The notes beneath the pieces were generated by a model. The model saw nothing but the letters and a program-made list of their open reading frames with translations, was not told where the DNA came from and ran no database searches. A DNA stretch of 64,000 nucleotides, from contig NZ_OY780933.1 in the NCBI RefSeq assembly GCF_963676065.1, positions 2,332,122 through 2,396,121 of the forward strand, read 5' to 3'. This DNA is from Maridesulfovibrio sp. Its GTDB lineage: Bacteria > Desulfobacterota > Desulfovibrionia > Desulfovibrionales > Desulfovibrionaceae. This document shows, piece by piece, positions 1-64,000 of the stretch; the stretch's first letter is position 1, and each line of letters opens with the position of its first letter. The position numbers and the translations under genes were made by a program.

Positions 1-118
1 AGCCGGGATTGATAATGTTAAATGAAAAGGATGCCTGGGCTATTTCAGAACAGGCACGCCGCGGAAGTCCTTTTCTCAAACAAGGTAATGTTGTTATCTG
101 CATTCCCTAGGAGTAAAT

Positions 119-1315
119 ATGTCGCTAACCAGACGCAAATTCCTCAGCGCCGCTATCTGCGGTGGGCTGAGCTTTTTTGCCTATCCGGCTCTTGCCAAAG
201 ATTTCTTCGCTGAATTCGAGCAATCAAAAAACAACAATTTTAATGAATTCGAAAGCTTAGTTCAAGAGCGGTTTGCCGAACTGGACAGGATGACCAGAGC
301 TGCATATGCCAATGCTCGTGACAAAATTGAACCTAAGTGGGGATATTCTGAAGCAATATTGCCTTCTGCCACACGCTGGGTTGGTTATGATGATGAATCC
401 AATGGACGCATTATGGTGGACTACGAGCGGCAGATTGTGAGCATTGAAGCCATTGTCCCTTCAGGTACTTCAAAACGGCATGAGGCGAAATGGATTGAAG
501 AACTTGGAACAAAGCTGCTTGATAAACGGACTAAAGAACAAAGCAGAATGGACCCGGTCCGGGAAAAGCTGCCGAGGTTTAAAGAAAACACGGAAAAATT
601 TTCTGTAGGGCGGGAAAATCTGGCTGATGCAGGTTCACTCATTCTAAAGGAAGGGCTGTCCAAAAACCCCAGGACCATTCGACAAGCGATACGTAAACAG
701 GGCAGAATCAGCAAACGTCCACTGGATAGTTATGAGCAATCAGCTGAAATTGTATCTGTTCAAATTCAGTTTGACCCAAAAGTAAATCGTCTTTCAAGCG
801 AAATATTAAAAAGGCCGGTGCAAAGATATTCCAAAAAATACAGAATCCCCGCAAATTTGATTTTCGCAGTGATCGAAACCGAGTCAGCTTTCAACCCTAG
901 AGCAATTTCTTCCGTTCCGGCATATGGCCTGATGCAACTTGTTCCCAGAAGCGGCGGAGTTGATGCCTATGAATTTGTTTTCGGCAATAAACGTGTAGTT
1001 GAAATGGAATATCTCTTTGTTCCGGAACAAAACGTACAGCTGGGGACGGCCTATCTACATCTTTTAAATTATCGTTACTTCCGAAAAATACGGGACAAGC
1101 AAACCAGACAGCACTGTACCATTGCAGGCTACAACACCGGAGCCGGCAACGTCGCCCGGGCATTGACCGGGACAACCAGTCTCAGCAAACTGGCCAAGGC
1201 TGCAAACAAACTCTCCCCGGAAGAAGTTTATGAGCAGCTGAAAACAGATTTACCTTATGATGAAACAAGACAATATCTGGTTAAAGTTTCCGATAGAATT
1301 GGGAAATATAGCTAG
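119..1315 (+). CDS. Lytic murein transglycosylase (MltC-like, SLT domain)
   Basis: 398-aa ORF with an AGGAG RBS. Signal-like N-terminus MSLTRRKFLSAAICGGLSFFAYPALA. SLT motifs IETESAFNP, YGLMQL, AGYNTG. Confidence 0.85.
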   Translation: MSLTRRKFLSAAICGGLSFFAYPALAKDFFAEFEQSKNNNFNEFESLVQERFAELDRMTRAAYANARDKIEPKWGYSEAILPSATRWVGYDDESNGRIMVDYERQIVSIEAIVPSGTSKRHEAKWIEELGTKLLDKRTKEQSRMDPVREKLPRFKENTEKFSVGRENLADAGSLILKEGLSKNPRTIRQAIRKQGRISKRPLDSYEQSAEIVSVQIQFDPKVNRLSSEILKRPVQRYSKKYRIPANLIFAVIETESAFNPRAISSVPAYGLMQLVPRSGGVDAYEFVFGNKRVVEMEYLFVPEQNVQLGTAYLHLLNYRYFRKIRDKQTRQHCTIAGYNTGAGNVARALTGTTSLSKLAKAANKLSPEEVYEQLKTDLPYDETRQYLVKVSDRIGKYS

Positions 1316-1493
1316 AGATAAGTAAATCAGCCTGTATTTATAGGCAAAATATATGATGAACTGACCAAGGTTTTTGCTGGATATAAAAGAACTTTTTCAG
1401 GTGTTGAAAATATCAACGGAAACGACGCCTATGTTCTGAAGTATGTTTTCCAGAGTGGCGTTATACCTGTGTCCGGTGAAATTTATGTTTTTT

Positions 1494-1509
1494 AACTCGA
1501 CTTTCGGAG
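1494..1509. repeat. IS left terminal inverted repeat
   Basis: aactcgactttcggag is the exact reverse complement of 2823-2838. Confidence 0.8.
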
Positions 1510-1633
1510 ATATTTTTACAGTTTAACCAACATTCAACATGTTGAAATAAGGGCTGTTTTTAATTGAAGGGTCCTTACTGCCTTGATATTCTGTTGTTCT
1601 CACGCACCAGGAATAAAAAGGAGAAGGACTCGG

Positions 1634-2782
1634 ATGCAACGTATCTCTACCAACCACGTCCTGCAAGCCTCTGAACAACAAATTCCAAGTCGAATTGACT
1701 CTTTTTTTCAGCATTTCGGGATTGGAACCCTTGCCCATAGCTGCGGAATCACGAAAACAAAGGGAGTATCCCAAACCATTCTGTTTTCCTGCATTTTTTC
1801 TTTTCCGTTTTTCAGCCTCAATCTTTACCGATGCTTTGCAACCCAGCAGAACAAGGATTTTGCTAAAGACGCAGCCTACGATTTCTTCCGTTCAAGCCGT
1901 TTCAGTTGGCGGCGTTTCTTGCTCCGTCTGGCAGCCAAAGTCTGCGCTGTATTTCAAGAACTGACCTCGGACGACCTAGAATTGGTGTTTATGATCGATG
2001 ACTCCATCGTGCATCGTCCCCGTGCAAAAAAAATCGAGTTGCTGGCCTGTGTTTTTGATTACTCGGAAAGCAAATTTCTTAAATGTTTCCGGTTGTTGAG
2101 CTTATGTTGGTCTGACGGCAACAGCCTTGCTCCCCTAGATTTTGTCCTGTTGTCTTCTCACAATGAGAAGAAGCGAATTCTAGGTGTCACCAAGCAGGTT
2201 GATAGCCGAACCTGCGGAGCCAAGCGTTGCCAAGAAGCTATACGCAAATCCACAACTTTAATCGGCCCTATGCTGCGTCGAGCTTTATTTGCCGGAATTC
2301 GGGCCAAATATTTGCTCATGGACCGTTGGTTCGACATGCCTTCAATCATCGCTGATACAAGCGAATTTTTGCCTGTTATCTGCATGGTTAAACGCACCTC
2401 CAAAATACTTTACAGGTTTGGAGAGGAACGTTTGACCGTTGATGGAATCTTCCGCACAATCAAACAGCATCTGGATTTGGAAAAAGGCTGTCAGGCCAGA
2501 TATTTCGATGCGCTTATCGCGCACACCACCATTGTTATGATGCGGTATCTCTTCCTCGCTTTGGAACAAAGGCGAAATGACGATCCACGCATTCCCGGTC
2601 TGCTTTTACACACCTGCTGCGAAGAAATGCGCGACTTGGATTACTTGGAGTCCCTTCAACTAATCCTGATTTTAGCTTCGGTAAATTTACTGAAAAACAA
2701 GCCTGTTGCAGAGAAGTTGAGCCAAGTTATGATGGCTGAAATCCTCAAGCAAGAATTTTATATTTACGGCTTAAACAGGTAG
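1634..2782 (+). CDS. IS4-family DDE transposase (likely internally deleted or degenerate)
   Basis: ATG at 1634 follows an AGGAG RBS; the ORF track starts at TTG 1583. Motifs MIDDSIVHRPRAKKIELL, LLMDRWF, and the C-terminal LDLEKGCQARYFDALIAHTTIVMMRYLF are typical of IS4-like transposases. Confidence 0.7.
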   Translation: MQRISTNHVLQASEQQIPSRIDSFFQHFGIGTLAHSCGITKTKGVSQTILFSCIFSFPFFSLNLYRCFATQQNKDFAKDAAYDFFRSSRFSWRRFLLRLAAKVCAVFQELTSDDLELVFMIDDSIVHRPRAKKIELLACVFDYSESKFLKCFRLLSLCWSDGNSLAPLDFVLLSSHNEKKRILGVTKQVDSRTCGAKRCQEAIRKSTTLIGPMLRRALFAGIRAKYLLMDRWFDMPSIIADTSEFLPVICMVKRTSKILYRFGEERLTVDGIFRTIKQHLDLEKGCQARYFDALIAHTTIVMMRYLFLALEQRRNDDPRIPGLLLHTCCEEMRDLDYLESLQLILILASVNLLKNKPVAEKLSQVMMAEILKQEFYIYGLNR

Positions 2783-2822
2783 AAATGTCAAAGATCAAAG
2801 GGAGTTATAGAATAATCTACAA

Positions 2823-2838
2823 CTCCGAAAGTCGAGTT
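2823..2838. repeat. IS right terminal inverted repeat
   Basis: ctccgaaagtcgagtt is the exact reverse complement of 1494-1509. Confidence 0.8.
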
Positions 2839-2987
2839 TTTTAGGTAAAGAAAGATCTTATGTAATAACCTATACTTCGAAAGAAGACCGCTACAAATCC
2901 AGACAGAAGTTGTTTCGGAATGCGGTCTTAGTTTTGAAATGATTGAAGATTAAATTGCGCACTTTGGAAACTAAGCAGGGGAAATTC

Positions 2988-5453
2988 ATGGCAGAACAAG
3001 GTAGTGAACTCATAGAAAAATATGGAGCAGATTTGCTGCTTTTTACCGACAGCAGGATATTGAATGGTATTATCTGGAATTATCCCGCTTATTCGGATGA
3101 AGAGTGGGCGTTAATTTTAAAGTCCGTTTCAACAGCTGCGCGTACACGGGTTCTGGATCATCTGCCGCAGGCCAGAAGAGAGAGCGTCTCTGCTCTGAGT
3201 AAGTCAATACCTCTACCTTCACATGAGCAGTTGGCCGTTCTGATTGCCGATTTTTTAAGGTGCTATAGTTTTAGTTCTTGTCTTTTTCCCGATAAGGACT
3301 TTGATGATTTTGAGCATTTTGATAGTCCGCCGCTGAAGCCCAAATTCCTTTGGATTGAAGAATCGTACAGCTCGTTTACTGCCGACCCTGAAGACACCAT
3401 AGTTCGCTGGCTGATGATAACAAATGCCTGGCGTGAGCACGGGGGGATTGTTTTTGATTCACTCCTTGAAGCTGACATAGATATTTATACACGGGAAATA
3501 CTCATGAGAGCCATGCAGACCCCAAACAGTAAAAAGTTTGAGGTCCGGGATTTGCGTGAATCCCTGCTTGGTGAAGTTAGAAATACTCTTGAAGGAATGT
3601 CGGAACTGTTCCTTGGAATATGTAAAGGTGATAGGCCGGATAAGTTTATTGCGCTACTTGCGGATAAATTTAATCTGAAGCAGTCGGAGGTGCATCCGGG
3701 GCCAATCATGCATGAAAGCATAGTGGAAGGCCCGCAAAATACAGAGTCCGTTAATTCCATGCTCGGATTGATGGATAAAGCTTTGAATGATGGAATTCTT
3801 TCCGTTGATATTGATGTTCCTAAGATCACTTCTTCTTTTTTCCGCGATGGACTTACCCATGTGACTGACGGTTTTGAACCGGAAACACTTGAGCTTTGGG
3901 CTAAGGGGCGTATCAACCTTATTTTGCAGTATGTGGGTTGGTCTTTTGACATTGTGGAAACCGGATGCCGTTGTATTTTAGGCTCGTTTTCTCCTCATAT
4001 GACCAGAGTGGCGCTTCAGGCTCATGTTTTTGAGAAATTGCCCATGACCAGAGAAACAGGCCTGCTTCCACAAGAGGGAAACAATGAAAATAAGACTGAA
4101 TATTCCGCAATACAAGGAGATGATGGTTCCAAGTTCTTTGTGGATCAAGGCGATGATCCTGCCACCCTCTTCGGCTGGTTTGTTTTTAAATTATCTCTGG
4201 ACGAAGTGAAGTCAGGCAATCCACATGATTTTGATCAACTTTCCGTTGTTGCTGAATTGGCGTCGATGATCCCTCCTAAGCGTTGGGTTGGGATGGATTA
4301 CGTGCTTTCACAGCAGCAACGCATTGATGCTTTTCACTTAGGACTTGAATTCATAGTTCAGAGTAATGAAGAGGAAATAGGCATAAGTCTTTTGAATCTG
4401 GTCCAGAATCTTCAGCCTGATTTTGACGCACTCTCTGACAATTACACCCAATACAGGGGCATGTATCAGGAATTGGCCGGACTGAAATATTGGGACGCCT
4501 TACTTTTGGAGCGAATTGAATTTGCACAACTTCTTGGTCGGCTCAGGGCAGAAGAAATTGCATCTTTTGCTTCATCTTCATGGGGCTTTTTTGCAGCAAA
4601 TGTAGGAATGCCTGTGGGGGAACAGAGGGGGGCAGGCTGTTCATGGCAGCAGGCAAGTTCAAGTCTTCTTGCAGGTCTTGCAGACATGATTATCTCGAAT
4701 TATGATTTTAAGGTGTCAGCATGCGAGCAAAGAGACAAAAAGAGCCCTGCTGTTAGGCTTATTGATACTCTGGTCAAAAAATATGCGGATACTTTTGTCT
4801 ATGGTTCCGCTCCTGTGCATAAGAGCCTCTCCGAGAAGGTAGTTGCGGGATTGTACGTGATGGATGCGCTGGAGAGGGTCTCGGTGTTCAGCAGGCTTCA
4901 TGAGAATATAATCCTTCATGTCCTGCTGGAGCTTGAGCCGTATACAGATGATTTTGACCTGATCTGTTCTCTGCTTCCACATTTGAATCAGGAGAAGCGC
5001 GAGTCGCTTCAAACTGTTATTATTGATTCCGATTGTAAAATAGCTGTGACTTTAACCAGAGTTTTAAGTTTCGGTTTTGATCAGATGATTGAATTGTCGG
5101 ATTACCAGATTCGTGAACTGCTGAAATATGTTTCCAATGTTGATTTATGTTTGGCCCTTGCGGATGCTTCCGAGGAGTTGATAGAACTTTTTATGTCCAA
5201 CATGTCGGAAAGGGCAGGGGATATGATCAGGGAAGATATGGAAATGCAGGGTTGCAGCCTTAATCAGGAACAGGTGTTTAAGGCGAAGTATAATCTGGTA
5301 AAAGTTGTGCTGGAGTATGGTCTACTTTCATCGGAACAAGATTGCGGCCAGGATAGCAATGAGAGCATCGTGCAGCGGATTGTTGCTGTGGCCAGTGATT
5401 TTGATGATGACGACCTGTTCAGTGACCCGGACGACATCTTTAGCGAAAATTAG
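2988..5453 (+). CDS. Large soluble protein with FliG-C-like and MotA-cytoplasmic-loop-like modules; function unknown
   Basis: ATG at 2988 follows a GGGGA RBS; the ORF track starts at 2943. The C-terminal segment LALADASEELIELFMSNMSERAGDMIREDMEMQG resembles the FliG C-terminal domain. Internal GILSVDIDVPKITSSFFRDGLTHVTDGFEPE resembles the MotA TM2-TM3 loop. Acidic tail. No TM segments. Confidence 0.7.
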   Translation: MAEQGSELIEKYGADLLLFTDSRILNGIIWNYPAYSDEEWALILKSVSTAARTRVLDHLPQARRESVSALSKSIPLPSHEQLAVLIADFLRCYSFSSCLFPDKDFDDFEHFDSPPLKPKFLWIEESYSSFTADPEDTIVRWLMITNAWREHGGIVFDSLLEADIDIYTREILMRAMQTPNSKKFEVRDLRESLLGEVRNTLEGMSELFLGICKGDRPDKFIALLADKFNLKQSEVHPGPIMHESIVEGPQNTESVNSMLGLMDKALNDGILSVDIDVPKITSSFFRDGLTHVTDGFEPETLELWAKGRINLILQYVGWSFDIVETGCRCILGSFSPHMTRVALQAHVFEKLPMTRETGLLPQEGNNENKTEYSAIQGDDGSKFFVDQGDDPATLFGWFVFKLSLDEVKSGNPHDFDQLSVVAELASMIPPKRWVGMDYVLSQQQRIDAFHLGLEFIVQSNEEEIGISLLNLVQNLQPDFDALSDNYTQYRGMYQELAGLKYWDALLLERIEFAQLLGRLRAEEIASFASSSWGFFAANVGMPVGEQRGAGCSWQQASSSLLAGLADMIISNYDFKVSACEQRDKKSPAVRLIDTLVKKYADTFVYGSAPVHKSLSEKVVAGLYVMDALERVSVFSRLHENIILHVLLELEPYTDDFDLICSLLPHLNQEKRESLQTVIIDSDCKIAVTLTRVLSFGFDQMIELSDYQIRELLKYVSNVDLCLALADASEELIELFMSNMSERAGDMIREDMEMQGCSLNQEQVFKAKYNLVKVVLEYGLLSSEQDCGQDSNESIVQRIVAVASDFDDDDLFSDPDDIFSEN

Positions 5454-5498
5454 GACCAGTTGAGCTTTGTATTTATGTTTTGATTCTGGAGGTTGATC

Positions 5499-6110
5499 GT
5501 GAGCCTTGTGAGAATATTGTGTTTTGTGCTGTTAATGTTGCTTGCAGCGTGTGCCTCCCATCCGCTTGATATGTCGGATGATGAATGGGGTGCGCTCACT
5601 CTGCAACAAAAGCTTGAAGCACGTGAAAAGCAGGCTGAACTTGATTTAAAGGCCAGAGAACTGGCTGTAGAGCAGGAAAAACGAAGAAATGAGGAACGAA
5701 GAATTGCCAGAGTCAAAGAGCGTGAAGCAGATATTGCCAATGGTCTGATCGTTGAGTTCTATCCTGCTAAGGCTGCCTGTATTGGCGGCGATAAGTGCCG
5801 TCCTAGGGATGTCAATGAAATCATAATCCCTTTGCATGGGTTGTGTGCCATAGACGTTGTCCATATTTATGCCGATGACCGTGTGGGAAATCGGCATGAT
5901 GGGGTGCTTGAAGTTATGGCTGACCATTACCGTTTGGAGCGTGTCGACATCTCCAAGCGTAGCAAATGGTATCAGGTCTTTGCCGGGCGCAGGGCCCGTA
6001 ATGTGGTTTTGAAGACGGTAACTGATGATGAAGTGCAGGTTTACTGGGTCAAGGTGTTTGGTTCGCGGATTGATTCGGGCCAGATTGAATACCGGGTTAT
6101 TGAAAGGTAG
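5499..6110 (+). CDS. Lipoprotein with a charged coiled-coil segment and a C-terminal beta-rich domain; unknown function
   Basis: GTG at 5499 lies 6 nt after GGAGG. Lipobox LLAAC. E/R/K-rich stretch. 45 nt downstream of the previous gene. Confidence 0.6.
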   Translation: MSLVRILCFVLLMLLAACASHPLDMSDDEWGALTLQQKLEAREKQAELDLKARELAVEQEKRRNEERRIARVKEREADIANGLIVEFYPAKAACIGGDKCRPRDVNEIIIPLHGLCAIDVVHIYADDRVGNRHDGVLEVMADHYRLERVDISKRSKWYQVFAGRRARNVVLKTVTDDEVQVYWVKVFGSRIDSGQIEYRVIER

Positions 6111-6125
6111 AGATAGGTCGTTTTA

Positions 6126-7937
6126 ATGCTGAGTTATTTTTATATCCTTCACCGCCATCTCAAAAACATAACTCCGGTGGTTGTGGGTGTTTATACTTTT
6201 ATCCTTTTTCTGGGAGCGTTTTTCACTTTTCCTTTTTCTACTTCGCCATCAGATCTCATGGGGGTCTTTTTTTTAGGGGGGGGCGGAGCTTTAATCTTGG
6301 AAACATTGTCTTTGTTGGGCCTGATCCCTGCTTACGGCTGTGCCCCGTTTAGCGAGGGACTTATAAAGTTCGGGCTGGGGGCATTTTTTGTATGGGTTGC
6401 CTTTGATATGAGTCTTGCCGGTCAGGGAACCGCTACCATTGCTGTTATCTTTTATGTATTGACTGCTGGATTCTACGCACTCACTTTCCGTAAGCACAAA
6501 TGGTATAGTGTTGTTGCAACCGGTCCGCTCGGTTCATTTGATACTTTCATGGAAAAAATGGAATCTTCCGGGGCAGAACAATTCAAATATCTCGATAATA
6601 CGAAAGAAGGCCGCCACTATACTCTCAATAAATTTTTGGTAAATTTTAATGCTATTGAAACAGATCGCTGTACTTATACTGTGAGCAATCTGATGCCGCA
6701 GAATCTGAAATGTTTGAAAAAAATATTCGGGGAGATGGAGGGTATCACATCAATATGGGAGGGCCTTGATTTTCATAGCAACTGTCGTGTTACTAACGGC
6801 AATATCCAGCGCATATTTGATGATTCAACAGAACTTGACGAAGCTTATATCTATGGCAACGGGTTATTTCTTTCTTTACGTTCGAAAAATATTCTTTCCG
6901 GGATTCATGGTTCCCTTGAAAGGGAAGTTGGGCCGGGAAGGGGGCAGCTTCACCGGATTACCGTCAGTTTTGAACCCTATCCCCAAAAGAATGATTTTTT
7001 CCTGAACCTCAATACCCATAATCCCCAGGAGCTAGTGAAACTGCGAATAGTTAATCCTGCTGATGGTGATGAGAAAATTCAATGTCCTGAATTACTGGGG
7101 GAAAATATATCCTTTTCCGTTGTCCATGAAGGCCCGCTTGATACTTTTGGAAGTCGGTTGATTTTTAAGAAACATGGCGAAGATGGACGGGAGTATTTCC
7201 TGATCTCATACTCTTATCTTGAAGGAATTATTATCAAACCGATAAGCGGAGCCGAAGCAGCAAGTCTTCCAACTGTTTCGGTGGAAAAATACCTTGATTA
7301 CTGGAGCTGCTTTACTGCTTTGGATGCCGCTTCGAATGTTGAAGAAGAGGAGATTTTTGATCCCAATATTTTTATGGCACCGCGAGGAAACTTTATTCTT
7401 TTGGGCTATGATGAAAGTATTGATGAGCACCGTCATGCTGGAATTTTCCCGTCAGAAGGAAAAACCATTACCGAAGCTTTGAGGATAACAAAAAAATCTG
7501 ATCCAGATAATTTAGTTTATCAAGTGTATGATGAAAATGGGGACTGTCTTTTTGCTACGAACCAGAAAGCTCCTGTGAAGAGAGAGCATTTTGTGGCAAA
7601 GATGATGCGCTATAGTGGGCCCTTTTGGCATGAGTTTTTTGATGACGGCTATTGGAAGCTGCTTGTTGGAAGCTATACGTTGGCCTGGGTGGCATTAATT
7701 CCTTTGTTTGTCCCTTTTATGCAGGAGAACGGCCTGATCTTTCTGGCCTATGGTTTAATCCCTATAGCACTGGCCGGTATCCACCTGAGACTTTGGGGTG
7801 ATCTTTCACTCTATGCCACAAGCAGAGGTGGAAAGCTTAGCTGCGTTCTAGTGGGCATTTTTGGAACAATTGCCTTTACGTGTCTCTTGGCAATTTTGGT
7901 TGCTTTTCGGGTTAAATTACTCTGGTGTTTGGGCTAG
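6126..7937 (+). CDS. Polytopic membrane protein (N- and C-terminal TM bundles, about 380-aa central soluble domain); unknown function
   Basis: 603-aa ORF 15 nt after the lipoprotein gene. Hydrophobic helices at both ends. No motif I recognise. Confidence 0.6.
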   Translation: MLSYFYILHRHLKNITPVVVGVYTFILFLGAFFTFPFSTSPSDLMGVFFLGGGGALILETLSLLGLIPAYGCAPFSEGLIKFGLGAFFVWVAFDMSLAGQGTATIAVIFYVLTAGFYALTFRKHKWYSVVATGPLGSFDTFMEKMESSGAEQFKYLDNTKEGRHYTLNKFLVNFNAIETDRCTYTVSNLMPQNLKCLKKIFGEMEGITSIWEGLDFHSNCRVTNGNIQRIFDDSTELDEAYIYGNGLFLSLRSKNILSGIHGSLEREVGPGRGQLHRITVSFEPYPQKNDFFLNLNTHNPQELVKLRIVNPADGDEKIQCPELLGENISFSVVHEGPLDTFGSRLIFKKHGEDGREYFLISYSYLEGIIIKPISGAEAASLPTVSVEKYLDYWSCFTALDAASNVEEEEIFDPNIFMAPRGNFILLGYDESIDEHRHAGIFPSEGKTITEALRITKKSDPDNLVYQVYDENGDCLFATNQKAPVKREHFVAKMMRYSGPFWHEFFDDGYWKLLVGSYTLAWVALIPLFVPFMQENGLIFLAYGLIPIALAGIHLRLWGDLSLYATSRGGKLSCVLVGIFGTIAFTCLLAILVAFRVKLLWCLG

Positions 7938-8491
7938 CAGTACTTTTTATAATTAAGAATTTTTGACGCTAAACGATCAGCCAACATTTTGTTGGAATCT
8001 TTCAATTGTTCATGGATCAATTTTGCTTCTTCACGGTATTTGGCGCATTTTTCCTTTGTCCAGTAGGATGGCGGCGGCTGAAGATTTACAACCCGGTCTG
8101 CAAGTTTGACCAGTTGTGCTTCATGGGGGAGTTTCTTCAAGCGTTCGAGGCTGTCGGACATTTGGGCTTTCTTGTCAGGGAGGGATTTGTCTTTGGTTAA
8201 TCCTGTTACCCCATCTGCAACCCCCTTTCCGAACAGCTCTTCTAATTTTTCATAGGTTGTCTCTGTATCTTCAATGGTGTCGTGAAGCAAAGCGCAACAG
8301 ACCGCCAGATCGCAATCCATGTCTGACGGGCTGACAGCCAATGCAGACATTACTTCCATGGCAACAGCACCGACATGCAAGATGTATGGTTTTTCTGTTC
8401 CGGGTACACATTGCCCAAGGTGCTTTTGCGCTGCAAAGTTCCAAGCTTTCATATATGTGTCTTGCGAGATGAAATTCAAATTGTTCTCCAT
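7934..8491 (-). CDS. HD-domain (p)ppGpp hydrolase-like protein (small alarmone hydrolase type)
   Basis: AAQKHLGQ, LLHDTIEDT and KLADRVVNL are typical of the RelA/SpoT hydrolase domain. 185 aa, single domain. Confidence 0.75.
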   Translation of the reverse strand: MENNLNFISQDTYMKAWNFAAQKHLGQCVPGTEKPYILHVGAVAMEVMSALAVSPSDMDCDLAVCCALLHDTIEDTETTYEKLEELFGKGVADGVTGLTKDKSLPDKKAQMSDSLERLKKLPHEAQLVKLADRVVNLQPPPSYWTKEKCAKYREEAKLIHEQLKDSNKMLADRLASKILNYKKYC

Positions 8492-8764
8492 TTGTACGGC
8501 AATGTTACATTATATAAATAATATGTTGTCTTGCCAGGTATTTGCCGAGTTCTTCAGCTAAAAAATATGATCCGATCCATAAAAAACATTTGAAGATTGC
8601 CCAAGGAGGGGTGACTATTGGCACAAAGCCTATAAGAAAAAAGCACCCCCTATTCCAAATATTCTGTCATAAAAGTCTTTTCCTATACCTATACTGTCGG
8701 GGTAATATATTGAAATAGTATTTAAAGGCTTTGATAGCTACCCAAGCCTTTTAGTTTCAAATAA

Positions 8765-9427
8765 TTAAATTTCCTTTAAAAAATATTCACCAGTCCACTT
8801 ATAGCCTTCTTCCATAAAGTCTTTAAAATGTTTTGGGTCAGTGATATTATTTTCAATAAGCCACCTGACAAAGCGACCTTTAATGTGCTTTCCCTGGTGA
8901 CCTGCCGGCATCTTCTTACCTGCTTTTTTTAGAACAAATTCAACCTCAATTCCATGATCATATTTTACAGCTTTCTTGTGTGCTTGCGGTAATAAATCAA
9001 TAACAAATTTGTTTTTCAATTGCTCTGAATTGGAATTCACCCATAACTTGGCAGCTTTTAATTTATCAATTTTTAAACGATAATTAGGAATCAAATCAGA
9101 CGGGCTTACAAGGCCAAATAGACCTGAAACAATTAACACTTTTTTATCGAAGTCAGATTTATTTTTCAAAGTTTGATAATCAATTGCGTCATAAACTACG
9201 CCTGTATACCGTTCAATAGCAGGCATTGTTTTTGAAATTAAGACTTCCTTATTTACAGTAATAGCTTTCTCGAGAGCCGTTTTCTTAAGTCCATATAGCT
9301 TTATGGGATCAGCTTCTTTAATCGCTTCAATTAAGTCGGCAGCAATACCTGATACAGACTTTAGAGGTTTATTGTGTCCGCCGTCAGCTTTACCCTCAGA
9401 TGGTGGAATTAAGATAATAGTTTTCAT
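8765..9427 (-). CDS. yaaA: YaaA/DUF328 family protein (peroxide-stress protein family)
   Basis: PPSEGK start, ERYTGVVYDAIDY, SGLFGLVSPSDLIPNYRLKI, HIKGRFVRWLIEN. The gene is markedly AT-rich compared with its neighbours. Confidence 0.7.
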   Translation of the reverse strand: MKTIILIPPSEGKADGGHNKPLKSVSGIAADLIEAIKEADPIKLYGLKKTALEKAITVNKEVLISKTMPAIERYTGVVYDAIDYQTLKNKSDFDKKVLIVSGLFGLVSPSDLIPNYRLKIDKLKAAKLWVNSNSEQLKNKFVIDLLPQAHKKAVKYDHGIEVEFVLKKAGKKMPAGHQGKHIKGRFVRWLIENNITDPKHFKDFMEEGYKWTGEYFLKEI

Positions 9428-9743
9428 AAAAATTCTTACGAGTTTAATTCGTTAAAAACGTTGGAGTTTAGCAAGTAAAATAAACGAATCAGTTAATTGC
9501 AATTTATTTGTACAAAATAAAAGTTGGGGTCCTCTTCTATATTATGGGATGAAATAGAAAGATATTGTTTTTTGAGAAGGGCCTTAATTTACATATTCTT
9601 TTCCAGTGAAAAAAATCCTGGAAATCTCCCATTCTCCGCAAATCCCGGAAAATACCCAAAACGTGTTCTCTCATGGATAAAATTAATCTTATTATGTCAA
9701 ACCCTGGCGAGCTGTCTTTTCGCATTGCATTCAAGAGGCAGTT

Positions 9744-9767
9744 GGTTCAATTTCCCCAGCTCCACCA
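9744..9767 (+). other. Remnant resembling a tmRNA (ssrA)/tRNA 3' end (T-loop to CCA); possible att site
   Basis: GGTTCAATTTCCCCAGCTCCACCA closely resembles the E. coli ssrA 3' end GGTTCAACTCCCGCCAGCTCCACCA (from memory). No matching 5' half upstream. A terminator follows. Confidence 0.45.
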
Positions 9768-9785
9768 TATAAATTTCTCATAATT

Positions 9786-9820
9786 AAGCCTAGCTATCAA
9801 AACTGGTAGTTAGGCTTTTT
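9786..9820 (+). terminator. Rho-independent terminator
   Basis: Stem aagccta/taggctt with further inner pairing, followed by a T-run. Confidence 0.6.
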
Positions 9821-9925
9821 CGTGCTGGTTAACCTGCGGGTAAACAAGGTCAACTCGGGGCTACCTCAAGCAAAGATGTACAGGCTCGAACGGTCAAATT
9901 TCTAACTGTTGATTATTCCTAAGTC

Positions 9926-9990
9926 GTAACGAAATTTTGTTGTTAATACACTAAATTTCGTTTCTTCAACGAAATAGCGTTGTTATGTTT
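9926..9990. promoter_or_regulatory. Candidate enhancer (UAS) repeats for the sigma-54 activator
   Basis: 18-nt direct repeats aacgaaatNNNgttgtta at 9928 and 9968 (15/18 identical, 40-bp period). An inverted copy aaatttcgtt lies at 9954-9963. The repeats end about 60-120 bp upstream of the -24 element. Confidence 0.5.
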
Positions 9991-10047
9991 TAGTGTCAAA
10001 AAATAAATAGTTCATTATTTCGGTGGCTTATTTGGTTTTATCTCGTA

Positions 10048-10061
10048 GGCACAGCTCTTGC
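10048..10061 (+). promoter_or_regulatory. Sigma-54 (-24/-12) promoter
   Basis: GGCAC-agctc-TTGC has exact GG-N10-GC spacing and a near-consensus TGGCAC-N5-TTGC. It lies about 125 nt upstream of the ATG at 10185. Confidence 0.75.
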
Positions 10062-10184
10062 CTTATAGCTGAATAAAATAACTTAAGCCAAAAGCCTTTG
10101 GGGTATTTTTGAGCGACAGCAATAATCGGCTTGCGTTGGTCAAAGTGCCTACCTTAGGTGAAACAGCCATCGAGGAATGCAGAA

Positions 10185-12206
10185 ATGGGAAACGAAAAGC
10201 ATACACATGAACATGATCATAGTCACGGTCACCATCATCATAGCCACGGGCACCATCATCATAACCACAACGATTTCACTGACTACAAGAATGCAGTCAA
10301 AGAATATCGTCAGTCATTTGCCAGTAAAAAGGATGTAATGGAGCAGGCCCCTGATCCGGCTGTACGGGACATGGTTAAATATATGGATGAGCAGGGTGTA
10401 GAAAACTGTTTTGATCGTTTCGACAAGCAGAAACCGCACTGCACCTTTGGGTTGGCAGGGGTCTGTTGTAAAATATGCTCCCTTGGTCCCTGTAAGATCA
10501 CTGAACGTTCTCCCCGTGGAACATGCGGTGCTGATGCTGATCTTATTGTTGCCCGAAATCTGGTCAGGTCGGCTGCAGGTGGCGTTGCCGCACATGGAGC
10601 TCGTGCGCGGGAGATCATTCTCACTCTGAAAAAAGCAGCAGAAGGCGATGTTAATCTGCCTATTGAAGGTGTGAATAAGGTCAAAGCTGTTGCCGACATG
10701 TTCAATCTTGATGTTAAGAACAGCACTATCGAAGAGCTGGCTGGACAAATCGCAGACATTCTTTTGGAAGATTTAAGTAGAGCAGTCCCCGGAACTCATA
10801 AGACGCTTGATGCTGTAGCTACGTATGAAAGAAAATTAGTTTGGGAGAATCTGGATTTACTTCCTGTTGGTTCATACCATGAAGTTTTCGAAGCCCTGCA
10901 TCAGACCACCGTCGGCACTCAGGGAGATTGGCGTAAAGCCATGGATCAATTCATGCGCCTTGGTGTCGCATTTTCAATGAACAGCGTTGTTGGCGGTTCT
11001 ATTGCAAGCGACTGTCTTTACGGTGTGCCTCAGCGGACCACCGTCAAAGCCAATTTGGGGGCATTGAAAACAGACACAGTAAATATTGCAGTCCATGGAC
11101 ACGCCCCTCAGATGGCAATGGAAGTGATAAAAACAGCCCGCAGTGAGAAGTTCGTTGAAATGGCGAAAGAAGCGGGAGCAACTGGTATTCAGTTTTACGG
11201 TATTTGTTGTTCCGGATTGTCATCTCTGTACAGGCTTGGAGGAGTAATTCCCCTTTCCAACGCCAACGGATCTGAACTTGTTCTCGCAACAGGTGCTCTT
11301 GATCTTTGGATGGCTGATATTCAGGAAATATTTCCGGGTATTATGGATGTTGCAAACTGCTACAAGACTGTAGTCGTGACAACTAACGAGTCAAACCGTC
11401 TGCCCGGAGCAGAGCATATCGGTTATAAACGTGACCTTTCTGATCTGGACAAACTTCCAGAAATGGCAGAGCGCATTGTTACCCGCGCAATTGAAAGCTT
11501 TAAGAATCGTCGCGATGTAAAGAGACATATTCCCGAGCATGAGGTTGAGGCTGAAGTTGGATTTAACCTTGAAACACTCAAGGCCCGCTATGGTTCACTT
11601 TCAACAATAGCCTCGGCATTGATTGAAGGAAAGATCAAGGGAATCATCAACCTCGCAGGATGCACAAACACCAGAATCGTATTTGAAAAAGCGATCGTGG
11701 ATATCGTCGATATCCTGTTGAAAAACAACGTACTGGTCTTTACCAACGGATGCGCTTCCTTTCCTATGGCCAAGTTGGGATATTGTTCCAGCAAAGGGCA
11801 GGAAAAATGCGGCGACAAGCTGCTTAGATTCCTAGGTCCTAAAATGCCTCCTGTCTGGCATTTTGGTGAATGCATAGATAATGCACACTCTGTATCTGTG
11901 TTTAGAGAAATAGCAAAGTATACCGGACGTCATTTGAAAGATCTGCCTTTTGCCGAAGTGACCCCGGAATGGTCCAATGAAAAAGGTGTGGGAGCAGCTC
12001 TCGCTTATCGCATGCTCGGTTTCAATTCCTATCACTGCGTTCATGCCCCAGTTCAAGGTTCTAAAAAAGTTGAAGAATTCCTTTATAACGGCACAAAGGA
12101 ATTGCTCGGCTCGTGCATGAACGTTGATCCCGATCCTGCAAAAGTAGCCGCAATGATCCTCAGGGATTTTGACGAAGCCAGATCTAATGTGTGCTGGCGG
12201 TCATAG
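10185..12206 (+). CDS. cooS: CooS-family (Ni-CODH/prismane family) protein, deviant: poly-His N-terminus and one cluster Cys replaced by Glu
   Basis: ATG at 10185 follows a GAGGA RBS. Motifs CTFGLAGVCCKICSLGPCKI, GTCGADA, IAVHGH, GICCSG, LAGCTN, TNGCAS, HFGECIDN. DIQEIFP occurs where canonical enzymes have D-x-Q-C. Confidence 0.85.
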   Translation: MGNEKHTHEHDHSHGHHHHSHGHHHHNHNDFTDYKNAVKEYRQSFASKKDVMEQAPDPAVRDMVKYMDEQGVENCFDRFDKQKPHCTFGLAGVCCKICSLGPCKITERSPRGTCGADADLIVARNLVRSAAGGVAAHGARAREIILTLKKAAEGDVNLPIEGVNKVKAVADMFNLDVKNSTIEELAGQIADILLEDLSRAVPGTHKTLDAVATYERKLVWENLDLLPVGSYHEVFEALHQTTVGTQGDWRKAMDQFMRLGVAFSMNSVVGGSIASDCLYGVPQRTTVKANLGALKTDTVNIAVHGHAPQMAMEVIKTARSEKFVEMAKEAGATGIQFYGICCSGLSSLYRLGGVIPLSNANGSELVLATGALDLWMADIQEIFPGIMDVANCYKTVVVTTNESNRLPGAEHIGYKRDLSDLDKLPEMAERIVTRAIESFKNRRDVKRHIPEHEVEAEVGFNLETLKARYGSLSTIASALIEGKIKGIINLAGCTNTRIVFEKAIVDIVDILLKNNVLVFTNGCASFPMAKLGYCSSKGQEKCGDKLLRFLGPKMPPVWHFGECIDNAHSVSVFREIAKYTGRHLKDLPFAEVTPEWSNEKGVGAALAYRMLGFNSYHCVHAPVQGSKKVEEFLYNGTKELLGSCMNVDPDPAKVAAMILRDFDEARSNVCWRS

Positions 12207-12349
12207 TCCAATTAGCAATAACGTTTGTTTGTAGCCTCGATGGCTTACGCAGCCGGCTCCGGTCTTTCCGACCACATCACCGGGGTCGGCTGTGCAACCA
12301 TCCGGTTTGCTATCAAGACTAATTCGTAATGATGTCCTTGGGGTAATAG

Positions 12350-13111
12350 ATGCATTTCAGATCAACTTCGGTACAGTTCAGATTATCCAGACCATGCCGC
12401 GAAGAATTTTCAAAAGAATTATATCGTCCGGGAGTTGTTTCTCTGACGCGTATAATCTGGGGCTCTCTTGGTGGTGGGCTACTGCTGTGGTTCATCGCTA
12501 TTCTTTCCGGAAAAACAGGAATCAATGTCCTTTATCCTCCTCTTGCAGCAACATGTTTCATAAACACTACCTGTGTCTTTTTGCGTGTTGCACGTCCAAA
12601 GTCAGTAATAGTCGGACATACGGTAGCTTCAATCTGCGGATTGGCTGGAGTCTGGATAGGAAATTATATCGCCCCGGGGCCCGAATTCATAATCCCTGTG
12701 AAGCTTGGACTTTCCGTCATGCTCGCGGCTGTCTTCATGCAGATATTTGATGCCGACCACCCACCTGCAGCCGCCACTGCAGCCATACCGGCGATACTCC
12801 CACTCCCCATGCCTTGGTACTTGCTCCCACTGCACATGGCATGGGGTGCCACAATAACCGTTATCTTTGCGTTTATCTGGAATAGAATCTGGTTTGAATT
12901 TCCTGTCCGGGATAGTGATAACTGCGTCAAAAACGCAGGGCTATACATGGAAAAGGTTCAAATTGCGGGCTTAGCAATATGTATAGTCAGTTGTATGATT
13001 ATGTGCTTTCAATCCATATCCCCTACAATCAGAATGTCCGGTCTCTGGGGTATGGCTGTAGGGAATATAATTCTCGGGACACATCATTTTTATAATATTA
13101 CCTCAAGTTAA
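12350..13111 (+). CDS. HPP-family integral membrane protein
   Basis: Signature FDADHPPAAATAAIP plus PKSVIVGHTVASICGL. Multiple TM helices. Confidence 0.75.
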   Translation: MHFRSTSVQFRLSRPCREEFSKELYRPGVVSLTRIIWGSLGGGLLLWFIAILSGKTGINVLYPPLAATCFINTTCVFLRVARPKSVIVGHTVASICGLAGVWIGNYIAPGPEFIIPVKLGLSVMLAAVFMQIFDADHPPAAATAAIPAILPLPMPWYLLPLHMAWGATITVIFAFIWNRIWFEFPVRDSDNCVKNAGLYMEKVQIAGLAICIVSCMIMCFQSISPTIRMSGLWGMAVGNIILGTHHFYNITSS

Positions 13112-13232
13112 TTAAAAGGAGGGATTGTCATTAGAAATTAATAAAGGCAGGACATGGATTAGCGGATGTTTATAATCTGAGATATACCTACCAACCTCAA
13201 AAAAATATCTCCATGTCCTGTCTCATAAGACT

Positions 13233-14900
13233 ATGTTACTGCCATTTCTATTGTCAGTCGGAATAATTATGTTTAGAACTTCAGGCATGGCTGACGAAAA
13301 AACTTTTCACTTCAGAAATGAGAAAATTCAATCTCTTTTGCTGGAGATGGGGCAACAAAGGTCTACCGGATCTCTTTTCACTCTTATAGTAAATGGGCTG
13401 GCCCAATTCCCGAATATTTCCCTCGCTCGAATATGGCTAATCAAAAATGGCGATATCTGTCCCTCATGCCCTTTACAAGATGAGTGTCTGAATCAAAAAG
13501 AATGTCTGCACTTGGTTGCCAGCGCCGGACAGTCCGTTTTTGATTCTGCTGTAGATTGGGCACGTATAGACGGTGATCATCGACGTTTTCCTTTGGGAGC
13601 CAGAAAGGTAGGGCATATCGCTGCTACAGGAACTCCCGTCATAGTGAAATCAATATCCAAAGACTCCAAGTGGATACTCCATCAAGATTGGGCAAAGCGG
13701 GAAGGAATAAATGGATTTGCCGGTCAACCGATGGTTTACCATGGTGCAACTATGGGGGTTCTGGCTGTTTTTACCAAGAGTGAAATAGCCCAACCCGCTC
13801 TTGAGATACTGAATATTATCTCAAACCATGCTGCTGCTGCACTTGTTAACGCACGGGCTTTTGAGAAAATAGAAGAACTGAGACGACGTCTTGAGTCCGA
13901 AAACAGCTATTTGCGTGAAGAGTTGATGAGTTCAACCTCTTTCGGCGGATTCATTGGTCAAAGTGCTCCACTACAAAGAATTATCCAGCAGATAGACCTT
14001 GTAGCGTCCACAGACGCAAGCGTATTGATACTGGGCGAATCTGGAACAGGAAAAGAACTGGTCGCCCGAGAACTTCACCAGCGAAGCGCACGCCGAAGCA
14101 GTCCCATGATCAAGGTGAATTGTGCTTCCATTCCCAAAGATTTATTTTCGAGTGAATTTTTCGGCCATGTTAAAGGTGCATTCTCCGGTGCTGTCGCTAA
14201 CAGGGTTGGTAAGTTCGGTGCCGCGCACAAGGGGACTCTGTTTCTTGATGAAATAGGGGAAATCCCCCTTGAGCAGCAGGCTCATCTACTTAGGATTTTG
14301 CAGGAAGGAGAGTACGAACGTGTCGGAGAGGAAAAGACTCGTAAGGTTGATGTAAGAATTATTGCCGCAACCAACAAGGATCTTAAAACCGAGATTGAAA
14401 ACGGTAGATTCAGGGAAGATCTCTATTTTCGGCTTAATGTCTTTCCTATTGATGTCCCGCCGCTACGAGAGCGAAAGGAAGATATCGTGCTCTTGGCAAA
14501 TCATTTCTTAAAGCAATTTCTTTTAGAAATTAAACGGCCTGTATTTCAATTTACAGATGCGCAGCTACAAAAGCTGGAACAGTATTCATGGCCCGGTAAT
14601 GTTAGAGAGCTTCAAAATATAGTTGAACGTTTTGCTATCACCTCCAGCTCTGATCCAAGAAATCTAGATTTTTTTAACAGTCTGAAGTCAGAGCTGCCGT
14701 CCGTAGAACAATTCCAAACCAGCGATTCCAGTGAACAGATATTAACTGAGCATGAACTGGAGCAGATACAGAAAAAAAACATAGAAAGAGCCCTTAAATT
14801 GTGCCGGGGTAAGATTTATGGAACTGATGGCGCCGCGAAATTGTTGGGTTTAAAGCCCACAACTCTTGCCAGTCGTATAAAGAAGATGGATATTAGTTAG
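13233..14900 (+). CDS. Sigma-54-dependent transcriptional activator (GAF + AAA+ + Fis-type HTH; NorR-like architecture)
   Basis: GESGTGKE Walker A, GAFSGA (GAFTGA variant), ELQN, C-terminal AAKLLGLKPTTLASRIKK. The N-terminal GAF-like region carries a Cys-rich insert. The start is uncertain (alternative ATGs at 13269 and 13287). Confidence 0.85.
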   Translation: MLLPFLLSVGIIMFRTSGMADEKTFHFRNEKIQSLLLEMGQQRSTGSLFTLIVNGLAQFPNISLARIWLIKNGDICPSCPLQDECLNQKECLHLVASAGQSVFDSAVDWARIDGDHRRFPLGARKVGHIAATGTPVIVKSISKDSKWILHQDWAKREGINGFAGQPMVYHGATMGVLAVFTKSEIAQPALEILNIISNHAAAALVNARAFEKIEELRRRLESENSYLREELMSSTSFGGFIGQSAPLQRIIQQIDLVASTDASVLILGESGTGKELVARELHQRSARRSSPMIKVNCASIPKDLFSSEFFGHVKGAFSGAVANRVGKFGAAHKGTLFLDEIGEIPLEQQAHLLRILQEGEYERVGEEKTRKVDVRIIAATNKDLKTEIENGRFREDLYFRLNVFPIDVPPLRERKEDIVLLANHFLKQFLLEIKRPVFQFTDAQLQKLEQYSWPGNVRELQNIVERFAITSSSDPRNLDFFNSLKSELPSVEQFQTSDSSEQILTEHELEQIQKKNIERALKLCRGKIYGTDGAAKLLGLKPTTLASRIKKMDIS

Positions 14901-15107
14901 GTTCTAAAATATGGAGAACCGCTCACAGCCGCAAATTCCAAAAAATTACGCAATGTGTTCCCAATAGTTAAAATTAATCCAATTCTTTCAAATGTTGGAG
15001 CACTAGGGTCGTGCATGGTATAGCAAGAGGCTGTGGGGCCAGAAGTGTGCACCATCTGTTGGATCATAGGATGCATTTTTGAAGTTTTCGGTGTTATTGG
15101 GAAACGG

Positions 15108-16121
15108 TTAAGCTACGTCCTTACTTTGATTCTTCGCCATAATATTTAACGCAATCCTTAATTGTTTCGCAGTTTCAAGATCGTTGCGTGCATTAGCTGC
15201 CTCCAGTCCCAATCGTGCCTTCTCCTCGAAATTAATACGCGTCTGGTCGGTCTCCATGCTCATGGATTGTCCTGTTGTTGCGGATATCTTGAGCGTCATG
15301 GACATTAGCGGAAAACTTTCATCCAATGACATCCGTCCGCCTCGAACTTCTCCATTCATCCAATCTAGCAGCTCCTTTCGGGTCGCATCAGAGAAATTAA
15401 TGGTGGAGGACTCATCAGCCTTGTCGGGGGTTGATTCATTTGTTGCTGTAGAATTCTTTGGTATGGCAGTTTCTTCCACCTGAGTCGCTTTAACATCTGC
15501 CGAATTTTCGGGCTGTCCCTGCAAGTTCGTCTGGTCGGCCTGAGATGATAATGTGGATGATGCACCCACAGTCATTATGAACGCATCATTATTATTTTGC
15601 CCAAAGAGTTGCTCCCCGAACTGGGCAACCGCAGCATAAGGGTTCTTCTTGTATTGCTTAGCAAATTCCGTGTGGGTATGTCCTGCCTCAACCATGCTGG
15701 ACATAGCGCTAACCCTTTTGAAATCATTTTCAAGATCAGCGTTGTCTGCAAAGAGTTGTTCTATTTGTTCGGCTTGGGGATGGTTACCTGAAACCCGCAC
15801 ATGCCCCTCTTCATCGGACGTTAACTGTACCTCCGGGGGAGTGTTTATGCCGTTTTCAAGAAACATGGCCGTAATATCACTGTTCAGGTTCTGCCGTTTC
15901 TGTTGCAGTCCGGTTTCAATATCATCCAGAGAAACGCTTTTCCCGGGAGTGTAGGCAACGCCCATATCGGCAAAGAAGCCTGATATTAGTTTGCCAGTCT
16001 TTGATATGCTGACTTTATCCTGATTGGCAGCTGGTTGCGTCTGTTGTCTGGTGGTATATGACTTTTGTGAGTCGTAGCTGACCTGCTGCAACTGTGTGTT
16101 GGCTCTCAATGAATTGATCAT
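15108..16121 (-). CDS. Hypothetical Q/S/T-rich protein, no signal peptide
   Basis: 337-aa ORF with a GGAGGA RBS. No motif I recognise. Confidence 0.5.
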   Translation of the reverse strand: MINSLRANTQLQQVSYDSQKSYTTRQQTQPAANQDKVSISKTGKLISGFFADMGVAYTPGKSVSLDDIETGLQQKRQNLNSDITAMFLENGINTPPEVQLTSDEEGHVRVSGNHPQAEQIEQLFADNADLENDFKRVSAMSSMVEAGHTHTEFAKQYKKNPYAAVAQFGEQLFGQNNNDAFIMTVGASSTLSSQADQTNLQGQPENSADVKATQVEETAIPKNSTATNESTPDKADESSTINFSDATRKELLDWMNGEVRGGRMSLDESFPLMSMTLKISATTGQSMSMETDQTRINFEEKARLGLEAANARNDLETAKQLRIALNIMAKNQSKDVA

Positions 16122-16274
16122 ACATTCCTCCAGTAAGAATTTTTTTCCTAACTGGATAGAAAAGCAAAAAATATTCCGAGGGATATGTTTTCCTGTATGG
16201 CAATAAACGTTGCCCGGTTATTAACGGTATTCAATAGGGCACGGAGTCAATTGTCCTCTGTTCTTCCGCCATAA

Positions 16275-16312
16275 TATAAAGGACTTACAATGAAAATTGT
16301 AAGTCCTTTATA
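16275..16312. terminator. Stem-loop / probable terminator downstream of the rubredoxin gene
   Basis: 17-bp perfect arms tataaaggacttacaat/attgtaagtcctttata with a 4-nt loop. Confidence 0.5.
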
Positions 16313-16349
16313 TTAGGATGAATAGAAATTACGTTGTAGCACTTGCGGC

Positions 16350-16559
16350 TTAAGCGCCTTCAGCTAGGGTTGAACCCGGGCCGGCCAGTGGCCGGAAGGA
16401 TTTTTTAGTAGCCCCGCAATGCGGACACTTCCAATCGTCAGGAATATCGGCGAAAGCTGTTCCGGGAGCGGTTCCGGTTTTAGGCTCTCCTTTATCGGGG
16501 TCGTAAATGTAACCGCAGTTGCTTACTTGGCATTGGTACATATCTTTGGGTGCAGCCAT
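16350..16559 (-). CDS. Rubredoxin (C-x4-C ... C-x2-C variant)
   Basis: [14 protein letters not shown] and [16 protein letters not shown] at 16559 follows an AGGAGG RBS; the ORF track starts at 16574. Confidence 0.85.
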
Positions 16560-17020
16560 AATGTCCTCCTGCAATGATAGGGTGTTAGAAGTGTTAGTTA
16601 GCTAGTTGATGCTTTCAGAGTAGCATAAAATTAAACAAGTTGGGTATGTTTTTTAATTGATTAGTGTTTGAAGTATGGGCGCTGTCTGACTGCCATCAAT
16701 TTCCGTGTACGGAACCTTTTGGGCATGATAACCGAGAATACGTCCTGAGGATCTGGGTATGTCTATATGTATGGTCCTTTTTTATCGATTTTATAATTAA
16801 AAATAAAAAAGCTTTACTTCTTGCTGAGAATGGTTGATTACTTACCAACTCAGCGTGACTGGACGCACGATTACTTCTTAGCCCCACTTGGGTAACATAC
16901 GTTCCACGTAAGCTTTAGATTTACTCTCCCCGTACCAGAGCCTTCCAAATATTACCCGGTAAATCCGGGCTCGACCGTTGTCACGTTTCGTCGTATTTCT
17001 TACTTTTTTCCAAGGCTTTT

Positions 17021-18235
17021 ATGACCTTTACAGATTTTTCGTTTGACCGTCGCATCAACGCCGGCGTCAAACTCTGCGGCTATGACACTCCCACACCCAT
17101 TCAACGCAAAGCCATACCGCTGGTTCAGAGTGGGCATGATGTGATGGGATTGGCACAGACGGGCACAGGCAAGACTGCCGCGTTCGCTCTGCCTATTATG
17201 CAAAAGCTCCTTACCAGTACTTCCTCTAATAGAGGCCCGCGTGTACTGGTACTGGCCCCTACGCGTGAGTTGGCTATTCAGATTGATGAGAGTTTCAGAG
17301 CTCTTGCCCGCCAAACAGACATCACCAGTAGTATCGTTATCGGCGGCGTTGGCATGCGGCCGCAAATCAAGGCATTCAGCACTTCTAATATCATCGTTGC
17401 CTGTCCGGGACGGCTGGTCAGACTCATGGCAAGTGGGGACGTTGATCTTAAAGATGTAGATACACTTGTGCTGGATGAAGCGGATAGAATGCTTGATATG
17501 GGTTTTCTGCCTGACATCAAGCGGGTTATCGCTAAACTTCCGGTAAAGAGGCAGAATCTGCTTTTTTCCGCGACCATGCCTAAATCCATCCTGGCTTTGA
17601 CGAAGCGCATCCTTGTGAATCCCAAAACTGTTCAGATTAATGCAACTTCTCCTGTCTCTAGCGTAGAGCATGTCTTCTACAAGACGCAGAATGCCAGAAA
17701 GAGCGCATTGCTGGATGAAATCATTACAAGATCAGAGCATAAGAGCATGCTGATTTTTACCCGTACCAAGCACAAAGCCAAAAATCTTTCTCGAAAGCTT
17801 GGCGATAGCGGGTATAACACCACAGTCCTGCAGGGAAATATGAGTCAAGGACAGCGTGAAAGAGCATTAAAAGGCTTTCGCGATGGTCGTTACTCGATTC
17901 TGGTCGCGACTGATATCGTTGCTCGCGGTATTGATTGTGATCGTATCACCCACGTCGTAAATTACGATATGCCTGACTCTGTCGAAACTTACACGCACCG
18001 AATTGGCAGGACTGGCAGGGCAGGGCGCTCCGGCCATGCAATAAGCCTGGTTACATCGGAAGACGCATCTCAACTTCGTGACATTCAAAGGGTAATGGAT
18101 GTGTCGATTGAACAAGATGCCCATTCTGCTCATGGAACAAGCAGAGACAAAAGTGCAAAACCAATAAAGTTATCTTCACATTCACCTGTGAGGACAACTG
18201 GAAGACGGCGCAAACGCAAGCCTTTACGCGCTTAG
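17021..18235 (+). CDS. rhlE: DEAD-box ATP-dependent RNA helicase (RhlE-like)
   Basis: AQTGTGKT, DEAD, SAT, HRIGRTGRAG. Basic C-terminal tail. Confidence 0.9.
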   Translation: MTFTDFSFDRRINAGVKLCGYDTPTPIQRKAIPLVQSGHDVMGLAQTGTGKTAAFALPIMQKLLTSTSSNRGPRVLVLAPTRELAIQIDESFRALARQTDITSSIVIGGVGMRPQIKAFSTSNIIVACPGRLVRLMASGDVDLKDVDTLVLDEADRMLDMGFLPDIKRVIAKLPVKRQNLLFSATMPKSILALTKRILVNPKTVQINATSPVSSVEHVFYKTQNARKSALLDEIITRSEHKSMLIFTRTKHKAKNLSRKLGDSGYNTTVLQGNMSQGQRERALKGFRDGRYSILVATDIVARGIDCDRITHVVNYDMPDSVETYTHRIGRTGRAGRSGHAISLVTSEDASQLRDIQRVMDVSIEQDAHSAHGTSRDKSAKPIKLSSHSPVRTTGRRRKRKPLRA

Positions 18236-18376
18236 CGATCTGCTGCCTGATATTTTTCTATCCTGCCAATATCTTTTTGATGGGTAGGATTGGATGTTTG
18301 AATTAGAAATAAACAATCACAAAGACGGATCATCTTAAAGTAAAGGTGAGCGTCACAACAAGAATAGGTAAAAATT

Positions 18377-18643
18377 ATGTCTAAGAATATTTATGTCGGT
18401 AATCTCGCATGGTCCACCACTGAAGATGAAGTTCGTAACGCTTTTGAAGCTCATGGTGAAGTTCTTTCCGTTAAATTGATCGAAGATCGTGAAACCGGCC
18501 GTCCTCGTGGCTTCGGTTTCGTCGAAATGAGCGACGATTCTGCTGCTCTGTCCGCCATCGATGCTCTGGATGGTCAGGATATGGGTGGTCGTAACCTTAA
18601 GGTTAATGAAGCCAAGCCTAAAGTCGAACGTCCGCGTTGGTAG
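18377..18643 (+). CDS. RRM-type RNA-binding protein
   Basis: RNP2 IYVGNL and RNP1 RGFGFVEM. 88 aa. Confidence 0.9.
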   Translation: MSKNIYVGNLAWSTTEDEVRNAFEAHGEVLSVKLIEDRETGRPRGFGFVEMSDDSAALSAIDALDGQDMGGRNLKVNEAKPKVERPRW

Positions 18644-18672
18644 TTTTTTCTGCTTCTTAGCAGGTTATATTG

Positions 18673-18697
18673 ACCGCCCCTCCTGGTGAGGGGCGGT
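18673..18697 (+). terminator. Rho-independent terminator
   Basis: 10-bp GC-rich stem accgcccctc/gaggggcggt followed by T-rich sequence. Confidence 0.65.
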
Positions 18698-18739
18698 TCT
18701 TACTTATTTATAGATTTAATAACAAAAAAGGAGATCGCT

Positions 18740-18892
18740 ATGGCAAAGCCGAATTATTCATTTGCTAAACGTCAGAAAGAGTTGGCTAAGAAGAAAAAAA
18801 AGGAAGAAAAAAAGCAACGCAAGTTGGCGAAAAAACAAGATGATCAGGAAAGGGCAGAAGAAGATGTTGTGCTGGAAAATGACGCCGAGTAG
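18740..18892 (+). CDS. Small Lys/Glu-rich protein (50 aa)
   Basis: ATG follows an AAGGAG RBS. MAKPNYSFAKRQKELAKKKKKEEKKQRKLAKK. A strong terminator follows. Confidence 0.5.
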   Translation: MAKPNYSFAKRQKELAKKKKKEEKKQRKLAKKQDDQERAEEDVVLENDAE

Positions 18893-18991
18893 CTGCTTCT
18901 TCATGAAGTGCAGTAATGATTTTAATCCCTTAACTGCGCTAAAGAGGCCGTGGGTTCAAGCTCCCCCAAGTATAAGATTAAAATTGACCAT

Positions 18992-19034
18992 AAAAAAGGC
19001 TGTTTAGCACTGGATGCTGAATAGCCTTTTTTTT
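18992..19034. terminator. Bidirectional rho-independent terminator
   Basis: 13-bp stem (aggctgtttagca/tgctgaatagcct, with wobbles) flanked by an A-run and a T-run. Confidence 0.7.
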
Positions 19035-19234
19035 ATTGTAGAAGACGTCGATAGCAGTCTTATACTTTTCAGATGTACTAAGAGTTAGGGACAGGTAAGC
19101 CCTTATATTGGCCGTTGCTGCGGTTTTTATGTACACATATTTATGGTCCGGACTTGACTCCACTGGTAGCAGCGGTAAAAATGAAATATTAAATTCGAGA
19201 TCCAGTTAGTATCCATATATTTCAAGGAGAATAA

Positions 19235-21367
19235 ATGTTCCGGTCAATCAGTACTAGAATTTCATACATAGTCGCTGCTGTTGTTGTTGCCTCAACTCTG
19301 GCTACACTGCTGTTAACCGGCTCCACCCTTGAAGATGATATGGTTGAGGCGCAGGGCCGCACTGCCCGTAATACCATCAGAATGGGCATGCTTTATCTTC
19401 AGGAAGGCTATCAGGCACTTGATCGCTACCGTGATCACGCTTTCGATGATCGCAAACAGGCCATTAAAGATGCCATGTCTATTTTTGTAGGGCAGATTGA
19501 TAATTTTTATGCCCTGTATAAGTCCGGCAAGCTCACTGAGGATCAGGCCAAGGAAGCCGCCTATCGCCTTGCCCGGCAGACCAGATATTTCAATAATGAT
19601 TATTTTTTTATTCATACGGACAAGTTGTTATCGCTTGCACACCCTAACCGGAGTCTTGAAGGGCACGATTTATCAAAACTGGTGGATAAAAACGGGTATG
19701 CTTTCGGACCGGATATGATACGTAAGGCCACAGAGGAAGGAGGAGGGTATCTGGAGCTCCTGTGGCCGCGATTAGATGAGTCCGATTCCAATTCCAAAAT
19801 TCTCTATGTAAAAGGTTATCCGCAGTGGAACTGGATTATCGGAACCGGTGCTTACGTTGATGATATTGAGGCCGCAGTAGAAAGACAGCGGAGAGATCTG
19901 ATCGCGGAAATGCGTAAAGGTTTTTCCCGGATTCGTCTTGCCGATACAGGGCGGCTTTTTATTTTTGATAATGATAAAAATGTTCTGGTGCCTCCACTCG
20001 GTGCCGGTCCTGATTTCAAAAACACCATAAACCTGAACACCGGGCATACACTGATTCATGATTTAAAAGAAGTCGGTAAGCTTGGAGAATGGCGTCTTGA
20101 TTTTAAGGTGCGCCGGCATGACGGTGAAATTGTCGATCGTCAATCGTATGTTCGTTTTTACGCTCCCATGGGCTGGTATGTGGCTTCCACTGTTCCCATG
20201 GCGGAAATTTATGCTCCGATGAAAGAATTGATCATGAAACAGGGCGCGATCAGTTTAATTATCCTTCTGCTGACAATTCTAGTAATTTATTATGTTGTCC
20301 GCAGAATCTGTTTACCTATTCGCAGTGTCTCCAAGGTAGCTTTTCATGTATCCAAGGGAGATTTGCGTGAAGCGAAAAAAGTTTTTGCCATGTCTACGGA
20401 CAAGGGACATCTGAAAAAGGTTGTTGATTCTTTTGAAACCGGTAGGGAAAAAAGGTTTGATGAAGTCGACCATCTAGTTAAATCCATTCACACCATGCTG
20501 ATGACTCTTAATTCATTGGTCAGTCAGGTTCAGATTTCCGGGGATCAGGTTGCCGGTTCCGCCCTCAAACTTGGAACCGCTATCAATCAGCTTGAAGCCG
20601 CGGTGGAGAATCAGGCTGCGGCCACACAGGAACTGGGCAGTTCTTCCCGTGAGATTTCCGCCACTTCTCAGGAGTTGGCCCGGACCATGAACGAATCAAC
20701 AACTGTAGCCGTCTCAACAGGCGAACTGGCCGCTCAGGGAGTTCGCGATCTTAATGAGATGGGGGTTACCATGGATGTCATGAGTGATGCATCCGGAGGC
20801 ATCTTTTCAAAATTGTCGGTTATTAATTCCAAGGCAGCCAATATCAGTTCGGTGGTAACTTCTATTTCTAAAATTTCAGAACAGATTAACCTGCTTTCCC
20901 TGAATGCTGCTATTGAAGCGGAAAAGGCCGGTGAGTTCGGTCAGGGATTTTCCGTGGTTGCACGGGAAATCCGTAAGCTCGCCGATCAGACTGCCATGTC
21001 TACACTTGATATTGAGAAGATTGTGGCCGAAATGCTTTCCGCCGTTTCCGCCGGGGTTATGGAAATGGATAAATTCCGCAAGCAGGTGGAAAACGGGGTC
21101 AGCAATGTAGCCGCGCTCGGCGAGGGAATCTCAGGTGTCGTCACTCAGGTACAGACTCTGACACCCCGTTTTGAATCGGTTAATGAGGGCATGCAGAACC
21201 AGAGCGAGGGTGCGGAGCAGATCAGCAAGGCCATGGTCCAGCTCAGCGAAACTTCCATTCAGACCAAGGATACTTTGGCTGAATTTGCGAGCATTACAGA
21301 GCAGCTTGCCAATTCAGTTGGCAGTCTTGAGGAAGAAGTCGCCGCATTTAGGGTTGATAAGGATTAG
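19235..21367 (+). CDS. Methyl-accepting chemotaxis protein with a Cache-type periplasmic sensor
   Basis: Cache-like NDYFFIH...GGGYLELLW...WIIGTGAYVDDIE, a TM helix, and signalling domain LLSLNAAIEAEKAGEFGQGFSVVAREIRKLADQT. Confidence 0.9.
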   Translation: MFRSISTRISYIVAAVVVASTLATLLLTGSTLEDDMVEAQGRTARNTIRMGMLYLQEGYQALDRYRDHAFDDRKQAIKDAMSIFVGQIDNFYALYKSGKLTEDQAKEAAYRLARQTRYFNNDYFFIHTDKLLSLAHPNRSLEGHDLSKLVDKNGYAFGPDMIRKATEEGGGYLELLWPRLDESDSNSKILYVKGYPQWNWIIGTGAYVDDIEAAVERQRRDLIAEMRKGFSRIRLADTGRLFIFDNDKNVLVPPLGAGPDFKNTINLNTGHTLIHDLKEVGKLGEWRLDFKVRRHDGEIVDRQSYVRFYAPMGWYVASTVPMAEIYAPMKELIMKQGAISLIILLLTILVIYYVVRRICLPIRSVSKVAFHVSKGDLREAKKVFAMSTDKGHLKKVVDSFETGREKRFDEVDHLVKSIHTMLMTLNSLVSQVQISGDQVAGSALKLGTAINQLEAAVENQAAATQELGSSSREISATSQELARTMNESTTVAVSTGELAAQGVRDLNEMGVTMDVMSDASGGIFSKLSVINSKAANISSVVTSISKISEQINLLSLNAAIEAEKAGEFGQGFSVVAREIRKLADQTAMSTLDIEKIVAEMLSAVSAGVMEMDKFRKQVENGVSNVAALGEGISGVVTQVQTLTPRFESVNEGMQNQSEGAEQISKAMVQLSETSIQTKDTLAEFASITEQLANSVGSLEEEVAAFRVDKD

Positions 21368-21394
21368 CTGGGCGACCGAAATGTTCTTCCGTGT

Positions 21395-22228
21395 TTAACC
21401 TGCTAACAGCTCAGAAAGTGCCCCGCCAGCATTATGGACCGGAATGCGTTCGGTGCCGAGAAATTCCGGGAAACTATGTTTTAATTCCGGTTCAAGCAGA
21501 GCTTTTAAACGAGGATCATCTGCCAGCATTTTGAATCCGCACTGGGGATTTTTGTACATAATTTTGAAGCGTGCAGGGGTTGACGGTGGCAGATCCAGCG
21601 AGAAGAGCATCTCGTAGAACGAGTTCTCAGGATTCTCTTTGTCATATCTCGTTTTGAGCACAATTTCCTGATTCATCCCGCAGGGAACCAGCCACGGCAT
21701 GTAGTATAGTTTTGTGGATGAAAGCACTGAATTGAGCTGGGCTGCGCAGCTTAGCGTCTTAAAAAACATAACCGCGGTTTTTACGTCATTTTTGAGCATA
21801 TCCAGAAATTTCTCTTTGCGCTCTTCCGCGCCGGCGATCTTTTCCGCTTGAATCAGCTTGAAAATAGAGCTTGCCTGAGATTGGAACGCGGCCCGGTTGC
21901 TTACGAATCTACGGGTCGCCTCCGCCGGATTAATGTATGCTCCCTGATTTGTAAGATGTGCAGGGTCGATTTCTTTGAGGATTATGTCCGGATATAGTTG
22001 CTCGACATGAAAGGTGAGTATGTCTCCGGGGGATGCGTTGGTCTGGATGCTTGCCAGCAGTTCAAGGTCCTGAATTAATATCCAGCCTAGCTTTGGCTGA
22101 TACCATTTGAGCAGTTTGCCTTGAAGTATATCACCAACTGAAAATTTTTTTCGAAATATGGCTGATCTTGCCGAGGGTTTATTGCCGCCTCCGCTGAATT
22201 CCCGCTTTCCGTACCTTGAAATTTTCAT
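21395..22228 (-). CDS. Hypothetical protein at the tail of the flagellar operon
   Basis: 277-aa ORF co-oriented with the flagellar genes. No motif I recognise. Confidence 0.55.
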   Translation of the reverse strand: MKISRYGKREFSGGGNKPSARSAIFRKKFSVGDILQGKLLKWYQPKLGWILIQDLELLASIQTNASPGDILTFHVEQLYPDIILKEIDPAHLTNQGAYINPAEATRRFVSNRAAFQSQASSIFKLIQAEKIAGAEERKEKFLDMLKNDVKTAVMFFKTLSCAAQLNSVLSSTKLYYMPWLVPCGMNQEIVLKTRYDKENPENSFYEMLFSLDLPPSTPARFKIMYKNPQCGFKMLADDPRLKALLEPELKHSFPEFLGTERIPVHNAGGALSELLAG

Positions 22229-22289
22229 GACGGGTCAATCCTGATTTATATTTTGCCTTTGGCGGCTGAAGTTATTTTGCAGTTTGAAT

Positions 22290-22700
22290 TCAACTATGCT
22301 GGTCGATAATAAGTTCTACTTCTTCAATGGACAGACCGGTTGCCTTGGCAAGCCTGCTTATAGGCTTACCTTCTTTATGCCCGGTCAGGATGATCTGGCG
22401 CAGGAATTGCGGCGAACGTGAGAATTCTTCAGCCTGGGAGAGAATCTTTTTAAGCTTTTTGGACTTGCGGTCGAGCATCATATCAAGCTGGGCCAGCTCT
22501 TCCTGCCGTTCGGCAAAAGAGTTCATCAATTCATTTTCAAGCTGGGTGTTGAACTGAAGCTTCTTAACAAATTCTTCCTGCTTGGTCTGAAGTTGTGTGA
22601 CCAGCTCTTCGGATTTGCGCAGCCTGAGAAAGAAAAAGATTACAGTGATCAGCAGGGCGATCTCTGTTACGGAAAAGAAAATGAGCAGGAATACAGTCAT
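22290..22700 (-). CDS. Membrane-anchored coiled-coil protein with an HTH-like C-terminus (DUF2802-like?)
   Basis: N-terminal TM helix, heptad-like middle, C-terminal ISRLAKATGLSIEEVELII. Confidence 0.55.
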   Translation of the reverse strand: MTVFLLIFFSVTEIALLITVIFFFLRLRKSEELVTQLQTKQEEFVKKLQFNTQLENELMNSFAERQEELAQLDMMLDRKSKKLKKILSQAEEFSRSPQFLRQIILTGHKEGKPISRLAKATGLSIEEVELIIDQHS

Positions 22701-22777
22701 AATTAGCTATGGTAGAGGTTTATCGAATCCACAACAGTTTGCCCTGTTTGCTGGAGAAGGGCAATAGGCTCGTAAGA

Positions 22778-23092
22778 TCAAATCCTTACATTGATTATAT
22801 TTCCGGACCACGGGGACTGCTTTTCTTCTTCCGGTTCTTCTTCTTTTTGCTTCTTCTGGCGCTTGGAATGCTGTCCGCCGTTGTTTCCTGCTTTTTCATC
22901 GCTTACGGAAATGGCGGCTTCGTCCTTTTCGGCCTTCTGTATCTGCTTCTGGGCGTTTTTGTTATTTTCCTGCTCTTGAGGGTTGATCATGAGTGTCTGC
23001 TGAAGTTGCGCCTTCGTAACTTCAGAGTTGGAAATCTTCTGGACATTCGCAAGTTGCGAAATGATCAGGGGCATATCCAAGGTACCGGGCAT
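22778..23092 (-). CDS. Small hydrophilic hypothetical protein (104 aa)
   Basis: ORF 5 nt downstream of fliL, Q/K/E-rich. A competing plus-strand ORF was rejected. Confidence 0.45.
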   Translation of the reverse strand: MPGTLDMPLIISQLANVQKISNSEVTKAQLQQTLMINPQEQENNKNAQKQIQKAEKDEAAISVSDEKAGNNGGQHSKRQKKQKEEEPEEEKQSPWSGNIINVRI

Positions 23093-23097
23093 GATTT

Positions 23098-23793
23098 TTA
23101 CCTCACGAGATACTCCTCAAACAGGATTTTCTCAAATTCGCCAGCAACTATATACTGGTTGATAACCATAAGCAGATCTTTTTTCAGCTTATCTGCATTT
23201 TTCTTATCGGCCAAAAACTGTAAATCTTTATTTTTGAGATAAAAGTATACCGCATCACGCAGAATCAGAGTCTTGCGGCCATATTCAGCAACAACTCTTT
23301 CATCCGTTGTGGTCATGGCGAAGCGGGCAATAAGGAATCTGGTATGGTTATCCCCATCTTTTTGTTCAATCCAGAAAGGTTCCATACGCAGCAGCGTCAC
23401 CCCCGGTTCTTCCGGCGGCGGAGGCGGCGGTGGGGCTTGTGTGGGAATTTCTTCCACTTTTTCTTCAACAGCGGGCTTTTTTTCAGGCGGTGGAGGGGAG
23501 TCAAATAAGAAAAGTTTTACCAGAATAGCGCCCAGTAAGAGGATAATAACGCCGATTCCGATGAAAATCAAAAGCTTGGTTTTTGATTTTTTCTCGACAG
23601 GTGCTTCTTCAAGCGAATCAAGTTCTTCCGGTTCTTCTTCCGGAAGATCGTCCTCTTCGTCCTCATCTTCTAGAAAAGGTGCGTCATCAAGGTCCAGCTC
23701 TACCTTTCGGGCTGCTTTGTTATCAGGGGCCGAAGATTGAGTCTCTTCCCCAGATTCAGAGTCATCATTATCATCAAGAGCGAGGAAGATCAT
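23098..23793 (-). CDS. fliL: Flagellar basal-body-associated protein FliL (long acidic N-terminus, Pro-rich linker)
   Basis: TM helix plus a C-terminal FliL-like region FLIARFAMTT...LRDAVYFYLKNKD...LKKDLLMVINQ. Confidence 0.7.
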   Translation of the reverse strand: MIFLALDDNDDSESGEETQSSAPDNKAARKVELDLDDAPFLEDEDEEDDLPEEEPEELDSLEEAPVEKKSKTKLLIFIGIGVIILLLGAILVKLFLFDSPPPPEKKPAVEEKVEEIPTQAPPPPPPPEEPGVTLLRMEPFWIEQKDGDNHTRFLIARFAMTTTDERVVAEYGRKTLILRDAVYFYLKNKDLQFLADKKNADKLKKDLLMVINQYIVAGEFEKILFEEYLVR

Positions 23794-23851
23794 GCGCGTA
23801 TCCTGAAGGACAAGGTTCCGGACGGAAAATGTTTAATTGCCGTCTGAAAGA

Positions 23852-23885
23852 GTCCGGCAGGTAAGTAGGAAAATACCTGCCGGAC
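23852..23885 (-). terminator. Stem-loop / weak terminator after cheY
   Basis: 12-bp stem gtccggcaggta/tacctgccggac. Only a partial U-tract on the minus strand. Confidence 0.4.
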
Positions 23886-23894
23886 AGGATCTTT

Positions 23895-24278
23895 TTATTC
23901 AAAAATTTTGTTGATTTTCTGGCCGAGGGTGTCAGGAGTGAAAGGTTTTACAATGTAGTTGGAAACCTTTGCCTGAACAGCTTCGATGATGTTTTCCTGC
24001 TGTGCTTCAGCTGTAACCATCAGGAACGGGAGATCTGCGAATTCTTCACTCGCTCTTACTTTTCGCAGGAGCTCGATGCCAGTCATCTGCGGCATGTTCC
24101 AGTCGGAAACGATAAATTCGATGCTGTCATCTTTATTCAGAGTTTCCCATGCTGTGGTTCCGTCATCAGCTTCTACTATGTTTGTGAAACCGATCTGGCG
24201 GAGTATGTTTTTGATAATACGCCGCATAGTTGCGAAGTCATCCACAACAAGAACTTTCATAGAGTAATTAATCGCCAT
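23895..24278 (-). CDS. cheY: CheY-like single-domain response regulator
   Basis: KVLVVDDFATMRR, DWNMPQMTG, VKPFT. AAGGAG RBS. Confidence 0.9.
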   Translation of the reverse strand: MAINYSMKVLVVDDFATMRRIIKNILRQIGFTNIVEADDGTTAWETLNKDDSIEFIVSDWNMPQMTGIELLRKVRASEEFADLPFLMVTAEAQQENIIEAVQAKVSNYIVKPFTPDTLGQKINKIFE

Positions 24279-24288
24279 TTATTTCTCC

Positions 24289-25080
24289 TTAAGGTTCCGT
24301 ATGATATTTATCTTGGAACATTTTTCTCAATTTTTTCAAGGCCTGAGAATGTAACTGTGAAACCCTGCCTTCTGTAATCTCCATAACTTCGGAGGTCTCT
24401 TTCATATTGAGTTCCTCTCCGTAGTACAGAGATAATACCAGTTTTTCTCTCGGCGTCAAATTATCAATCAGATCAGCTACCTTGTCCACTGTTTCTTGAA
24501 AAACAGCATTTTGGAAAGGTTCATCGTCTAGCTGTGAATCTTTATTGCTGGGAATATTATCATTAAAGGCATCAAGATTGACGCAGAGTTGGTTTTGCAG
24601 GGCCTCAAGTCCCTGCTGCACTTCTTTGGCAGAGAATCCGGTCGCTTCTGCAATTTGAGCGCTGGTCGGTTTTTCACCTGTTTCGTGCTCAAGTTCATGG
24701 ATGCTGTTTTCAATGGTCTTTACTTTATGCCGCAGTCCGCGTGAAAACCAGTCCATGCGCCTTAGCTCGTCAAGCATGGCACCTTTGATGCGGTTTTCCG
24801 CATAGGTTTCAAACTTGATTTTCAGCTCAGGCCGAAATTTTCCAAGTGATTCTACTAGTCCCAGACTTCCGGCACTAATCAGCTCTCCTAGCTCCACATT
24901 CTGCGGGAGCTTGGCTTTCATGCGGAGTGCAATAATACGGATTTTGGGTGAATAATGCCGTACTATCGCCTCTTGATCTGCGGGCGGAAAATCTTCCCAA
25001 TCAGTAGCCCCGGACTCTAAATTAAGCCACGGACTGTTCTTGGAAGAGAAGTTTTTTCCAGAAGAACTTGATATTACCAT
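24289..25080 (-). CDS. fliA: Flagellar sigma factor FliA (sigma-28)
   Basis: Sigma-70 region 2-4 motifs. EVMEITEGRVSQLHSQALKKLR. Confidence 0.9.
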   Translation of the reverse strand: MVISSSSGKNFSSKNSPWLNLESGATDWEDFPPADQEAIVRHYSPKIRIIALRMKAKLPQNVELGELISAGSLGLVESLGKFRPELKIKFETYAENRIKGAMLDELRRMDWFSRGLRHKVKTIENSIHELEHETGEKPTSAQIAEATGFSAKEVQQGLEALQNQLCVNLDAFNDNIPSNKDSQLDDEPFQNAVFQETVDKVADLIDNLTPREKLVLSLYYGEELNMKETSEVMEITEGRVSQLHSQALKKLRKMFQDKYHTEP

Positions 25081-25858
25081 CTAGCTCGGATGTCGCTTTC
25101 CATTTAGTTATTTTTTTAGCAGCTTCAGCAATTTGAACACAAGCAGGACTTGAGGGAGCAAAACTGCATAGCGGGGTTTGTTTAATAACCGCTTGGCGCA
25201 TGTTCTGATCGCGAGGGATAACCCCCACAAGATCCAGTGAAACTCCGCTCAGGAAATGGTCACAGGCCATGTAGAGCTTTTTGAATACTTCTTTGGCACT
25301 TTTTACGTCCGGTGCCATGTTTACCATAACCTTGAATTTGTCAACCCCGTGATTAAGCTTCATTACTTTGATCAGGGCGTAGGCATCGGTAAGGGATGTC
25401 GGCTCCGGGGTCAAAACCAGGAGGCGTTCCTGAACTGCAAGATTGAAGTACAGTACATTATCGTTAATGCCCGCTCCGGTATCGACAATAAGGTAATCAA
25501 TTTCTTCTTCAAGGTGATCCATGGCTTCCAGCAGGTCCAGTTTTTGGCCAGTAGAAAGGGAGACCATGTCGCTTACTCCGGAAGAAGCCGGGAGAATATG
25601 GAATCCGTAATCTGTCTTGTAGAGGACTTCCCTGATTCCGGTCCCTTCGTGGAAGAGGTGAAACAGGTTGTACTTGGGTGCAATACCAAGCAGAACGTCG
25701 ACATTTGCAAGGCCGAGGTCGGCATCCAGCAGCAAGACTTTCTTGCCCATGCGGCTTAAGTTGTAGGCTAGGTTTACGGAAATATTTGTCTTGCCTACCC
25801 CCCCCTTACCGGAGGTTACTGAAAATACCATGGGAAGATTGGAACTCATTTGTATCAC
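25022..25858 (-). CDS. flhG: MinD/ParA-type ATPase FlhG (FleN)
   Basis: Deviant Walker A SGKGGVGKT. LLLDADLGLANVD. Confidence 0.9.
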   Translation of the reverse strand: MIQMSSNLPMVFSVTSGKGGVGKTNISVNLAYNLSRMGKKVLLLDADLGLANVDVLLGIAPKYNLFHLFHEGTGIREVLYKTDYGFHILPASSGVSDMVSLSTGQKLDLLEAMDHLEEEIDYLIVDTGAGINDNVLYFNLAVQERLLVLTPEPTSLTDAYALIKVMKLNHGVDKFKVMVNMAPDVKSAKEVFKKLYMACDHFLSGVSLDLVGVIPRDQNMRQAVIKQTPLCSFAPSSPACVQIAEAAKKITKWKATSELDGNIKFFWKKLLFQEQSVA

Positions 25859-25951
25859 CCTATTCTTATTTATCTATACTGTTTACGTTGCCATCTGTTT
25901 TTATGCAACGAATATTGTGCTCTATTTGCCTAATTTTCCGGAAAAAGGCTT

Positions 25952-27040
25952 TTAAACAGCCTTGGCAAATTCCAGCTTTTCTTCGGTTGGGAGCTGGTGC
26001 TTGAAGACCAGTCTCCAGAAGTCTTTTTCACTGGCCGGTTTCATGCTGTTCCGCAGGCGGGAACCGTATGAAAGCAGGGAAACAGGAAGTCCGCTTTCGT
26101 AAGATGTGTTAACCAGTGCGCCGAAGTTGCAGGCTTCATCCAGTTTAGTCCAGATGAGGCTTTTTACTTTGTCGGATTTAAATTTTTTCAGGAAGGCCGT
26201 GTATTGTGCCGGGGCGTAGTATGGATTGAGGACCAGATGTACAGCGAGATCGCATGGCCCGTGCATTCCGCAGGCGGCCAGCCAGCCTTCCAGTTCCGCA
26301 TTGCCTGATAGTCCGGGCAGGTCGATAAAAACCCGGTCAAATTTTTGGCTCTCGCCGATCAGCTTGGCGAAATCTTCACGGCTGGACAGTTCCCTGAATT
26401 CAAGTCCGGAAAGGTCGGCATAGTGGCGAAGGACGAGGCGTCCTTTTCCATGTCCCTGATCTGCAGAGGCAAGGCAGATGCGTGCTGCCGGATTTTCTTT
26501 CTTTTCCTTGAGGGCTAAGCGGATGATGGTTGATGTCTTTCCTGCGCCGTGCGGTCCGGCGAGGGCCTGCAATTTCTGGGGCCAGTTGCGTGAATCAAGA
26601 GCGCGTACCGGAGCGATCTTCTCAAGCTCAGGCAGGATAGCCATGGACTTGTCACCGCGCAGTTGCTGAAAAAGGTCGAGGATGACTTTATTCTCGACGC
26701 CTTCACGCTCAAGGTATTCCAGCGCAAGGCGCTGGCGGGGGGCCAGCAGGTTCAGATTCATTTGGGGCTTCAGAAGCGCCATCATGTGTCCCTTGATCTG
26801 GTTCCATTCCTGATTCCAGTCCGGGATGTTATTCATGGCGTCATCGAGAACTTCCTCGCGTGTCTCTGCTGCCGGAGCAGGGGCTTCCTGAGTGTCAACG
26901 CCGACCATGATCTCGTGGATCTTGCGTCCATCCTCTTCAACAGATTTGTTGCTGAGGATGATAGCGTCGTCGCCGAATTCCGCCTTGATTTCGGCGAAGA
27001 CCGCTGCAGTGCTGTTACCTCTGAATGTTTTTACCCGCAT
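25952..27040 (-). CDS. flhF: Flagellar SRP-type GTPase FlhF
   Basis: GPHGAGKTST, DLPG, TKLDE. Confidence 0.9.
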   Translation of the reverse strand: MRVKTFRGNSTAAVFAEIKAEFGDDAIILSNKSVEEDGRKIHEIMVGVDTQEAPAPAAETREEVLDDAMNNIPDWNQEWNQIKGHMMALLKPQMNLNLLAPRQRLALEYLEREGVENKVILDLFQQLRGDKSMAILPELEKIAPVRALDSRNWPQKLQALAGPHGAGKTSTIIRLALKEKKENPAARICLASADQGHGKGRLVLRHYADLSGLEFRELSSREDFAKLIGESQKFDRVFIDLPGLSGNAELEGWLAACGMHGPCDLAVHLVLNPYYAPAQYTAFLKKFKSDKVKSLIWTKLDEACNFGALVNTSYESGLPVSLLSYGSRLRNSMKPASEKDFWRLVFKHQLPTEEKLEFAKAV

Positions 27041-27053
27041 GTTACCAACCTTT

Positions 27054-29141
27054 TTAAATCTCTACGGTTCCCGCAGACATGATTCTTACGCTTGCAGGAA
27101 TCTCTGCCTGCGATATTACAGGTATGTTAGGCAAGAAGCGTACCATCAGTTGAGCCAAGTGGCTTCTCAGCTGAGGAGCACAGAGAAGTACGGGCTGACC
27201 GTCAGTTTCAACTACACCTTCAGCCGTATTGTTGACACTTTGAATGAGCTGCTGGGCGCTGCCCGGATCAAGGGCCAGAAAGCCGCCTGTTTCGGAAGAA
27301 CGTATAGCTTCATTGAGCTTGTTATCCGCGTTGGGCCCGAAGGTCAGGATCGGCAGGCTGCCGTCACTGGCAAGGTAGGGCTTGATAATGGTCCGGCTCA
27401 TGTGGGAGCGCACGTATTCAGTAAGCTGGTTGGGGTCCTGAATGGAAGGACCGTAGTCAGCCAGAGCTTCAACAATGGTCAGCAGGTCACGGATGGAAAC
27501 ACTTTCGCGGACAAGGTTCTGGAGCACTTTCTGAACCACGCCCAGAGAAAGGATGTTGGGTACGAGATCCTCAACTGCCTTGGGAGCGCGCTTGGAAAGG
27601 TTATCCAGCAGATCCTGTGTTTCCTGTCTGCCGAGGAATTCACCGAGGTTGCGGCGGAATACTTCGGTAAGGTGGGTTGCAATAACCGTTGAAGGATCGA
27701 CAACAGTGTATCCTGCGAGCATTGCTTCTTCCTTCTGGGTATCTGGAATCCAGATGGCGGGAAGGTTGAATGCGGGCTCGACGGTTTCGATACCTTTAAT
27801 TCTGTGTTTGGCATCGCCCGGGTCCATGGCCAACTGGTGGTCGATAAGGATTTCCGCGGAGGCCACAGCGTTGCCTTTGATGATTACGCGATATTCACCG
27901 GGTTTAAGCTGCAGGTTGTCACGCAAATGCAGTGACGGAATAATGACACCCATGTCCAAAGCGTACTGTCGGCGGATGGAGCGGATGCGCGAGAGCAGGT
28001 TTCCGCTCTGTTCTTCGTCCACCAGCGGTATAAGTCCGTATCCGACTTCCAGTTCCAGAGAGTCGAGAGGCAGCAGGGCCTGAACTTCTTCTGGGCTGTC
28101 CAGTGCAGGCTGGTCCGCTTTGGCTTTTTGGGCCTTCTCTTCTGTTTTCTGGTCCTCTGCTTCAAGATCACGACCGAGCATGGATACAGCGTAGATCAGG
28201 GCTGCAAGGGTCAGGAACGGTATGGTGGGCATGCCCGGAACTATACCGAATACGATGAGGATAATTGATACCAGTTTAAGTGCCCGGGAGTGAAAAGTAA
28301 GCTGACCGATGAACTCTTCACCCATCTTGGCTTCAGCTGCCGCGCGGGAAACAATAATACCGGCGGAAGTAGAAATAATAAGTGAAGGGATGGTGGAAAC
28401 GAGACCGTCACCGATAGTCAGCAGGGTGTAAGTCTGTGCGGCGTCTGTCCAAGCCATGTTTTTCTGCAGTACACCGATAAGAATTCCGCCGATGATGTTG
28501 ATGGCGGTAATGATCAGGCCCGCGTTAACGTCCCCCTGTACGAACTTACCGGCACCGTCCATAGCACCGTAAAAGTCAGATTCGCGGCGCAGGTTCTCAC
28601 GCTGGCCTCTTGCCTCGTCTTCATCAATCAGGCCGGAGTTGAGGTCCGCCTCAATAGCCATCTGTTTACCGGGCATGGCATCAAGGGTAAATCTTGCGGC
28701 TACTTCTGCGATACGTGTTGTACCGGATACGATAACGGTTTTGTTCAAGATGAACAGGATCATGAAAATGACAATACCGATTACGTAGTTACCACCGACA
28801 ACAAATTCACCGAAACTCTGAATAACGCTACCCGCTGCCGAAGTACCTTCATCACCGTGCAGCAGGATGGCACGGGTGGTGGCAACGTTCAGTGCCAGCC
28901 GGAGCAGTGTGGTAACCAGTAATAATGTAGGGAAGATGGAAAATTCTAGAGGAGACTGCAGAAACATGGAGGTAATCAGGATTACCAGTCCCAGTGAGAT
29001 ACTGACACTGAGCATGAAGTCGATAAACATCGTAGGCAGTGGGATGAGCATGACGAAGAGAATAACAACAACTCCGCCCGCGAGAAGGATATCGCCCTGT
29101 TTGGCAAATTTCTCATAATTTATCGCTTTTGATGTAGCCAT
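27054..29141 (-). CDS. flhA: Flagellar export gate protein FlhA
   Basis: 695 aa. N-terminal TM domain with FPTLLLVTTLLRLALNVATTR. Cytoplasmic C-domain. Confidence 0.95.
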   Translation of the reverse strand: MATSKAINYEKFAKQGDILLAGGVVVILFVMLIPLPTMFIDFMLSVSISLGLVILITSMFLQSPLEFSIFPTLLLVTTLLRLALNVATTRAILLHGDEGTSAAGSVIQSFGEFVVGGNYVIGIVIFMILFILNKTVIVSGTTRIAEVAARFTLDAMPGKQMAIEADLNSGLIDEDEARGQRENLRRESDFYGAMDGAGKFVQGDVNAGLIITAINIIGGILIGVLQKNMAWTDAAQTYTLLTIGDGLVSTIPSLIISTSAGIIVSRAAAEAKMGEEFIGQLTFHSRALKLVSIILIVFGIVPGMPTIPFLTLAALIYAVSMLGRDLEAEDQKTEEKAQKAKADQPALDSPEEVQALLPLDSLELEVGYGLIPLVDEEQSGNLLSRIRSIRRQYALDMGVIIPSLHLRDNLQLKPGEYRVIIKGNAVASAEILIDHQLAMDPGDAKHRIKGIETVEPAFNLPAIWIPDTQKEEAMLAGYTVVDPSTVIATHLTEVFRRNLGEFLGRQETQDLLDNLSKRAPKAVEDLVPNILSLGVVQKVLQNLVRESVSIRDLLTIVEALADYGPSIQDPNQLTEYVRSHMSRTIIKPYLASDGSLPILTFGPNADNKLNEAIRSSETGGFLALDPGSAQQLIQSVNNTAEGVVETDGQPVLLCAPQLRSHLAQLMVRFLPNIPVISQAEIPASVRIMSAGTVEI

Positions 29142-29208
29142 GATTTTGACACCCCTTTCAGGTCTATTTTACTGTGGCATTTTAACCCCGGAAGAGGTGT
29201 ACAGGCCT

Positions 29209-30270
29209 TTATTTGCGGGTAAATTTATTCAGTTTCGCAAGTATCGCCGCAACAGCCTTATAAAGTTCTTCCGGAATGATGTCACCGATCTCAACCTGTT
29301 TATACAAGGCCTGTGCCAAAGGTTTATTTTCTCGAATTGGGACTTTGTTTTCGCGGGCAACGTCCTTAATGCGTTCTGCTACTTTATCCATTCCCTTCGC
29401 TAGAACAAGCGGCGCGGGAGCTACCAATGGATCATATTTCAAGGCGATGGCGAAGTGTGTGGGGTTGGTGATGACTACGTCCGCGTTGGGCACTTCCGCC
29501 ATCATACGTTGCTGAAGGATTTCCATCATTTTTTGTTTCTGCTGCTGCTTTACTTTCGGGTCACCCTGTGACTGCTTATGTTCATCTTTGACTTCGTCCT
29601 TGGTCATCTTCATCTCTTCGTGATAATTGTAGCGTTGATACCACAGGTCTGCCAGAGCAAGAACCAGCATGGGCAGCATGGTATAGGTGACCATTTTATA
29701 TCCGATTTTCAGTATGTAAATAGCCAGCTGATGCGCATCCGTGTAGAAGAGTGGCAGGAAATTACCGACTTCATTCTTGATGACTAAGTAAGGGGCAATT
29801 CCTACGATAATCGCGAAAAGCATGCTTTTGATAAGTCTGATTGCTGTTTTGATGTCGAACATCAGCCTTTTCAGGCCCTGCATAAGATTAAACATCTTCG
29901 AAAATTTGGGCTTGAATACCTTTGTGGTCCACAGATGTCCAACCTGCAGACGCAGTACGATAAAAGCGATAAAAGCGATGAAGAGGAATAAAGGCAGCAG
30001 GATTGCAGCCAGTTTCTGAGAAGACCATTGGAACAGCTGGTAGACGGACTGCTTATCCAGTTGAGTAAAAATACCTTTGGTAAAGAACCAGTGGAAAATT
30101 TCATAGAACTGTTCGTAATAGTAGTCCATGATAACCCGCAGGCAGACGACTCCCGCAATGAGGGTCATGACCTTGCCCATCTCTTCACCTTTGGCGACAC
30201 TCCCGTCCCTACGGGCTTTATTCAGTCGTTTGGGGGTCGCCTTCTCGGTTTTACTAGGATCTTTAGACAT
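29209..30270 (-). CDS. flhB: Flagellar export protein FlhB
   Basis: KTEKATPKRL start. Autocleavage motif NPTH. Confidence 0.95.
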   Translation of the reverse strand: MSKDPSKTEKATPKRLNKARRDGSVAKGEEMGKVMTLIAGVVCLRVIMDYYYEQFYEIFHWFFTKGIFTQLDKQSVYQLFQWSSQKLAAILLPLFLFIAFIAFIVLRLQVGHLWTTKVFKPKFSKMFNLMQGLKRLMFDIKTAIRLIKSMLFAIIVGIAPYLVIKNEVGNFLPLFYTDAHQLAIYILKIGYKMVTYTMLPMLVLALADLWYQRYNYHEEMKMTKDEVKDEHKQSQGDPKVKQQQKQKMMEILQQRMMAEVPNADVVITNPTHFAIALKYDPLVAPAPLVLAKGMDKVAERIKDVARENKVPIRENKPLAQALYKQVEIGDIIPEELYKAVAAILAKLNKFTRK

Positions 30271-30281
30271 TAAGCCGCCTC

Positions 30282-31085
30282 CTAGTTGCCTATTGGCGGG
30301 CTTACCGGGCTGGCCGCCTTGATGATGCTCAAAAGATACGCCGGCATGTCGGCTACAAAATCGTGTACATGAATTGATAGAACGGTGAAGACAAGGCTGA
30401 GCACGAAAAATCCGGTTAAGATTTTAAGGGGAAATCCAAGCATAAGAACGTTCATCTGCGGGGCCATTTTACCGATCAAGGCGAGTCCGAGGTCTACAAC
30501 AAAGATGCTGGCAATGATGGGTGAAGCCACTTTAACCGCAAGTACGAACAGGTCTTTGGAAATCAACATGATCTGGCTGGTCAGGGTGGACGATATAAAA
30601 ACCTGCCCCGGTGGGATGTATTTAAAGCTCTCCACCATGGCTGACATCAGGTATAGGTGACCGTTGATGCTCAGGAAAACCAGAATTGCGCACATATATA
30701 GGAAGTGGGCGGTTACCGATTCATTTGTACCGGTTAATGGATCAAGGACGTTGACCATGGAAAATCCCATGAGTACGCCGATGAGGTTACCACCGGTCTG
30801 GATCGCTGCGAACATGACGTGAACGGATATCCCTATTATCAGGCCAAGTACCAGTTCGCCAAGTATCATTAGTGCGATGTTGTATGGGCTGGCCGGCATG
30901 AGGCTGCCGTCGAAAGAAACATGAGGCCATATTCCCAGCGTCAAAACAATGGTCAGCGCAGCCTTCACTGGATTTGGTATTGAGTTTCCCCCGAAAAAAG
31001 GCATTAAAAACAGCACAATACTTACCCTGAAGAGGGTAAGGTAAAAGCTCATAAGATCACTGGGATTGAAATCAAAAAAAGTCAT
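30282..31085 (-). CDS. fliR: Flagellar export protein FliR
   Basis: 267-aa polytopic protein directly upstream of flhB. Confidence 0.85.
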   Translation of the reverse strand: MTFFDFNPSDLMSFYLTLFRVSIVLFLMPFFGGNSIPNPVKAALTIVLTLGIWPHVSFDGSLMPASPYNIALMILGELVLGLIIGISVHVMFAAIQTGGNLIGVLMGFSMVNVLDPLTGTNESVTAHFLYMCAILVFLSINGHLYLMSAMVESFKYIPPGQVFISSTLTSQIMLISKDLFVLAVKVASPIIASIFVVDLGLALIGKMAPQMNVLMLGFPLKILTGFFVLSLVFTVLSIHVHDFVADMPAYLLSIIKAASPVSPPIGN

Positions 31086-31108
31086 GCTGTCCTCGTTTCA
31101 GATGAGTC

Positions 31109-31125
31109 TGCAAAATAGGGACCCA
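31109..31125 (-). promoter_or_regulatory. Possible sigma-54 promoter for fliR-flhBA
   Basis: The minus strand reads tgGGtccctattttGCa (GG-N10-GC, TTGCA -12 element). The -24 half is poor and the leader would be very short. Confidence 0.25.
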
Positions 31126-31211
31126 TTCTTGAAAATCTATTACCACCAAGAGAGGCGGAGAGCAAAGGGCGGCTCAAAGGAAAAGTTATTTTTTTTTGCA
31201 TCCGCTACAAT

Positions 31212-31247
31212 GAAAAAGGTCCGTAAAGATTTCTCTTTACGGACCTT
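31212..31247 (-). terminator. Rho-independent terminator after the M23 peptidase gene
   Basis: 13-bp stem aaggtccgtaaag/ctttacggacctt followed by a U-run on the minus strand. Confidence 0.7.
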
Positions 31248-31267
31248 TGCAGTTGATTTTATGCGCT

Positions 31268-32173
31268 CTAGTTCAGGATGTAGCGCATCGGGTTTACCGG
31301 AACTCCGCCGAGGCGCACTTCATAATGGACATGCGGTCCGGTGGAACGTCCTGTATTACCTGTGTAGCCGATAAGTTCGCCTCTGGTTACAACCTGTCCC
31401 TTCTTGACGATCTGCTGTTTCATGTGACCGTAACGTGTAGAGAGGTTTGCGCCATGATTGATTTTGATGAGCTTACCGTAACCGCCTTGCGTTCCTGAGA
31501 ACGAAACGGTTCCTTTAGCAGGTGCGTAAATGGGAGTTCCCATGGGGCAGGAGATATCTACACCTTTGTGGTATTCACGTTTTCCTGTAAAGGGTGAACT
31601 TCTCCAGCCGAAGGGGGAGGTTACCCAGCCTTCAGCAGGCCAGATGGACGGTGTGGCATCCAGCGCGTCCTGCTTGGAACGCATTGAATGGATGATTTCC
31701 TGCTGTCTAACTTCCTCAAGCTTGGCTTCAGTTCCGAGCTGGGCAAGGAAGTCATGCATTTTACGGACGAGGAGTTCCTGTCTGTAAAGGGGCAGGTAAT
31801 TGTTGGAAAAATCAGCTCCGGAAGATCCACCTTTGGGGGCGGTCTTTTGCACACTTCCCTGATCAAGATTGATCATTACCCGCAGTTTTGAGTCAAAGTT
31901 GCGGACCCTGTCGAGGTCCTGTGAAATATTCTGCATTTTCTGGGAAAGGGAAAGTAATTGCGCTTTCTGCTCTTGAACGGCCTTTTCCGCGTGGGCAAGG
32001 TTGTTCTCAAGGCCGGAATAATTCTGGTAATATTTCCATAAGTAAATGTTACCCCCGGCCAGACCTGCAATAAGTGCGAAAAAGAAGAAAAAGAGCCAGC
32101 CTCGCAGTTGGAATTTGCGGGCGTTATCGCAGGGATTTTTAAAAATTACTACGTGGTATTTCTTAAATAGCAT
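31268..32173 (-). CDS. M23-family peptidoglycan metalloendopeptidase (TM + coiled coil + LytM domain)
   Basis: HKGVDI...GHMK...TGRSTGPHVHYEV. Confidence 0.9.
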   Translation of the reverse strand: MLFKKYHVVIFKNPCDNARKFQLRGWLFFFFFALIAGLAGGNIYLWKYYQNYSGLENNLAHAEKAVQEQKAQLLSLSQKMQNISQDLDRVRNFDSKLRVMINLDQGSVQKTAPKGGSSGADFSNNYLPLYRQELLVRKMHDFLAQLGTEAKLEEVRQQEIIHSMRSKQDALDATPSIWPAEGWVTSPFGWRSSPFTGKREYHKGVDISCPMGTPIYAPAKGTVSFSGTQGGYGKLIKINHGANLSTRYGHMKQQIVKKGQVVTRGELIGYTGNTGRSTGPHVHYEVRLGGVPVNPMRYILN

Positions 32174-32247
32174 AATCGGTTGAAGCCTTGCTTTGTAATG
32201 ACGTTTATTTGTCTCTGATTAACAGGCGTAATTAATTTTAAAAATTT

Positions 32248-32997
32248 TTATGTTGTTTTCATATTTAAGTCAAGCTGCCAGCGCCTTAAAGCATTAAAAG
32301 TATTGTTTCTTGATCCGGGCATTTTGCGCCATTCCTGCTCCAGCCAGTTGTTTATTTCGCTGCGTTTGGTGTTGTCGTTGGATGGGCACTTATTGTTCCA
32401 GATGGGCAGTTCCCACTGACGGGCAGCCGCCTTGATATACTTCTTTTCGAGCATCAGGGTCGGACGGATAAGGTTAAGTTTTCCTTGAAAAAAAGATTCG
32501 TTGGCGGAAAGGCCCTGAACCCGTCCATTATGAAGCATGTTCATATGAAAGGTAGTAACCAGGTCGTCGGCAGTATGGCCGAGAGCCAGATGGGTCAGGT
32601 CGTATTGGTCACAGAGCTCGAAGAGTCTTTTGCGCCTTAATCTGCTGCAATAAAAACATGCCGATTTTTTTTTATTCTCAGGTCCATGGGCTCTAGGTCC
32701 GAAGTCTGTAAGCTCAATGTGTGAGGCCACTCCGTTTTCAAGGCACCATTTTGATAGCGGGTAATGACTGTCCGGGATGAAGCCGGGGTTGACGTGTAAC
32801 ACCATCAGTTCTATATTAAATGGTATAATGGCCTGTCTTATGAGCATGGTGCGGATGAGTACGAAACTGTCCACGCCTCCGGAAACGGCGATCCCGATGC
32901 GGTCTCCGTCCTTGATCATCTCGGTCTTCTGCATGAGCATTCCGACGGTTGATACACATTTTTTCTGGGCAAAGCTTAGTTTTCCCCATTTCGCCAT
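32248..32997 (-). CDS. ttcA: PP-loop ATPase, TtcA-like tRNA thiolation enzyme
   Basis: SGGVDS, CFYCSRLRR, ALGHTADDLVTTFHMNM. ATG at 32997 has a GGAG RBS; the ORF track starts at 33015. Confidence 0.7.
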   Translation of the reverse strand: MAKWGKLSFAQKKCVSTVGMLMQKTEMIKDGDRIGIAVSGGVDSFVLIRTMLIRQAIIPFNIELMVLHVNPGFIPDSHYPLSKWCLENGVASHIELTDFGPRAHGPENKKKSACFYCSRLRRKRLFELCDQYDLTHLALGHTADDLVTTFHMNMLHNGRVQGLSANESFFQGKLNLIRPTLMLEKKYIKAAARQWELPIWNNKCPSNDNTKRSEINNWLEQEWRKMPGSRNNTFNALRRWQLDLNMKTT

Positions 32998-33140
32998 TTT
33001 GGTTCTCCGAATCATGTTTAATAAGTAGTAGAAAAAAACAGTGTAATGTTTAATAATAATAGCAGACCGGAAATTCCAGACTGATTAGATGTGGATTATG
33101 CCTTAAAAGATATTGACATGCAAGCTTATGTCACATATAG

Positions 33141-34508
33141 TTGCAAATTGCTCCGTTGTTGAAGTGTCGTGAGTCTATTAATACCAAGGTGCTGTTTGTG
33201 CTGAAAAGGTTTTTATTTTTTTTGACTCTGGTCTCCATTGTTTGCGGAGCCTTTTATTTGAGTTCCCCGAAAAAATCGGTGGAGCGCGTTGAGCCTGTTT
33301 GGCCTGTTGTCGATGTGAAGCAGGTAGACAGGCTAGATGTGTGTCCTCAGGGAGAGGTCTGCTTTTCTCTTGTTCGCAGGGCGGACGGGTGGGGCGTAGT
33401 CCAGCACGGCTGGAATGGAACTCTTGAAGCCGACCCTGAAAAAGTGGAGACTCTTCTTAACGTACTGAAGCAGGATAAGGCCTTTCGATGTCTCGGTTCT
33501 GTCGAGGGCGGCAGTGTAGCAGAATATGGGCTTGAAAAGCCTCGTGTACGGATTGATGTAGGCGGGGGGCATGAGCAGACCGTTGTCGTCGGTTCCCGGA
33601 ATCCTTCGGGTGAAGGCTTTTACGCTCTAAACTCCAAGGCAAAAAACAGTTTATTTCTTATAGATAAAGATTTTGTGAGTCGCTGCGAATTTCCCGCAGA
33701 ACATTATTATAATTTATTCCTGTTACCGGGGCAGCCGGACAGTGTTCAATCTGTTTCACTTGGACACGGAGGTTCTGTTTCATGGACTCTTATCCGCAGG
33801 AAAGGCTCTTTCCAATTTTCTTTTCCGGCGCCGTTAAGCGGTAAAACCGCCAGTGACGGGGATGTGGATCTCTTTCTTCATTCCCTGCTTGAGGTTCCGG
33901 CCAAGGGACTTGTTGTCCACGGTCCGGGAGCTGACAGCAAACTTGCTGTCAATATTGAAATTTCCATGCCCGGAAATAAGGTCCAAACTCTTGAAGTTTT
34001 TGAACCTGACGGGGAAGACGGACTGTATACTGCCCGGTCTTCATCCCAAAGCGGTTTTTTTGTTTTAAGCAAAGAACATTTTGAACAATTGGATAAACAG
34101 GCTTTCGCCATGCAACAGCGAAATGTGGTTTCCGTTGCCACTGGAAAGCTTGGTTCTGTGAAGGTTGTTCAAGGCAACCAGACTTTTATCGGAGTTAAAT
34201 CCGATAAGAGTTGGATTAATTTTGAGGATAAAAAGCCGCTGTTGGGCATTGACATGTCACTTTGGCGACTTAATGAATTAAAATTCGAGGCGGAACCGGT
34301 GGCGACTCTTTCGGAAAGTTCCGAAAAAGTCATGGACCTGGACTTACTGGACGAAAACGGCGCTCGTGTCGTGAAAGTGTCCTTTTTTTCAGATCCAGAA
34401 CTTCCCACCGGACAATGCTGGCTCTCTCTGGGCGACGGCAGCGGATACTACCCTGTTTCCGATAAGCTGCTTGAAGACCTGCAGGGGCAGATCCCTCTCA
34501 GAAAATAA
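33141..34508 (+). CDS. Membrane-anchored DUF4340-like protein
   Basis: N-terminal TM helix and repeated beta-rich segments (YGLEKPRVRIDV, GSRNPSGEGFYAL). The start is uncertain (GTG at 33189 is possible). Confidence 0.5.
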   Translation: MQIAPLLKCRESINTKVLFVLKRFLFFLTLVSIVCGAFYLSSPKKSVERVEPVWPVVDVKQVDRLDVCPQGEVCFSLVRRADGWGVVQHGWNGTLEADPEKVETLLNVLKQDKAFRCLGSVEGGSVAEYGLEKPRVRIDVGGGHEQTVVVGSRNPSGEGFYALNSKAKNSLFLIDKDFVSRCEFPAEHYYNLFLLPGQPDSVQSVSLGHGGSVSWTLIRRKGSFQFSFPAPLSGKTASDGDVDLFLHSLLEVPAKGLVVHGPGADSKLAVNIEISMPGNKVQTLEVFEPDGEDGLYTARSSSQSGFFVLSKEHFEQLDKQAFAMQQRNVVSVATGKLGSVKVVQGNQTFIGVKSDKSWINFEDKKPLLGIDMSLWRLNELKFEAEPVATLSESSEKVMDLDLLDENGARVVKVSFFSDPELPTGQCWLSLGDGSGYYPVSDKLLEDLQGQIPLRK

Positions 34509-34548
34509 CCGGTCTTTGTACCGGTAAAACCATTGTGTTGGAGATAAC

Positions 34549-34770
34549 ATGGCAAGAGTCACCGTTGAAGATTGTCTGGCTGAGGTTGGTAACAGATTCC
34601 TTATTGTCCAGATGGCCATTAAAAGAGTGAAGCAGTACCGTGAAGGTTACACTCCTCTTGTTGAATCCAAAAACAAAGAAATCGTAACAGCTCTTAGGGA
34701 GATTGCGGCTACCAAAGTTATCCCCGAGAGCTACCACACTGCTGACGGAAAAAAGCCCGGCAGCGAATAA
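34549..34770 (+). CDS. rpoZ: RNA polymerase omega subunit
   Basis: [10 protein letters not shown]...[15 protein letters not shown]. Confidence 0.9.
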
Positions 34771-34773
34771 GCT

Positions 34774-35892
34774 ATGTCAAAACGTTGTTATTATGAAGTA
34801 TTAGAGGTTTCCAGGGAAGCCCAGGAAGGGGAAATTAAAAAGGCCTACCGCAAGAAGGCCATGGAATTCCACCCCGACCGTAATCCGGGTAACGCGGAAG
34901 CTGAAGAGAAATTCAAGGAAGCTGCAGAAGCATACGATATTCTGCGTGATCCTGAGAAAAGAAGTCGTTATGACCGTTTCGGCCATGAAGGCATGAACGG
35001 TATGAACGGCGGCTTTGGCGGATTCCAGTCTTCCGAAGATATTTTCGGTGCTTTCGGTGATATTTTCGGCGATATATTCGGATTTTCCGGCGGACGCGGC
35101 GCAAACCGCATGCAGGCCGGTTCCGATTTAAGGTATAATCTGACCGTTTCTTTCCGAGAAGCGGCCAAAGGTACCGAAGTCGAGCTGAATATCCCGGTTA
35201 CTGATACCTGTGAAACATGTGATGGAAGCGGATCTGAACCCGGAACTACTCCTGAAACCTGCTCCCATTGCGGCGGCAGGGGTGCAGTGGAACAGACTCA
35301 GGGATTCTTCCGCATATCTGTTCCCTGTCCTTCTTGTAACGGTCGGGGTAAGGTTATCACCAAGCCCTGTCATGACTGTCACGGCGCAGGATATGTGCGT
35401 AAGAAGAAGGACTTGAATGTCCGCATCCCTGCAGGTGTGGATAACGGTTCCCGACTGCGTCTGCGCGGTGAGGGTGAAGCCGGAATGAACGGCGGTCCTC
35501 ACGGTGACCTGTATGTGGTCATCACAGTTGAGCCGGATAAGGTTTTCAAACGTCAGGGACAGGATCTGGTTCTGAGTTCCGAGGTTACCTTTGTGCAGGC
35601 CGCACTTGGGTATAAGATGGAAATTCCCACCCTTGATGAGCCCATTGAAATGGATATCCCCAAGGGCACGCAAAGTGGTGAAGTTTTTCAATTGCGCGGA
35701 CTCGGTCTTCCTTATCTCGGCAGCTCCCATAAGGGTGACCTGCTGGTAGAGATCAAGGTCAAGACTCCTACCGGTTTAAGTAGCAGGCAGGAAGAGCTCC
35801 TCAGGGAATTTCAGGCTCTTGACGAAGAGAAGCCTATGAAAAAGGTCAAGAAGCTTTTCAAAAAAGCAAAAGATAAAGTGATGGGTGAGTAG
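34774..35892 (+). CDS. dnaJ: Chaperone DnaJ
   Basis: J-domain HPD, G/F region, four CxxCxGxG zinc motifs. Confidence 0.95.
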
Positions 35893-36370
35893 CATGAGTG
35901 AGTTTTCCCACATTGATGCCGAAGGCAATGCTGTTATGGTAGACGTGGCCGCCAAGGCTGATACCAAAAGAACTGCCATCGCCAAGGGACGGGTCATCCT
36001 CAACGAGGAGACCTTCAATCTGTTGCGGAAGCAGGCTCTCCCTAAAGGGGATGCCCTTGCCTCTGCGAAGATAGCAGGCATCATGGGAGCGAAGGAAACT
36101 CATCGTCTCATTCCTCTTTGTCACCCCATTGCGCTCAGTTATGTTGATGTGCGTTTTGCCGTTAACGAAGCTGAGCTTAGCATTGAAGTGGAAGGCGAGG
36201 CCCGCTGTACCGGGAAAACCGGGGTCGAAATGGAAGCTTTGGTGGCTGTTCAAGTCGCCTGTGCCACCATTTACGACATGTGCAAGGCTGTACAGAAGGA
36301 TGTCATTATCACCGATGTACGACTCGTCTACAAAGAAGGCGGCAAGTCCGGGGTGTTTAAGGCAGAGTAG
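35885..36370 (+). CDS. moaC: Cyclic pyranopterin monophosphate synthase MoaC
   Basis: [14 protein letters not shown] and LIPLCHPI. Alternative start at 35894. Confidence 0.9.
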
Positions 36371-36394
36371 CCTTATAGTACTACGAACTATTAA

Positions 36395-36437
36395 AGCGGC
36401 GGGACTGAATTATCAGTCCCGCCGCTTTTCTTTTTTC
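36395..36437 (+). terminator. Rho-independent terminator
   Basis: 14-bp stem agcggcgggactga/tcagtcccgccgct plus a T-run. Confidence 0.8.
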
Positions 36438-36549
36438 AGCTACTTGCGTTTATTCATTAAAATGATTAGTTCGTAAACCAAAGACAATTCCCCTATTGAA
36501 TAGGGTCCTATTCAGTAGTTATGTAAATCTCAAAACAGAGGTTCGGTTC

Positions 36550-38256
36550 ATGTCAGAACATGTAGTTGTCATTGGTGCTGTCGCACTCGGTCCTAAAGCG
36601 GCCTGTCGATATAAAAGGCTCAATCAGGATGCCAAAGTAACCCTCATCGACAGGGACGAAATATTTTCTTACGGCGGTTGCGGTATTCCCTATTATGTTT
36701 CAGGTGATGTTTCAGAGGCCAATCAGCTTCGTTCGACTGCCTTTCATATGGTACGGGATGAGCCTTTTTTTCAGGATATTAAAGGCGTATCAGTCGTCTC
36801 CTCCACGGAAGTCACCAAAATCGATCGTAAGAGTAAACAGGTTCATACCCGGAATGTGAAGACCGGTGAAGAGGGCGTTGTTGATTACGACCAACTCGTC
36901 ATTGGTACCGGAGCAACTCCGCGTAAATTGAACCTTCCCGGTGAAGATCTGGATAATGTTTTTTATGTCGGGAATATGCATGATGCTGAAAAGATCAAAG
37001 AAGGCATCACCAAGGGACAATACGGAAAAGCTGTTGTTATCGGTGCCGGATTTATCGGCTTGGAAATGGCTGAAGCCTTTGCCGACATGTGGGGCATTGA
37101 AACAACCGTTGTTGAAATTTTTGATCAGATCCTGCCGCGGATGTGCAGTCCCGTGCTGGCGCGTATGGGCCAGAAACATATGGAAGAGGAAGGCGTCGCC
37201 TTCCAATTGGGACAGACTGTTTCCCGTATTGAGGGTGACGGCAAGGCTGAGCGCGTTGTAACTTCCGAAGGAACCATTGAAGCTGATATCGTAATCGTAT
37301 CAGCCGGGGTTATTCCGAATGATAAGCTGGCCCGTGATTGCGGACTTGAATGCAGTGAGCGCGGCGGCATTCTTGTCGATGAAACCATGCGCACTTCCGA
37401 TCCCCTGATTTTTGCCGGCGGTGACTGCGTGATTATTAAAAACGCCATTGACGGCTCCCCGCTTTTTCTGCCCATGGGTTCCATGGCAAACAGGCAGGGC
37501 CGCGTAATCGGCGGTAATCTTGCCGGACGTAAGGAAACTTTCCCTGCGGCGGCCGGTTCATGGTGTGTTAAGATTTTTGAGAATGCCATGTCCGGTACCG
37601 GAATGAGTCTCGGCAGCGCAAAACAGGCCGGATTTGATGCCATCAGCGTAATTTTGATAATGGCTGACCGTGCTCATTTCTATCCTGAAAAGGATATGAT
37701 GACCCTTGAAATGGTTGTGGATAAGGCAACCCGGCGTGTTTTAGGCATTCAGGGTATATCAAAAGGGGGCGATGCTCTCGTTGGGCGTATCAATGCTGTG
37801 GCCGCTATAATGAAATACGAGCCCACGATTGAAGACGTAAGCAATATCGAAGTAGCTTACTCTCCGCCGTATGCTTCCGCCATGGACGTGCTTAACGCCA
37901 TTGCCAACATGGCAGATAACGCAATCCATGGGCTGAACCATGGTCATGGACCGGATATCTTCGCACAGTATTGGGATGAACGCGAAAGCGGTAAATACTG
38001 TTTCCTTGATGTTCGGGAAAAAGCAGATGCTGAACCTTTCCTCGAAAAATATCCTGAGTACTGGCACAACATTCCGCAGGGAGAGATTCCTAAAAGGTAT
38101 GAAGAACTGCCTAAAGATAAAAAGCTGGTGTTAGTCTGTAACACCGGTGGTCGTTCTTACGAAGCGCAAATCATGCTCGATGCCTTAGGTTTTGATGAAG
38201 TCCTCAATACCCAGGGCGGTATGGCTGTAATCAAAGCCTACGGTGTGGATATTTAA
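36550..38256 (+). CDS. CoA-disulfide reductase-type flavoprotein fused to a C-terminal rhodanese domain
   Basis: VVIGAVALGPKAA, redox Cys in SYGGCGIPYY, second NAD fold VVIGAGFIGLE, rhodanese loop CNTGGRS. Confidence 0.85.
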   Translation: MSEHVVVIGAVALGPKAACRYKRLNQDAKVTLIDRDEIFSYGGCGIPYYVSGDVSEANQLRSTAFHMVRDEPFFQDIKGVSVVSSTEVTKIDRKSKQVHTRNVKTGEEGVVDYDQLVIGTGATPRKLNLPGEDLDNVFYVGNMHDAEKIKEGITKGQYGKAVVIGAGFIGLEMAEAFADMWGIETTVVEIFDQILPRMCSPVLARMGQKHMEEEGVAFQLGQTVSRIEGDGKAERVVTSEGTIEADIVIVSAGVIPNDKLARDCGLECSERGGILVDETMRTSDPLIFAGGDCVIIKNAIDGSPLFLPMGSMANRQGRVIGGNLAGRKETFPAAAGSWCVKIFENAMSGTGMSLGSAKQAGFDAISVILIMADRAHFYPEKDMMTLEMVVDKATRRVLGIQGISKGGDALVGRINAVAAIMKYEPTIEDVSNIEVAYSPPYASAMDVLNAIANMADNAIHGLNHGHGPDIFAQYWDERESGKYCFLDVREKADAEPFLEKYPEYWHNIPQGEIPKRYEELPKDKKLVLVCNTGGRSYEAQIMLDALGFDEVLNTQGGMAVIKAYGVDI

Positions 38257-38276
38257 TATCTGTAAAATGTACTTTA

Positions 38277-38309
38277 AACGCCGTCTTTTTAATAAAAGGC
38301 GGCGTTTTT
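38277..38309 (+). terminator. Rho-independent terminator
   Basis: 13-bp stem aacgccgtctttt/aaaaggcggcgtt plus a T-run. Confidence 0.75.
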
Positions 38310-38493
38310 ATGTATATGACGAAAAGAATATTTTTCTTGTATCAATCATATCTTCTCGTTCTCTCTCAGGTCTTTTTTCCAATTTAGCGTTGCTATGGAT
38401 TTACATTTATTCTAAAGTATGATGCAGAAATTAAAAACGAATTGTTGGATATGTTGCCTGTAACCAAATTCATTCTGTGCCAAGTGAGGGGAT

Positions 38494-38889
38494 ATGAGGT
38501 TTCTTATTATAGACGATGATGAAACCGTTCACATGTACTTGAGCAAGCTGCTTTCACCATATGCCCGCTGTGAAGCTGTGTTTAATGGAAGCGATGCCAT
38601 AAAGTTGTACAAAAAAGCGTATGAGGACAATGACCCATTCGATACGGTTTTTATGGATATCCTTATGCCTGAAATGGACGGACATGAGGTTACTAAAAAG
38701 TTGCGCGATCTTGAACACGAGTTGGGGATAGACGGCCCGGATGAGTTCAAGCTGGTCATGATTACTTCTTTGAAGGATACTAAAAATGTGAGTCAGGCCT
38801 TTTTTAAGGGCTACGCCAGTTGCTACATTGTAAAGCCTTTTAATAAAGTACAGGTCATAAACGAGTTACGAGAGAACAATATTTTTTAA
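38494..38889 (+). CDS. Single-domain response regulator (receiver only)
   Basis: FLIIDDD, FMDILMPEMDG, VKPF. Confidence 0.85.
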   Translation: MRFLIIDDDETVHMYLSKLLSPYARCEAVFNGSDAIKLYKKAYEDNDPFDTVFMDILMPEMDGHEVTKKLRDLEHELGIDGPDEFKLVMITSLKDTKNVSQAFFKGYASCYIVKPFNKVQVINELRENNIF

Positions 38890-38905
38890 GTTTAAAATTT
38901 TTAGG

Positions 38906-38930
38906 GCCGGTAATTTAACCGGCTTTTTTT
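38906..38930 (+). terminator. Rho-independent terminator
   Basis: gccggt/accggc stem plus a T7 run. Confidence 0.65.
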
Positions 38931-38946
38931 ATAAAGGAGATATTGT

Positions 38947-39333
38947 ATGTTTAAGAATAGAATTCTGGCTGTTTTTTTCGCACTTTTATTGTGCGTGTCG
39001 GTTTCCGGGTGTGCTGCGGTCGTTCTTGGCGGCGCGGCCGCAGGAGGCACATATGTTTATGTTACCGGTCAGGCCAAGCAGAAATACAATGCTGATCTGA
39101 ACAGTACTTATCAGGCTGCCCTGAAGGCCTGCCAGAGCCTGAATTTAAAGGTTGAAACTAAAAAGAAGAGATTAAGCGACGCATCTATAAAAGCAGTTGA
39201 TGTCGATAAGGATGTCTACATCGATCTCAGTTATGTTTCCACAAAGGTGACTGAAGTTACGGTAAGATATGGAATGTTTGGTGATGAAGATGCTTCGTTG
39301 AAGATTCTGAACACAATCAACAAAAAATTCTAA
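38947..39333 (+). CDS. DUF3568-like lipoprotein
   Basis: Lipobox VSGC, then AAVVLGGAAAGGTYVYVTG. Confidence 0.6.
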   Translation: MFKNRILAVFFALLLCVSVSGCAAVVLGGAAAGGTYVYVTGQAKQKYNADLNSTYQAALKACQSLNLKVETKKKRLSDASIKAVDVDKDVYIDLSYVSTKVTEVTVRYGMFGDEDASLKILNTINKKF

Positions 39334-39359
39334 TTGTTACGGCAATAGTAATTCTTTAA

Positions 39360-39393
39360 GCATCCTGCTGTATAAGGCAGGGTGCTTTTTTTT
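39360..39393 (+). terminator. Rho-independent terminator
   Basis: gcatcctgc/gcagggtgc stem plus a T9 run. Confidence 0.75.
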
Positions 39394-39467
39394 ATCCCTT
39401 CATCCCCCCTTTTCAGGGATTTGATTTCAAAGGGGGGAGCAACTGGGCTGACTGCGCCTGAGATCAT

Positions 39468-39647
39468 TTATTTGCTGTCTCTTGCAGAGTGCATCTGGTG
39501 AAAATCAGCATTGATGATGAAGCTGCGGTCATCCTGATTGTACCAGCTGTGGTCAGAAATCATGACCAGATTGTCATTCTCTTTAAGGGTTATGAGGAGA
39601 CAGGCCTTCACTTTAGGCTTTTTGGGGGTGCGCTTGGTCTTTTTCAT
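39468..39647 (-). CDS. Small basic protein, 59 aa (below the ORF-track cutoff)
   Basis: Hand translation gives MKKTKRTPKKPKVKACLLITLKENDNLVMISDHSWYNQDDRSFIINADFHQMHSARDSK. GGAG RBS 7 nt upstream. Confidence 0.4.
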   Translation of the reverse strand: MKKTKRTPKKPKVKACLLITLKENDNLVMISDHSWYNQDDRSFIINADFHQMHSARDSK

Positions 39648-39847
39648 GATTTTCTCCGGTATAAGGTTAAATTATTCCTTAGTAGGAGAATAGCCTTTTA
39701 AACAGGATATAACAATCTTTGAAATCAAAAAAATGGATATAATCCGGATCTGACCGGATTATAAGAGAATTTTGTGTTTGGTATATAAGTTATCTAAATA
39801 ACAGTATTTATTGCTGGTAGTCGGACTAAGTGCATGTAATCTAGCGG

Positions 39848-40882
39848 CTATTTTCCGTTGCGTTTCTCCAGTTTAAAAAGAGAGAGGAGAGTGTGCTGCA
39901 TGGGTGAAAAATTATCGTCTGAAATTATATAAATCCAGATGTTACCTTCAGAGTCGACGGCAATATCAAGACCTTCGTAATTATCACGCGGGATAGGTGG
40001 AAGCAGTTCGCAGAACAGGTCCGGGTTAATTACAGCCCCTTCTTTGATTTTGTCTTGCGGGAAAGTGTTGAAACGTATGCCAAGAGTACCGAGGCCCTTA
40101 TATCTGCGTTCAAGAATAAGGATCTTTCCGCCTGCGAGGTAAGCTGCGGATGTCGGCCGGTAGCCGGAATTACGCTTGTATTGAAAGTTGATCCATTTTC
40201 CGTCTTTCAGTAAAGCGGCTGAAGTGGGCTGGGTGCTGAAATTTTTACCTTCTGTAAGTGCCAGAATACTGTGGTCGGGAAGCAGTGCCATACTTTCTAT
40301 GCCGCCGTTAACTGGTGCTTTTTTTATCTGCTTAGGCAGTGGCAATGGAGATGGCCTGCCTGATAGGTCTAAACTTTTACCGGAATCATAGCGGTTAATG
40401 CGGTGAACCCGCTCAAATGCGACGAGATATCCGGAGCCGGGAGCCCTGCATAATGCCTCAGCATCAGCATCATTCTTGACAGTGAAGGTCTTACCCTGTC
40501 CATTGAGAAGCTCCCCCAGTTCAGCCTTACGTTCGACTCCTTTCAGTCGTCCGGAGGGTGTGTATTGTAATTTGCCTTTGAGCCAAAATCCCATGTCTGA
40601 TACGGCCAGAAATGATTTACGGTTCTCACTGATCAGAAGGTCGGAGAAGCCTCCAAAGGCAGGATGGGGACTGCTTAACAGCAGTGAACCATAATATTTT
40701 AATTGCGGGCGGGATAATGTTACAGTTTCATCTGTATGTGGTCCGATCTGTTCGCTTACCAGTGTAATAGCGACCGGATTGAGCAGCGGCTGGTCTGGAG
40801 TATTCAGTTTGCTTGAGGCTCCGAAGAGTAAGGAAAGAGGCGTGCAGCACAGAATCAACACAAAAAGTAAAATTTTTTTCAT
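39848..40882 (-). CDS. Secreted esterase-like-activity-of-phytase family protein
   Basis: Signal peptide. GGIESMALLPD. YEGLDIAVDSEGNIWIYIISDDNF. Confidence 0.5.
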   Translation of the reverse strand: MKKILLFVLILCCTPLSLLFGASSKLNTPDQPLLNPVAITLVSEQIGPHTDETVTLSRPQLKYYGSLLLSSPHPAFGGFSDLLISENRKSFLAVSDMGFWLKGKLQYTPSGRLKGVERKAELGELLNGQGKTFTVKNDADAEALCRAPGSGYLVAFERVHRINRYDSGKSLDLSGRPSPLPLPKQIKKAPVNGGIESMALLPDHSILALTEGKNFSTQPTSAALLKDGKWINFQYKRNSGYRPTSAAYLAGGKILILERRYKGLGTLGIRFNTFPQDKIKEGAVINPDLFCELLPPIPRDNYEGLDIAVDSEGNIWIYIISDDNFSPMQHTLLSLFKLEKRNGK

Positions 40883-41058
40883 TTTTTCAGAAAACGGATG
40901 TTTTAAGTTTAAAATATCTCAATTATGATAATTTAGATGTTAGCGGTACATTTCTTGTATGTCGGTATAAGTGTTCAGAATAGCAGCCCCGGACTTCTCC
41001 AGACTGTTTCTGACGTTGAATAAGTGCTTTATTGTACATTAACCGGAGTAAATGAAAA

Positions 41059-43719
41059 GTGAAACAGTTACTAGCTGTAACTCTTCTTATTTTAAGCATA
41101 TTATTTTCCACTGTCGCCATGGCGGACAGTGAAAAACGTAATGTTCTTTATTTGAATTCTTACCAGAACGGATACAAGTGGTCTGATGATATTTTGCAAG
41201 GACTGCGTGACAGCTTTCTTGAAAGCGGGCAGAACATTGATCTGCACATCGAGTACATGGATACCAAACGGTTCAAGGACCGTGATTTCATGGAAATACT
41301 GCACTCATATTATGTGTTCAAATATCAGAAATATAAATTCTCTGCCATTGTAGTTTCAGATAACAATGCGCTCAATTTCATGCTCCGGTATCAGGATTCG
41401 TTTTTTCCCGGCGTTCCTGTGATCTTCTGTGGTGTTAATGATTTTCATGAAGGACTCATCAAAGGTTTGGATAATTATTGCGGAGTTCTGGAAAACCCTG
41501 ACATTAAAGATAATATTGATTTGGCTCTTAAGGTTAATCCGGGTCTGAGAAAGGTGGTCGTGGTCGGTGACCAGTCAGTTACATCTAGAGCCATTAAGGC
41601 GCAGATAAAAAAGGCGGAACCGCTGTTCAAGGGGGTTCTGAAGTTTGAATACTGGAACGATATGCCGCTGGTCGATCTGCTGGCCAATTCGCGTAAAATG
41701 ACTAAAAACGAGATGCTGCTTTTTACGCCTTTTTATAAAGGGGCGCACGGAGAGCTTTTTTCGTCCGAAGAGGTTCTTAATATTATCTATAAGAACTCTC
41801 CGGTTATGATTTTCAGTGTGTGGGAGTTTTTGCTTGGGCATGGTATTGTAGGTGGTAAGCTGCTTTCCGGTCATGATCAGGGACGCAAGGCTGCGGAAAT
41901 GGCGTTGTATGTACTAAAGAACGGAAAAATGCCTGAGCAAAGGGTCATCACTGCTACCAATGAATATTATATGTTCGATTATAATGTTTTGGAGAGATTT
42001 AATATTAACAGTGATTTGCTTCCGGGTGACAGCGTAATAATCAACGAGCCGGATTATTTCTATAAGCTGGATAAGCAGGTGTTTTGGACCATTATTGTCT
42101 CCATTCTCGGTTTGAGTATGATTCTGGTCATGCTGGTCATTTCGATTCTGCAGCGGCGAAAGGTGGAGAAACGTATAAAGGCCCAGCTCTCTTTTCAGGA
42201 AATCCTCATGGATACCATACCCCTGCTGATCTGTTGGAAGGATAAGAAGCAGCGCTACCTCGGGGCCAACCATTCCTTTACTGATTTTTTCGGACTGGGA
42301 TCTCCGTGGTCGCTTGTGGGGCTTACCGATAGCAATATCGATCTTCATCGAAGATTTGCGGAGCAGGCTGCGGTCTGGGATAAGAAGGTGGTTCAGTCCG
42401 GCAAACCACGTATGGGGATCAGCTGGTCTTTGATTCGCGATGGAGAAGATCCTGTTTGGCTGGAGATCAACAAAGTTCCTCTTTACAACGAAAAGGGAGA
42501 GGTTGTAGGCACACTGTCTACTGCTGAGGATGTGACCCGTAAGGTCAACCTTGAAAAACAGCTGCTGCAATCACAGAAGATGGAGGCCATCGGGACTCTT
42601 GCCGGCGGAATTGCGCATGATTTCAATAATATCCTGACATCCATAATGAACTCTGTTGAATTGGCCTTAAGTGACATTGAAGAAGGAACCATAACCTGGA
42701 AAGATCTTGACCGAGCTATCAAGGCCGCACAGCGCGGAAGCCATGTTGTTAAGCAGATCCTGACTTTCAGCCGTCCTTCGCAGGAAGGTTTCAAGGCCAC
42801 AGACATCGGCGAAGTGGTTAAAGAAACAGTTGATTTTATTAAAGCTTCCTTGCCGCGTAATATTAGGGTCTCTGCCAATGTTCCAGAGGGTGCTCCTCTG
42901 GTTATGGCCGATCCGACCCAGATTCATCAGGTTATTATGAACCTCTGTACCAACTCTTTCCAATCACTGAAAGGAAGGGGAGGAAGCATTGACGTTACCC
43001 TGACCACTGTGGAAGTAGAAGAGGAACAGGCGCAGTTCATGCGAGTTGCTCCCGGAGTTTATCTCCGGCTGGAAATATCGGATGACGGTCCGGGAATACC
43101 CGTTGAAATATTGGATAAAATATTTGACCCGTTTTTTACCACCAAGGGCAAGGCGGAAGGAACCGGACTGGGGCTGGCAGTTGTTCACGGACTGATTAAA
43201 GGTCATGGCGGCGGCATTTCGGTCAGCAGTACTCCGGAAGTGAAAACTAGTTTTGAGATATTTCTCCCGGTGCAGGGAAAGCTTCGTGATATTGTGCGTA
43301 AAAGTTACGGTGCCTTACCGCTCGGTCAGGAGAGCATTCTTTTTGTTGAGGATGATGAAGATCAGCTGGAAACAACGCCTCGTATTCTGGAAAGTCTCGG
43401 GTATGAGGTTACAGCTCTTGCTTCTCCGGAAAGAGCGTTTAACCTGATTGTCGACGAACCGGAACGCTTTGATTTGATGATAACCGATTATGATATGCCG
43501 CAGACCAATGGGCTGGAGTTGGCCCGCATGGTTCAGGATGTGGCTCCTGCCTTGCCGATTCTTGTTGTCTCGGGAAGGCGTAATGTGCTCAGTTATGTCG
43601 CGGATGTTGAATATGATGTTAAAAGTGTCAGAAAGGTTTTGATGAAGCCGTATAATAAAATTGGTATCGCTGACGCGATTCGAGAAGTTCTTTCCTCTAC
43701 GGAGAACATAGATGGGTAA
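41059..43719 (+). CDS. Hybrid sensor histidine kinase (periplasmic ABC-substrate-binding-like domain, PAS, HisKA, HATPase, receiver)
   Basis: YLNSYQNGYKWSD, H-box GGIAHDFNNIL, G-boxes DDGPGI and GTGLGLA, receiver FVEDDED...DYDMPQTNG. Confidence 0.9.
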   Translation: MKQLLAVTLLILSILFSTVAMADSEKRNVLYLNSYQNGYKWSDDILQGLRDSFLESGQNIDLHIEYMDTKRFKDRDFMEILHSYYVFKYQKYKFSAIVVSDNNALNFMLRYQDSFFPGVPVIFCGVNDFHEGLIKGLDNYCGVLENPDIKDNIDLALKVNPGLRKVVVVGDQSVTSRAIKAQIKKAEPLFKGVLKFEYWNDMPLVDLLANSRKMTKNEMLLFTPFYKGAHGELFSSEEVLNIIYKNSPVMIFSVWEFLLGHGIVGGKLLSGHDQGRKAAEMALYVLKNGKMPEQRVITATNEYYMFDYNVLERFNINSDLLPGDSVIINEPDYFYKLDKQVFWTIIVSILGLSMILVMLVISILQRRKVEKRIKAQLSFQEILMDTIPLLICWKDKKQRYLGANHSFTDFFGLGSPWSLVGLTDSNIDLHRRFAEQAAVWDKKVVQSGKPRMGISWSLIRDGEDPVWLEINKVPLYNEKGEVVGTLSTAEDVTRKVNLEKQLLQSQKMEAIGTLAGGIAHDFNNILTSIMNSVELALSDIEEGTITWKDLDRAIKAAQRGSHVVKQILTFSRPSQEGFKATDIGEVVKETVDFIKASLPRNIRVSANVPEGAPLVMADPTQIHQVIMNLCTNSFQSLKGRGGSIDVTLTTVEVEEEQAQFMRVAPGVYLRLEISDDGPGIPVEILDKIFDPFFTTKGKAEGTGLGLAVVHGLIKGHGGGISVSSTPEVKTSFEIFLPVQGKLRDIVRKSYGALPLGQESILFVEDDEDQLETTPRILESLGYEVTALASPERAFNLIVDEPERFDLMITDYDMPQTNGLELARMVQDVAPALPILVVSGRRNVLSYVADVEYDVKSVRKVLMKPYNKIGIADAIREVLSSTENIDG

Positions 43720-45202
43720 AATTCTTATTATTGATGATGATGTGCAGGTTTGCGAAACTATTGAAAGTCTTGTCGCCCGAACCGGACATAACTCGGTCAG
43801 TTCGTACAACCTCACCGATGGTCTGGCTAAAGTAAAAAAAGATGATTTCGATCTGGTCTTCCTTGATATTTCGCTCCCGGACGGCAACGGGCTTGATTAT
43901 CTGCAGCAGGTTAAGGATTCAGCAGGTAATCCTGAAATTATTATCCTGACGGGTAAAGGTGATGCTGACGGAGCTGAGCTGGCCATTCAGGGCGGGGCAT
44001 GGGATTTTCTGGTAAAGCCGTCTTCTGTGAAGCAGATAACTCTTTCCATGAGCCGTGCCCTTGAGTTTCACAAAGAAAGGCAGAATAAGGCGCAGTGCGT
44101 GGCCCTTAATCTCGACAATATTGTTGGTAAAAGTGCCGAGATCAAAAGTTGTTATGATCTAGTGGCCCATGCCTCCGGCTCTGATGCCAACGTGCTGCTG
44201 AACGGAGAGACCGGAACCGGTAAAGAACTTTTTGCCCAGACTATTCACGAAAATTCAAAACGTTCAGTTAAAAATTTTGTAGTCGTCGACTGTGCGTCGT
44301 TGACCGAAACCCTTGTGGAATCGACGCTTTTCGGGCACAAGCGCGGTTCTTTTACCGGTGCTCAGGCTGATCGCAAGGGGCTGATACCTTTGGCGGATAA
44401 AGGAACCCTGTTTCTTGATGAGGTAGGGGAGATGCCGCTCGCAGTGCAGAAATCTTTTCTGCGCGTTTTACAGGAGCGTACTTATCGTCCCGTGGGAGAG
44501 AACCGGGAATTTAAATCTGATTTCCGCTTAATTGCCGCTACAAACCGGGATCTTGAGGCCATGGTCAGCCGCGGAGATTTCAGGCAGGATCTGTTATACC
44601 GCATCCAGACTATTCATATTCACCTGCCTCCCTTGCGGGACAGGGAAGGGGATATCCGCGAACTCACTTCCTATCACCTTGCGCGTCTCAGCGCTCAATA
44701 CGGGGTGCCGCCCAAGGTTGCGAATTCCGATTTTTATGAAGTGCTGGAGAATTATGATTGGCCGGGAAATGTCCGTCAACTGTTCAATATCGTTGAGCAG
44801 GCCTTTGTAGCTGCGGGAGTGGGCAATACCATTTATGCCATGCATCTTTCCGATAATCTGCGTATTAAGATGGCAAAGTCCAACTTACAGAAAAGTGGAA
44901 GTTACAACTTAAAAAATGTTCAGACTGAGCCTCGGTTTGTTTCAAGTCCGGACTCAGAATTAGTGTCTGAAAAAAAAGACTCATCTGGATTGAATAAAAA
45001 TTCAATATTTGAGGATACGGTATCTGCTGTTCTCACTGAAGAACTGCCTCCTCTAAAAGTTTTTAAAAAGATGGCTGAGAAAAAATATTTGGAAGAGTTA
45101 CTCTTGAGGCACCAAGGAGATATTGTGTCTATCCTAAAAATTTCAGGACTTTCCCGCTCTCATTTTTATGCTCTTTTGAAGAAATATGAGATCAATGATT
45201 AG
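43712..45202 (+). CDS. NtrC-family sigma-54-dependent response regulator
   Basis: Receiver ILIIDDD...DISLPDGNG, GETGTGKE, GSFTGA, C-terminal HTH. Overlaps the kinase gene by 8 nt. Confidence 0.9.
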   Translation: MGKILIIDDDVQVCETIESLVARTGHNSVSSYNLTDGLAKVKKDDFDLVFLDISLPDGNGLDYLQQVKDSAGNPEIIILTGKGDADGAELAIQGGAWDFLVKPSSVKQITLSMSRALEFHKERQNKAQCVALNLDNIVGKSAEIKSCYDLVAHASGSDANVLLNGETGTGKELFAQTIHENSKRSVKNFVVVDCASLTETLVESTLFGHKRGSFTGAQADRKGLIPLADKGTLFLDEVGEMPLAVQKSFLRVLQERTYRPVGENREFKSDFRLIAATNRDLEAMVSRGDFRQDLLYRIQTIHIHLPPLRDREGDIRELTSYHLARLSAQYGVPPKVANSDFYEVLENYDWPGNVRQLFNIVEQAFVAAGVGNTIYAMHLSDNLRIKMAKSNLQKSGSYNLKNVQTEPRFVSSPDSELVSEKKDSSGLNKNSIFEDTVSAVLTEELPPLKVFKKMAEKKYLEELLLRHQGDIVSILKISGLSRSHFYALLKKYEIND

Positions 45203-45279
45203 CGTAAGTGAGCGTTTAGTATAATCTCTTTATCTGAAGATAATCATTGAATAACTGTTCAGTCTGGTTTTTAAGACGA

Positions 45280-45313
45280 AGCGTTGTCCTTTTTTAAAGA
45301 CAACGCTTTTTTT
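45280..45313 (+). terminator. Rho-independent terminator
   Basis: agcgttgtc/gacaacgct stem plus a T7 run. Confidence 0.75.
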
Positions 45314-45333
45314 GTATGCTCCGGCTTGAACAC

Positions 45334-45361
45334 CTTTGGATGCGGGGTTTTCTCCAAAGGT
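45334..45361. promoter_or_regulatory. Inverted repeat; candidate activator binding site upstream of por
   Basis: cctttgga-N12-tccaaagg lies about 70-95 bp upstream of the candidate -24 element at 45429. Confidence 0.3.
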
Positions 45362-45427
45362 TTCATTTCAGTTAAGTGATAATGACATTTTTAAGCTTGG
45401 AGAGTTGTCTTAAATTTCAGACAAATC

Positions 45428-45443
45428 AGGACTTGTGATTGCT
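45428..45443 (+). promoter_or_regulatory. Candidate sigma-54 promoter for the por operon
   Basis: aGGacttgtgatTGCt has correct GG-N10-GC spacing and a TTGCT -12 element, but a weak -24 flank. Confidence 0.4.
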
Positions 45444-45506
45444 TAGATAAGGTTGAATGTTTCTTAACTAACTGAATATTCAGCTTTTTATCTCTGTTTA
45501 TGAGTT

Positions 45507-45521
45507 TGGCATGCAAATTGT
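45507..45521 (+). promoter_or_regulatory. Alternative sigma-54-like element
   Basis: TGGCAT-gcaaa-TTGT has a good -24 half, but the -12 reads GT instead of the invariant GC. Confidence 0.3.
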
Positions 45522-45622
45522 AAAATAAGGGCACATGTGAGTGTTCAACCTTGCGCTTGGGTTCCGATTGTTTCAGCAAGGTTTTTATTACTCGGTGAGG
45601 TTACTACATTAAAATCTCTTAA

Positions 45623-49159
<3,537 letters not shown>

Positions 49160-49171
49160 TAACACCCGCGT

Positions 49172-49206
49172 CTGCAGACGGGCCTACACAGGTGGCCCGT
49201 CTGCAG
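49172..49206 (+). other. Intercistronic stem-loop (no U-tract)
   Basis: 13-bp perfect arms ctgcagacgggcc/ggcccgtctgcag. Two more hairpins follow before lctP. Confidence 0.7.
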
Positions 49207-49381
49207 CACCCCCTCTATCTGCGATTAGAAGGTGTATCGCAGCGAGAGGAGGGCAGGGTGAAAGTCTTCTCAACGGACTTTAAAAACGTTGAGCCTACGT
49301 CGTCTTTATGTGGTATGATGAAGCGTTTTCATCAGAGGACGACGTGAACATAAGCGATTTGTTTTGCTTTAAGGAGGAAAC

Positions 49382-51094
49382 ATGTCTGTAGGAATTTTAG
49401 CCCTTGTTGCACTCATTCCGATTGCACTGGCCCTTATCCTGATGGTCGGCCTTCGCTGGCCTGCTACTAAAGCTATGCCCGTTTCATGGCTTTCTGCTGT
49501 TGTCGGCGCAATTGCCGTATGGAACCTGCCCGCAGGTTACGTTGCAGCTCTTACTGTCCACGGTTTTATTACCGCTATCGGCGTCCTGATCATTGTATTC
49601 GGGGCCATTATCATTCTTTACACACTGCAATATTCCGGCGGTATGGAAACCATCCAGTATGGCTTCCAGAATATCAGCCGTGACCGTCGCGTACAGGTTA
49701 TGATCATCGGTTTCCTGTTTGCCGCATTTATTGAAGGTGCAGCAGGTTTCGGTACTCCCGCAGCTCTTGCAGCTCCGCTGCTCTTGAGCCTTGGGTTCCC
49801 CCCCTTATGCGCAGTCGTAATGTGTCTGGTTTTCAACTCCTTCCCTGTAACCTTCGGTGCTGTTGGTACTCCGGTTATCCTCGGTATGAAATACCTGACA
49901 ACTTATGTTGATCAGGCTGTTGCTGCAGCTGTACCCGGCCTGAACTTCCACTCCATGGAAGCTTTCAACGCAGTAGTAGGTCAGTGGTCCACCGTAATGC
50001 ACGTTCCCATGATTTACATCCTGCCCCTTTTCATGCTCGGCTTCATGACCCGTTTCTTCGGTCAGAACAAGAGCTGGTCTGAAGGTCTGGGCGCATGGAA
50101 ATTCTCTCTTTTCTCTTCTACTGCATTCACCATTCCTTACCTCTTCACAGCATGGTTTGTTGGACCCGAGTTCCCCTCTCTGATCGGTGGTCTCGTTGGT
50201 CTCGGAGTGGCTGTACTCGGTGCTAAAAACGGTTTCTGCGTTCCCGAGAAAACTTGGGATTTCGGCGCACCTTCTACTTGGGATGCTGAGTGGACTGGTT
50301 CCGTTTCCGCTGAAAACACCGGTGAATTCAAAGCTCACATGAGTCAGCTTAAAGCATGGACTCCTTACATTCTTATCGGTCTCATTCTCGTTGTTACCCG
50401 TATTCCTGACCTCGGCCTCAAAGGTATGCTGGCCGGTGTTGCAATTCCTTTCAAGAACATCCTTGGTTATGGAAGCGTAAATAACGCTATCAAAATCCTG
50501 TACCTCCCCGGTACCATTCCTTTCGCACTGGTTGCAGTCCTGACCATTTTCATCCACGGAATGCCTGGTGATAAAGCTGCAGCAGCTTGGAAAGAAGCTA
50601 TTGTTAAAATGAAGAACCCCACAATCGCGCTGTTCTTCTCCGTAGCACTGGTATCCATCTTCCGCGGTTCCGGTATCGCTGACGCTGCTCTTAACCCCAA
50701 CGGTTACATGTCCATGCCTCTGGCACTGGCTGAAGCTGTTTCCGGTATCGCCGGTCAGACCTGGCCCATGTTCGCATCCTTTGTTGGTGGACTCGGTTCC
50801 TTCATCACCGGTTCCAACACTGTTTCCGACCTGCTCTTCGCTGAATTCCAGTGGGGCGTAGCTGCACAGCTCGAACTGCCCCGTCAGATCATCGTATCTG
50901 CACAGGCTGTTGGTGGTGCAATGGGTAACATGATTTGTATCCACAACATCGTTGCAGCATGCGCAGTTGTCGGCCTCTCCGGTATGGAAGGTCAGATCCT
51001 CAAGCGTACTGTATGGCCTTTCCTCCTTTACGGTGCTGTTGTAGGTGTTATCGCCTGCGTACTTTCCTTTGTAATGTACCCCGGCCTGTTCTAA
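49382..51094 (+). CDS. lctP: L-lactate permease (LctP family)
   Basis: 570-aa polytopic protein with [11 protein letters not shown] and ITGSNTVSD. Confidence 0.9.
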
Positions 51095-51107
51095 TTAAAT
51101 ACGTCCC

Positions 51108-51137
51108 CTCAGGGCCGGAGACGTCTCCGGCCCTGAG
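51108..51137 (+). other. Intercistronic perfect palindrome / stem-loop
   Basis: ctcagggccggagac|gtctccggccctgag (15-bp arms). Confidence 0.7.
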
Positions 51138-51197
51138 AGTTTAATTAGTTCGGATTTATATAAATGATTGTTTTTTAGATTCAGGAGCAAAAAAAAC

Positions 51198-52583
51198 ATG
51201 TCCAACGCTAAATTAGCAAAAGACTTTGAGAAAATTGTAGGTGCTGGAAATGTCATGCACGAAGAAGCTGACCTCCACTCTTACTCTTATGATTCCGCAG
51301 TACTCGATCCCCAGGTACCTGCACTCGTAATTAAACCTACCACTACTGAGCAGCTTGGCCCCGTAACTGCTCTCTGTAACGAACATGGCCTGCCTATGAC
51401 CGTTCGCGGCGCAGGAACCAACCTTTCCGGCGGAACCATTCCCCATCCCGGCGGTGTTGTTGTCCTGACCAACGGCCTTAATAAAATCCTCGAAATCAAC
51501 GAGCAGGACCTCTATGCAGTTGTTGAACCCGGCGTTGTTACCGCTCAGTTCGCAGCTCAGGTTGCTTCTAAAGGACTTTTCTATCCCCCGGATCCGGGTT
51601 CCCAGGCTGTTTCCACAATCGGTGGTAACGTTGCCGAGAACGCTGGCGGACTCCGTGGACTCAAATACGGTGTTACCAAAGATTACGTCATGGGTATGGA
51701 TTTCTATGATGTAAACGGTGACCTGATTAAATCCGGCTCCCGCACTGTTAAATGTGTAACCGGTTACAACCTTGCCGGTCTTATGGTCGCATCCGAAGGA
51801 ACTCTGGGAGTATTTTCCAACATCATTCTCAAGCTCGTTCCGCCGCCAAAGGCTTCCAAGGCAATGATGGCTGTGTTCCCCGATGTACATAAAGCATCTG
51901 AAACCGTTGCTTCCATCATCGCGAACCACATTGTTCCCTGTACTCTTGAATTTCTCGATAATTCCACCATTCGTTACGTGGAAGATTTCACCAAAGCCGG
52001 CCTGCCCACTGATGCCGGTGCTATCCTGCTCATCGAAGTTGACGGCCATCAGGCTGAAGTCATCGAAGATGCTGAAAAAGTTGTTAACATATGCAAAAAA
52101 TGCGGTGCTAACGAAGTTAAAATGGCGGAAACAGCTGAAGAGCGTGAAGCTCTCTGGACTGCACGTCGTAACGCTCTGCCTGCTCTTGCTCGTGCGAAAC
52201 CGACTACCGTTCTCGAAGACGCAACTGTTCCGCGTTCCCAGATACCTGCAATGATGGACGGTCTGGAAAGAATCGCTGAGAAATACAAAATCGACATCGG
52301 AACCTTCGGTCACGCCGGTGATGGTAACCTTCATCCCACCATCCTCTGCGATAACCGTAACAAGGAAGAGTTCCACCGTGTAGAAGAAGCAGTTAACGAA
52401 ATCTTCGATGTCGCTCTTTCCCTTAAGGGAACACTTTCCGGTGAACACGGTATAGGCATGGCTAAATCCAAATGGATGGAAAAAGAAACTTCCAGAGCTA
52501 CCCTTGATTACTCCTTGAAAATGAAAAGAGCTATTGATCCGAAAGGCATCCTGAACCCCACCAAGATAATCGGAGAAGTTTAG
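51198..52583 (+). CDS. glcD: FAD-linked oxidase, GlcD-type (D-lactate dehydrogenase subunit)
   Basis: ATG at 51198 follows an AGGAG RBS. FAD-binding RGAGTNLSGG. C-terminal GEHGIG. Confidence 0.9.
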   Translation: MSNAKLAKDFEKIVGAGNVMHEEADLHSYSYDSAVLDPQVPALVIKPTTTEQLGPVTALCNEHGLPMTVRGAGTNLSGGTIPHPGGVVVLTNGLNKILEINEQDLYAVVEPGVVTAQFAAQVASKGLFYPPDPGSQAVSTIGGNVAENAGGLRGLKYGVTKDYVMGMDFYDVNGDLIKSGSRTVKCVTGYNLAGLMVASEGTLGVFSNIILKLVPPPKASKAMMAVFPDVHKASETVASIIANHIVPCTLEFLDNSTIRYVEDFTKAGLPTDAGAILLIEVDGHQAEVIEDAEKVVNICKKCGANEVKMAETAEEREALWTARRNALPALARAKPTTVLEDATVPRSQIPAMMDGLERIAEKYKIDIGTFGHAGDGNLHPTILCDNRNKEEFHRVEEAVNEIFDVALSLKGTLSGEHGIGMAKSKWMEKETSRATLDYSLKMKRAIDPKGILNPTKIIGEV

Positions 52584-52584
52584 G

Positions 52585-53880
52585 ATGGAAGATCTCAAGC
52601 AATTAGCTCAAAATCTTATGGAGCTGGACGACCAGATGGTCGCCTGTATGAAGTGCGGTATGTGTCAGGCTGTTTGTCCTGTTTTTGCCGAAACCATGCA
52701 GGAAGCTGACGTTACCCGTGGTAAGATTGCTCTTCTGGAGAAGCTTGCCCACGAATTGGTCAAAGATGCTGATCAGGTTAACGAAAAGCTTAACAGGTGT
52801 CTGCTTTGCGGTTCCTGTGCTGCCAATTGTCCTTCCGGCGTAAAAATTATGGACATCTTCATGAAGGCTCGTGTGATCGTTACCACTTATAAGGGACTTT
52901 CACCTGCTAAGAAGATGATTTTCAAGGGACTGCTCACCCGTCCTAAACTGTTTAACGCTCTCACCGAGATGAGTGCGAAGTTCCAGGGCCCGTTTGCAAA
53001 GATCGCCGACCAGGCCTCCGGCGCTGCAAGCTGTGCCATGCTGAACCCGCTGCTCGGAGAACGTCACTTTATGCCTCTGGCTAAAAAGCCTTTCCGCAAG
53101 GATTATCCCGAACTGGATACTCCCCGCGGTAAAAGCGGTCTTAAAGTGGCTTTCTACCCCGGCTGCGTTGTGGACAAAATGTTCCCGCATGTCGGTCACG
53201 CGGCAATTAAGATTCTCGAACACCACGGAGTGGGAATCTTCCTGCCCAAGGGACAGGCCTGCTGTGGTATCCCGACACTGGCTTCCGGTGATGCAGATAC
53301 CATGGTTGCTCTCATGAAACAGAACATCAAAGCCTTTGAAGACGGCGATTACGATTATCTGGTGACTCCCTGCGCAACCTGCACAGCCACACTTCATGAA
53401 ACATGGCCTAAAATGATTGATAATGAAGATCCTATTTTCATTGAAAAAGTTAAGGATCTTGCAGCTAAGACTATGGACATTAACGCATTCCTCGTTGATA
53501 TCGTGGGCGTTAAGGCTCCTGCGGAACCCAAGAAAGGCGGAAAGGTCGTCACCTACCACGACCCCTGTCACCTCTCTAAGTCTCTTGGTGTTACCGCACA
53601 GCCCCGTACCTTGCTGAAAATGAATGAGAATGTTGAATTCAAGGAAATGAATGAAGCTAACCGTTGCTGCGGCTGCGGTGGTTCTTTCAACCTTTATCAC
53701 TACGACCTCTCTAAGAGCATCGGTGAGCGTAAGGCGGGTAACGTCCGCGACGTCGGTGCCCAGATTGCTGCAACCGGTTGTCCTGCATGTATGATGCAGC
53801 TCGGTGACATGCTTTCCCAGTCAGGTGGTGGAGTAGAGGTAAAACATGTCCTTGAAATCTACGCCGAATCCCTGAAGTAG
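52585..53880 (+). CDS. Fe-S oxidoreductase partner (GlpC/HdrD-like; 2x[4Fe-4S] + two CCG domains)
   Basis: CMKCGMCQAVCP, CLLCGSCAANCP, CCGIP, CCGCGGSF. Confidence 0.85.
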   Translation: MEDLKQLAQNLMELDDQMVACMKCGMCQAVCPVFAETMQEADVTRGKIALLEKLAHELVKDADQVNEKLNRCLLCGSCAANCPSGVKIMDIFMKARVIVTTYKGLSPAKKMIFKGLLTRPKLFNALTEMSAKFQGPFAKIADQASGAASCAMLNPLLGERHFMPLAKKPFRKDYPELDTPRGKSGLKVAFYPGCVVDKMFPHVGHAAIKILEHHGVGIFLPKGQACCGIPTLASGDADTMVALMKQNIKAFEDGDYDYLVTPCATCTATLHETWPKMIDNEDPIFIEKVKDLAAKTMDINAFLVDIVGVKAPAEPKKGGKVVTYHDPCHLSKSLGVTAQPRTLLKMNENVEFKEMNEANRCCGCGGSFNLYHYDLSKSIGERKAGNVRDVGAQIAATGCPACMMQLGDMLSQSGGGVEVKHVLEIYAESLK

Positions 53881-53886
53881 TATACG

Positions 53887-53922
53887 AAAGTAGTCCAGAA
53901 TGATTTCATTCTGGACTACTTT
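53887..53922 (+). other. Strong intercistronic stem-loop (no U-tract)
   Basis: 17-nt perfect arms aaagtagtccagaatga/tcattctggactacttt, at the start of the 207-nt gap before pta. Confidence 0.7.
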
Positions 53923-54087
53923 ACAGAAAAACGTTCAAATAGGGATTGGCTGGAAGCAAATTTCAGGGTTTGTAGGATCGTCTGTAGTCAGATCCGGCCC
54001 AAGATTAACTAAATGAAATAGTGTGGACTCTTCAAATGCGGCTCTGAAGGTTCCAGTCGTTCACGCTTTACACAGGAGATAATCCCA

Positions 54088-56205
54088 GTGTCAAAAAACC
54101 TTTACATCACTGCCACTGAAGAGAAGAGCGGTAAATCTGCAATAGCTCTGGGCGTGATGCAACTGTTGCTGAGAGACCTGCAGCATGTCGCCATCTTTCG
54201 CCCCATCATCAACGATAACCAGACAGGCTCACGTGATCACGATATCAATCTGATCATGGAATATTTCAATCTGGATATCAATTATGAAGACACCTATGCT
54301 TATACTCTGAAGGAAGCAAGGGAACTGATCAACAGCGGCAAACATTCACTGCTGCTTGAGAACATTCTCAATAAGTACAGCTTGCTTGAAGAAAAGTATG
54401 ATTTCGTGCTTTGCGAAGGAACCGACTTTCAGGGTAAAGATCAGAACTTTGAGTTCGATATCAACGCTGAAATTGCCGCTAACCTCAGCTGTCCCGTTCT
54501 TCTTGTTGCCAACGGAAGAGGCAAAACAGCTGACGACATCATTGCATCCACACAGCTGGTAATTGATGCACTCGAAGACAAGGGTGTAGATACCGTTGCC
54601 GCGATCATCAACAGACTGACCGCTACTGACGAAGAGAAGAAAGAAATCCTCTCCAGTCTCACCTGCAACACAAGGTGTACCCAGGAACTTCTCGTTTACG
54701 GTATCGATGAAAATGAATCTCTGGGCAATCCCAGCATGAACGATGTCCGCAAATGGCTGAACGGTTCTGTCTTATATGGTCATGGAAGACTTGATACCCT
54801 CGTTGATGACTATGTCATCGCAGCGATGCGTATCGGCAACTTCCTTGAGTACATTGAAGACGGCAGCCTGATTATTACTCCCGGTGACCGCTCCGATATC
54901 ATCCTGAGCTCACTTGCATCCCGTCTTTCAAGCTCTTTCCCGGATATTTCCGGTATCCTGCTTACCGGCGGACTTCAGCCCAGCGCAAGCGTACATCGTC
55001 TGATCGAAGGTTGGACCGGTGTTCCTACTCCTATTCTTTCCGTCTCCACCAACACTTACCGTACCACCCAGCTGCTGAGCGAACTGTACGGAAGAATTGA
55101 TCCCGACGATCAGCGCAAGACAGCTTCCGCTCTGGGAACATTTGAAGCAAACGTTAAAGCTGACGAACTCAGACATCGTCTCGTTTCCAGAAAGTCCGAC
55201 AAAGTTACTCCCAAAATGTTCGAGTACAAACTGGTCCAGAAGGCTAAAGCCAACAAGCAGACTATCGTTCTGCCTGAAGGTACCGGTGAAAGAGTACTGC
55301 GCGCAGCAGATATCTTAACTCGTCGCGGCGTTGCAGATATCGTTCTGCTCGGTAAGGCTGACGAAGTGGCTGGTAAGATTTCCCAGCTTGGTCTTGAAAT
55401 GAGCAATGTGCGAATTCTCGATCCCGAGTCCGCACCTCAGTTCGACGATTATTGCGAAACATATTTCAAGCTTCGTGAGCACAAGGGAATCCGTATGTCA
55501 GACGCCCGTGACCGCATGCTTGATCCTACCTACTTCGCATCCATGATGGTCCATAAGGGTGATGCAGACGGAATGGTTTCCGGTTCTGTTACCACTACTG
55601 CCCAGACCATCCGTCCCGCTTTCGAGTTTATCAAAACAAAGCCCGACGCTTCCATCGTATCCAGTGTCTTCCTGATGTGTCTCAAAGACAAAGTACTGGT
55701 TTTCGGTGACTGCGCAGTTAACCCGAACCCCAATGCAGAACAGCTGGCCGAGATCGCACTGAACTCCGCTCAGACTGCAAAGATCTTCGGTGTTGAACCC
55801 CGTGTGGCTCTGATGTCTTACTCCACCGGTCAGTCCGGTAAGGGCGCCGATGTCGAGAAGGTTAAAGAAGCAGTTAAAATAGCCAAGGAACGTAATCCTG
55901 AGCTTAAGCTCGAAGGCCCCCTGCAGTACGATGCTGCAATTGATCCTTCTGTAGCAAAAACCAAGCTTCCTGACAGTGAAGTTGCCGGACAGGCTACTGT
56001 ATTTATTTTCCCCGACCTGAACACAGGTAACAACACCTACAAGGCTGTACAGCGCTCCGCAGAGCAGTCCGTGGCAATCGGCCCCGTTCTTCAGGGTCTG
56101 AATAAACCCGTAAACGACCTTTCAAGAGGTTGTACTGTTCCGGATATCGTTAACACTGTTGCAATCACTGCAGTTCAGGCAGCAGCCGAAAAAGGACTTA
56201 TTTAA
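54088..56205 (+). CDS. pta: Phosphate acetyltransferase (long form with N-terminal CobQ/DRTGG-like region)
   Basis: GTG start. 705 aa. C-terminal PTA_PTB motifs SGSVTTTAQTIRPAF and ANPN. Confidence 0.9.
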   Translation: MSKNLYITATEEKSGKSAIALGVMQLLLRDLQHVAIFRPIINDNQTGSRDHDINLIMEYFNLDINYEDTYAYTLKEARELINSGKHSLLLENILNKYSLLEEKYDFVLCEGTDFQGKDQNFEFDINAEIAANLSCPVLLVANGRGKTADDIIASTQLVIDALEDKGVDTVAAIINRLTATDEEKKEILSSLTCNTRCTQELLVYGIDENESLGNPSMNDVRKWLNGSVLYGHGRLDTLVDDYVIAAMRIGNFLEYIEDGSLIITPGDRSDIILSSLASRLSSSFPDISGILLTGGLQPSASVHRLIEGWTGVPTPILSVSTNTYRTTQLLSELYGRIDPDDQRKTASALGTFEANVKADELRHRLVSRKSDKVTPKMFEYKLVQKAKANKQTIVLPEGTGERVLRAADILTRRGVADIVLLGKADEVAGKISQLGLEMSNVRILDPESAPQFDDYCETYFKLREHKGIRMSDARDRMLDPTYFASMMVHKGDADGMVSGSVTTTAQTIRPAFEFIKTKPDASIVSSVFLMCLKDKVLVFGDCAVNPNPNAEQLAEIALNSAQTAKIFGVEPRVALMSYSTGQSGKGADVEKVKEAVKIAKERNPELKLEGPLQYDAAIDPSVAKTKLPDSEVAGQATVFIFPDLNTGNNTYKAVQRSAEQSVAIGPVLQGLNKPVNDLSRGCTVPDIVNTVAITAVQAAAEKGLI

Positions 56206-57395
56206 TGAAAGTATTAGTAATTAACGCTGGTAGCTCCTCTATCAAATACCAGCTTCTGGACATGGCTTCCGGTAACGATCTCGCTTCCGGTATTGTAGAA
56301 CGTATCGGTGAAGCGATGGGCAGCATCTCTTACAAGACCACTGAGAAATATACCGCAGAACAGCCTTTCCCCACACATCGCGAAGGTATGGTTGAAGTCA
56401 TCAACCTGCTTACCGATGACGAGAAGGGTGTTGTTAAAGACAAAGCCGAAATCGCAGCTATCGGTCATCGTATCGTTCATGGCGGCGAGCTCTTCTTCAA
56501 ACCTGTTGAAGTCGATGAAAAAGTTCTGCAGGGCATCAGGGACTGCATCCCTCTCGCACCTCTGCACAACCCCGGTCACGTTATCGGCATTGAAACCGCT
56601 ATGGAACTGTTCCCCGGCGTAAGACAGGTTGTCGTATTCGACACTTCTTTTCACCAGACCATGGAACCCAAAGCATACATGTACGGTGTTCCTTACGAAT
56701 ATTATGAAAAATGGGGCCTCAGAAGATACGGCGCTCACGGAACTTCTCATAAATACGTTGCCCGTGAAACAGCTAAACTTCTGGGCAAACCTCTTGAAGA
56801 GTCCAACATCATCACCGTTCACCTCGGCAATGGAGCTTCCATTTCCGCAGTCAAGAACGGTAAATGTTACGATACTTCCATGGGTTTGACCCCTCTCGGC
56901 GGCATCATCATGGGTACCCGTTGCGGTGATATCGACCCCGCTATTGTGGGCTTCATTGCTGAAAGAACCAAGCAGAGTGCAGCTGAAGTTGTAGCGACCC
57001 TTACTAACGAAAGCGGTCTGAAAGGTATCTGCGGTTCCAACGACCTGCGTGATATCCACGCCCGTATCGAAGAAGGCGACGAAAAAGCTAAGCTGGCTCT
57101 TGATATGGCCTGCCACCGTGTTCGCCAGTTTATAGGTGCTTACGCATTTGAACTGGGCCGGGTAGATGCTATCGTATTTACCGCTGGTATCGGTGAAAAT
57201 GATGAAGTTTATCGTGCTAACTGCCTCTCCGGCCTCGAAAACTTCGGCATCACCATCAATAAAGAAAAGAACGAAAACTGGGATAGAACTCCCTCTTTCA
57301 TCAGTGAAGATGACGGCGAAGTTAAAGTTGCCATCATCGCAACAAATGAAGAGCTTGAAATAGCAAATGATACCGTAGCAGTTCTCGGACTGTAA
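56205..57395 (+). CDS. ackA: Acetate kinase
   Basis: VLVINAGSSSIKYQL, GHRIVHGG, HLGNGASI. TAATG overlap with pta. Confidence 0.95.
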   Translation: MKVLVINAGSSSIKYQLLDMASGNDLASGIVERIGEAMGSISYKTTEKYTAEQPFPTHREGMVEVINLLTDDEKGVVKDKAEIAAIGHRIVHGGELFFKPVEVDEKVLQGIRDCIPLAPLHNPGHVIGIETAMELFPGVRQVVVFDTSFHQTMEPKAYMYGVPYEYYEKWGLRRYGAHGTSHKYVARETAKLLGKPLEESNIITVHLGNGASISAVKNGKCYDTSMGLTPLGGIIMGTRCGDIDPAIVGFIAERTKQSAAEVVATLTNESGLKGICGSNDLRDIHARIEEGDEKAKLALDMACHRVRQFIGAYAFELGRVDAIVFTAGIGENDEVYRANCLSGLENFGITINKEKNENWDRTPSFISEDDGEVKVAIIATNEELEIANDTVAVLGL

Positions 57396-57411
57396 AAAGT
57401 ATATATAGAAA

Positions 57412-57447
57412 AACCGGGATGAAGTTTTGGAAGGCTTCATCCCGGTT
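57412..57447 (+). other. Stem-loop between ackA and lutC
   Basis: 13-bp arms aaccgggatgaag/cttcatcccggtt, followed by an A-run rather than a U-tract. Confidence 0.6.
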
Positions 57448-57611
57448 AAAAATGGACAGGCCTCTTTTAGAAGAATTGCCTGAAGGAAACGGTCCGTAAC
57501 AGCCTTGAAGGAAGGGCTGGATCGCCAGTCTTGTGGAAGGGATACGGCGACATTACGGAAATATTAACGGAAGATGTAATTATAACATCGTCCATCGTAT
57601 TTGGGGGAAAA

Positions 57612-58235
57612 ATGACAGCTAAATCTGAAAGTGTAAAGCTTTTTACCGATAAAGCTGAGCTTGCATCCGCTGTAGTTACAGAGATTTCTTCTCTGGATGA
57701 AGCTTATAAGTACACAATGGATCTCTGCGGAAAAAAAGAAGCCTGTAAATTGCTCGTATCCGGTTGTGAGCAGAATCTTTCAAACGAAGCTGAAAAGCTT
57801 TGTGCAACGAAAACCGGTAAAACTCTTGCAGCTCCCGCGCTTACAAAGAAAGAATTTGCAACGCTGGATAAGCAGTGTGAAGAAAACGGATTTTCTCTGA
57901 TCAAAGACAGCGTTCGTAATCATCTCGGCGGCATTGATATTGCTTTTTCTTATGCTGACCGCGGCATTGCCGAGACCGGAACTATTGTACTCAACTGTCC
58001 CAGTGAAGAATTGAGATTGGCCACCATGGTCAGTGAATTTCATGTGGCTGTTCTGCCCAAGTCCAAGATTGTGGCAAACTCTTATGATCTCGAATCATGG
58101 ATGGAAGGCAATATGATGAAAGGCAACTACACAGCATTCATCACCGGACCCAGCCGTACAGCTGACATCGAGCGCGTTCTTGCAATCGGTGTACACGGTC
58201 CCCTTGAACTTCATATTCTTCTTTTGGAGGACTAA
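57612..58235 (+). CDS. lutC: LutC-like lactate-utilisation protein (LUD domain)
   Basis: ATG at 57612; the ORF track starts at 57531. GIAETGTIVL motif. Confidence 0.75.
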   Translation: MTAKSESVKLFTDKAELASAVVTEISSLDEAYKYTMDLCGKKEACKLLVSGCEQNLSNEAEKLCATKTGKTLAAPALTKKEFATLDKQCEENGFSLIKDSVRNHLGGIDIAFSYADRGIAETGTIVLNCPSEELRLATMVSEFHVAVLPKSKIVANSYDLESWMEGNMMKGNYTAFITGPSRTADIERVLAIGVHGPLELHILLLED

Positions 58236-58237
58236 TC

Positions 58238-60397
58238 ATGCAGGACGCAAAAAATCTTAAAGAGTACAGAAAAGATATAAGAGAATCTCTCGATAATGAT
58301 TTTCTGAGAACAGCAATGGACAAATTTGCTGTTGCTTACCGCGGCAGTCGCGCCAATGCTTTCAAAGACATGGACGAAAAAGCTCTGATCCAGGAAATTG
58401 CTGATGCCAAAGATGCTTCAGCTGCCAGATTTGACGAACTTTACGCCCAGTTTAAGGAAGAGGCTGAAAAACGTGGTGCTGTTGTTCATCTTGCTAAGGA
58501 TGCGAAAGAAGCCAATGAAATTATTGGTCGTATCGCTGTAGAAGAGAACTGCAAGACCATCGTAAAATCCAAGTCTATGACCGCTGAAGAAACTCTGCTT
58601 AACCATCATCTTGAAGATGATCTGAACCTCAAAGTGGTTGAAACCGACCTCGGTGAGTGGATCATCCAGATGCGCCATGAAGGCCCCAGCCACATGGTTA
58701 TGCCGGCGATCCATCTTTCCCGCCATCAGGTTAGCGACCTTTTTTCAGAAGTAACAGGCCAGAAACAGGATGATGACATCCAGAAGCTTGTTAAGGTCGC
58801 ACGGCGTGAACTTCGTCAGCAATTTGTCCAAGCCGATATGGGTATTTCCGGCGGTAACTTTGCTATCGCTGAAACCGGTTCCATCGGTCTTGTTACCAAC
58901 GAAGGTAACGCCCGACTGGTTACCACACTGCCCAGAGTTCATGTAGCTCTCATGGGTCTTGATAAACTGACCCCCAAACTGCATGACGCTCTGCGCGTTC
59001 TGAAAGCACTGCCCCGTAATGCTACCGGGCAGGCAATCACCTCTTATGTTACCTGGGTCACCGGGTCCAACGAGTGTGCTGCGGCTGAGGATGACAGGAA
59101 GAAAGTGCACTTCGTGTTTTTGGACAATGGAAGACGCGCTCTCGCTAAGGACCCGGTGTTCTCTCAGGTTCATCGCTGCGTACGTTGCGGTGCCTGTGCT
59201 AACGTTTGTCCTGTCTATCGTATGGTCGGCGGCCACAAAATGGGCCATATTTATATCGGGGCTATCGGCCTCATCCTTACCTACTTTTATCACGGTACTG
59301 AAAAGGCCAAAAACCTTGTTCAAAACTGCATTAACTGTGGAGCATGTAAGGAAGTTTGCGCAGGTGGAATCGACCTGCCCGGTCTGATTAAAGATATTCA
59401 GGCCCGCATTCTGGAGGAAGAAGGACATCCCATGTACTCTTCCTTCCTGGCAAAAATGATGAAGAACAGAAAACTCTTCCACAAGTTCCTGCGCATCGCT
59501 AAGACCGCCCAGAAACCTGTGAAGGCCAAAGACGGCTTCATGCGTCATCTGCCCATGATTTTTGTTCCCGATCATGATTTCCGCGCACTGCCTACTGTTG
59601 CTGAAGTTCCTTTCCGCGATATGTGGGCCAAGGTTCAGCCTGCTAAGGTTGCTAACCCTAAACACAAAGTTGCTATCTTCTCCGGCTGCGTACAGGATTT
59701 TGTTTATCCTGAACAATCCGTTGCCACTGTTGAAAGCATGCGCGGCAAGGATGTTAATCTCGAATTCCCCATGGATCAGTCCTGTTGTGGCCTGCCCCTG
59801 CAGATGATGGGTGAAGTCACTGCTGCGAGAGATGTTGCCATCCAGAATATGGAAGCTTTTGAAGGTTCTGATTGTGAATACATCGTGACCATGTGTGCTT
59901 CCTGTGCATCTCACCTGAAACATAACTATGTGAAGATGCTTGGCAAAGATCCTCAGTACGCTGTTCGTGTACAGGAATTTGCAGACAAGGTAATCGATTA
60001 CAGCTCTTTTATGAACGATGTCCTCAAAGTGGAAGAAAGTGATTTTCTTGATTCCAAAGGTGATTCTGTCACCTATCATGCTCCTTGCCACCTCTGCCGT
60101 GGACTGGGTGTTAAATCCGCTCCCCGTGAACTGATGGCAAAAGCAGGACTTGATTACAAGGAAAGTGCTGAAGAAGAAGTATGTTGCGGTTTTGGCGGAA
60201 CTTACTCTGTTAAGTTTCCCAAGATTTCCGAGCAGCTGCTTGAAAAGAAAATTAACAATGCGAAAGAAAGCGGCGCGAATGTACTGCTTACCGACTGCCC
60301 CGGATGTGTAATGCAGATTCGTGGTGGTGCCAAGAAGCAGGGTGCTGATCTTGAAGTAAAGCACATTGCTGAATACATGGCAGAACGCAGAAAATAA
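58238..60397 (+). CDS. LutB-LutA fusion (LUD/DUF162 + 2x[4Fe-4S] + two CCG domains); L-lactate dehydrogenase Fe-S subunit
   Basis: GISGGNFAIAETGSIGLVTNEGNARL, CVRCGACANVCP, CINCGACKEVC, CCGLP, CCGFGGTY. Confidence 0.85.
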   Translation: MQDAKNLKEYRKDIRESLDNDFLRTAMDKFAVAYRGSRANAFKDMDEKALIQEIADAKDASAARFDELYAQFKEEAEKRGAVVHLAKDAKEANEIIGRIAVEENCKTIVKSKSMTAEETLLNHHLEDDLNLKVVETDLGEWIIQMRHEGPSHMVMPAIHLSRHQVSDLFSEVTGQKQDDDIQKLVKVARRELRQQFVQADMGISGGNFAIAETGSIGLVTNEGNARLVTTLPRVHVALMGLDKLTPKLHDALRVLKALPRNATGQAITSYVTWVTGSNECAAAEDDRKKVHFVFLDNGRRALAKDPVFSQVHRCVRCGACANVCPVYRMVGGHKMGHIYIGAIGLILTYFYHGTEKAKNLVQNCINCGACKEVCAGGIDLPGLIKDIQARILEEEGHPMYSSFLAKMMKNRKLFHKFLRIAKTAQKPVKAKDGFMRHLPMIFVPDHDFRALPTVAEVPFRDMWAKVQPAKVANPKHKVAIFSGCVQDFVYPEQSVATVESMRGKDVNLEFPMDQSCCGLPLQMMGEVTAARDVAIQNMEAFEGSDCEYIVTMCASCASHLKHNYVKMLGKDPQYAVRVQEFADKVIDYSSFMNDVLKVEESDFLDSKGDSVTYHAPCHLCRGLGVKSAPRELMAKAGLDYKESAEEEVCCGFGGTYSVKFPKISEQLLEKKINNAKESGANVLLTDCPGCVMQIRGGAKKQGADLEVKHIAEYMAERRK

Positions 60398-60410
60398 TAT
60401 AACACACGCT

Positions 60411-60448
60411 CACTGTCCGTGACTATGTTTGCCGGTCACGGACAGTGG
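60411..60448 (+). other. Stem-loop after the lut genes
   Basis: 13-bp arms cactgtccgtgac/gtcacggacagtg. Weak U-tract. Confidence 0.55.
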
Positions 60449-60530
60449 TTTAAGCTGCGGCATGTAATATGCCTCCAAATCCGGAACCTTCACCTCGCAA
60501 CTGAAAACACCGGTTACAGGCCGCACACTT

Positions 60531-60573
60531 AAGGCTTTTCCATTCGCTCGCCCGATGGAAAAGCCTTTTTTTT
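60531..60573 (+). terminator. Rho-independent terminator
   Basis: 13-bp stem aaggcttttccat/atggaaaagcctt plus a T8 run. Confidence 0.8.
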
Positions 60574-60586
60574 GAGCACGATATAT

Positions 60587-60613
60587 TAACTTTTATTGTT
60601 TTATTGCCGATGG
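60587..60613 (+). promoter_or_regulatory. Sigma-28 (FliA)-type promoter candidate
   Basis: TAAC-N15-GCCGATGG compared with consensus TAAA-N15-GCCGATAA. About 100 nt upstream of the MCP ATG. Confidence 0.45.
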
Positions 60614-60710
60614 GTGTGTATTGTGTCTATGAATAAATTTTGGTTTCTTTTGGCTGCACCTTAGAATTTTAATTGTTTTTTATGTCAGGTTTTAGAATTG
60701 GGAGAGTGGT

Positions 60711-62516
60711 ATGTTGAAAAATTTATCTATCGGTGGGCGTTTTGTTCTGCTGCTGGCGTCAATGCTTTTATTCTTGATAATCTGCGGGGGTATGTTTCTG
60801 TATGAGATCAGTGCTGTTGTGGATTCGGGTATCAGCGAAGTCGAGACAGGCATGGTTCAGGGGCATAAGGACAAGATTAAGGTCGCAACCCGTGCCGCAG
60901 CCGATATGCTGGGTGCACACATCAAAGATCTTGATGATGAAGCGGAAAAGGTAAATTTTGCACGCAAGGTTGTTGATAACTACCGCTTTGAAAAAGATAA
61001 ATCCGGATACTTTTTTATTTACCGGGGCACCAGGGTTATTACCGTCCCGACAAAGAAGTCTTTGCAGGGTAAGGATTTAAGCGGGGCAAAGGATAAGAAC
61101 GGTGTTTATTTTGTCAAAGAGCTCTCGAAGGTTGCTCATGATGGCGGCGGTTTCGTAGAGTATGTATTTGATAAGCCCGGTATGGGGCTGCAGCCTAAGC
61201 TGGCATACGCAACCATGATTCCGGGTAGTGATATGTGGATCGGAACCGGTGTTTATATTGATAACGTTGAAGCTGAGAAAACCCGCATCAATAAAGAGAT
61301 GGGCGATGAAGTTAAAGCTGATACGATTAAAATTGTTATGGTTCTGATAGCGTTGCTGCTGTTTATTATTACTCCGTTATGTATTGTTATTGTCCGGTCG
61401 ATTGTACGACCTGTTCAGGAAGCTACTGCCGCGGCTGCTCGAGTTGCGGAAGGCGATCTGACTATCACTCTTAAGCCCGCCGGCAAAAATGAGATTTCTG
61501 TTCTGCAGCGGGCTATTAATACCATGACAAAAACACTTGATGAAAATCTGACGGATATTAAAAGTAAAGAAGCCGAATCCGCGAAACAGGCTCGTGTGGC
61601 CGAGAATGCGGCCAAGGAAGCCAATGAAGCTCGTCACGAAGCTGAAGGGGCCAAACGGGAAGGTATGCTGGCAGCTGCCACAAAGCTTGAAAGTGTTCTC
61701 AATAACATCGTTAAAATTTCGCGGGAAGTTGAAAGTTCCACTAATGAAATCATGAACGGCAGTGAATTCCAGAAGCAGCGTATAGCCGAAACCGCCACAG
61801 CCATGGAAGAAATGAATGCAACTGTTCTGGAAGTCGCACGCAATGCAACAGAAACCAACGAAGACACCGAACTGACCAGAGATAAGGCCAGTGAGGGACA
61901 GAGCGTTGTTCAGGGAACCATCGAATCCATGGTCAGTATCCAAAACCAGACCAATGAGCTGGAAAAACTCATGGCTGACCTTAACGCCCAATCCATTGAG
62001 ATAGGTAACGTAATGAGCGTTATCAATGATATTGCTGACCAGACAAATCTACTGGCTTTGAACGCAGCGATCGAGGCTGCTCGTGCCGGTGAGGCTGGCA
62101 GGGGATTCGCCGTCGTTGCAGATGAGGTCCGCAAGCTCGCTGAAAAAACCATCGGCGCTACCGATGAAGTCGATAAAAGCATCTCATCTATTCAGGTTCT
62201 GGCTTCAAAGAATATTGAAGGTATGCGTACTGCTGTGGAAGCCATTGGGGGAGCCACTGACCACTCCAGGGCTTCCGGTGATGTCTTAAGCGAGATTGTG
62301 TCTCTGGCCTCCAACGCAGCCGGGCAGGTGCAGTCCATTGCCACAGCAGCTGAGGAGCAGTCTGCCACTTCTGATGAAATCAACCGCAGTATCTCTGAAA
62401 TAGATACCATGACTGAAGATAACGCCCGCAACAGCATGCGTGCGGCCGAGGCTGCATCCGACCTTTCCCGTGAAGTCGATGAGTTGGTGGCATTAGTGGA
62501 AGAACTCAGAAGTTAA
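60711..62516 (+). CDS. Methyl-accepting chemotaxis protein with an sCache_2-type sensor
   Basis: [11 protein letters not shown]...GGGFVEYVF...[16 protein letters not shown] domain, [34 protein letters not shown]. Confidence 0.9.
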
Positions 62517-62619
62517 GTGGATTTTGACTTGTAGAGCATGTAAAAATAGGCTCTAATACAATAACAAGATATTGAATCCATTGTCGTATTTTCATATGCA
62601 CTTAAGGAACGGAGGGAAA

Positions 62620-62922
62620 ATGATCAAACATATCGTAATCTGGAATTTGAAAGAGGAAGCTGCCGGTGGTACAGCAGCGGAAAACGGAGCTAAAATTAAA
62701 GAAATGATTGAAGCTTTGAATGGCAAGATCGCCGAACTTAAGCATGTTGAAGTTAGTGTGGATATCTTTGAAGCCACTCAGGAGTGGGGCGTGGTTCTCT
62801 ATTCTGAGTTTGACAGCAAGGAAGATCTTCATACTTATGCTGTGCATCCCCTGCATCAGGAGTGCGTCGCTTTTATCAAGGAAGTGGTGACTTCCAGAGA
62901 TGCGATCGATTATGTGATTTAA
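62620..62922 (+). CDS. Dabb (stress-responsive A/B-barrel) protein
   Basis: ATG at 62620 follows a GGAGGG RBS. MIKHIVIWNLKEE...HPLHQE. Confidence 0.8.
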   Translation: MIKHIVIWNLKEEAAGGTAAENGAKIKEMIEALNGKIAELKHVEVSVDIFEATQEWGVVLYSEFDSKEDLHTYAVHPLHQECVAFIKEVVTSRDAIDYVI

Positions 62923-62949
62923 TATCTTATCTGGATATAATTCTCATTG

Positions 62950-62980
62950 GGCCGGAAACTTTTGTTTCCGGCCTTTTTTT
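62950..62980 (+). terminator. Rho-independent terminator
   Basis: ggccggaaac/gtttccggcc stem plus a T7 run. Confidence 0.8.
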
Positions 62981-63097
62981 ATACTGGTCCATTTGGGTAA
63001 TGATGCTTATATTATATTTAAAGACTGTTTGTAATGGGTAAAAGCAATTGTGAGTGTCGGTCAGGTAAATTAATTAACCTGATTTTATCTAAATGTT

Positions 63098-63126
63098 TTG
63101 AGATTTTTAATTTAAAATTGTATAAT
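63098..63126 (+). promoter_or_regulatory. Sigma-70-type promoter candidate
   Basis: TTGAGA-N17-TATAAT, about 55 nt upstream of the ATG at 63180. Confidence 0.5.
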
Positions 63127-63179
63127 TTTAGTAAGGCTGAGTTCTGTATCTTAAATCCGATAAATACAGGGGGAGGACT

Positions 63180-64000
63180 ATGTTGAAGAATTTATCGATA
63201 GGCGCGAGATTCTTTTTGCTGCTTTCGTTAATGGTGCTTTTCCTGATTGTTACCGGTATTTTTTTCATGGGTGCAATCCGTGAAATTACTGCGCACGGAG
63301 TAAGTTCTACCGAAAAGATTATGCTTCAGGATCAGAAGGATAAGATTTTTGTGGCGACCAGAAGCATGGCATTATCACTTGGTAAGGAAATAGCACATAT
63401 TACCGACCCTGCCGAACGTCTGGAATTTATTCGCGAGGCACTTGATCCGGTGCGGTTCGAAAAGGATAATTCCGGATATTTTTTCGTTTACAAGGGCACA
63501 GTGAATATGGTTATGCCGCCCAAGAAGTCCCTACAAGGTAAGGATCTCAGCGGTCTTAAGGATCAGAACGGGCTGCTGGTAATATCTGAGCTAAGTAAGG
63601 TTGCCCATTCCGGCGGCGGTTATGTGAAGTATTTTTTTGAAAAGCCCGGTGCCGGAGTGCAGCCTAAGATCAGCTATTCGATGATGATCCCCGGAACTGA
63701 TATGTGGATCGGTACCGGCGTTTACATCGATAATATTGATAAGGAAGCAGGAATTATGGGTGGCGCAATGCGTGATAACGCAAACGCCTTTACCATGAAG
63801 ATCGTCATCGGGGCCGGAGTGGTGCTGCTGTTTCTGGTTCTGCCTCTCTCAATTTATCTGATCCGCTCCATTGTACGGCCGCTTGTGGAATCAACCGAAG
63901 CCGCTACTGAAGTTGCTCAGGGGAATCTTGATGTTTCCCTGACCCCTGAAGGACGTAATGAAATAGCTACGTTACAGACCGCTTTGAATACCATGGTGGG
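63180..64000 (+). CDS. Methyl-accepting chemotaxis protein paralog (5' part; runs off the window)
   Basis: Hand translation gives [21 protein letters not shown]...DNSGYFFVYKG...GGGYVKYFFEKPG...[12 protein letters not shown]...HAMP. By eye about 60-65% identical to the 60711 MCP sensor. GGGGAGG RBS. Confidence 0.85.
   Translation, partial: MLKNLSIGARFFLLLSLMVLFLIVTGIFFMGAIREITAHGVSSTEKIMLQDQKDKIFVATRSMALSLGKEIAHITDPAERLEFIREALDPVRFEKDNSGYFFVYKGTVNMVMPPKKSLQGKDLSGLKDQNGLLVISELSKVAHSGGGYVKYFFEKPGAGVQPKISYSMMIPGTDMWIGTGVYIDNIDKEAGIMGGAMRDNANAFTMKIVIGAGVVLLFLVLPLSIYLIRSIVRPLVESTEAATEVAQGNLDVSLTPEGRNEIATLQTALNTMV

What the first reader, a model, noticed from the sequence alone, without database searches (positions are those of the whole stretch)
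2988..7937. Tight three-gene operon spanning cytoplasm, membrane and periplasm, with no assignable function
Three genes have gaps of only 45 and 15 nt and no intervening terminators, so they look co-transcribed. The first encodes an 821-aa soluble protein made of FliG/MotA-like modules. The second encodes a lipoprotein (lipobox LLAAC, charged coiled coil, beta-rich C-domain). The third encodes a 603-aa protein with TM bundles at both ends around a soluble domain of about 380 aa. The predicted localisations suggest an envelope-spanning complex. The operon sits between an IS element and an AT-rich patch, about 13 kb from the flagellar export operon, and lacks canonical fliF/fliM/motAB partners.
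Basis: partly seen in the sequence, partly recalled or inferred. Interest (0 to 1): 0.75.

Follow-up and report, generated by a model that had tools for sequence, protein, structure and literature searches.

The report
Soluble MotA–FliG chimera in rare gene cluster
Three tightly packed genes of a marine sulfate reducer are real and found in almost no other organism; the first encodes a soluble protein that joins the cytoplasmic head of the flagellar stator (MotA) to the rotor protein FliG, so it probably acts at or imitates the motor's torque interface, but its link to the two neighbouring envelope genes is loose and no function is proven.

Summary
Three same-strand genes (2988-5453, 5499-6110, 6126-7937) have gaps of 45 and 15 nt and no intergenic terminator.

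Gene 1 (821 aa, soluble) has two recognisable modules. Residues 254-349 are a complete copy of the MotA cytoplasmic, torque-generating domain without its membrane helices (hhalign 98.4%, E 1e-14). Residues about 650-780 are a FliG C-terminal domain that keeps the torque-helix charges R281, D288 and D289. It has no EHPQ motif and scores far below the FliG cut-off, so it is not a canonical FliG. About 20 of the 150 best FliG_C hits carry the same two modules. I found no paper describing this class.

Gene 2 is a lipoprotein with a highly charged helical stretch. Gene 3 has 4+3 predicted TM helices, and its roughly 385-aa central domain is probably cytoplasmic, not periplasmic. Neither matches any family.

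All three families are extremely rare. They co-occur in three related loci or genomes, all probably Maridesulfovibrio relatives. The cluster is plastic, though: gene 1 is deleted in one relative, gene 2 is a pseudogene in another, and gene 3 lies 17 kb away and inverted in a third. Distant gene-1 relatives stand alone. The window copy is a cut-down remnant bounded by an IS4 element.

Function is unproven. My best guess is a protein that binds the rotor-stator interface.

The parts
2988..5453 (+). g1: 821-aa soluble, all-helical protein. It is a chimera of a TM-less MotA cytoplasmic domain and FliG-like helical domains.
   Evidence: ORF. No TM segment. AF2 mean pLDDT 72, all helices. The best Foldseek matches are FliG middle+C and full-length FliG. 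Only about 6 full-length relatives exist among 1.84 billion representative proteins.
3747..4034 (+). g1 residues 254-349: a complete MotA cytoplasmic (torque-generating interface) domain without TM3-TM4.
   Evidence: hhalign of the g1 family against the soluble-module profile: 98.4%, E 1e-14, 96 columns. phmmer against MotA structures 8ucs_C and 6ysf_E, residues 74-128: E 6e-5. NCBIfam MotA/MotP hits fall at the same place in P0001, P0007 and P0009.
4950..5330 (+). g1 residues about 655-780: FliG ARM-C plus the C-terminal six-helix domain with the torque helix (NMSERAGDMIREDM).
   Evidence: Pfam FliG_C, E 2e-19, residues 691-775. PDB FliG hits down to E 2e-14 over residues 653-783. Foldseek: TM-score normalised to the target (TMt) 0.81-0.83 to 1qc7 and 8ucs_H. 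The equivalents of R281, D288 and D289 are kept.
5499..6110 (+). g2: 203-aa lipoprotein. It has the lipobox LLAAC, a highly charged helical stretch of about 60 residues, and a C-terminal domain of about 115 residues.
   Evidence: Sequence. No family match. Orthologues: L008 (91% identity), L009 (74.5%) and a pseudogene remnant in L001. dN/dS 0.16.
6126..7937 (+). g3: 603-aa membrane protein with 4 TM helices, a central domain of about 385 aa (probably cytoplasmic) and 3 TM helices.
   Evidence: Hydropathy, AF2 secondary structure and loop charges. No Pfam, NCBIfam or PDB match. Only 3 relatives were found, at 50-90% identity. dN/dS 0.23.
7934..8491 (-). Convergent HD_4 (SpoT-like small hydrolase) gene overlapping the g3 stop by 4 nt. 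It is a conserved neighbour and probably not part of the unit.
   Evidence: Pfam HD_4, E 1.6e-13. The same 4-nt convergent overlap occurs in L001 and L008. It is absent in L007.
1494..2838 (+). IS4-family insertion sequence 150 bp upstream of g1. It splits the 3' remnant of a PsbP-like lipoprotein gene (1336-1492 and 2837-2952).
   Evidence: NCBIfam transpos_IS4_4, E 2e-104. Perfect 16-bp terminal inverted repeats. blastn against L008 shows the flanks are contiguous there.

Best explanation
This is a lineage-restricted accessory cluster, seen only in loci that are probably all from Maridesulfovibrio relatives. Its key gene, g1, encodes a soluble protein that carries both halves of the flagellar torque interface.

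**Shown**
- g1 contains one TM-less copy of the MotA cytoplasmic head: the TM2-TM3 loop plus the post-TM4 helix.
- g1 also contains a FliG C-terminal torque-helix domain.
- It lacks the features that would make it a rotor subunit.

**Inferred**
- g1 most likely docks at the rotor-stator interface of the cell's own polar flagellar motor. Its FliG_C part would bind stator MotA heads, and its MotA-like part would bind rotor FliG, so it would act as a decoy, brake or clutch. The other possibility is that the two complementary modules bind each other, within one molecule or head-to-tail between molecules.
- g2 and g3 are co-transcribed with g1 in this genome. g3 could hold g1 at the membrane through its large cytoplasmic domain, and g2 could report on or tether to the envelope.
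- This partnership is facultative, because each gene persists in some relative without adjacency to the others.

The window copy is a trimmed remnant of a larger envelope-gene operon. An IS4 element cuts it upstream and a rearrangement cuts it downstream.
For: **Anatomy of g1**
- FliG_C by Pfam and by PDB sequence search.
- Foldseek: FliG middle+C and full-length FliG, E about 5e-4; FliG_C alone gives TMt 0.81-0.83; PomA at probability 0.87.
- MotA cytoplasmic domain.
- In small soluble relatives the same module aligns to MotA 82-142 plus 220-248 of 8ucs_C. That entry is the stator-FliG complex.

**Interface residues**
- The FliG R281 equivalent is R in 5 of 6 family members.
- D288/D289 are E/D-D in all 6.
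- The MotA E98 equivalent is acidic in 5 of 6.

**Recurrent fusion**
- About 20 of the 150 best FliG_C representatives carry 1-4 soluble MotA-head modules.
- Three others are real 4-TM MotA proteins fused to FliG_C.
- This is a Rosetta-stone pattern, and it fits the known MotA-FliG contact.

**Host and selection**
- The host is flagellated: flhB, flhA, flhF, flhG and fliA lie in the window.
- g2 and g3 are under purifying selection.

**Co-occurrence**
- g1, g2 and g3 are present together in the window and in the L007/L009 genome. L001 has g1 and g3 plus a g2 pseudogene.
- Otherwise the families are nearly absent from 5.8-15 billion proteins.
Against: - No experiment or complex prediction supports binding to the motor or to g3.
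- In the window's clade the MotA R90 equivalent is L or I, so half of the classical charge pair is lost.
- No motA, motB, fliG, fliM or PilZ gene lies nearby.
- Small soluble relatives sit alone in unrelated contexts, and distant g1 relatives sit beside nif and Fe-S genes.
- g1 is deleted in L008 while g2 and g3 stay intact.
- g2 is a pseudogene in L001, and g3 is 17 kb away and inverted in the L007/L009 genome. A strict three-protein complex is therefore unlikely.
- All four g3-bearing loci are related, so the shared distribution may reflect common descent only.
- The g3 model is unusable (pLDDT 44).
Confidence: 0.35

Rival explanations
1. The genes are unrelated neighbours. g1 works alone, whatever its target. 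g2-g3 form a separate membrane module of unknown role, tied more closely to the conserved minus-strand block (HD_4, a 237-aa TM protein and a ~100-aa protein). The adjacency is left over from shared ancestry and rearrangement.
For: - g1 is deleted while g2-g3 are kept in L008.
- In the L007/L009 genome g3 is 17.4 kb away on the other strand, and g1-g2 sit behind a TM-protein and Sel1 operon.
- L002-L004 carry g1 relatives with no g2 or g3 within 10 kb.
- g3 always sits beside the 237-aa and ~100-aa genes in L001, L007 and L008.
Against: - Three very rare families share the same narrow distribution.
- g1-g2 adjacency is ancestral: it is seen in the window and L009, as a remnant in L001, and as a fused remnant in L008.
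- The 45-nt and 15-nt gaps in the window imply co-transcription.
Confidence: 0.3
2. This is a new non-flagellar envelope machine. g1 would be the cytoplasmic ring or scaffold, built from recycled MotA and FliG interface modules. It would be attached to g3, and in fuller loci to the 291-304-aa TM protein. The periplasmic parts would be g2, a Sel1-repeat protein and large lipoproteins.
For: - In three of the four related loci (L001, L009, L008) the g1 position lies inside a longer operon of envelope genes, though the genes differ between loci.
  - L001 and L009: a TM protein and a secreted Sel1 protein lie just upstream.
  - L008: ABC ATPase, FtsX-like permease, FGE-sulfatase domain protein, peptidoglycan-binding lipoprotein and PsbP-like lipoprotein.
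- g1 lacks the FliM-binding EHPQ motif and the FliG_N and FliG_M domains, so it is not built for the C ring.
Against: - The envelope partners differ from locus to locus.
- No ion-conducting MotA/MotB-type or ExbB/ExbD-type membrane unit is present.
- Distant g1 relatives and the small soluble fusions lack any envelope partners.
- No structure or interaction data exist.
Confidence: 0.2
3. This is a decaying remnant. The window locus is a cut-down island on its way to loss, and the genes no longer do anything useful here.
For: - An IS4 element lies 150 bp upstream, inside a gene remnant.
- The downstream 237-aa gene is truncated at about 8500-8726.
- A g1 deletion and a g2 pseudogene occur in relatives.
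Against: - All three ORFs are intact, and g1 and g2 have good ribosome-binding sites; the g3 site is weak.
- dN/dS is 0.16-0.23.
- g1 stays full-length across 25-53% identity.
Confidence: 0.1

Closest known systems
FliG, the flagellar rotor/switch protein (TIGR00207; PDB 3hjl, 4fhr, 8umd)
   Same: The C-terminal ARM-C and six-helix domain is homologous (Pfam E 2e-19; Foldseek TMt 0.8). The torque-helix motif NMSxRA...ED keeps the R281, D288 and D289 equivalents.
   Different: g1 is 821 aa against about 335. It has no Pfam FliG_N or FliG_M, no EHPQ motif, and scores 54 bits against a 226.7-bit cut-off. It is not in a fliF-fliG-fliH operon, and it carries a MotA-head module that no FliG has.
MotA/PomA stator subunit, cytoplasmic torque-generating interface (PDB 6ysf, 8ucs, 8brd; described in PMC12505986)
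   Same: g1 residues 254-349 align with the TM2-TM3 loop helices and the post-TM4 helix, including the GxLSxE and DGxEPE motifs.
   Different: g1 has no transmembrane helices, no ion path and no MotB partner. The R90 equivalent is L in the window protein.
Soluble MotA-head + FliG_C fusion proteins, which I could not find characterised (for example P0093 from a Spirochaetota MAG, P0051, P0028, P0111; the NCBIfam LIC10244 family shares the module)
   Same: They have the same two modules in one soluble polypeptide, and g1 matches their module profile at E 1e-14.
   Different: Most are 230-360 aa with better conserved modules. g1 is about 800 aa with roughly 450 further helical residues, and in its clade it sits beside envelope genes.
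Motor brakes and clutches: YcgR/MotI (PilZ) and EpsE
   Same: If the hypothesis is right, g1 would be a soluble protein that binds at the MotA-FliG interface to modulate rotation. This rests on my own knowledge of those systems.
   Different: There is no sequence or fold relationship, and g1 has no PilZ or glycosyltransferase domain. The resemblance is functional analogy only and was not tested.

Membership tests
FliG (flagellar motor switch protein) | Whole-protein match to the equivalog model TIGR00207 above its cut-off | tested here: not met
   54.1 bits against a cut-off of 226.7. Only model positions 208-317 are matched.
FliG (flagellar motor switch protein) | FliG_N (FliF-binding) and FliG_M domains, with the EHPQR motif that binds FliM | tested here: not met
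   No Pfam FliG_N or FliG_M hit at E <= 1 in any of the 6 family members; only FliG_C (6/6) and MgtE_N (5/6) were found. No [EDQ][HYF]P[QERN] motif occurs in the FliG-like half of any member; the one match in the family, in P0008 at residue 237, lies upstream of the MotA-like module.
FliG (flagellar motor switch protein) | C-terminal domain with charged torque-helix residues (E. coli K264, R281, D288, D289, R297) | tested here: inconclusive
   The domain is present. The R281, D288 and D289 equivalents are kept. By reading the alignments, the K264 and R297 equivalents are not.
FliG (flagellar motor switch protein) | Encoded with fliF, fliH and fliM in a flagellar operon | tested here: not met
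   The neighbours are an IS4 element, a lipoprotein, a 7-TM protein and HD_4.
MotA/PomA stator A subunit | Four TM helices forming the ion-conducting pentamer around MotB | tested here: not met
   g1 has no hydrophobic segment and no motB-like gene lies nearby.
MotA/PomA stator A subunit | Cytoplasmic torque-generating interface with the charged pair R90/E98 | tested here: inconclusive
   The domain is homologous. E98 is D in the window protein, but R90 is L. Both charges are kept in P0007 and P0009.
Soluble MotA-head + FliG_C fusion class (defined here) | At least one TM-less MotA cytoplasmic module and at least one FliG_C domain in a protein with no TM helix | tested here: met
   The module lies at 256-347 (E 4e-12 with the A6 profile). 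FliG_C lies at 691-775. No TM segment was found.
Known anti-phage defence systems (including Zorya, which uses MotAB-like ZorAB) | A match to any PADLOC model | tested here: not met
   No hit for g1 or g2. g3 gave only a noise hit, E 0.036.

The most novel reading that the evidence does not exclude
Soluble proteins that join the stator head (the MotA cytoplasmic domain) to the rotor torque domain (FliG_C) may form a widespread, undescribed class of flagellar motor regulators or self-assembling interface mimics. g1 would be a giant member of this class. In a small, probably Maridesulfovibrio, clade it would be tied to a membrane and envelope module (g3, g2, and in fuller loci a TM protein and a Sel1 protein) that links motor control to the state of the envelope.
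Probability: 0.25. Interest if true: 0.8.

Novelty: new variant of a known kind. Interest (0 to 1): 0.55.

Why it matters
The MotA-FliG contact is where flagellar torque is made. A natural soluble protein that carries both sides of that contact would be a ready-made probe or regulator of the interface.

The recurrence of such fusions points to a layer of motor control, or a reuse of motor parts, that I could not find described. The fusions include real MotA-FliG_C membrane proteins.

For this locus in particular, the result narrows an 'unknown operon' to one testable protein, g1. It also shows that the proposed three-protein envelope complex is at best optional.

Tried and rejected
**Searches that found nothing**
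- Pfam, NCBIfam, PADLOC and PDB sequence searches for g2 and g3 gave nothing significant.
- Scans of GTDB species genomes with the g3 and g1 profiles gave no relatives. One call failed for lack of conserved columns.
- Metagenome scans found nothing for g3, and only ordinary FliG for g1.
- Five literature searches for FliG-like, MotA-like soluble, FliG paralogue and LIC10244 found no description of the fusion class. A follow-up read of one paper gave only a transcript listing.

**Searches that were uninformative**
- A third word-index search with the g1 family profile returned only the two known members, so it was wasted.
- The AF2 model of g3 has pLDDT 44. Its Foldseek matches are generic ferredoxin/ACT-like folds at E >= 6e-3, which I do not interpret.

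**Ideas rejected**
- The 174-aa protein of L001 is not a g2 homologue. The real g2 remnant in L001 is a frameshifted pseudogene at 12549-12906.
- I first read 'LHEN' at g1 residues 637-640 as a degenerate EHPQ motif. The PDB alignment places that stretch just before ARM-C, not in FliG_M, so I dropped the idea.
- A defence-system reading (Zorya-like) has no PADLOC support and no ZorAB-like membrane unit.
- A magnetosome link, suggested by a MamC Pfam hit beside the L002 homologue, has no counterpart in the window and was not pursued.

Full report
**1. Observation**

The window carries three same-strand ORFs:
- g1: 2988-5453, 821 aa, ATG behind GGGGA.
- g2: 5499-6110, 203 aa, GTG behind GGAGG.
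- g3: 6126-7937, 603 aa.

The gaps are 45 and 15 nt. No terminator-like site falls in either gap. NCBI names for the identical proteins place the window in a Maridesulfovibrio sp. genome of 4.23 Mb.

**2. Gene 1**

g1 has no hydrophobic segment.

*FliG-like part.*
- Pfam finds only FliG_C, at residues 691-775, E 2e-19.
- A family profile hits FliG crystal and cryo-EM chains over residues 653-783.
- An AlphaFold2 model built from six family members is all-helical, with mean pLDDT 72.
- Its best PDB matches are FliG middle+C and full-length FliG (E about 5e-4). The FliG_C domain alone fits at TMt 0.81-0.83, and PomA appears at probability 0.87.

*MotA-like part.*
- Weak but consistent hits place residues 248-302 on MotA residues 74-128 (NCBIfam; PDB 8ucs_C and 6ysf_E, E 6e-5).
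- Small soluble proteins found in the exhaustive search make the nature of this module clear. Their module aligns to MotA 82-142 (the loop between TM2 and TM3, which is the torque-generating interface of PMC12505986) and to MotA 220-248 (the helix after TM4). A short linker replaces TM3-TM4.
- A profile of ten such modules matches the g1 family over residues 255-350 at 98.4% probability, E 1e-14. Each of the six g1-family members has exactly one copy.

*Conclusion on anatomy.* g1 joins a TM-less stator head to a rotor torque domain. About 450 further helical residues give no match beyond an unlocated MgtE_N hit in 5 of 6 members.

*Interface residues.*
- The FliG R281 equivalent is R in 5 of 6 members.
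- D288/D289 are E/D-D in all 6.
- The MotA E98 equivalent is acidic in 5 of 6.
- The MotA R90 equivalent is K or R in the three distant members, but L or I in the window's clade.

*Why g1 is not a FliG.*
- It scores 54 bits against the 226.7-bit cut-off.
- It has no FliG_N or FliG_M domain and no EHPQ motif.
- It is not in a flagellar operon.

**3. Genes 2 and 3**

*g2.*
- The lipobox LLAAC is conserved in L008 and L009.
- Residues 29-88 hold 13 K/R and 14 D/E. A C-terminal domain of about 115 residues follows.
- It matches no family.

*g3.*
- It has four N-terminal and three C-terminal hydrophobic helices.
- K/R residues cluster at the N-terminus and just after TM4, and the short loops predicted to be periplasmic have none. 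The 385-aa central domain is therefore probably cytoplasmic (inference from the positive-inside rule).
- It matches no Pfam, NCBIfam or PDB sequence.
- Its AF2 model is unusable (pLDDT 44), and its Foldseek matches are generic.

Both genes are under purifying selection against L008: dN/dS is 0.16 for g2 and 0.23 for g3.

**4. Rarity and relatives**

- An exhaustive HMMER pass over 1.84 billion representative proteins found only five other g1-type proteins, at 26-52% identity. Everything else among the 150 best hits listed matched through the FliG_C or MotA-head modules alone, apart from one repetitive artefact.
- g3 has three relatives in 5.8 billion clusters.
- g2 was recovered only through neighbouring genes.
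- GTDB species genomes and JGI metagenomes added nothing.

**5. Synteny**

| Locus | Arrangement |
|---|---|
| Window | PsbP-like remnant split by IS4 / g1 / g2 / g3 / convergent HD_4 / remnant of a 237-aa gene |
| L008 (Logan contig; 89.6% nt identity over 5503-8726) | ABC ATPase, FtsX-like permease, FGE-sulfatase protein, peptidoglycan-binding lipoprotein, PsbP-like lipoprotein, then only the first ~30 codons of g1 fused to g2, then g3, HD_4, 237-aa and ~100-aa genes |
| L001 (Logan contig) | TM protein, secreted Sel1-repeat protein, g1, frameshifted g2 remnant, 1163-aa lipoprotein, 174-aa secreted protein, g3, HD_4, 237-aa, ~100-aa |
| L009 + L007 (second Maridesulfovibrio genome) | Three unknown secreted proteins, TM protein, Sel1 protein, g1, g2 (74.5% identical). 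g3 lies 17.4 kb away on the other strand, next to the 237-aa and ~100-aa genes and without HD_4 |
| L002-L004 (26-36% identity) | g1 relatives stand alone beside nif, Fe-S and MCP genes |

In L008 the loss of window positions 3074-5502 is a clean deletion.

The three families therefore share one narrow distribution, and the g1-g2 adjacency is ancestral. Each gene can still be lost or moved without the others.

**6. The wider class**

- Of the 150 best hits, about 20 representatives outside the g1 family carry one to four soluble MotA-head modules plus FliG_C. One 809-aa protein has four heads, an EYPQ-bearing middle domain and FliG_C.
- Three others are true four-TM MotA proteins with a C-terminal FliG_C.
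- NCBIfam MotA and MotP models hit these modules at E values between 1e-40 and 1e-11.
- Two members I looked up are single genes in unrelated contexts.
- Searches of the paper library found no description of such proteins.

**7. Mechanism**

*Shown.* The domain anatomy, the partial retention of interface residues, the recurrent fusion of two domains known to touch in the motor, a flagellated host (flhB/A/F/G and fliA at 24289-30270), the tight spacing and the purifying selection.

*Inferred.*
- g1 binds stator heads or rotor FliG, or binds itself through the two complementary modules, and so modulates or imitates the torque interface.
- g3 may anchor g1 through its cytoplasmic domain, and g2 may provide the envelope side.

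I give this reading about 0.35. The rivals are unrelated neighbours (0.3), a new non-flagellar envelope machine (0.2) and a decaying remnant (0.1).

**8. Verdict**

The finding is real. It is more interesting for g1 than for the operon as such. It is a new variant of known parts, not an established new system. Function remains untested.

Noticed in passing
Proteins P0010, P0012, P0018, P0028, P0034, P0037, P0051, P0066, P0073, P0075, P0078, P0082, P0093, P0111, P0117, P0122, P0123: This is a diverse set of soluble proteins that combine 1-4 TM-less MotA cytoplasmic-domain modules with 1-2 FliG_C domains. Several are FliG-sized, with the MotA head where FliG_N would be. I found no description of them in the searchable literature.
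   Followed up: partly
Proteins P0091, P0095, P0098: These are genuine four-TM MotA-like proteins with a FliG_C domain fused to the C-terminus. The stator and its rotor contact domain are in one polypeptide.
   Followed up: no
window 1494-2838: An IS4-family insertion sequence of 1345 bp with perfect 16-bp terminal inverted repeats. It sits inside the 3' remnant of a PsbP-like lipoprotein gene (1336-1492 and 2837-2952), 150 bp upstream of g1.
   Followed up: yes
window 7934-8491 (-); L001 18829-19374; L008 8661-9206: An HD_4 (SpoT-like small hydrolase) gene converges on g3 with a 4-nt overlap of the stop codons. The arrangement is conserved in three loci and lost in L007, so transcripts of the two genes would overlap as antisense.
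   Followed up: partly
window about 8500-8726 and 8500-10000: Similarity to L008 and L007 ends at 8726, inside the 3' remnant of the conserved 237-aa TM-protein gene. An AT-rich patch (33-37% GC) follows and carries a YaaA-like gene (8765-9427, minus strand). This looks like a second rearrangement boundary.
   Followed up: partly
L002 8425-8754 and neighbours: Beside the distant g1 relative P0007 lie a 109-aa protein with a Pfam MamC hit, FUR, FeoA, two P-type ATPases and an HMA_2 protein. This may be a metal or magnetosome-related neighbourhood.
   Followed up: no
L001 12946-16962: A 1163-aa lipoprotein and a 174-aa Cys-rich secreted protein, neither with any family match, are inserted between the g2 pseudogene and g3.
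   Followed up: no
L001 7908-9982; L009 7902-9957: A conserved gene pair lies just upstream of g1 in two loci: a 291-304-aa TM protein and a secreted Sel1-repeat protein of 387-409 aa (77% identical between loci). The pair is absent from the window. From my own knowledge, Sel1-repeat MotX helps recruit stators in Vibrio; that resemblance was not tested.
   Followed up: partly
window 24289-30270 (-): A flagellar export and placement cluster: flhB, flhA, flhF, flhG and fliA. The host is therefore polarly flagellated.
   Followed up: partly
window 10158-12206 (+) and 13233-14900 (+): An anaerobic CO dehydrogenase catalytic subunit (TIGR01702; 477.9 bits, just under the 478-bit cut-off) and a GAF-domain sigma-54 activator lie between the cluster and the flagellar genes.
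   Followed up: no
L009 10001-12454: NCBI annotates only the C-terminal 440 aa of the g1 orthologue (WP_320171862), although an intact 817-aa ORF is present and ENA calls it in full.
   Followed up: partly

Follow-up and report, generated by a model that had tools for sequence, protein, structure and literature searches.

A soluble Maridesulfovibrio protein assembled from both partners of the flagellar torque-generating contact

The contact between FliG and MotA is the place where ion flow turns into torque. To our knowledge, this contact has been visualized only recently, and only by means of an artificial FliG_C-MotA fusion. The fusion, an engineered C. sporogenes MotA(1-262)-FliG(239-333) chain deposited as PDB 8UCS, was used to solve the stator-rotor complex, in which two neighbouring MotA cytoplasmic domains clasp a single FliG_C between them (PMC11302681). 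On the stator side, the torque-generating interface (TGI) has been described as an innovation of flagellar stators only (PMC12505986). Soluble proteins that interfere with the FliG-MotA contact include EpsE of B. subtilis and the PilZ proteins YcgR/MotI.

Here, we describe a gene in a 64,000-nucleotide stretch of Maridesulfovibrio sp. DNA (hereafter, the window; all features given below are on the + strand) whose 821-aa product, P0001, is a soluble multidomain protein assembled from both partners of this contact. The coding sequence occupies 2988..5453, with an ATG start, an AGGGGA ribosome-binding site 6 nt upstream, and a stop codon at 5451-5453. The open reading frame is listed as 2943-5453, opening at a TTG, but the ATG at 2988 is the likely start, and this choice matches the 821-aa NCBI protein, which is named [quoted passage not shown]. 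From the N-terminus, P0001 consists of a degenerate FliG_C-like domain, a degenerate MotA interface domain (TGI#1), a second and better conserved one (TGI#2), a disordered linker, a novel 260-aa helical domain, an ARM_C/SFGF/FliG_C segment, and an acidic tail. Its AF2 model is all-helical, with an unreliable placement of the domains relative to each other (pTM 0.48). There is no transmembrane segment (the maximum Kyte-Doolittle 19-mer is 1.54), and an earlier note on this DNA, which had proposed a soluble protein resembling both the rotor and the stator face, is borne out by this value and by the FliG_C and TGI homologies. We hold the domain anatomy and the homologies, as assigned, with high confidence. 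Two hairpin-less MotA cytoplasmic domains placed between two FliG_C-type domains are an architecture new to the literature searched; in a full-text search of incomplete coverage, neither soluble MotA cytoplasmic-domain proteins nor natural FliG_C-MotA fusions were described.

The rotor partner is most clearly represented in the C-terminal 140 residues, which comprise ARM_C, an MFXF-type hinge, and the six-helix domain of FliG (PF01706; 1qc7, 3hjl, 8ucs_H). The six-helix domain (aa 698-780; 5079..5327), assigned from Pfam FliG_C, Foldseek, and a residue table, matches Pfam FliG_C at E=1.9e-19 (70.4 bits, with a cut-off of 23.3) and PDB FliG chains in a sequence search down to E=7e-10. FliG structures are also the top Foldseek matches of the modelled domain, with a TMt of 0.83 and an rmsd of 2.1 A for 1qc7 and a TMt of 0.81 for 8ucs_H. 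The identification of segment 5091-5330 as a FliG C-domain in the earlier note therefore stands, with coordinates off by about 3 codons at most, and the structural comparison with FliG that it called for has the modelled domain fitting both structures. The six-helix domain is preceded by an ARM_C-like three-helix segment (aa 651-693; 4938..5066), where the PDB FliG alignments begin (query 653-660) and where AF2 places helices at 654-692, and by the sequence SFGF (aa 694-697; 5067..5078), the counterpart of the FliG MFXF hinge, in which all family members share G696 and F697.

Within the six-helix domain, the torque helix (aa 741-757; nt 5208-5258) carries conserved R742, E749, and D750, of which the first is equivalent to R281 of E. 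coli FliG and the other two to D288-D289. Three of the five stator-contact charges (E. coli K264, R281, D288, D289, R297) are thus kept in P0001, with K264 replaced by A725 and R297 by N759. The same pattern holds across the family: R742 is found in 5 of 6 members, E/D749 in all 6, and D750 is invariant, while no member has an equivalent of K264 or R297. It had been suggested that the basic residues of the torque helix were made hydrophobic (EELIELF); we find instead that this stretch is the preceding helix and that the losses are limited to the flanking equivalents of K264 and R297.

Taken by themselves, these features might indicate a divergent FliG paralogue built into the C-ring or basal body, with its ARM_C stacked on ARM_M of an adjacent FliG and the protein forming a permanent extra structure of the Maridesulfovibrio motor, e.g., a tethered stator-like collar. 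The presence and conservation of ARM_C, the SFGF hinge, and FliG_CC, together with the rank of FliG structures among the structural matches, speak for such a paralogue. However, we give it little credence. Neither FliG_N (FliF-binding) nor FliG_M (EHPQR, FliM-binding) is matched in P0001 by Pfam at E<=1, and the full-length FliG equivalog TIGR00207 reaches 53.9 bits, with a cut-off of 226.7, and covers FliG 208-317 only. Upstream of ARM_C, the structure does not resemble FliG. Almost all relatives of the host lack the gene, which therefore cannot encode a standard motor part. FliG is also a protein of ~330 aa encoded in a fliF-fliG-fliH operon, whereas P0001 has 821 aa and its gene lies in another context. 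A further likeness to FliG is found at the N-terminus of P0001, where the six-helix domain occurs a second time in degenerate form.

The stator partner is represented by two tandem domains, TGI#2 (aa 248-350; 3729..4037), a well-conserved MotA cytoplasmic domain, and TGI#1 (aa ~130-225; 3375..3662), a degenerate copy. Direct matches of TGI#2 are borderline (E=1.5e-4 to 0.036 for NCBIfam MotP/MotA and E=0.002 for the PDB MotA chains 8ucs_C/6ysf_E), and the NCBIfam MotA/MotP scores of P0001 are 13-21 bits with cut-offs of 237-394; all direct matches of TGI#2 fall in one register (MotA 74-128). Comparison of profiles gives a clearer result. In hhalign, a TGI#2 family profile of 7 sequences matches 109 canonical MotA proteins with P=98.8% and E=5.9e-17 (reversed control, 0.1%), and a profile of 18 soluble TGI modules matches PDB MotA/PomA at E=4.5e-23 along two collinear stretches, MotA 75-149 and 222-248. 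TGI#2 scores 43.8 bits with an HMM built without P0001. The second MotA-like segment of the earlier note (3746-3936, aa 254-316) is thus part of a true MotA TGI homologue.

The two stretches are separated in MotA by the TM3-TM4 hairpin, and the module-profile alignment skips from MotA 149 to MotA 222. Because the match joins the TM2-TM3 loop straight to the post-TM4 helix, the hairpin is absent from TGI#2, and the two halves of the MotA cytoplasmic domain are contiguous in P0001. The canonical MotA at locus L096, used as a positive control, displays an ~88-residue insertion where the hairpin-less modules have none. Each TGI of P0001 corresponds to the entire cytoplasmic domain of a MotA/PomA of flagellar type (6ysf, 8ucs_C, 8brd, 6ykm) minus the TM3-TM4 hairpin, with aa 130-225 more weakly related to the whole domain than aa 248-350. 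The best matches are to Clostridium/Bacillus/PomA-type (TGI4) stators, and in the PDB the module profile matches MotA/PomA only and never ExbB, TolQ, or ZorA. In other respects the stator proteins differ from P0001: they have four TM helices, an ion channel, and a MotB partner, none of which are found in P0001, and they form a ring of five chains, whereas P0001 has its two TGI copies in one chain.

The evidence for TGI#1 comes from profiles. It matches the soluble-TGI profile over the whole module (hhalign P=94%, E=1.2e-7, 98 columns) and canonical MotA weakly (P=26%, E=7e-4; reversed controls, 0.1-0.7%), and in the AF2 model its five-helix pattern matches that of TGI#2. The first MotA-like segment that had been pointed out (3429-3518, aa 148-177) lies within this domain. 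The positions of E. coli MotA R90 and E98 are occupied by R149 and D157 in TGI#1, so both charges are kept, and by L266 and D274 in TGI#2, where the acidic residue is kept and the Arg lost. Retention of the R90-equivalent Arg varies across the family: in TGI#2 it is lost in P0001 and in its closest relative (which has I), and P0002 is without it in both copies.

The N-terminal domain (aa 12-81; 3021..3230), which has six helices in the AF2 model, is a degenerate FliG_C (six-helix CC)-like domain. In hhalign it matches the FliG_C profile with P=84% and E=7e-6 and a set of 80 canonical FliG C-termini with P=86.5% and E=4.6e-6 (reversed control, 0.1%), in agreement with the earlier description of the N-terminus as another FliG-type repeat. 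Its Arg63 is invariant, and its torque helix lacks the acidic pair.

Could these resemblances be due to chance, or reflect generic helical repeats that are not truly homologous to FliG or MotA? The borderline single-sequence MotA matches fit this explanation, as does the failure of blastp and hhalign self-comparison to detect any internal repeat in P0001, where the first TGI copy is visible to profiles only. However, the C-terminal FliG_C match lies above the Pfam cut-off, and the TGI profile matches run along two collinear stretches, with a gap that coincides exactly with the TM3-TM4 hairpin. The reversed and off-target controls for the hhalign comparisons all remained at 0.1-0.9%, and the canonical MotA at L096 behaved as a positive control should. 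We regard chance resemblance as refuted, with hardly any residual probability.

TGI#2 is followed by an acidic, poorly conserved linker (aa 351-392; 4038..4163), predicted to be disordered (pLDDT <50 for 348-386) and gapped and variable in the family alignment. The following all-alpha domain (aa 393-650; 4164..4937), specific to the family, is modelled well on its own (AF2 pLDDT 84, pTM 0.82) and has no structural relative by Foldseek (best E=0.93 in the PDB and 0.15 in BFVD), no PDB sequence match, and no Pfam match. Long Foldseek alignments to full-length FliG had raised the idea of a FliG_N/M-like region here; this was ruled out, as the domain modelled alone found no match and there is no PDB sequence or profile similarity (hhalign gives 0.2-0.3% with FliG_C and MotA profiles). 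The likewise family-specific C-terminal tail (aa 781-821; 5328..5450) has in the family alignment a conserved amphipathic helix (SNESIVQRIVAVAS), placed by AF2 at 791-803 with low pLDDT, and an acidic end (...DDDDLF...); its pI is 4.05.

The N-terminal half of P0001, with one FliG_C and two TGI domains, has the same 1:2 ratio as the pincer in which a MotA pair holds FliG_C (PMC11302681). Like P0001, the 8UCS fusion combines a MotA cytoplasmic domain and FliG_C in one chain and has one FliG_C per MotA-domain pair. Unlike P0001, it is a membrane-embedded MotA5B2 complex; P0001 is soluble, has the reverse domain order (FliG_C first), and contains extra domains. Natural soluble proteins that carry both faces could thus serve as a tractable, membrane-free model of the interface at a ratio of one FliG_C to two MotA domains.

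P0001 is not alone in this respect. Co-occurrence of FliG_C and TGI is recurrent and independent: we find one of each in P0008, one FliG_C and two TGI in P0012 and in L005:526-1581 (which matches the module HMM though left out of its building), two of each in P0013, two TGI and FliG_C in P0014, and the two domains in separate, translationally coupled genes at locus L091. Other soluble relatives are P0009 and P0011, and P0043, P0078, P0083, and P0133 are stand-alone TGI proteins. Residues 19-349 of P0001 align collinearly over 315 columns with residues 17-356 of P0012/L005:526-1581 (P=97.3%, E=2.2e-11), so that the first 350 residues of P0001 are a divergent full-length homologue of an unannotated soluble FliG_C-TGI-TGI class, which was recognised in the present analysis and is not a curated family. 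P0012-type proteins share the domain order and the hairpin-less TGI module with this part of P0001. By comparison, the first FliG_C and TGI copies are much more divergent in the P0001 family, which also adds a 470-residue C-terminal extension (the linker, the novel domain, the second FliG_C with ARM_C, and the tail). In a GTDB scan with the soluble FliG_C-TGI proteins, canonical FliG genes drowned out any other signal; they served only as an independent FliG_C profile. For proteins of this kind, now called “hypothetical”, “FliG C-terminal domain-containing” or, wrongly, “MotA”, the present analysis supplies an annotation. Such proteins would also be evidence that the flagellum-specific cytoplasmic domain of MotA exists as a mobile domain in its own right, with implications for the origin of flagellar stators from generic ion-driven motors.

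The P0001 family itself is extremely rare. It accounts for 6 clusters among 1.84 billion representative proteins, and a scan of 185,579 GTDB species genomes with family patterns returned no member. A word-index search for further members yielded P0001 and P0002 only, plasmid and phage tblastn yielded none, and the sole return of a JGI metagenome scan was a canonical FliG. Nonetheless, intact open reading frames of ~800 aa are found at 23-46% identity in five lineages, and a sixth contributes a C-terminal fragment of 440 aa (P0005); this persistence points to purifying selection.

The gene lies 150 bp downstream of an IS element (1494..2838) that has a DDE_5 transposase (1583-2782) and perfect 16-bp inverted repeats at both ends. 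After a 39-nt gap it is followed in the same direction by a gene for a 205-aa lipoprotein-like protein (5493-6110) and, 15 nt further on, by a gene for a 603-aa protein with about 7 TM helices (6126-7937); neither product has a Pfam, PADLOC, or PDB match. The three genes probably form an operon. The two downstream products had been proposed as operon partners, and this holds for the likely operon but not for a conserved partnership. The 7-TM protein is 50% identical to a homologue at locus L001, that of the closest relative, where no homologue of the lipoprotein was detectable; homologues of both are absent from L002-L004, and an HD_4 protein, another neighbour, is likewise shared with L001 only. 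A conserved operon partner for the family was accordingly rejected. The neighbourhood, made up of the IS element and the lipoprotein, 7-TM, and HD_4 genes, has no fliF-fliG-fliH cluster, and a scan of ORFs within 12 kb turned up no MotB- or OmpA-type gene (motB/pomB partner). The host, a sulfate reducer, is flagellated, with fliR, flhB, flhA, flhF, and fliA at 24-31 kb in the window. An anti-phage defence system with MotAB-like parts (Zorya, etc.) was considered as well and rejected: PADLOC has no match for P0001 or its neighbours, and the TGI profile does not match ZorA in the PDB.

What does such a protein do? We infer as its likeliest role, with a probability of roughly 40%, that P0001 acts as a brake or clutch, or sequesters stators, by competing at the rotor-stator interface. 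As one FliG_C sits between two adjacent MotA domains in the solved complex, the tandem TGI pair probably forms a pincer around a FliG_C-type domain. In the default state, the pair would hold the N-terminal FliG_C-like domain of P0001 in cis. The canonical C-terminal FliG_C, on its flexible linker, would remain available for docking into another TGI pair and would occupy MotA5B2 stator units, and an opened TGI pair might also cap FliG_C in the C-ring. Competition would then work through mimicry of the interface itself, with an effect analogous to that of EpsE or YcgR; the fold is a different one, as P0001 has no sequence or fold relation to EpsE/YcgR/MotI and no glycosyltransferase or PilZ match in Pfam or NCBIfam. 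Among the relatives, P0012 is the first gene of a polysaccharide-synthesis operon, co-transcribed with polysaccharide genes as epsE is, which recalls the clutch logic of EpsE. The specificity of the TGI for flagellar stators, the flagella of the host, and the selection on those torque-helix charges that pair with MotA R90/E98 would make the cell's own motor parts the likeliest targets. Soluble FliG_C/TGI proteins would be candidates for a new class of motor regulators based on mimicry.

Several observations count against competition at the motor. No flagellar or chemotaxis operon surrounds any of five family loci, and no sigma-28 or sigma-54 consensus was found upstream in these five; the loci L002 and L003 look monocistronic and sigma-70-driven. 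The equivalents of K264 and R297 and, in TGI#2 of P0001 and its closest relative and in both copies of P0002, that of R90 are lost, the AF2 inter-domain arrangement is unreliable, and most relatives also have non-flagellar neighbourhoods. The rarity of the family would be unusual for a core motor regulator and likewise weighs against the mechanism.

Some of these observations favor a close rival, which we consider rather unlikely in its own right: a non-flagellar use of the borrowed FliG_C:TGI contact as an interaction module. Through cis closure or head-to-tail/domain-swapped oligomers, the contact would build or switch a non-flagellar cytoplasmic assembly whose output would come from the novel 260-aa domain and the acidic tail. 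Besides the lack of flagellar genes at all family loci and most related ones and the loss of the R90 equivalent in TGI#2, this explanation can draw on the largest well-folded domain of P0001 (aa 393-650), which is without any relative, and on L091, a membrane-free set of FliM-like, FliN-FliG_C, and stand-alone TGI proteins that suggests an autonomous soluble system. However, FliG_C and TGI domains otherwise occur at the flagellar torque interface only, the C-terminal FliG_C keeps MotA-contacting charges, the host has a flagellar system, and no candidate alternative machine is encoded nearby.

More broadly, we tentatively entertain the possibility that the FliG_C-TGI-TGI unit reproduces the rotor-stator contact in a soluble, self-contained form and that P0001, a competitor at that contact in our preferred reading, belongs to a broad undescribed class of TGI-derived cytoplasmic proteins. 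Its members could be mimicry inhibitors or chaperones of stator-rotor engagement, or could form a separate membrane-free, possibly CheY-controlled switch assembly. The class would also take in stand-alone TGI proteins, tandem TGI proteins, FliG_C+TGI fusions, and operons pairing them with FliM-like and FliN-FliG_C proteins. As a side observation, the genes next to P0003 include a Pfam “MamC” match, P-type ATPases, FeoA, and FUR, a possible link to magnetotaxis or iron.

By sequence, P0001, an 821-aa protein encoded in the window, is neither a FliG nor a MotA, yet from each of the two it contains a bona fide homologue of the interacting domain. Its building blocks are already known; what is undescribed is the soluble form of MotA's torque-generating interface (TGI), its fusion to FliG_C and a further domain of 260 residues. 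The gene lies in a single long open reading frame at 2943-5453 (+), which would encode 836 aa if a TTG start were used. The ATG at 2988, with AGGGGA upstream at the right spacing, gives exactly the NCBI protein P0001, which sits on a 4.2-Mb contig under the name 'FliG C-terminal domain-containing protein [Maridesulfovibrio sp.]'. Residues are numbered on the 821-aa protein (nucleotide = 2988 + 3 x (aa - 1)). P0001 is acidic (pI 4.5), and a scan of the whole protein found no hydrophobic 19-mer above a KD of 1.54. The AlphaFold2 model, built from a shallow alignment of six sequences, is helical throughout (mean pLDDT 70.7, pTM 0.48). Against the MotA models of NCBIfam the protein scores 13-21 bits (cut-offs 237-394), and it has neither transmembrane (TM) helices nor a MotB partner. 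Against TIGR00207 it scores 53.9 bits (cut-off 226.7). FliG_N and FliG_M are absent, so that incorporation into the C-ring as a FliG paralogue appears quite improbable.

The earlier note had described the C-terminus as FliG_C-like, and this domain is genuine. Pfam FliG_C matches at E=1.9e-19 (70.4 bits, cut-off 23.3), and a phmmer search of the PDB returned eleven FliG sequences (best E=7e-10), whose alignments begin at aa 653-660 and therefore cover ARM_C and the hinge; SFGF at aa 694-697 is the MFXF hinge of P0001. With the P0001 model as Foldseek query, the top 16 matches were all FliG, and the isolated C-terminal domain of the model superposed on 1qc7 with TMt 0.83 (rmsd 2.1 A) and on 8ucs_H with TMt 0.81. 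According to the same note, hydrophobic residues (EELIELF) had taken the place of basic ones in the torque helix; that segment is the preceding helix. Mapped through T. maritima alignments and residue pairs quoted in PMC12505986, the torque helix is aa 741-757, with R742 standing for E. coli R281 and E749-D750 for D288-D289; the sole losses are the flanking counterparts of K264 and R297 (A725 and N759). Among the six family members (P0001-P0006), R742 is kept in five, position 749 is acidic in all and D750 is invariant.

Two internal segments had been likened to MotA, with profile comparison proposed as a check. For the second, aa 248-350 (TGI#2), single-sequence matches are borderline but consistent: NCBIfam MotP at E=1.5e-4, three MotA models at 0.004-0.036, and the PDB MotA chains 8ucs_C and 6ysf_E at E=0.002, all direct MotA matches sharing one register that places aa 248-302 on MotA 74-128. 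A two-sequence profile strengthens the MotA match to E=4.8e-4, and an HMM from three other TGI-module proteins, the window protein left out, scores 43.8 bits on P0001, at aa 252-346. The comparison of seven family-type sequences with a profile built from 109 canonical MotA proteins bears out the resemblance (P=98.8%, E=5.9e-17; reversed control 0.1%). Against the PDB, a profile of 18 modules retrieves only MotA/PomA (C. sporogenes E=4.5e-23, 9lu9 E=1.6e-15, PomA E=1e-14, C. jejuni E=1.4e-11), and ExbB, TolQ and ZorA are not matched even at E<=10. The matches form two collinear pieces, profile positions 3-77 on MotA 75-149 (the TM2-TM3 loop) and 75-101 on MotA 222-248 (the post-TM4 helix); the module is thus the entire cytoplasmic domain of MotA, the TM3-TM4 hairpin having been cut out. 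A canonical MotA (in L096) gives, as expected, a match split around the hairpin. On these alignments the segment is a true homologue of the MotA cytoplasmic domain. It corresponds to the 'torque-generating interface', described as the structural innovation that sets flagellar stators apart from ExbB, TolQ and AglR in a paper that does not mention soluble forms (PMC12505986).

The first MotA-like segment falls inside aa ~130-225 (TGI#1), a degenerate copy of the module. It matches the soluble-TGI profile over 98 columns, covering the whole module (P=94%, E=1.2e-7), and canonical MotA more weakly (P=26%, E=7e-4; reversed controls 0.1-0.7%); the model gives it a five-helix pattern equal to that of TGI#2. 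The suggestion that the N-terminus is another FliG-type repeat also held, since aa 12-81, modelled as six helices, match FliG_C at P=84-86.5% (E about 5e-6; reversed control 0.1%). Off-target profile comparisons (TGI with FliG_C, the N-terminus with TGI, aa 393-650 with either) stayed at 0.2-0.3%. Residues 19-349 are collinear in one alignment with residues 17-356 of 363 in FliG_C-TGI-TGI proteins of the P0012 type (P=97.3%, E=2.2e-11, 315 columns).

An acidic, variable linker with predicted disorder (aa 351-392) leads to aa 393-650, which modelled alone reach good confidence (pLDDT 84, pTM 0.82). Neither the PDB (best E=0.93) nor BFVD (best E=0.15) offers a structural relative for this domain, and sequence relatives are absent from the PDB and Pfam. 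Long Foldseek alignments to full-length FliG had raised the possibility that it is FliG_N/M-like; as the domain alone finds no such match, those alignments are no sign of FliG_N/M-like domains. The protein ends in a family-specific tail (window 5328-5450, aa 781-821), in which a conserved amphipathic helix (SNxSIVxRIIS) leads into the acidic end ...EG(E/D)(E/D)DLF-COOH, which reads DFDDDDLFSDPDDIFSEN in the window protein and recurs at the C-termini of P0002, P0003 and P0005. The tail looks like a short docking motif.

The family is rare. An exhaustive HMMER scan of the N-terminal 650 residues against 1.84 billion representative proteins returned 15 at E<=0.001, namely the six family members and nine proteins that match only around aa 250-350 and carry one or two copies of the ~100-residue module each; four of the nine (P0008, P0012, P0013, P0014) also have a strong Pfam FliG_C. 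Among about 15 billion proteins the family amounts to six clusters at 50% identity. Its patterns were found in 0 of 185,579 GTDB species genomes, and searches of plasmids and phages did not find it.

In the window, an IS element at 1494-2838 lies upstream of the P0001 gene, stops 150 bp short of it and separates it from a lytic transglycosylase gene (119-1315, SLT + MltC_N). The element carries a DDE_5 transposase ORF (1583-2782) and perfect terminal inverted repeats of 16 bp (AACTCGACTTTCGGAG; 1494-1509 and 2823-2838). A sigma-70-like match at 2785-2813 is directed outward to the P0001 gene. Downstream follow a lipoprotein-like gene (39-nt gap) and, after 15 nt, a 7-TM gene at 6126-7937 (+), conserved at L001:16976-18832, the locus of the closest relative P0002 (603/618 aa, 50% identity). 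In the 7-TM product a soluble domain of some 380 aa is flanked by about four N-terminal and three C-terminal TM helices, and the protein has no matches in Pfam, PADLOC or PDB sequences; the 3' end of its gene overlaps by 4 nt that of a convergent HD_4 gene, 72% identical between the window and L001. Both genes are common only to the window and P0002 (45% identical to P0001), and the P0003, P0004 and P0006 genes stand alone among nif, opp, FUR or ferredoxin genes; the family therefore has no conserved partner and no flagellar-operon context. No sigma-28 or sigma-54 motifs were found upstream of these three genes, and two family loci (L002, L003) have sigma-70-like promoters and upstream terminators at the family gene. 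Upstream of P0003 and divergent from it, L002:1445-9399 holds two P-type ATPases, HMA_2, FeoA, FUR and small membrane proteins, one of them a 109-aa match to Pfam 'MamC', and resembles a ferrosome- or magnetosome-type iron-related cluster; at L003, FUR and 77-aa genes are kept nearby.

Judging from its genes, the host is flagellated: an export and regulation cluster on the - strand (24289-31085) comprises fliR (30282-31085), flhB (29209-30270), flhA (27054-29141), a flhF-like SRP GTPase gene (25952-27040), ORF 25022-25858 and a sigma-28-type (fliA) sigma factor gene (24289-25080). There are also two MCP genes, at 19235-21367 and 60711-62516. Another gene of the window, at 10158-12206 (+), encodes a protein of the Prismane/CO-dehydrogenase family whose N-terminus is unusually rich in His (HTHEHDHSHGHHHHSHGHHHHNH).

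With the anatomy and homology of P0001 established, its function can be considered against the published interface, in which FliG_C is bound solely between two MotA cytoplasmic domains that lie close together ('pincer grip') and the charged ends of the torque helix touch the two neighbouring MotA chains (PMC11302681). One FliG_C with two TGI, the unit that recurs in nature, has the stoichiometry of this structure, from which we infer that TGI#1 and TGI#2 probably form a pincer for a FliG_C-type domain. At the MotA R90/E98 positions TGI#1 keeps an Arg and an acidic residue (R149, D157) and TGI#2 the acidic residue only (L266, D274), a pattern compatible with an asymmetric pincer making one contact per side; the pattern is not universal in the family, since in P0002 neither copy has the Arg. 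The canonical FliG_C at the C-terminus, carried on a disordered linker with its MotA-contacting charges conserved, is the leading candidate for a trans interaction, whether with genuine stator units or with the TGI pair of a second molecule. We tentatively prefer interference at the host rotor-stator interface (probability about 0.4). The main rival, a non-flagellar assembly that merely reuses the FliG_C:TGI contact, seems to us only somewhat less likely.

Soluble TGI modules extend well beyond the family. They occur as stand-alone, hairpin-less proteins of 110-144 aa (P0043, P0078, P0083, P0085, P0125, P0133), in tandem (P0007, P0020) and in several independent architectures with FliG_C: 1+1 in P0008, 1+2 in P0012 and L005:526-1581 (the latter left out of every model built), a Zn-ribbon plus 2+2 in P0013, and two TGI followed at a distance by FliG_C in P0014. 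Source annotations call these proteins hypothetical or, wrongly, 'MotA', and a full-text literature search of incomplete coverage found no description of them. At L091:252-5077 (Logan SRR28370465), and with the same genes at L092, translationally coupled genes form an operon for, in order, a Zn-ribbon/TPR protein (469 aa), a FliM-like protein (292 aa), a fusion of two FliMN_C with FliG_C (500 aa), a stand-alone soluble TGI (132 aa) and an uncharacterised protein (211 aa). The TGI gene overlaps the 3' end of the FliN-FliG_C fusion gene, itself preceded by the FliM-like gene, whose product begins with an apparent CheY-binding-type motif (MGDDVLSQNEINDLLSD); no membrane or flagellar structural genes lie within 10 kb. 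From its gene content L091 looks like a soluble 'switch-complex-like' set. P0012 (L093:144-7475, L094, L095) heads an operon in which, after a 10-bp gap, three methyltransferases, a Polysacc_synt flippase and a double GT4 glycosyltransferase follow, an arrangement reminiscent of the B. subtilis eps operon, which encodes the EpsE clutch, or else of an island for flagellin glycosylation. At L005:526-2709, tandem paralogues (351-aa FliG_C-TGI-TGI and 237-aa FliG_C-TGI, with a 93-aa ORF between) adjoin glycoside hydrolase genes. P0038 (211 aa, NCBI source, 48-kb contig) is a MotA-like protein with TM1-TM2, a normal TGI loop and the post-TM4 helix, and with most of TM3-TM4 absent; it could be an intermediate toward the hairpin-less soluble module, a pseudogene or an assembly artefact.

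Follow-up and report, generated by a model that had tools for sequence, protein, structure and literature searches.

Here we describe a Ni-CODH homologue assigned to clade B whose gene is accompanied by those of an HPP-family membrane protein and of a sigma-54-dependent activator with a four-cysteine sensor motif, a gene context that is new as far as could be found. Our best reading, to which as a whole we give an even chance of being right, is that the three genes form a self-contained, signal-inducible operon for a cytoplasmic module whose substrate is not CO but a small solute that the HPP protein moves. Taken by itself, the statement that the substrate is something other than CO is quite likely to be correct. 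The HPP partner and the four-cysteine activator offer new and testable clues to what clade B CODHs act on. The genes lie in the window (the whole 64 kb stretch of DNA that was analysed), whose source is a marine sulfate reducer. Three + strand open reading frames, at 10185-12206, 12350-13111 and 13233-14900, were confirmed where an earlier note on this DNA had placed co-oriented genes. The note knew of no description of the trio as a functional unit, and our search likewise found no literature describing a CODH-HPP-activator trio.

The first gene (10185..12206, + strand) encodes a protein of 673 residues, and its assignment to the CooS/prismane family in the earlier note is borne out by profile searches. 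Pfam PF03063 (Prismane/CODH) matches with an E-value of 7e-132 and TIGR01702 of NCBIfam (anaerobic CODH catalytic subunit) with 478.0 bits; the latter score is exactly at the cut-off of 478 and thus marks a borderline, divergent CooS. Solved CODHs align with the protein over the full length, and CODH-IV-like structures match far better (E 1e-113) than the CODH-V structure 7b7q (E 5e-72). Translation could also start at a GTG at 10158, although 10185 is the better candidate because of a GAGGA Shine-Dalgarno sequence. The N-terminus is His-rich (HTHEHDHSHGHHHHSHGHHHHNHND, residues 6-30; DNA about 10185-10290) and the B- and D-cluster cysteines are intact. H93, H261, C295, C446, C476, C526 and K563 are retained. 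A cluster cysteine is indeed missing, as the note had claimed: in PDB alignments 'DIQEIFP' is aligned with 'D(Y/V)QCI(M/Q)P', so that the equivalent of the C-cluster ligand Cys333 of ChCODH-II is Glu381 (codon 11325..11327, + strand). E99 and L102 replace the outer histidines of the proton wire, and position 96 is Arg and not His, as it is in part of clade B.

The note had presented the protein as a deviant of the CooS family, but it falls in an already typed group catalogued in 2019 by Inoue et al. (PMC6344411). Judged by its identity to typed relatives and by its residues, it is a clade B Ni-CODH of structural group B-1. The relatives from P. indicus (81% identical) and Desulfosporosinus sp. 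BG (75% identical) are both entered in Supplementary Table 1 of that study as 'B, B-1' with the pattern 'H H C E C C C K' and a His-rich N-terminus. The His-rich N-terminus, E333, E99 and L102 of our protein agree both with the logo that Bohm et al. 2026 give for clade B and with the way Inoue et al. define B-1, and the protein is nested among sequences that had been typed as B-1. With clade B, including RfCODH of Ruminococcus flavefaciens, it shares the CODH fold, the intact B- and D-cluster cysteines, the His-rich extension, a carboxylate at Cys333, E99 with L102, and the absence of CooC, CooF and CooA nearby. It differs from them in having Glu (25 of the 26 subclade sequences) and not the commoner Asp (most other clade B sequences) at position 333, and Ala at position 262, which is constant throughout the subclade, whereas the clade B substitution there is of Asn262 by Ser or Leu. 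An HPP gene and a sigma-54 activator stand in place of the NitT/TauT ABC importer. ChCODH-V and the clade D CODHs, like the hybrid cluster proteins (hydroxylamine reductases), belong to the same superfamily and likewise have a carboxylate ligand at the active-site cluster, with NH2OH reduction found in relatives; in clade D, however, another ligand is replaced, the Inoue table giving Y H E C C C C K as its pattern.

What might such an enzyme do? A canonical CO-oxidising cooS operon was ruled out: Cys333 is replaced and, in agreement with the note's remark on missing CO-metabolism partners, no cooC, cooF, cooA, hydrogenase or ACS gene was present among the annotated ORFs from about -10 kb to +15 kb. 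The window holds no second CODH. A comparison is offered by RfCODH, a clade B enzyme that oxidises CO at 13 mU/mg and reduces NH2OH at 66 mU/mg (Bohm et al. 2026, PMC13592312). Its authors call NH2OH, for which activity is low, 'a rather questionable substrate'; CO2, bicarbonate and nitrate were not turned over and nitrite does not figure among the compounds reported as tried (PMC13592312). With a clade B enzyme characterised in 2026, 'not a CO oxidiser' is already the working view of the field. By analogy with RfCODH, our homologue, with its cubane Cys replaced by Glu, its truncated proton wire (E99, L102) and its His-rich, metal-binding tail, would be a very poor CO oxidiser and would act on another small molecule. 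One could argue, extending the hypothesis of Inoue et al. for clade B ABC transporters (PMC6344411), that the HPP protein imports Ni2+ or another metal, that the metal is stored and inserted by the His-rich tail, and that the enzyme slowly oxidises CO when the activator senses suitable conditions. The His-rich N-terminus, the retention of all other C-cluster ligands and of the acid-base residues H93 and K563, and the lack of cooC nearby, which would call for another maturation route, suit this idea, as does RfCODH in containing 0.2-0.5 Ni per monomer and oxidising CO weakly after CO pre-incubation (PMC13592312). We nevertheless consider it improbable: the activity of RfCODH is 10^3-10^5-fold below that of canonical enzymes and its gas channels are blocked (PMC13592312), clade B binding proteins are too small for nickel binders and resemble anion binders, a molybdenum enzyme, which needs no nickel, is also a partner of this HPP subfamily (see below), and metal movement is known for no HPP protein.

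The preferred reading, a module for a solute other than CO, draws on a gene-linkage survey of 79 genome loci grouped by CODH identity. At identities of at least 75%, an HPP gene lies directly downstream of the CODH gene in 17 of 23 loci; in five the contig ends or becomes uninformative too near the CODH gene, and in one (L013) there is an activator only, without HPP. Pseudodesulfovibrio keeps pairs of CODH paralogues of which the 'a' paralogue is solo, and this together with L013 indicates that HPP is not obligatory for every copy. The activator gene is found downstream, upstream or convergent, depending on the lineage. Co-occurrence of the trio, which the note had wished to see checked, extends across three phyla: the three genes are co-conserved and have spread horizontally, the hosts being Desulfovibrionaceae, Desulforhopalus, Desulfosporosinus and Pelotomaculum. 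This HPP subclade (Glu333/Ala262) is monophyletic in 100 of 100 NJ bootstraps. At 53-59% identity, by comparison, none of the 54 loci carries an HPP gene or this activator, and an ABC component is adjacent in 45, 42 of them with an NMT1_2 binding protein; the homologues of Butyrivibrio, Veillonella, Megasphaera and Campylobacter concisus, with their ABC neighbours, are in this identity range. HPP thus replaces the ABC system, for NitT/TauT ABC genes, which adjoin about 64% of clade B members, were seen neither in the window nor in any subclade locus. Such neighbours are typical of clade B but do not define it, and membership therefore stands despite their absence.

The second gene (12350..13111, + strand) encodes a membrane protein of 253 residues with eight predicted helices. 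The HPP-family assignment that the note had made survived a profile check, with Pfam PF04982 (TM_HPP) matching at E 5e-26 and 91.5 bits against a cut-off of 27.2. The HPP of its DADHPPAAATA motif is encoded at 12758-12766; D134, D136, H137, P138 and P139 are invariant in 47 homologues, and the invariant helix residues are H90, H137, C69, C75, C211, M130 and M163. The AF2 model (pLDDT 92, pTM 0.90) has eight helices, and no solved structural relative of the fold was found. Cyanobacterial and plastid members of the family transport nitrite (Maeda et al. 2014, cited in PMC7438415), and the characterised HPP proteins treated in PMC7438415 are only these distant ones. Our protein is like them at the level of the family, sharing the Pfam family, the D-x-D-H-P-P-A-A motif and a polytopic helical build, but has two extra C-terminal helices and is encoded beside a redox enzyme and not beside nitrogen-assimilation genes. 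We think it rather probable that it is a solute transporter. Between the CODH and HPP genes (12207..12349, + strand) lies a short hairpin (CCGACC...GGTCGG) with no T-run, and neither a promoter nor a terminator was detected in this gap; co-transcription of the two genes is predicted only from the gap, which is 143 bp long.

A sister group of HPP proteins, 53-57% identical to ours, sheds further light on this partner. Its operons encode a TAT-less Mo-bisPGD enzyme, which we take to be cytoplasmic, and an FeS subunit in all six protein clusters sampled, and in four of the six there is an ECF sigma factor fused to a 3UN6-like binding domain. This C-terminal domain has 3UN6 as its best match (E 2e-23) and shares 26% identity with a clade-B-linked binding protein over 290 aa (E 4e-31); it is the same domain that the clade B ABC systems use. 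For the partner Mo enzyme the top score is to the thiosulfate reductase PhsA, followed by formate dehydrogenase, and binders of the SsuA/taurine, nitrate and bicarbonate kinds are further matches of the 3UN6-like domain. The sister order of Mo-subunit, four-cluster FeS subunit and HPP resembles the alpha-beta-gamma operons of complex iron-sulfur molybdoenzymes and raises the possibility, which we hold to be unlikely, that HPP is a membrane anchor or electron-transfer 'gamma subunit' through which soluble redox enzymes, the clade B CODH here and the Mo-enzyme/FeS pair there, are attached to the membrane and coupled to the quinone pool. The absence of a CooF-type electron carrier gene beside the CODH and the invariant His, Cys and Met residues in the HPP helices would agree with this, as would the lack of a solved relative of the fold. 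However, most clade B clusters have in this place an ABC importer, which cannot relay electrons, a haem- or quinone-binding signature was not recognised in HPP, and nitrite transport is the only tested activity of the family in the literature covered by PMC7438415. The fusion of the ECF sigma factor to a solute-binding domain also argues that a solute is being sensed.

In the reading that we prefer, HPP stands where other clade B enzymes have a NitT/TauT ABC importer, and it would move across the membrane the same small solute on which the CODH homologue acts. This solute could be a nitrite-type small oxyanion or its reduction intermediates hydroxylamine or NO, and the module would then serve sulfate reducers as a nitrosative or redox-stress reductase unit. 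We propose a nitrogen oxyanion or hydroxylamine only tentatively. The proposal is plausible and fits everything found; what bears on it directly is nitrite transport at the level of the HPP family and the weak NH2OH activity of one clade B enzyme. The same architecture might be used for another solute, either an oxyanion of sulfur (sulfite, thiosulfate, sulfonate) or else a C1 or pseudohalide anion (bicarbonate, formate, cyanate, thiocyanate), and to this we accord a smaller but real chance. Cyanate is a CO2 analogue at the CODH C-cluster. The subclade hosts are sulfate reducers, the matches of the 3UN6-like domain include SsuA/taurine and bicarbonate as well as nitrate binders, and because a Mo enzyme nearest PhsA, then formate dehydrogenase, shares the HPP partner, a sulfur or other oxyanion would fit at least as well as nitrite. 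On the other hand RfCODH turns over neither bicarbonate nor CO2, the module has no genes of sulfur metabolism beside it in the window, the HPP substrate documented in the source cited above is nitrite, and a Desulfovibrio HPP gene, in the HcpR1 cluster of D. desulfuricans, is NO-induced.

The sigma-54 promoter that the note had placed ahead of the trio, AGGCACAGCTCTTGCC (10047..10062, + strand; GG at 10048-49, GC at 10060-61), is well supported. GGCAC-N5-TTGC has no other match in the 64 kb window (0.46 expected by chance on both strands), and all 26 subclade CODH genes, which come from 23 genomes and include those of Firmicutes, have a near-perfect TGGCAC-N5-TTGC at the corresponding upstream position, a conservation far beyond chance. 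Upstream of it on the + strand are three putative enhancer (UAS) sites, 14-bp palindromes with the consensus AACGAAATTTCGTT. Site 1, AACGAAATTTTGTT (9928..9941), lies 119 bp upstream of the promoter and has one mismatch to AACG-N6-CGTT; site 2, CACTAAATTTCGTT (9949..9962), is degenerate with two mismatches but in phase with sites 1 and 3 (21 and 19 bp); and site 3, AACGAAATAGCGTT (9968..9981), has exact palindrome ends, with just one other exact match in the whole window. Site 3 was also flagged in a terminator scan, as a hairpin only. Putative sites at about -120, -98 and -79 recur in 26 of 26 orthologous upstream regions, where sites are 34 times (at most one mismatch) and 177 times (exact) as dense as elsewhere in the loci; the -98 site, though degenerate in the window, is a good match in many of them. 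The AT-rich spacer between enhancer and promoter (9982..10046, + strand) is possibly an IHF or bending region. The features of a sigma-54 system are all present (-24 GG/-12 GC, Walker A, a GAFTGA-type loop, an HTH and upstream sites), and the CODH promoter is predicted from sequence to be sigma-54-dependent. A trio in decay or already without function, in which a degenerate CODH has its neighbours by accident, would match the loss of a catalytic ligand, the TIGR01702 score at the cut-off and the 'degenerated function' that an eLife 2026 study raised as a possibility for clade B. Such a relic is nonetheless very improbable given that across three phyla the subclade proteins keep 75-96% identity and all the other cluster ligands, that promoter and phased enhancer sites are kept in all 26 upstream regions, that linkage survives gene rearrangement and that Pseudodesulfovibrio retains its paralogue pairs.

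The third gene (13233..14900, + strand) encodes a sigma-54 enhancer-binding protein with, by Pfam, GAF, Sigma54_activat, AAA_lid_14 and HTH_8 (Fis-type) domains, a Walker A motif GESGTGKE and the loop GAFSGA. The coordinates given in the note call for a small correction, the true start being most likely the ATG at 13287 (M19), where the orthologues of other genera begin. The note had called the activator NorR-like, which holds for the domain order GAF, AAA+ and HTH but not for the sensor. NorR itself was ruled out, with NF003451 giving 381 bits, below the cut-off of 476; the match spans residues 164-554 only, so that the sensing part of the GAF domain is left out. Targets of the NorR type (norVW, hmp-type NO detoxification genes) were likewise rejected, the target here being the CODH-HPP pair. 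Between the first two GAF strands (residues 44-54 and 72-81 in the AF2 model) is an insert with the motif C76-x2-C79-x5-C85-x5-C91 followed by LHLVAS (13458..13505, + strand). The motif is invariant in all activator orthologues, and in a wider family of 25 sequences three of its cysteines are invariant and the first is present in at least 90%. This site is presumed to be a metal or Fe-S sensor centre; it could also be a structural zinc site.

Precedents for such an activator are the metal-GAF sensors of NorR (NO) and PexR (H2O2) (PMC12754779). Like them it is a one-component GAF-AAA+-HTH protein encoded beside its target, with three upstream sites (putative here) before a sigma-54 promoter, and a metal centre in its GAF domain probably keeps the AAA+ domain repressed in the absence of the signal; unlike them it has the C-x2-C-x5-C-x5-C insert in place of a His/Asp/Cys mononuclear site, another binding motif and other target genes. 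Another sulfate-reducer enhancer-binding protein with conserved cysteines in its N-terminal sensor domain is OrpR, a Desulfovibrio vulgaris sigma-54 activator that senses redox state through a [4Fe-4S] cluster (PMC8359166), and this likeness suggests Fe-S-based sensing; yet the three cysteines of OrpR belong to a PAS domain, and OrpR is active when reduced and has different targets. We propose that the activator is made, probably constitutively, from a sigma-70-type promoter of its own, for which AGGACA-16-TATAAT (13149..13176, + strand; 10 of 12 consensus matches) is a candidate, and that it binds the three phased palindromes 70-120 bp upstream of the sigma-54 promoter. A signal at the four-cysteine site, most likely through a metal or Fe-S centre, would then let the AAA+ domain remodel sigma-54 RNA polymerase, and the CODH homologue and the HPP gene would be transcribed together. 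Both Planctomycete relatives of the activator whose context was examined adjoin AhpD-like genes, and one of these loci also carries OYE and AhpC-like genes.

The three genes of the module lie on the forward strand and encode a clade B CODH homologue of 673 aa (10185-12206; PF03063 Prismane/CODH, E 7e-132), an HPP membrane protein of 253 aa (12350-13111; PF04982 TM_HPP, E 5e-26) and an activator of 555 aa (13233-14900) with the Pfam domains GAF, Sigma54_activat, AAA_lid_14 and HTH_8. ORF calling, the Pfam matches and a promoter match unique in the window confirm the three co-oriented genes behind a sigma-54 promoter that the earlier note had described, and the profile search upholds its assignment of the second gene to the HPP family. 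The usual CO partners are absent as claimed, with none of CooC, CooF, CooA or hydrogenase among the ORFs annotated from about -10 kb to +15 kb and no second CODH in the window. The best match in genome collections is a Maridesulfovibrio MAG (96% protein identity), which places the window in a marine member of the Desulfovibrionaceae.

On NCBIfam TIGR01702 the window CODH scores 478.0 bits, exactly the model cut-off; it is a CooS homologue at the family edge. Its best matches among solved CODHs in a PDB alignment are 6t7j and 6elq (E ~1e-113). In the structure alignment it keeps all B- and D-cluster cysteines together with H93, H261, C295, C446, C476, C526 and K563, and carries a glutamate ('DIQEIFP') at the position of ChCODH-II Cys333. 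It also has a histidine run at the N-terminus and Glu99 and Leu102 in the histidine proton wire. The same clade B features were described for RfCODH, the enzyme of Ruminococcus flavefaciens (Bohm et al. 2026, PMC13592312), and the hallmarks of the window CODH are also found in the published description of clade B by Inoue et al. 2019 (PMC6344411). Supplementary Table 1 of the latter study types proteins of 660 and 663 aa from Pseudodesulfovibrio indicus and of 678 aa from Desulfosporosinus sp. BG as 'B, B-1, type II, H H C E C C C K, His-rich region'; their identity to the window CODH is 81% and 75%, respectively. From its sequence we assign the window enzyme to clade B, structural group B-1. 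RfCODH oxidizes CO at 13 mU/mg versus hundreds of U/mg for ChCODH-II, reduces NH2OH at 66 mU/mg and leaves CO2, bicarbonate and nitrate unconverted (PMC13592312). Given the B-1 typing of the relatives and these activities this is therefore an enzyme class already known, for which workers in the field suspect a substrate other than CO. The 'deviant CooS' proposed earlier is real in its Cys333 to Glu replacement but is not new alone, because the enzyme is of a known, recently characterised kind. A ChCODH-V or HCP-like identity was considered and dismissed, since there the replaced ligand is another one and the similarity is lower. It is improbable, in our judgement, that the module serves nickel supply for a slow CO oxidation.

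Three studies (one of 2019 and two of 2026) state that neither the substrate of clade B CODHs nor their role in physiology is known, and the sole earlier handle has been a neighbouring ABC transporter. Clade B CODHs adjoin NitT/TauT ABC transporters in 64% (eLife 2026), and ABC transporter neighbours were reported in 'all structural groups' of the clade (PMC6344411). We fetched 79 genome loci with clade B homologues and typed their neighbours, the ABC components being the NMT1_2 binding protein, the BPD_transp_1 permease and the ABC_tran ATPase. At 53-59% identity (54 loci from Firmicutes, Campylobacter concisus and termite-gut lineages) at least one ABC component adjoins the CODH gene in 45 loci, 42 of these with an NMT1_2 binding protein, and none of the 54 contains HPP or the GAF activator. 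At 75% identity or above, the HPP gene lies directly 3' of the CODH gene in 17 of 23 loci; five are uninformative, as a contig end intervenes or ORF calling breaks off near the CODH gene, and one (L013) has the activator and no HPP. The activator gene is downstream in Desulfovibrionaceae, upstream in Desulfosporosinus, Pelotomaculum and Desulforhopalus, and convergent in one locus (L014). The CODH-HPP-activator linkage survives rearrangement, and the co-occurrence of CooS-like protein, HPP and GAF activator raised by the earlier note is borne out. That the trio is a functionless relic is scarcely credible.

The HPP-linked CODHs form a monophyletic subclade (100/100 NJ bootstraps) with the signature R96, E99, L102, A262 and E333 in 25 of its 26 sequences; most other clade B proteins have D333, with S or L at 262. 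A Solidesulfovibrio-type pair (69-70% identity) is the sister of the subclade; this pair lacks HPP and has Asp333. Members that are 75-80% identical occur in Desulfovibrionaceae, in Desulforhopalus and in two genera of Firmicutes, a distribution that implies horizontal transfer among sulfate reducers. The association of HPP with clade B is just below the threshold of Inoue et al., in whose enrichment table COG3448, which covers HPP, appears 7 times (FDR 0.054) and COG3604 4 times without significance (PMC6344411). Neither 'HPP' nor 'sigma-54' is mentioned in the eLife 2026 and Angewandte 2026 papers, the marine survey or the DvH sigma-54 regulome paper. A conserved, mobile HPP/sigma-54 clade B cluster with operator, four-cysteine sensor and link to a Mo enzyme appears to be undescribed.

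Upstream of the window CODH gene, AGGCACAGCTCTTGCC at 10047-10062 is the only GGCAC-N5-TTGC in 64 kb. All 26 CODH genes of the subclade, including the tandem paralogues of Pseudodesulfovibrio and the Firmicutes copies, have the element TGGCAC-N5-TTGC at 65-280 nt upstream; it is missing from the 69-70% sister sequences. A 14-bp palindrome with the consensus AACGAAATTTCGTT occurs two or three times before each promoter, its positions fixed at around -120, -98 and -79. With at most one mismatch 57 palindromes were counted in 4.4 kb versus 164 in the 431 kb of remaining locus DNA, an enrichment of 34-fold (177-fold for exact copies). The putative enhancer sites of the window, palindromes of the AACGAAATTTCGTT type, are at 9928-9941, 9949-9962 (degenerate) and 9968-9981. 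Between the trio genes we found no intrinsic terminator, the two terminator-like matches being the third enhancer site and a site within the HPP gene. No second sigma-54 promoter precedes HPP or the activator within two mismatches; ahead of the activator gene there is a sigma-70-like promoter at 13149-13176. The ~110-nt leader and the intergenic regions were covered by an Rfam E-value scan (9400-15200), which gave no riboswitch or known RNA element and one chance snoRNA match. We infer from this arrangement that CODH and HPP would be transcribed together in dependence on sigma-54, with the activator probably made independently.

The HPP protein carries an invariant D-x-D-H-P-P-A-A-A-T motif and eight predicted helices, and its confident model (pLDDT 92) has no structural relatives in the PDB (best E 0.05, TM 0.19). 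Nitrite transport is the one demonstrated activity of the family in the account of Maeda 2014 cited in PMC7438415, and an HPP gene is part of the NO-induced HcpR1 cluster of D. desulfuricans. Homologues at about 58% identity or above adjoin clade B CODHs wherever they could be placed. In a sister HPP group, 53-57% identical, a Mo-bisPGD enzyme, an FeS subunit and HPP occur together in all six protein clusters sampled. Their hosts are D. africanus, a Desulfovibrionaceae MAG, Anaerolineae, a Hodarchaeales (Asgard archaeon) MAG and metagenomes, and the loci are L083 (D. africanus, 4425-9677), L085, L086, L087, L088, L089, L092 and L093, with HPP at ~6001-6780 in most. The Mo-bisPGD enzyme (711-713 aa, no TAT signal) has PhsA as its best model but scores far under the PhsA cut-off, and the FeS subunit (185 aa) is of the four-cluster type. 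The usual order is Mo-bisPGD enzyme, FeS subunit, HPP, with HPP first in D. africanus. This alpha-beta-HPP operon order lends some weight to a reading of HPP as a membrane electron-transfer anchor and not a transporter, which next to the nitrite transport documented for the family we find hard to favour.

Four of the six sister clusters also encode an ECF sigma factor with a fused C-terminal NMT1_2/SsuA-like domain (L083 4425-5843, L087 1682-3085, L088 1684-3087 and L092 1709-3112), which would be unusual as a one-component sigma factor that itself carries a domain for ligand binding. In the PDB the fused domain best matches 3UN6, a solute-binding protein of S. aureus (E 2e-23), followed by the regulatory domains of NrtC and CmpC and a taurine-binding protein. 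The same 3UN6 is the closest relative of the binding proteins linked to clade B according to both Inoue (PMC6344411) and Bohm (PMC13592312), and the fused domain is 26% identical over 290 aa to one such protein (E 4e-31), with a common Cys-Cys pair. Three cluster types are therefore tied together by the HPP and 3UN6-like parts they have in common: CODH-B with an ABC system and its 3UN6-like binding protein; CODH-B (Glu333) with HPP and the four-cysteine GAF activator; and Mo enzyme with FeS subunit, HPP and the ECF sigma factor fused to a 3UN6-like domain. Judging from gene neighbourhoods only, the simplest explanation would be one common small solute behind all three. A sulfur or a C1/pseudohalide anion is a rather unlikely identity for it.

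The activator has a Walker A motif (GESGTGKE) and GAFSGA, a functional variant of GAFTGA. Its GAF-AAA+-HTH architecture agrees with the 'NorR-like' label it had been given, but its score on the NorR model (381 bits) is below the cut-off of 476 and the alignment begins only at residue 164, leaving the sensor part unaligned; membership among NorR-like NO sensors was rejected on this score. The earlier interpretation as a whole is partly supported. All activator orthologues contain C-x2-C-x5-C-x5-C followed by LHLVAS (C76, C79, C85, C91), and the same motif recurs in a wider family of activators, found for instance in Rhodopirellula, whose GAF domains are 38-63% identical; among 25 sequences three cysteines are invariant and the first is kept in at least 90%. 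The GAF homologue search gave mostly truncated proteins and gene contexts were looked up for two members, both from Planctomycetes (L090 7001-7978 and L091 7001-8628; the genes look split or truncated in the assemblies). In both an AhpD-like CMD gene adjoins the activator, and L090 additionally has OYE, AhpC-TSA and isochorismatase genes, neighbours that hint at oxidant or electrophile sensing. In the confident AF2 model of the sensor (pLDDT 89) the fold is that of a standard GAF domain, with the motif inserted between strands one and two, and a fold search returned only generic GAF domains (PtsP, fRMsr, PDE, Nlh2), none with a comparable cysteine site. Precedents are NorR, which senses NO with Fe, PexR, which senses H2O2 with Zn/Fe and has three UAS (PMC12754779), and OrpR, a Desulfovibrio activator with a [4Fe-4S] cluster in a PAS domain (PMC8359166). 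The most economical reading is a metal or Fe-S centre responsive to NO, oxidants or redox state; the site may also be structural zinc. The domain is a candidate new sensor type among sigma-54 activators.

Our proposal, to which we give about even chances, is that the module is an inducible operon in which a small solute other than CO would be moved by HPP and turned over in the cytoplasm by the clade B CODH. If we commit to a guess, a tentative one, this solute would be a nitrite-type oxyanion or its intermediates hydroxylamine or NO. More speculatively, and doubtful as it must be at this stage, HPP and 3UN6-like binding domains may jointly be markers of a small-oxyanion metabolism that has gone unrecognised. 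A single shared solute would be imported by HPP or the NitT/TauT ABC system and sensed by the ECF sigma-binding-domain fusion or indirectly by the four-cysteine GAF activator. Its cytoplasmic turnover would fall to one of two metalloenzymes that are unrelated to each other, the clade B CODH, repurposed, or the TAT-less Mo-bisPGD enzyme. If this were correct, the window trio would be the key to identifying the long-sought physiological substrate of clade B CODHs, and GAF sensors based on Fe-S or metal would emerge as a new class. The HPP/sigma-54 version of the cluster bears directly on this acknowledged question, adding to the ABC transporter a membrane protein of a second, unrelated kind that occupies its genomic position and belongs to a family documented to move nitrite, a dedicated one-component regulator whose inducing signal could be read directly by a reporter, a defined (predicted) 14-bp operator, and the link of the HPP subfamily and 3UN6-like domain to a cytoplasmic molybdoenzyme system. 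With these independent handles together, the question of the substrate becomes open to testing in sulfate reducers that can be cultured, among them Pseudodesulfovibrio indicus, Maridesulfovibrio and Desulfosporosinus.

Pseudodesulfovibrio has two tandem clade B paralogues (L001 7001-8983 and 10522-12513; also L010 and L012), 78-81% identical to the window protein and separated by a DUF169 gene. Each has its own sigma-54 promoter and enhancer sites, HPP and activator follow the second copy only, and in the tree the window CODH groups with the solo 'a' copy. DUF169 (PF02596) recurs as a neighbour of CODH genes of the subclade, in three genera and six loci (L001 9128-9901, L018 5783-6565, L012, L013, L021 and L071) and is absent from the window.

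The genes flanking the module are unrelated by annotation. Upstream are a homologue of the peroxide-stress protein YaaA (8765-9427) and an HD-domain protein (7934-8491), both on the reverse strand, and downstream a rubredoxin-like ORF (16350-16574, reverse), all three maybe coincidental stress- or redox-related neighbours; the downstream side also has a hypothetical protein, flagellar export genes, an MCP and an ORF reading as a DEAD-box helicase. A compositional island was rejected, the GC content of the module (0.42-0.48) being like that of its surroundings. Just upstream, a tRNA-like 3' end (GGTTCAATTTCCCCAGCTCCACCA, 9744-9767) is followed by a hairpin with a T-run (9787-9824). ARAGORN (tRNA/tmRNA) and Rfam called no gene at this end, which could be an integration-site remnant or the end of an unannotated small RNA. 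About 7 kb before the module there is a DDE_5 transposase ORF (1583-2782, forward). Elsewhere the window has a second sigma-54 activator AAA+ domain (44123-44800, forward; 44% identical over 226 aa) and further weak matches to sigma-54-like promoters. Two sizeable ORFs beside the module have no Pfam match: one of 337 aa is Gln/Ser/Thr-rich (15108-16121, reverse), and the other, of 603 aa, has hydrophobic ends (6126-7937, forward).
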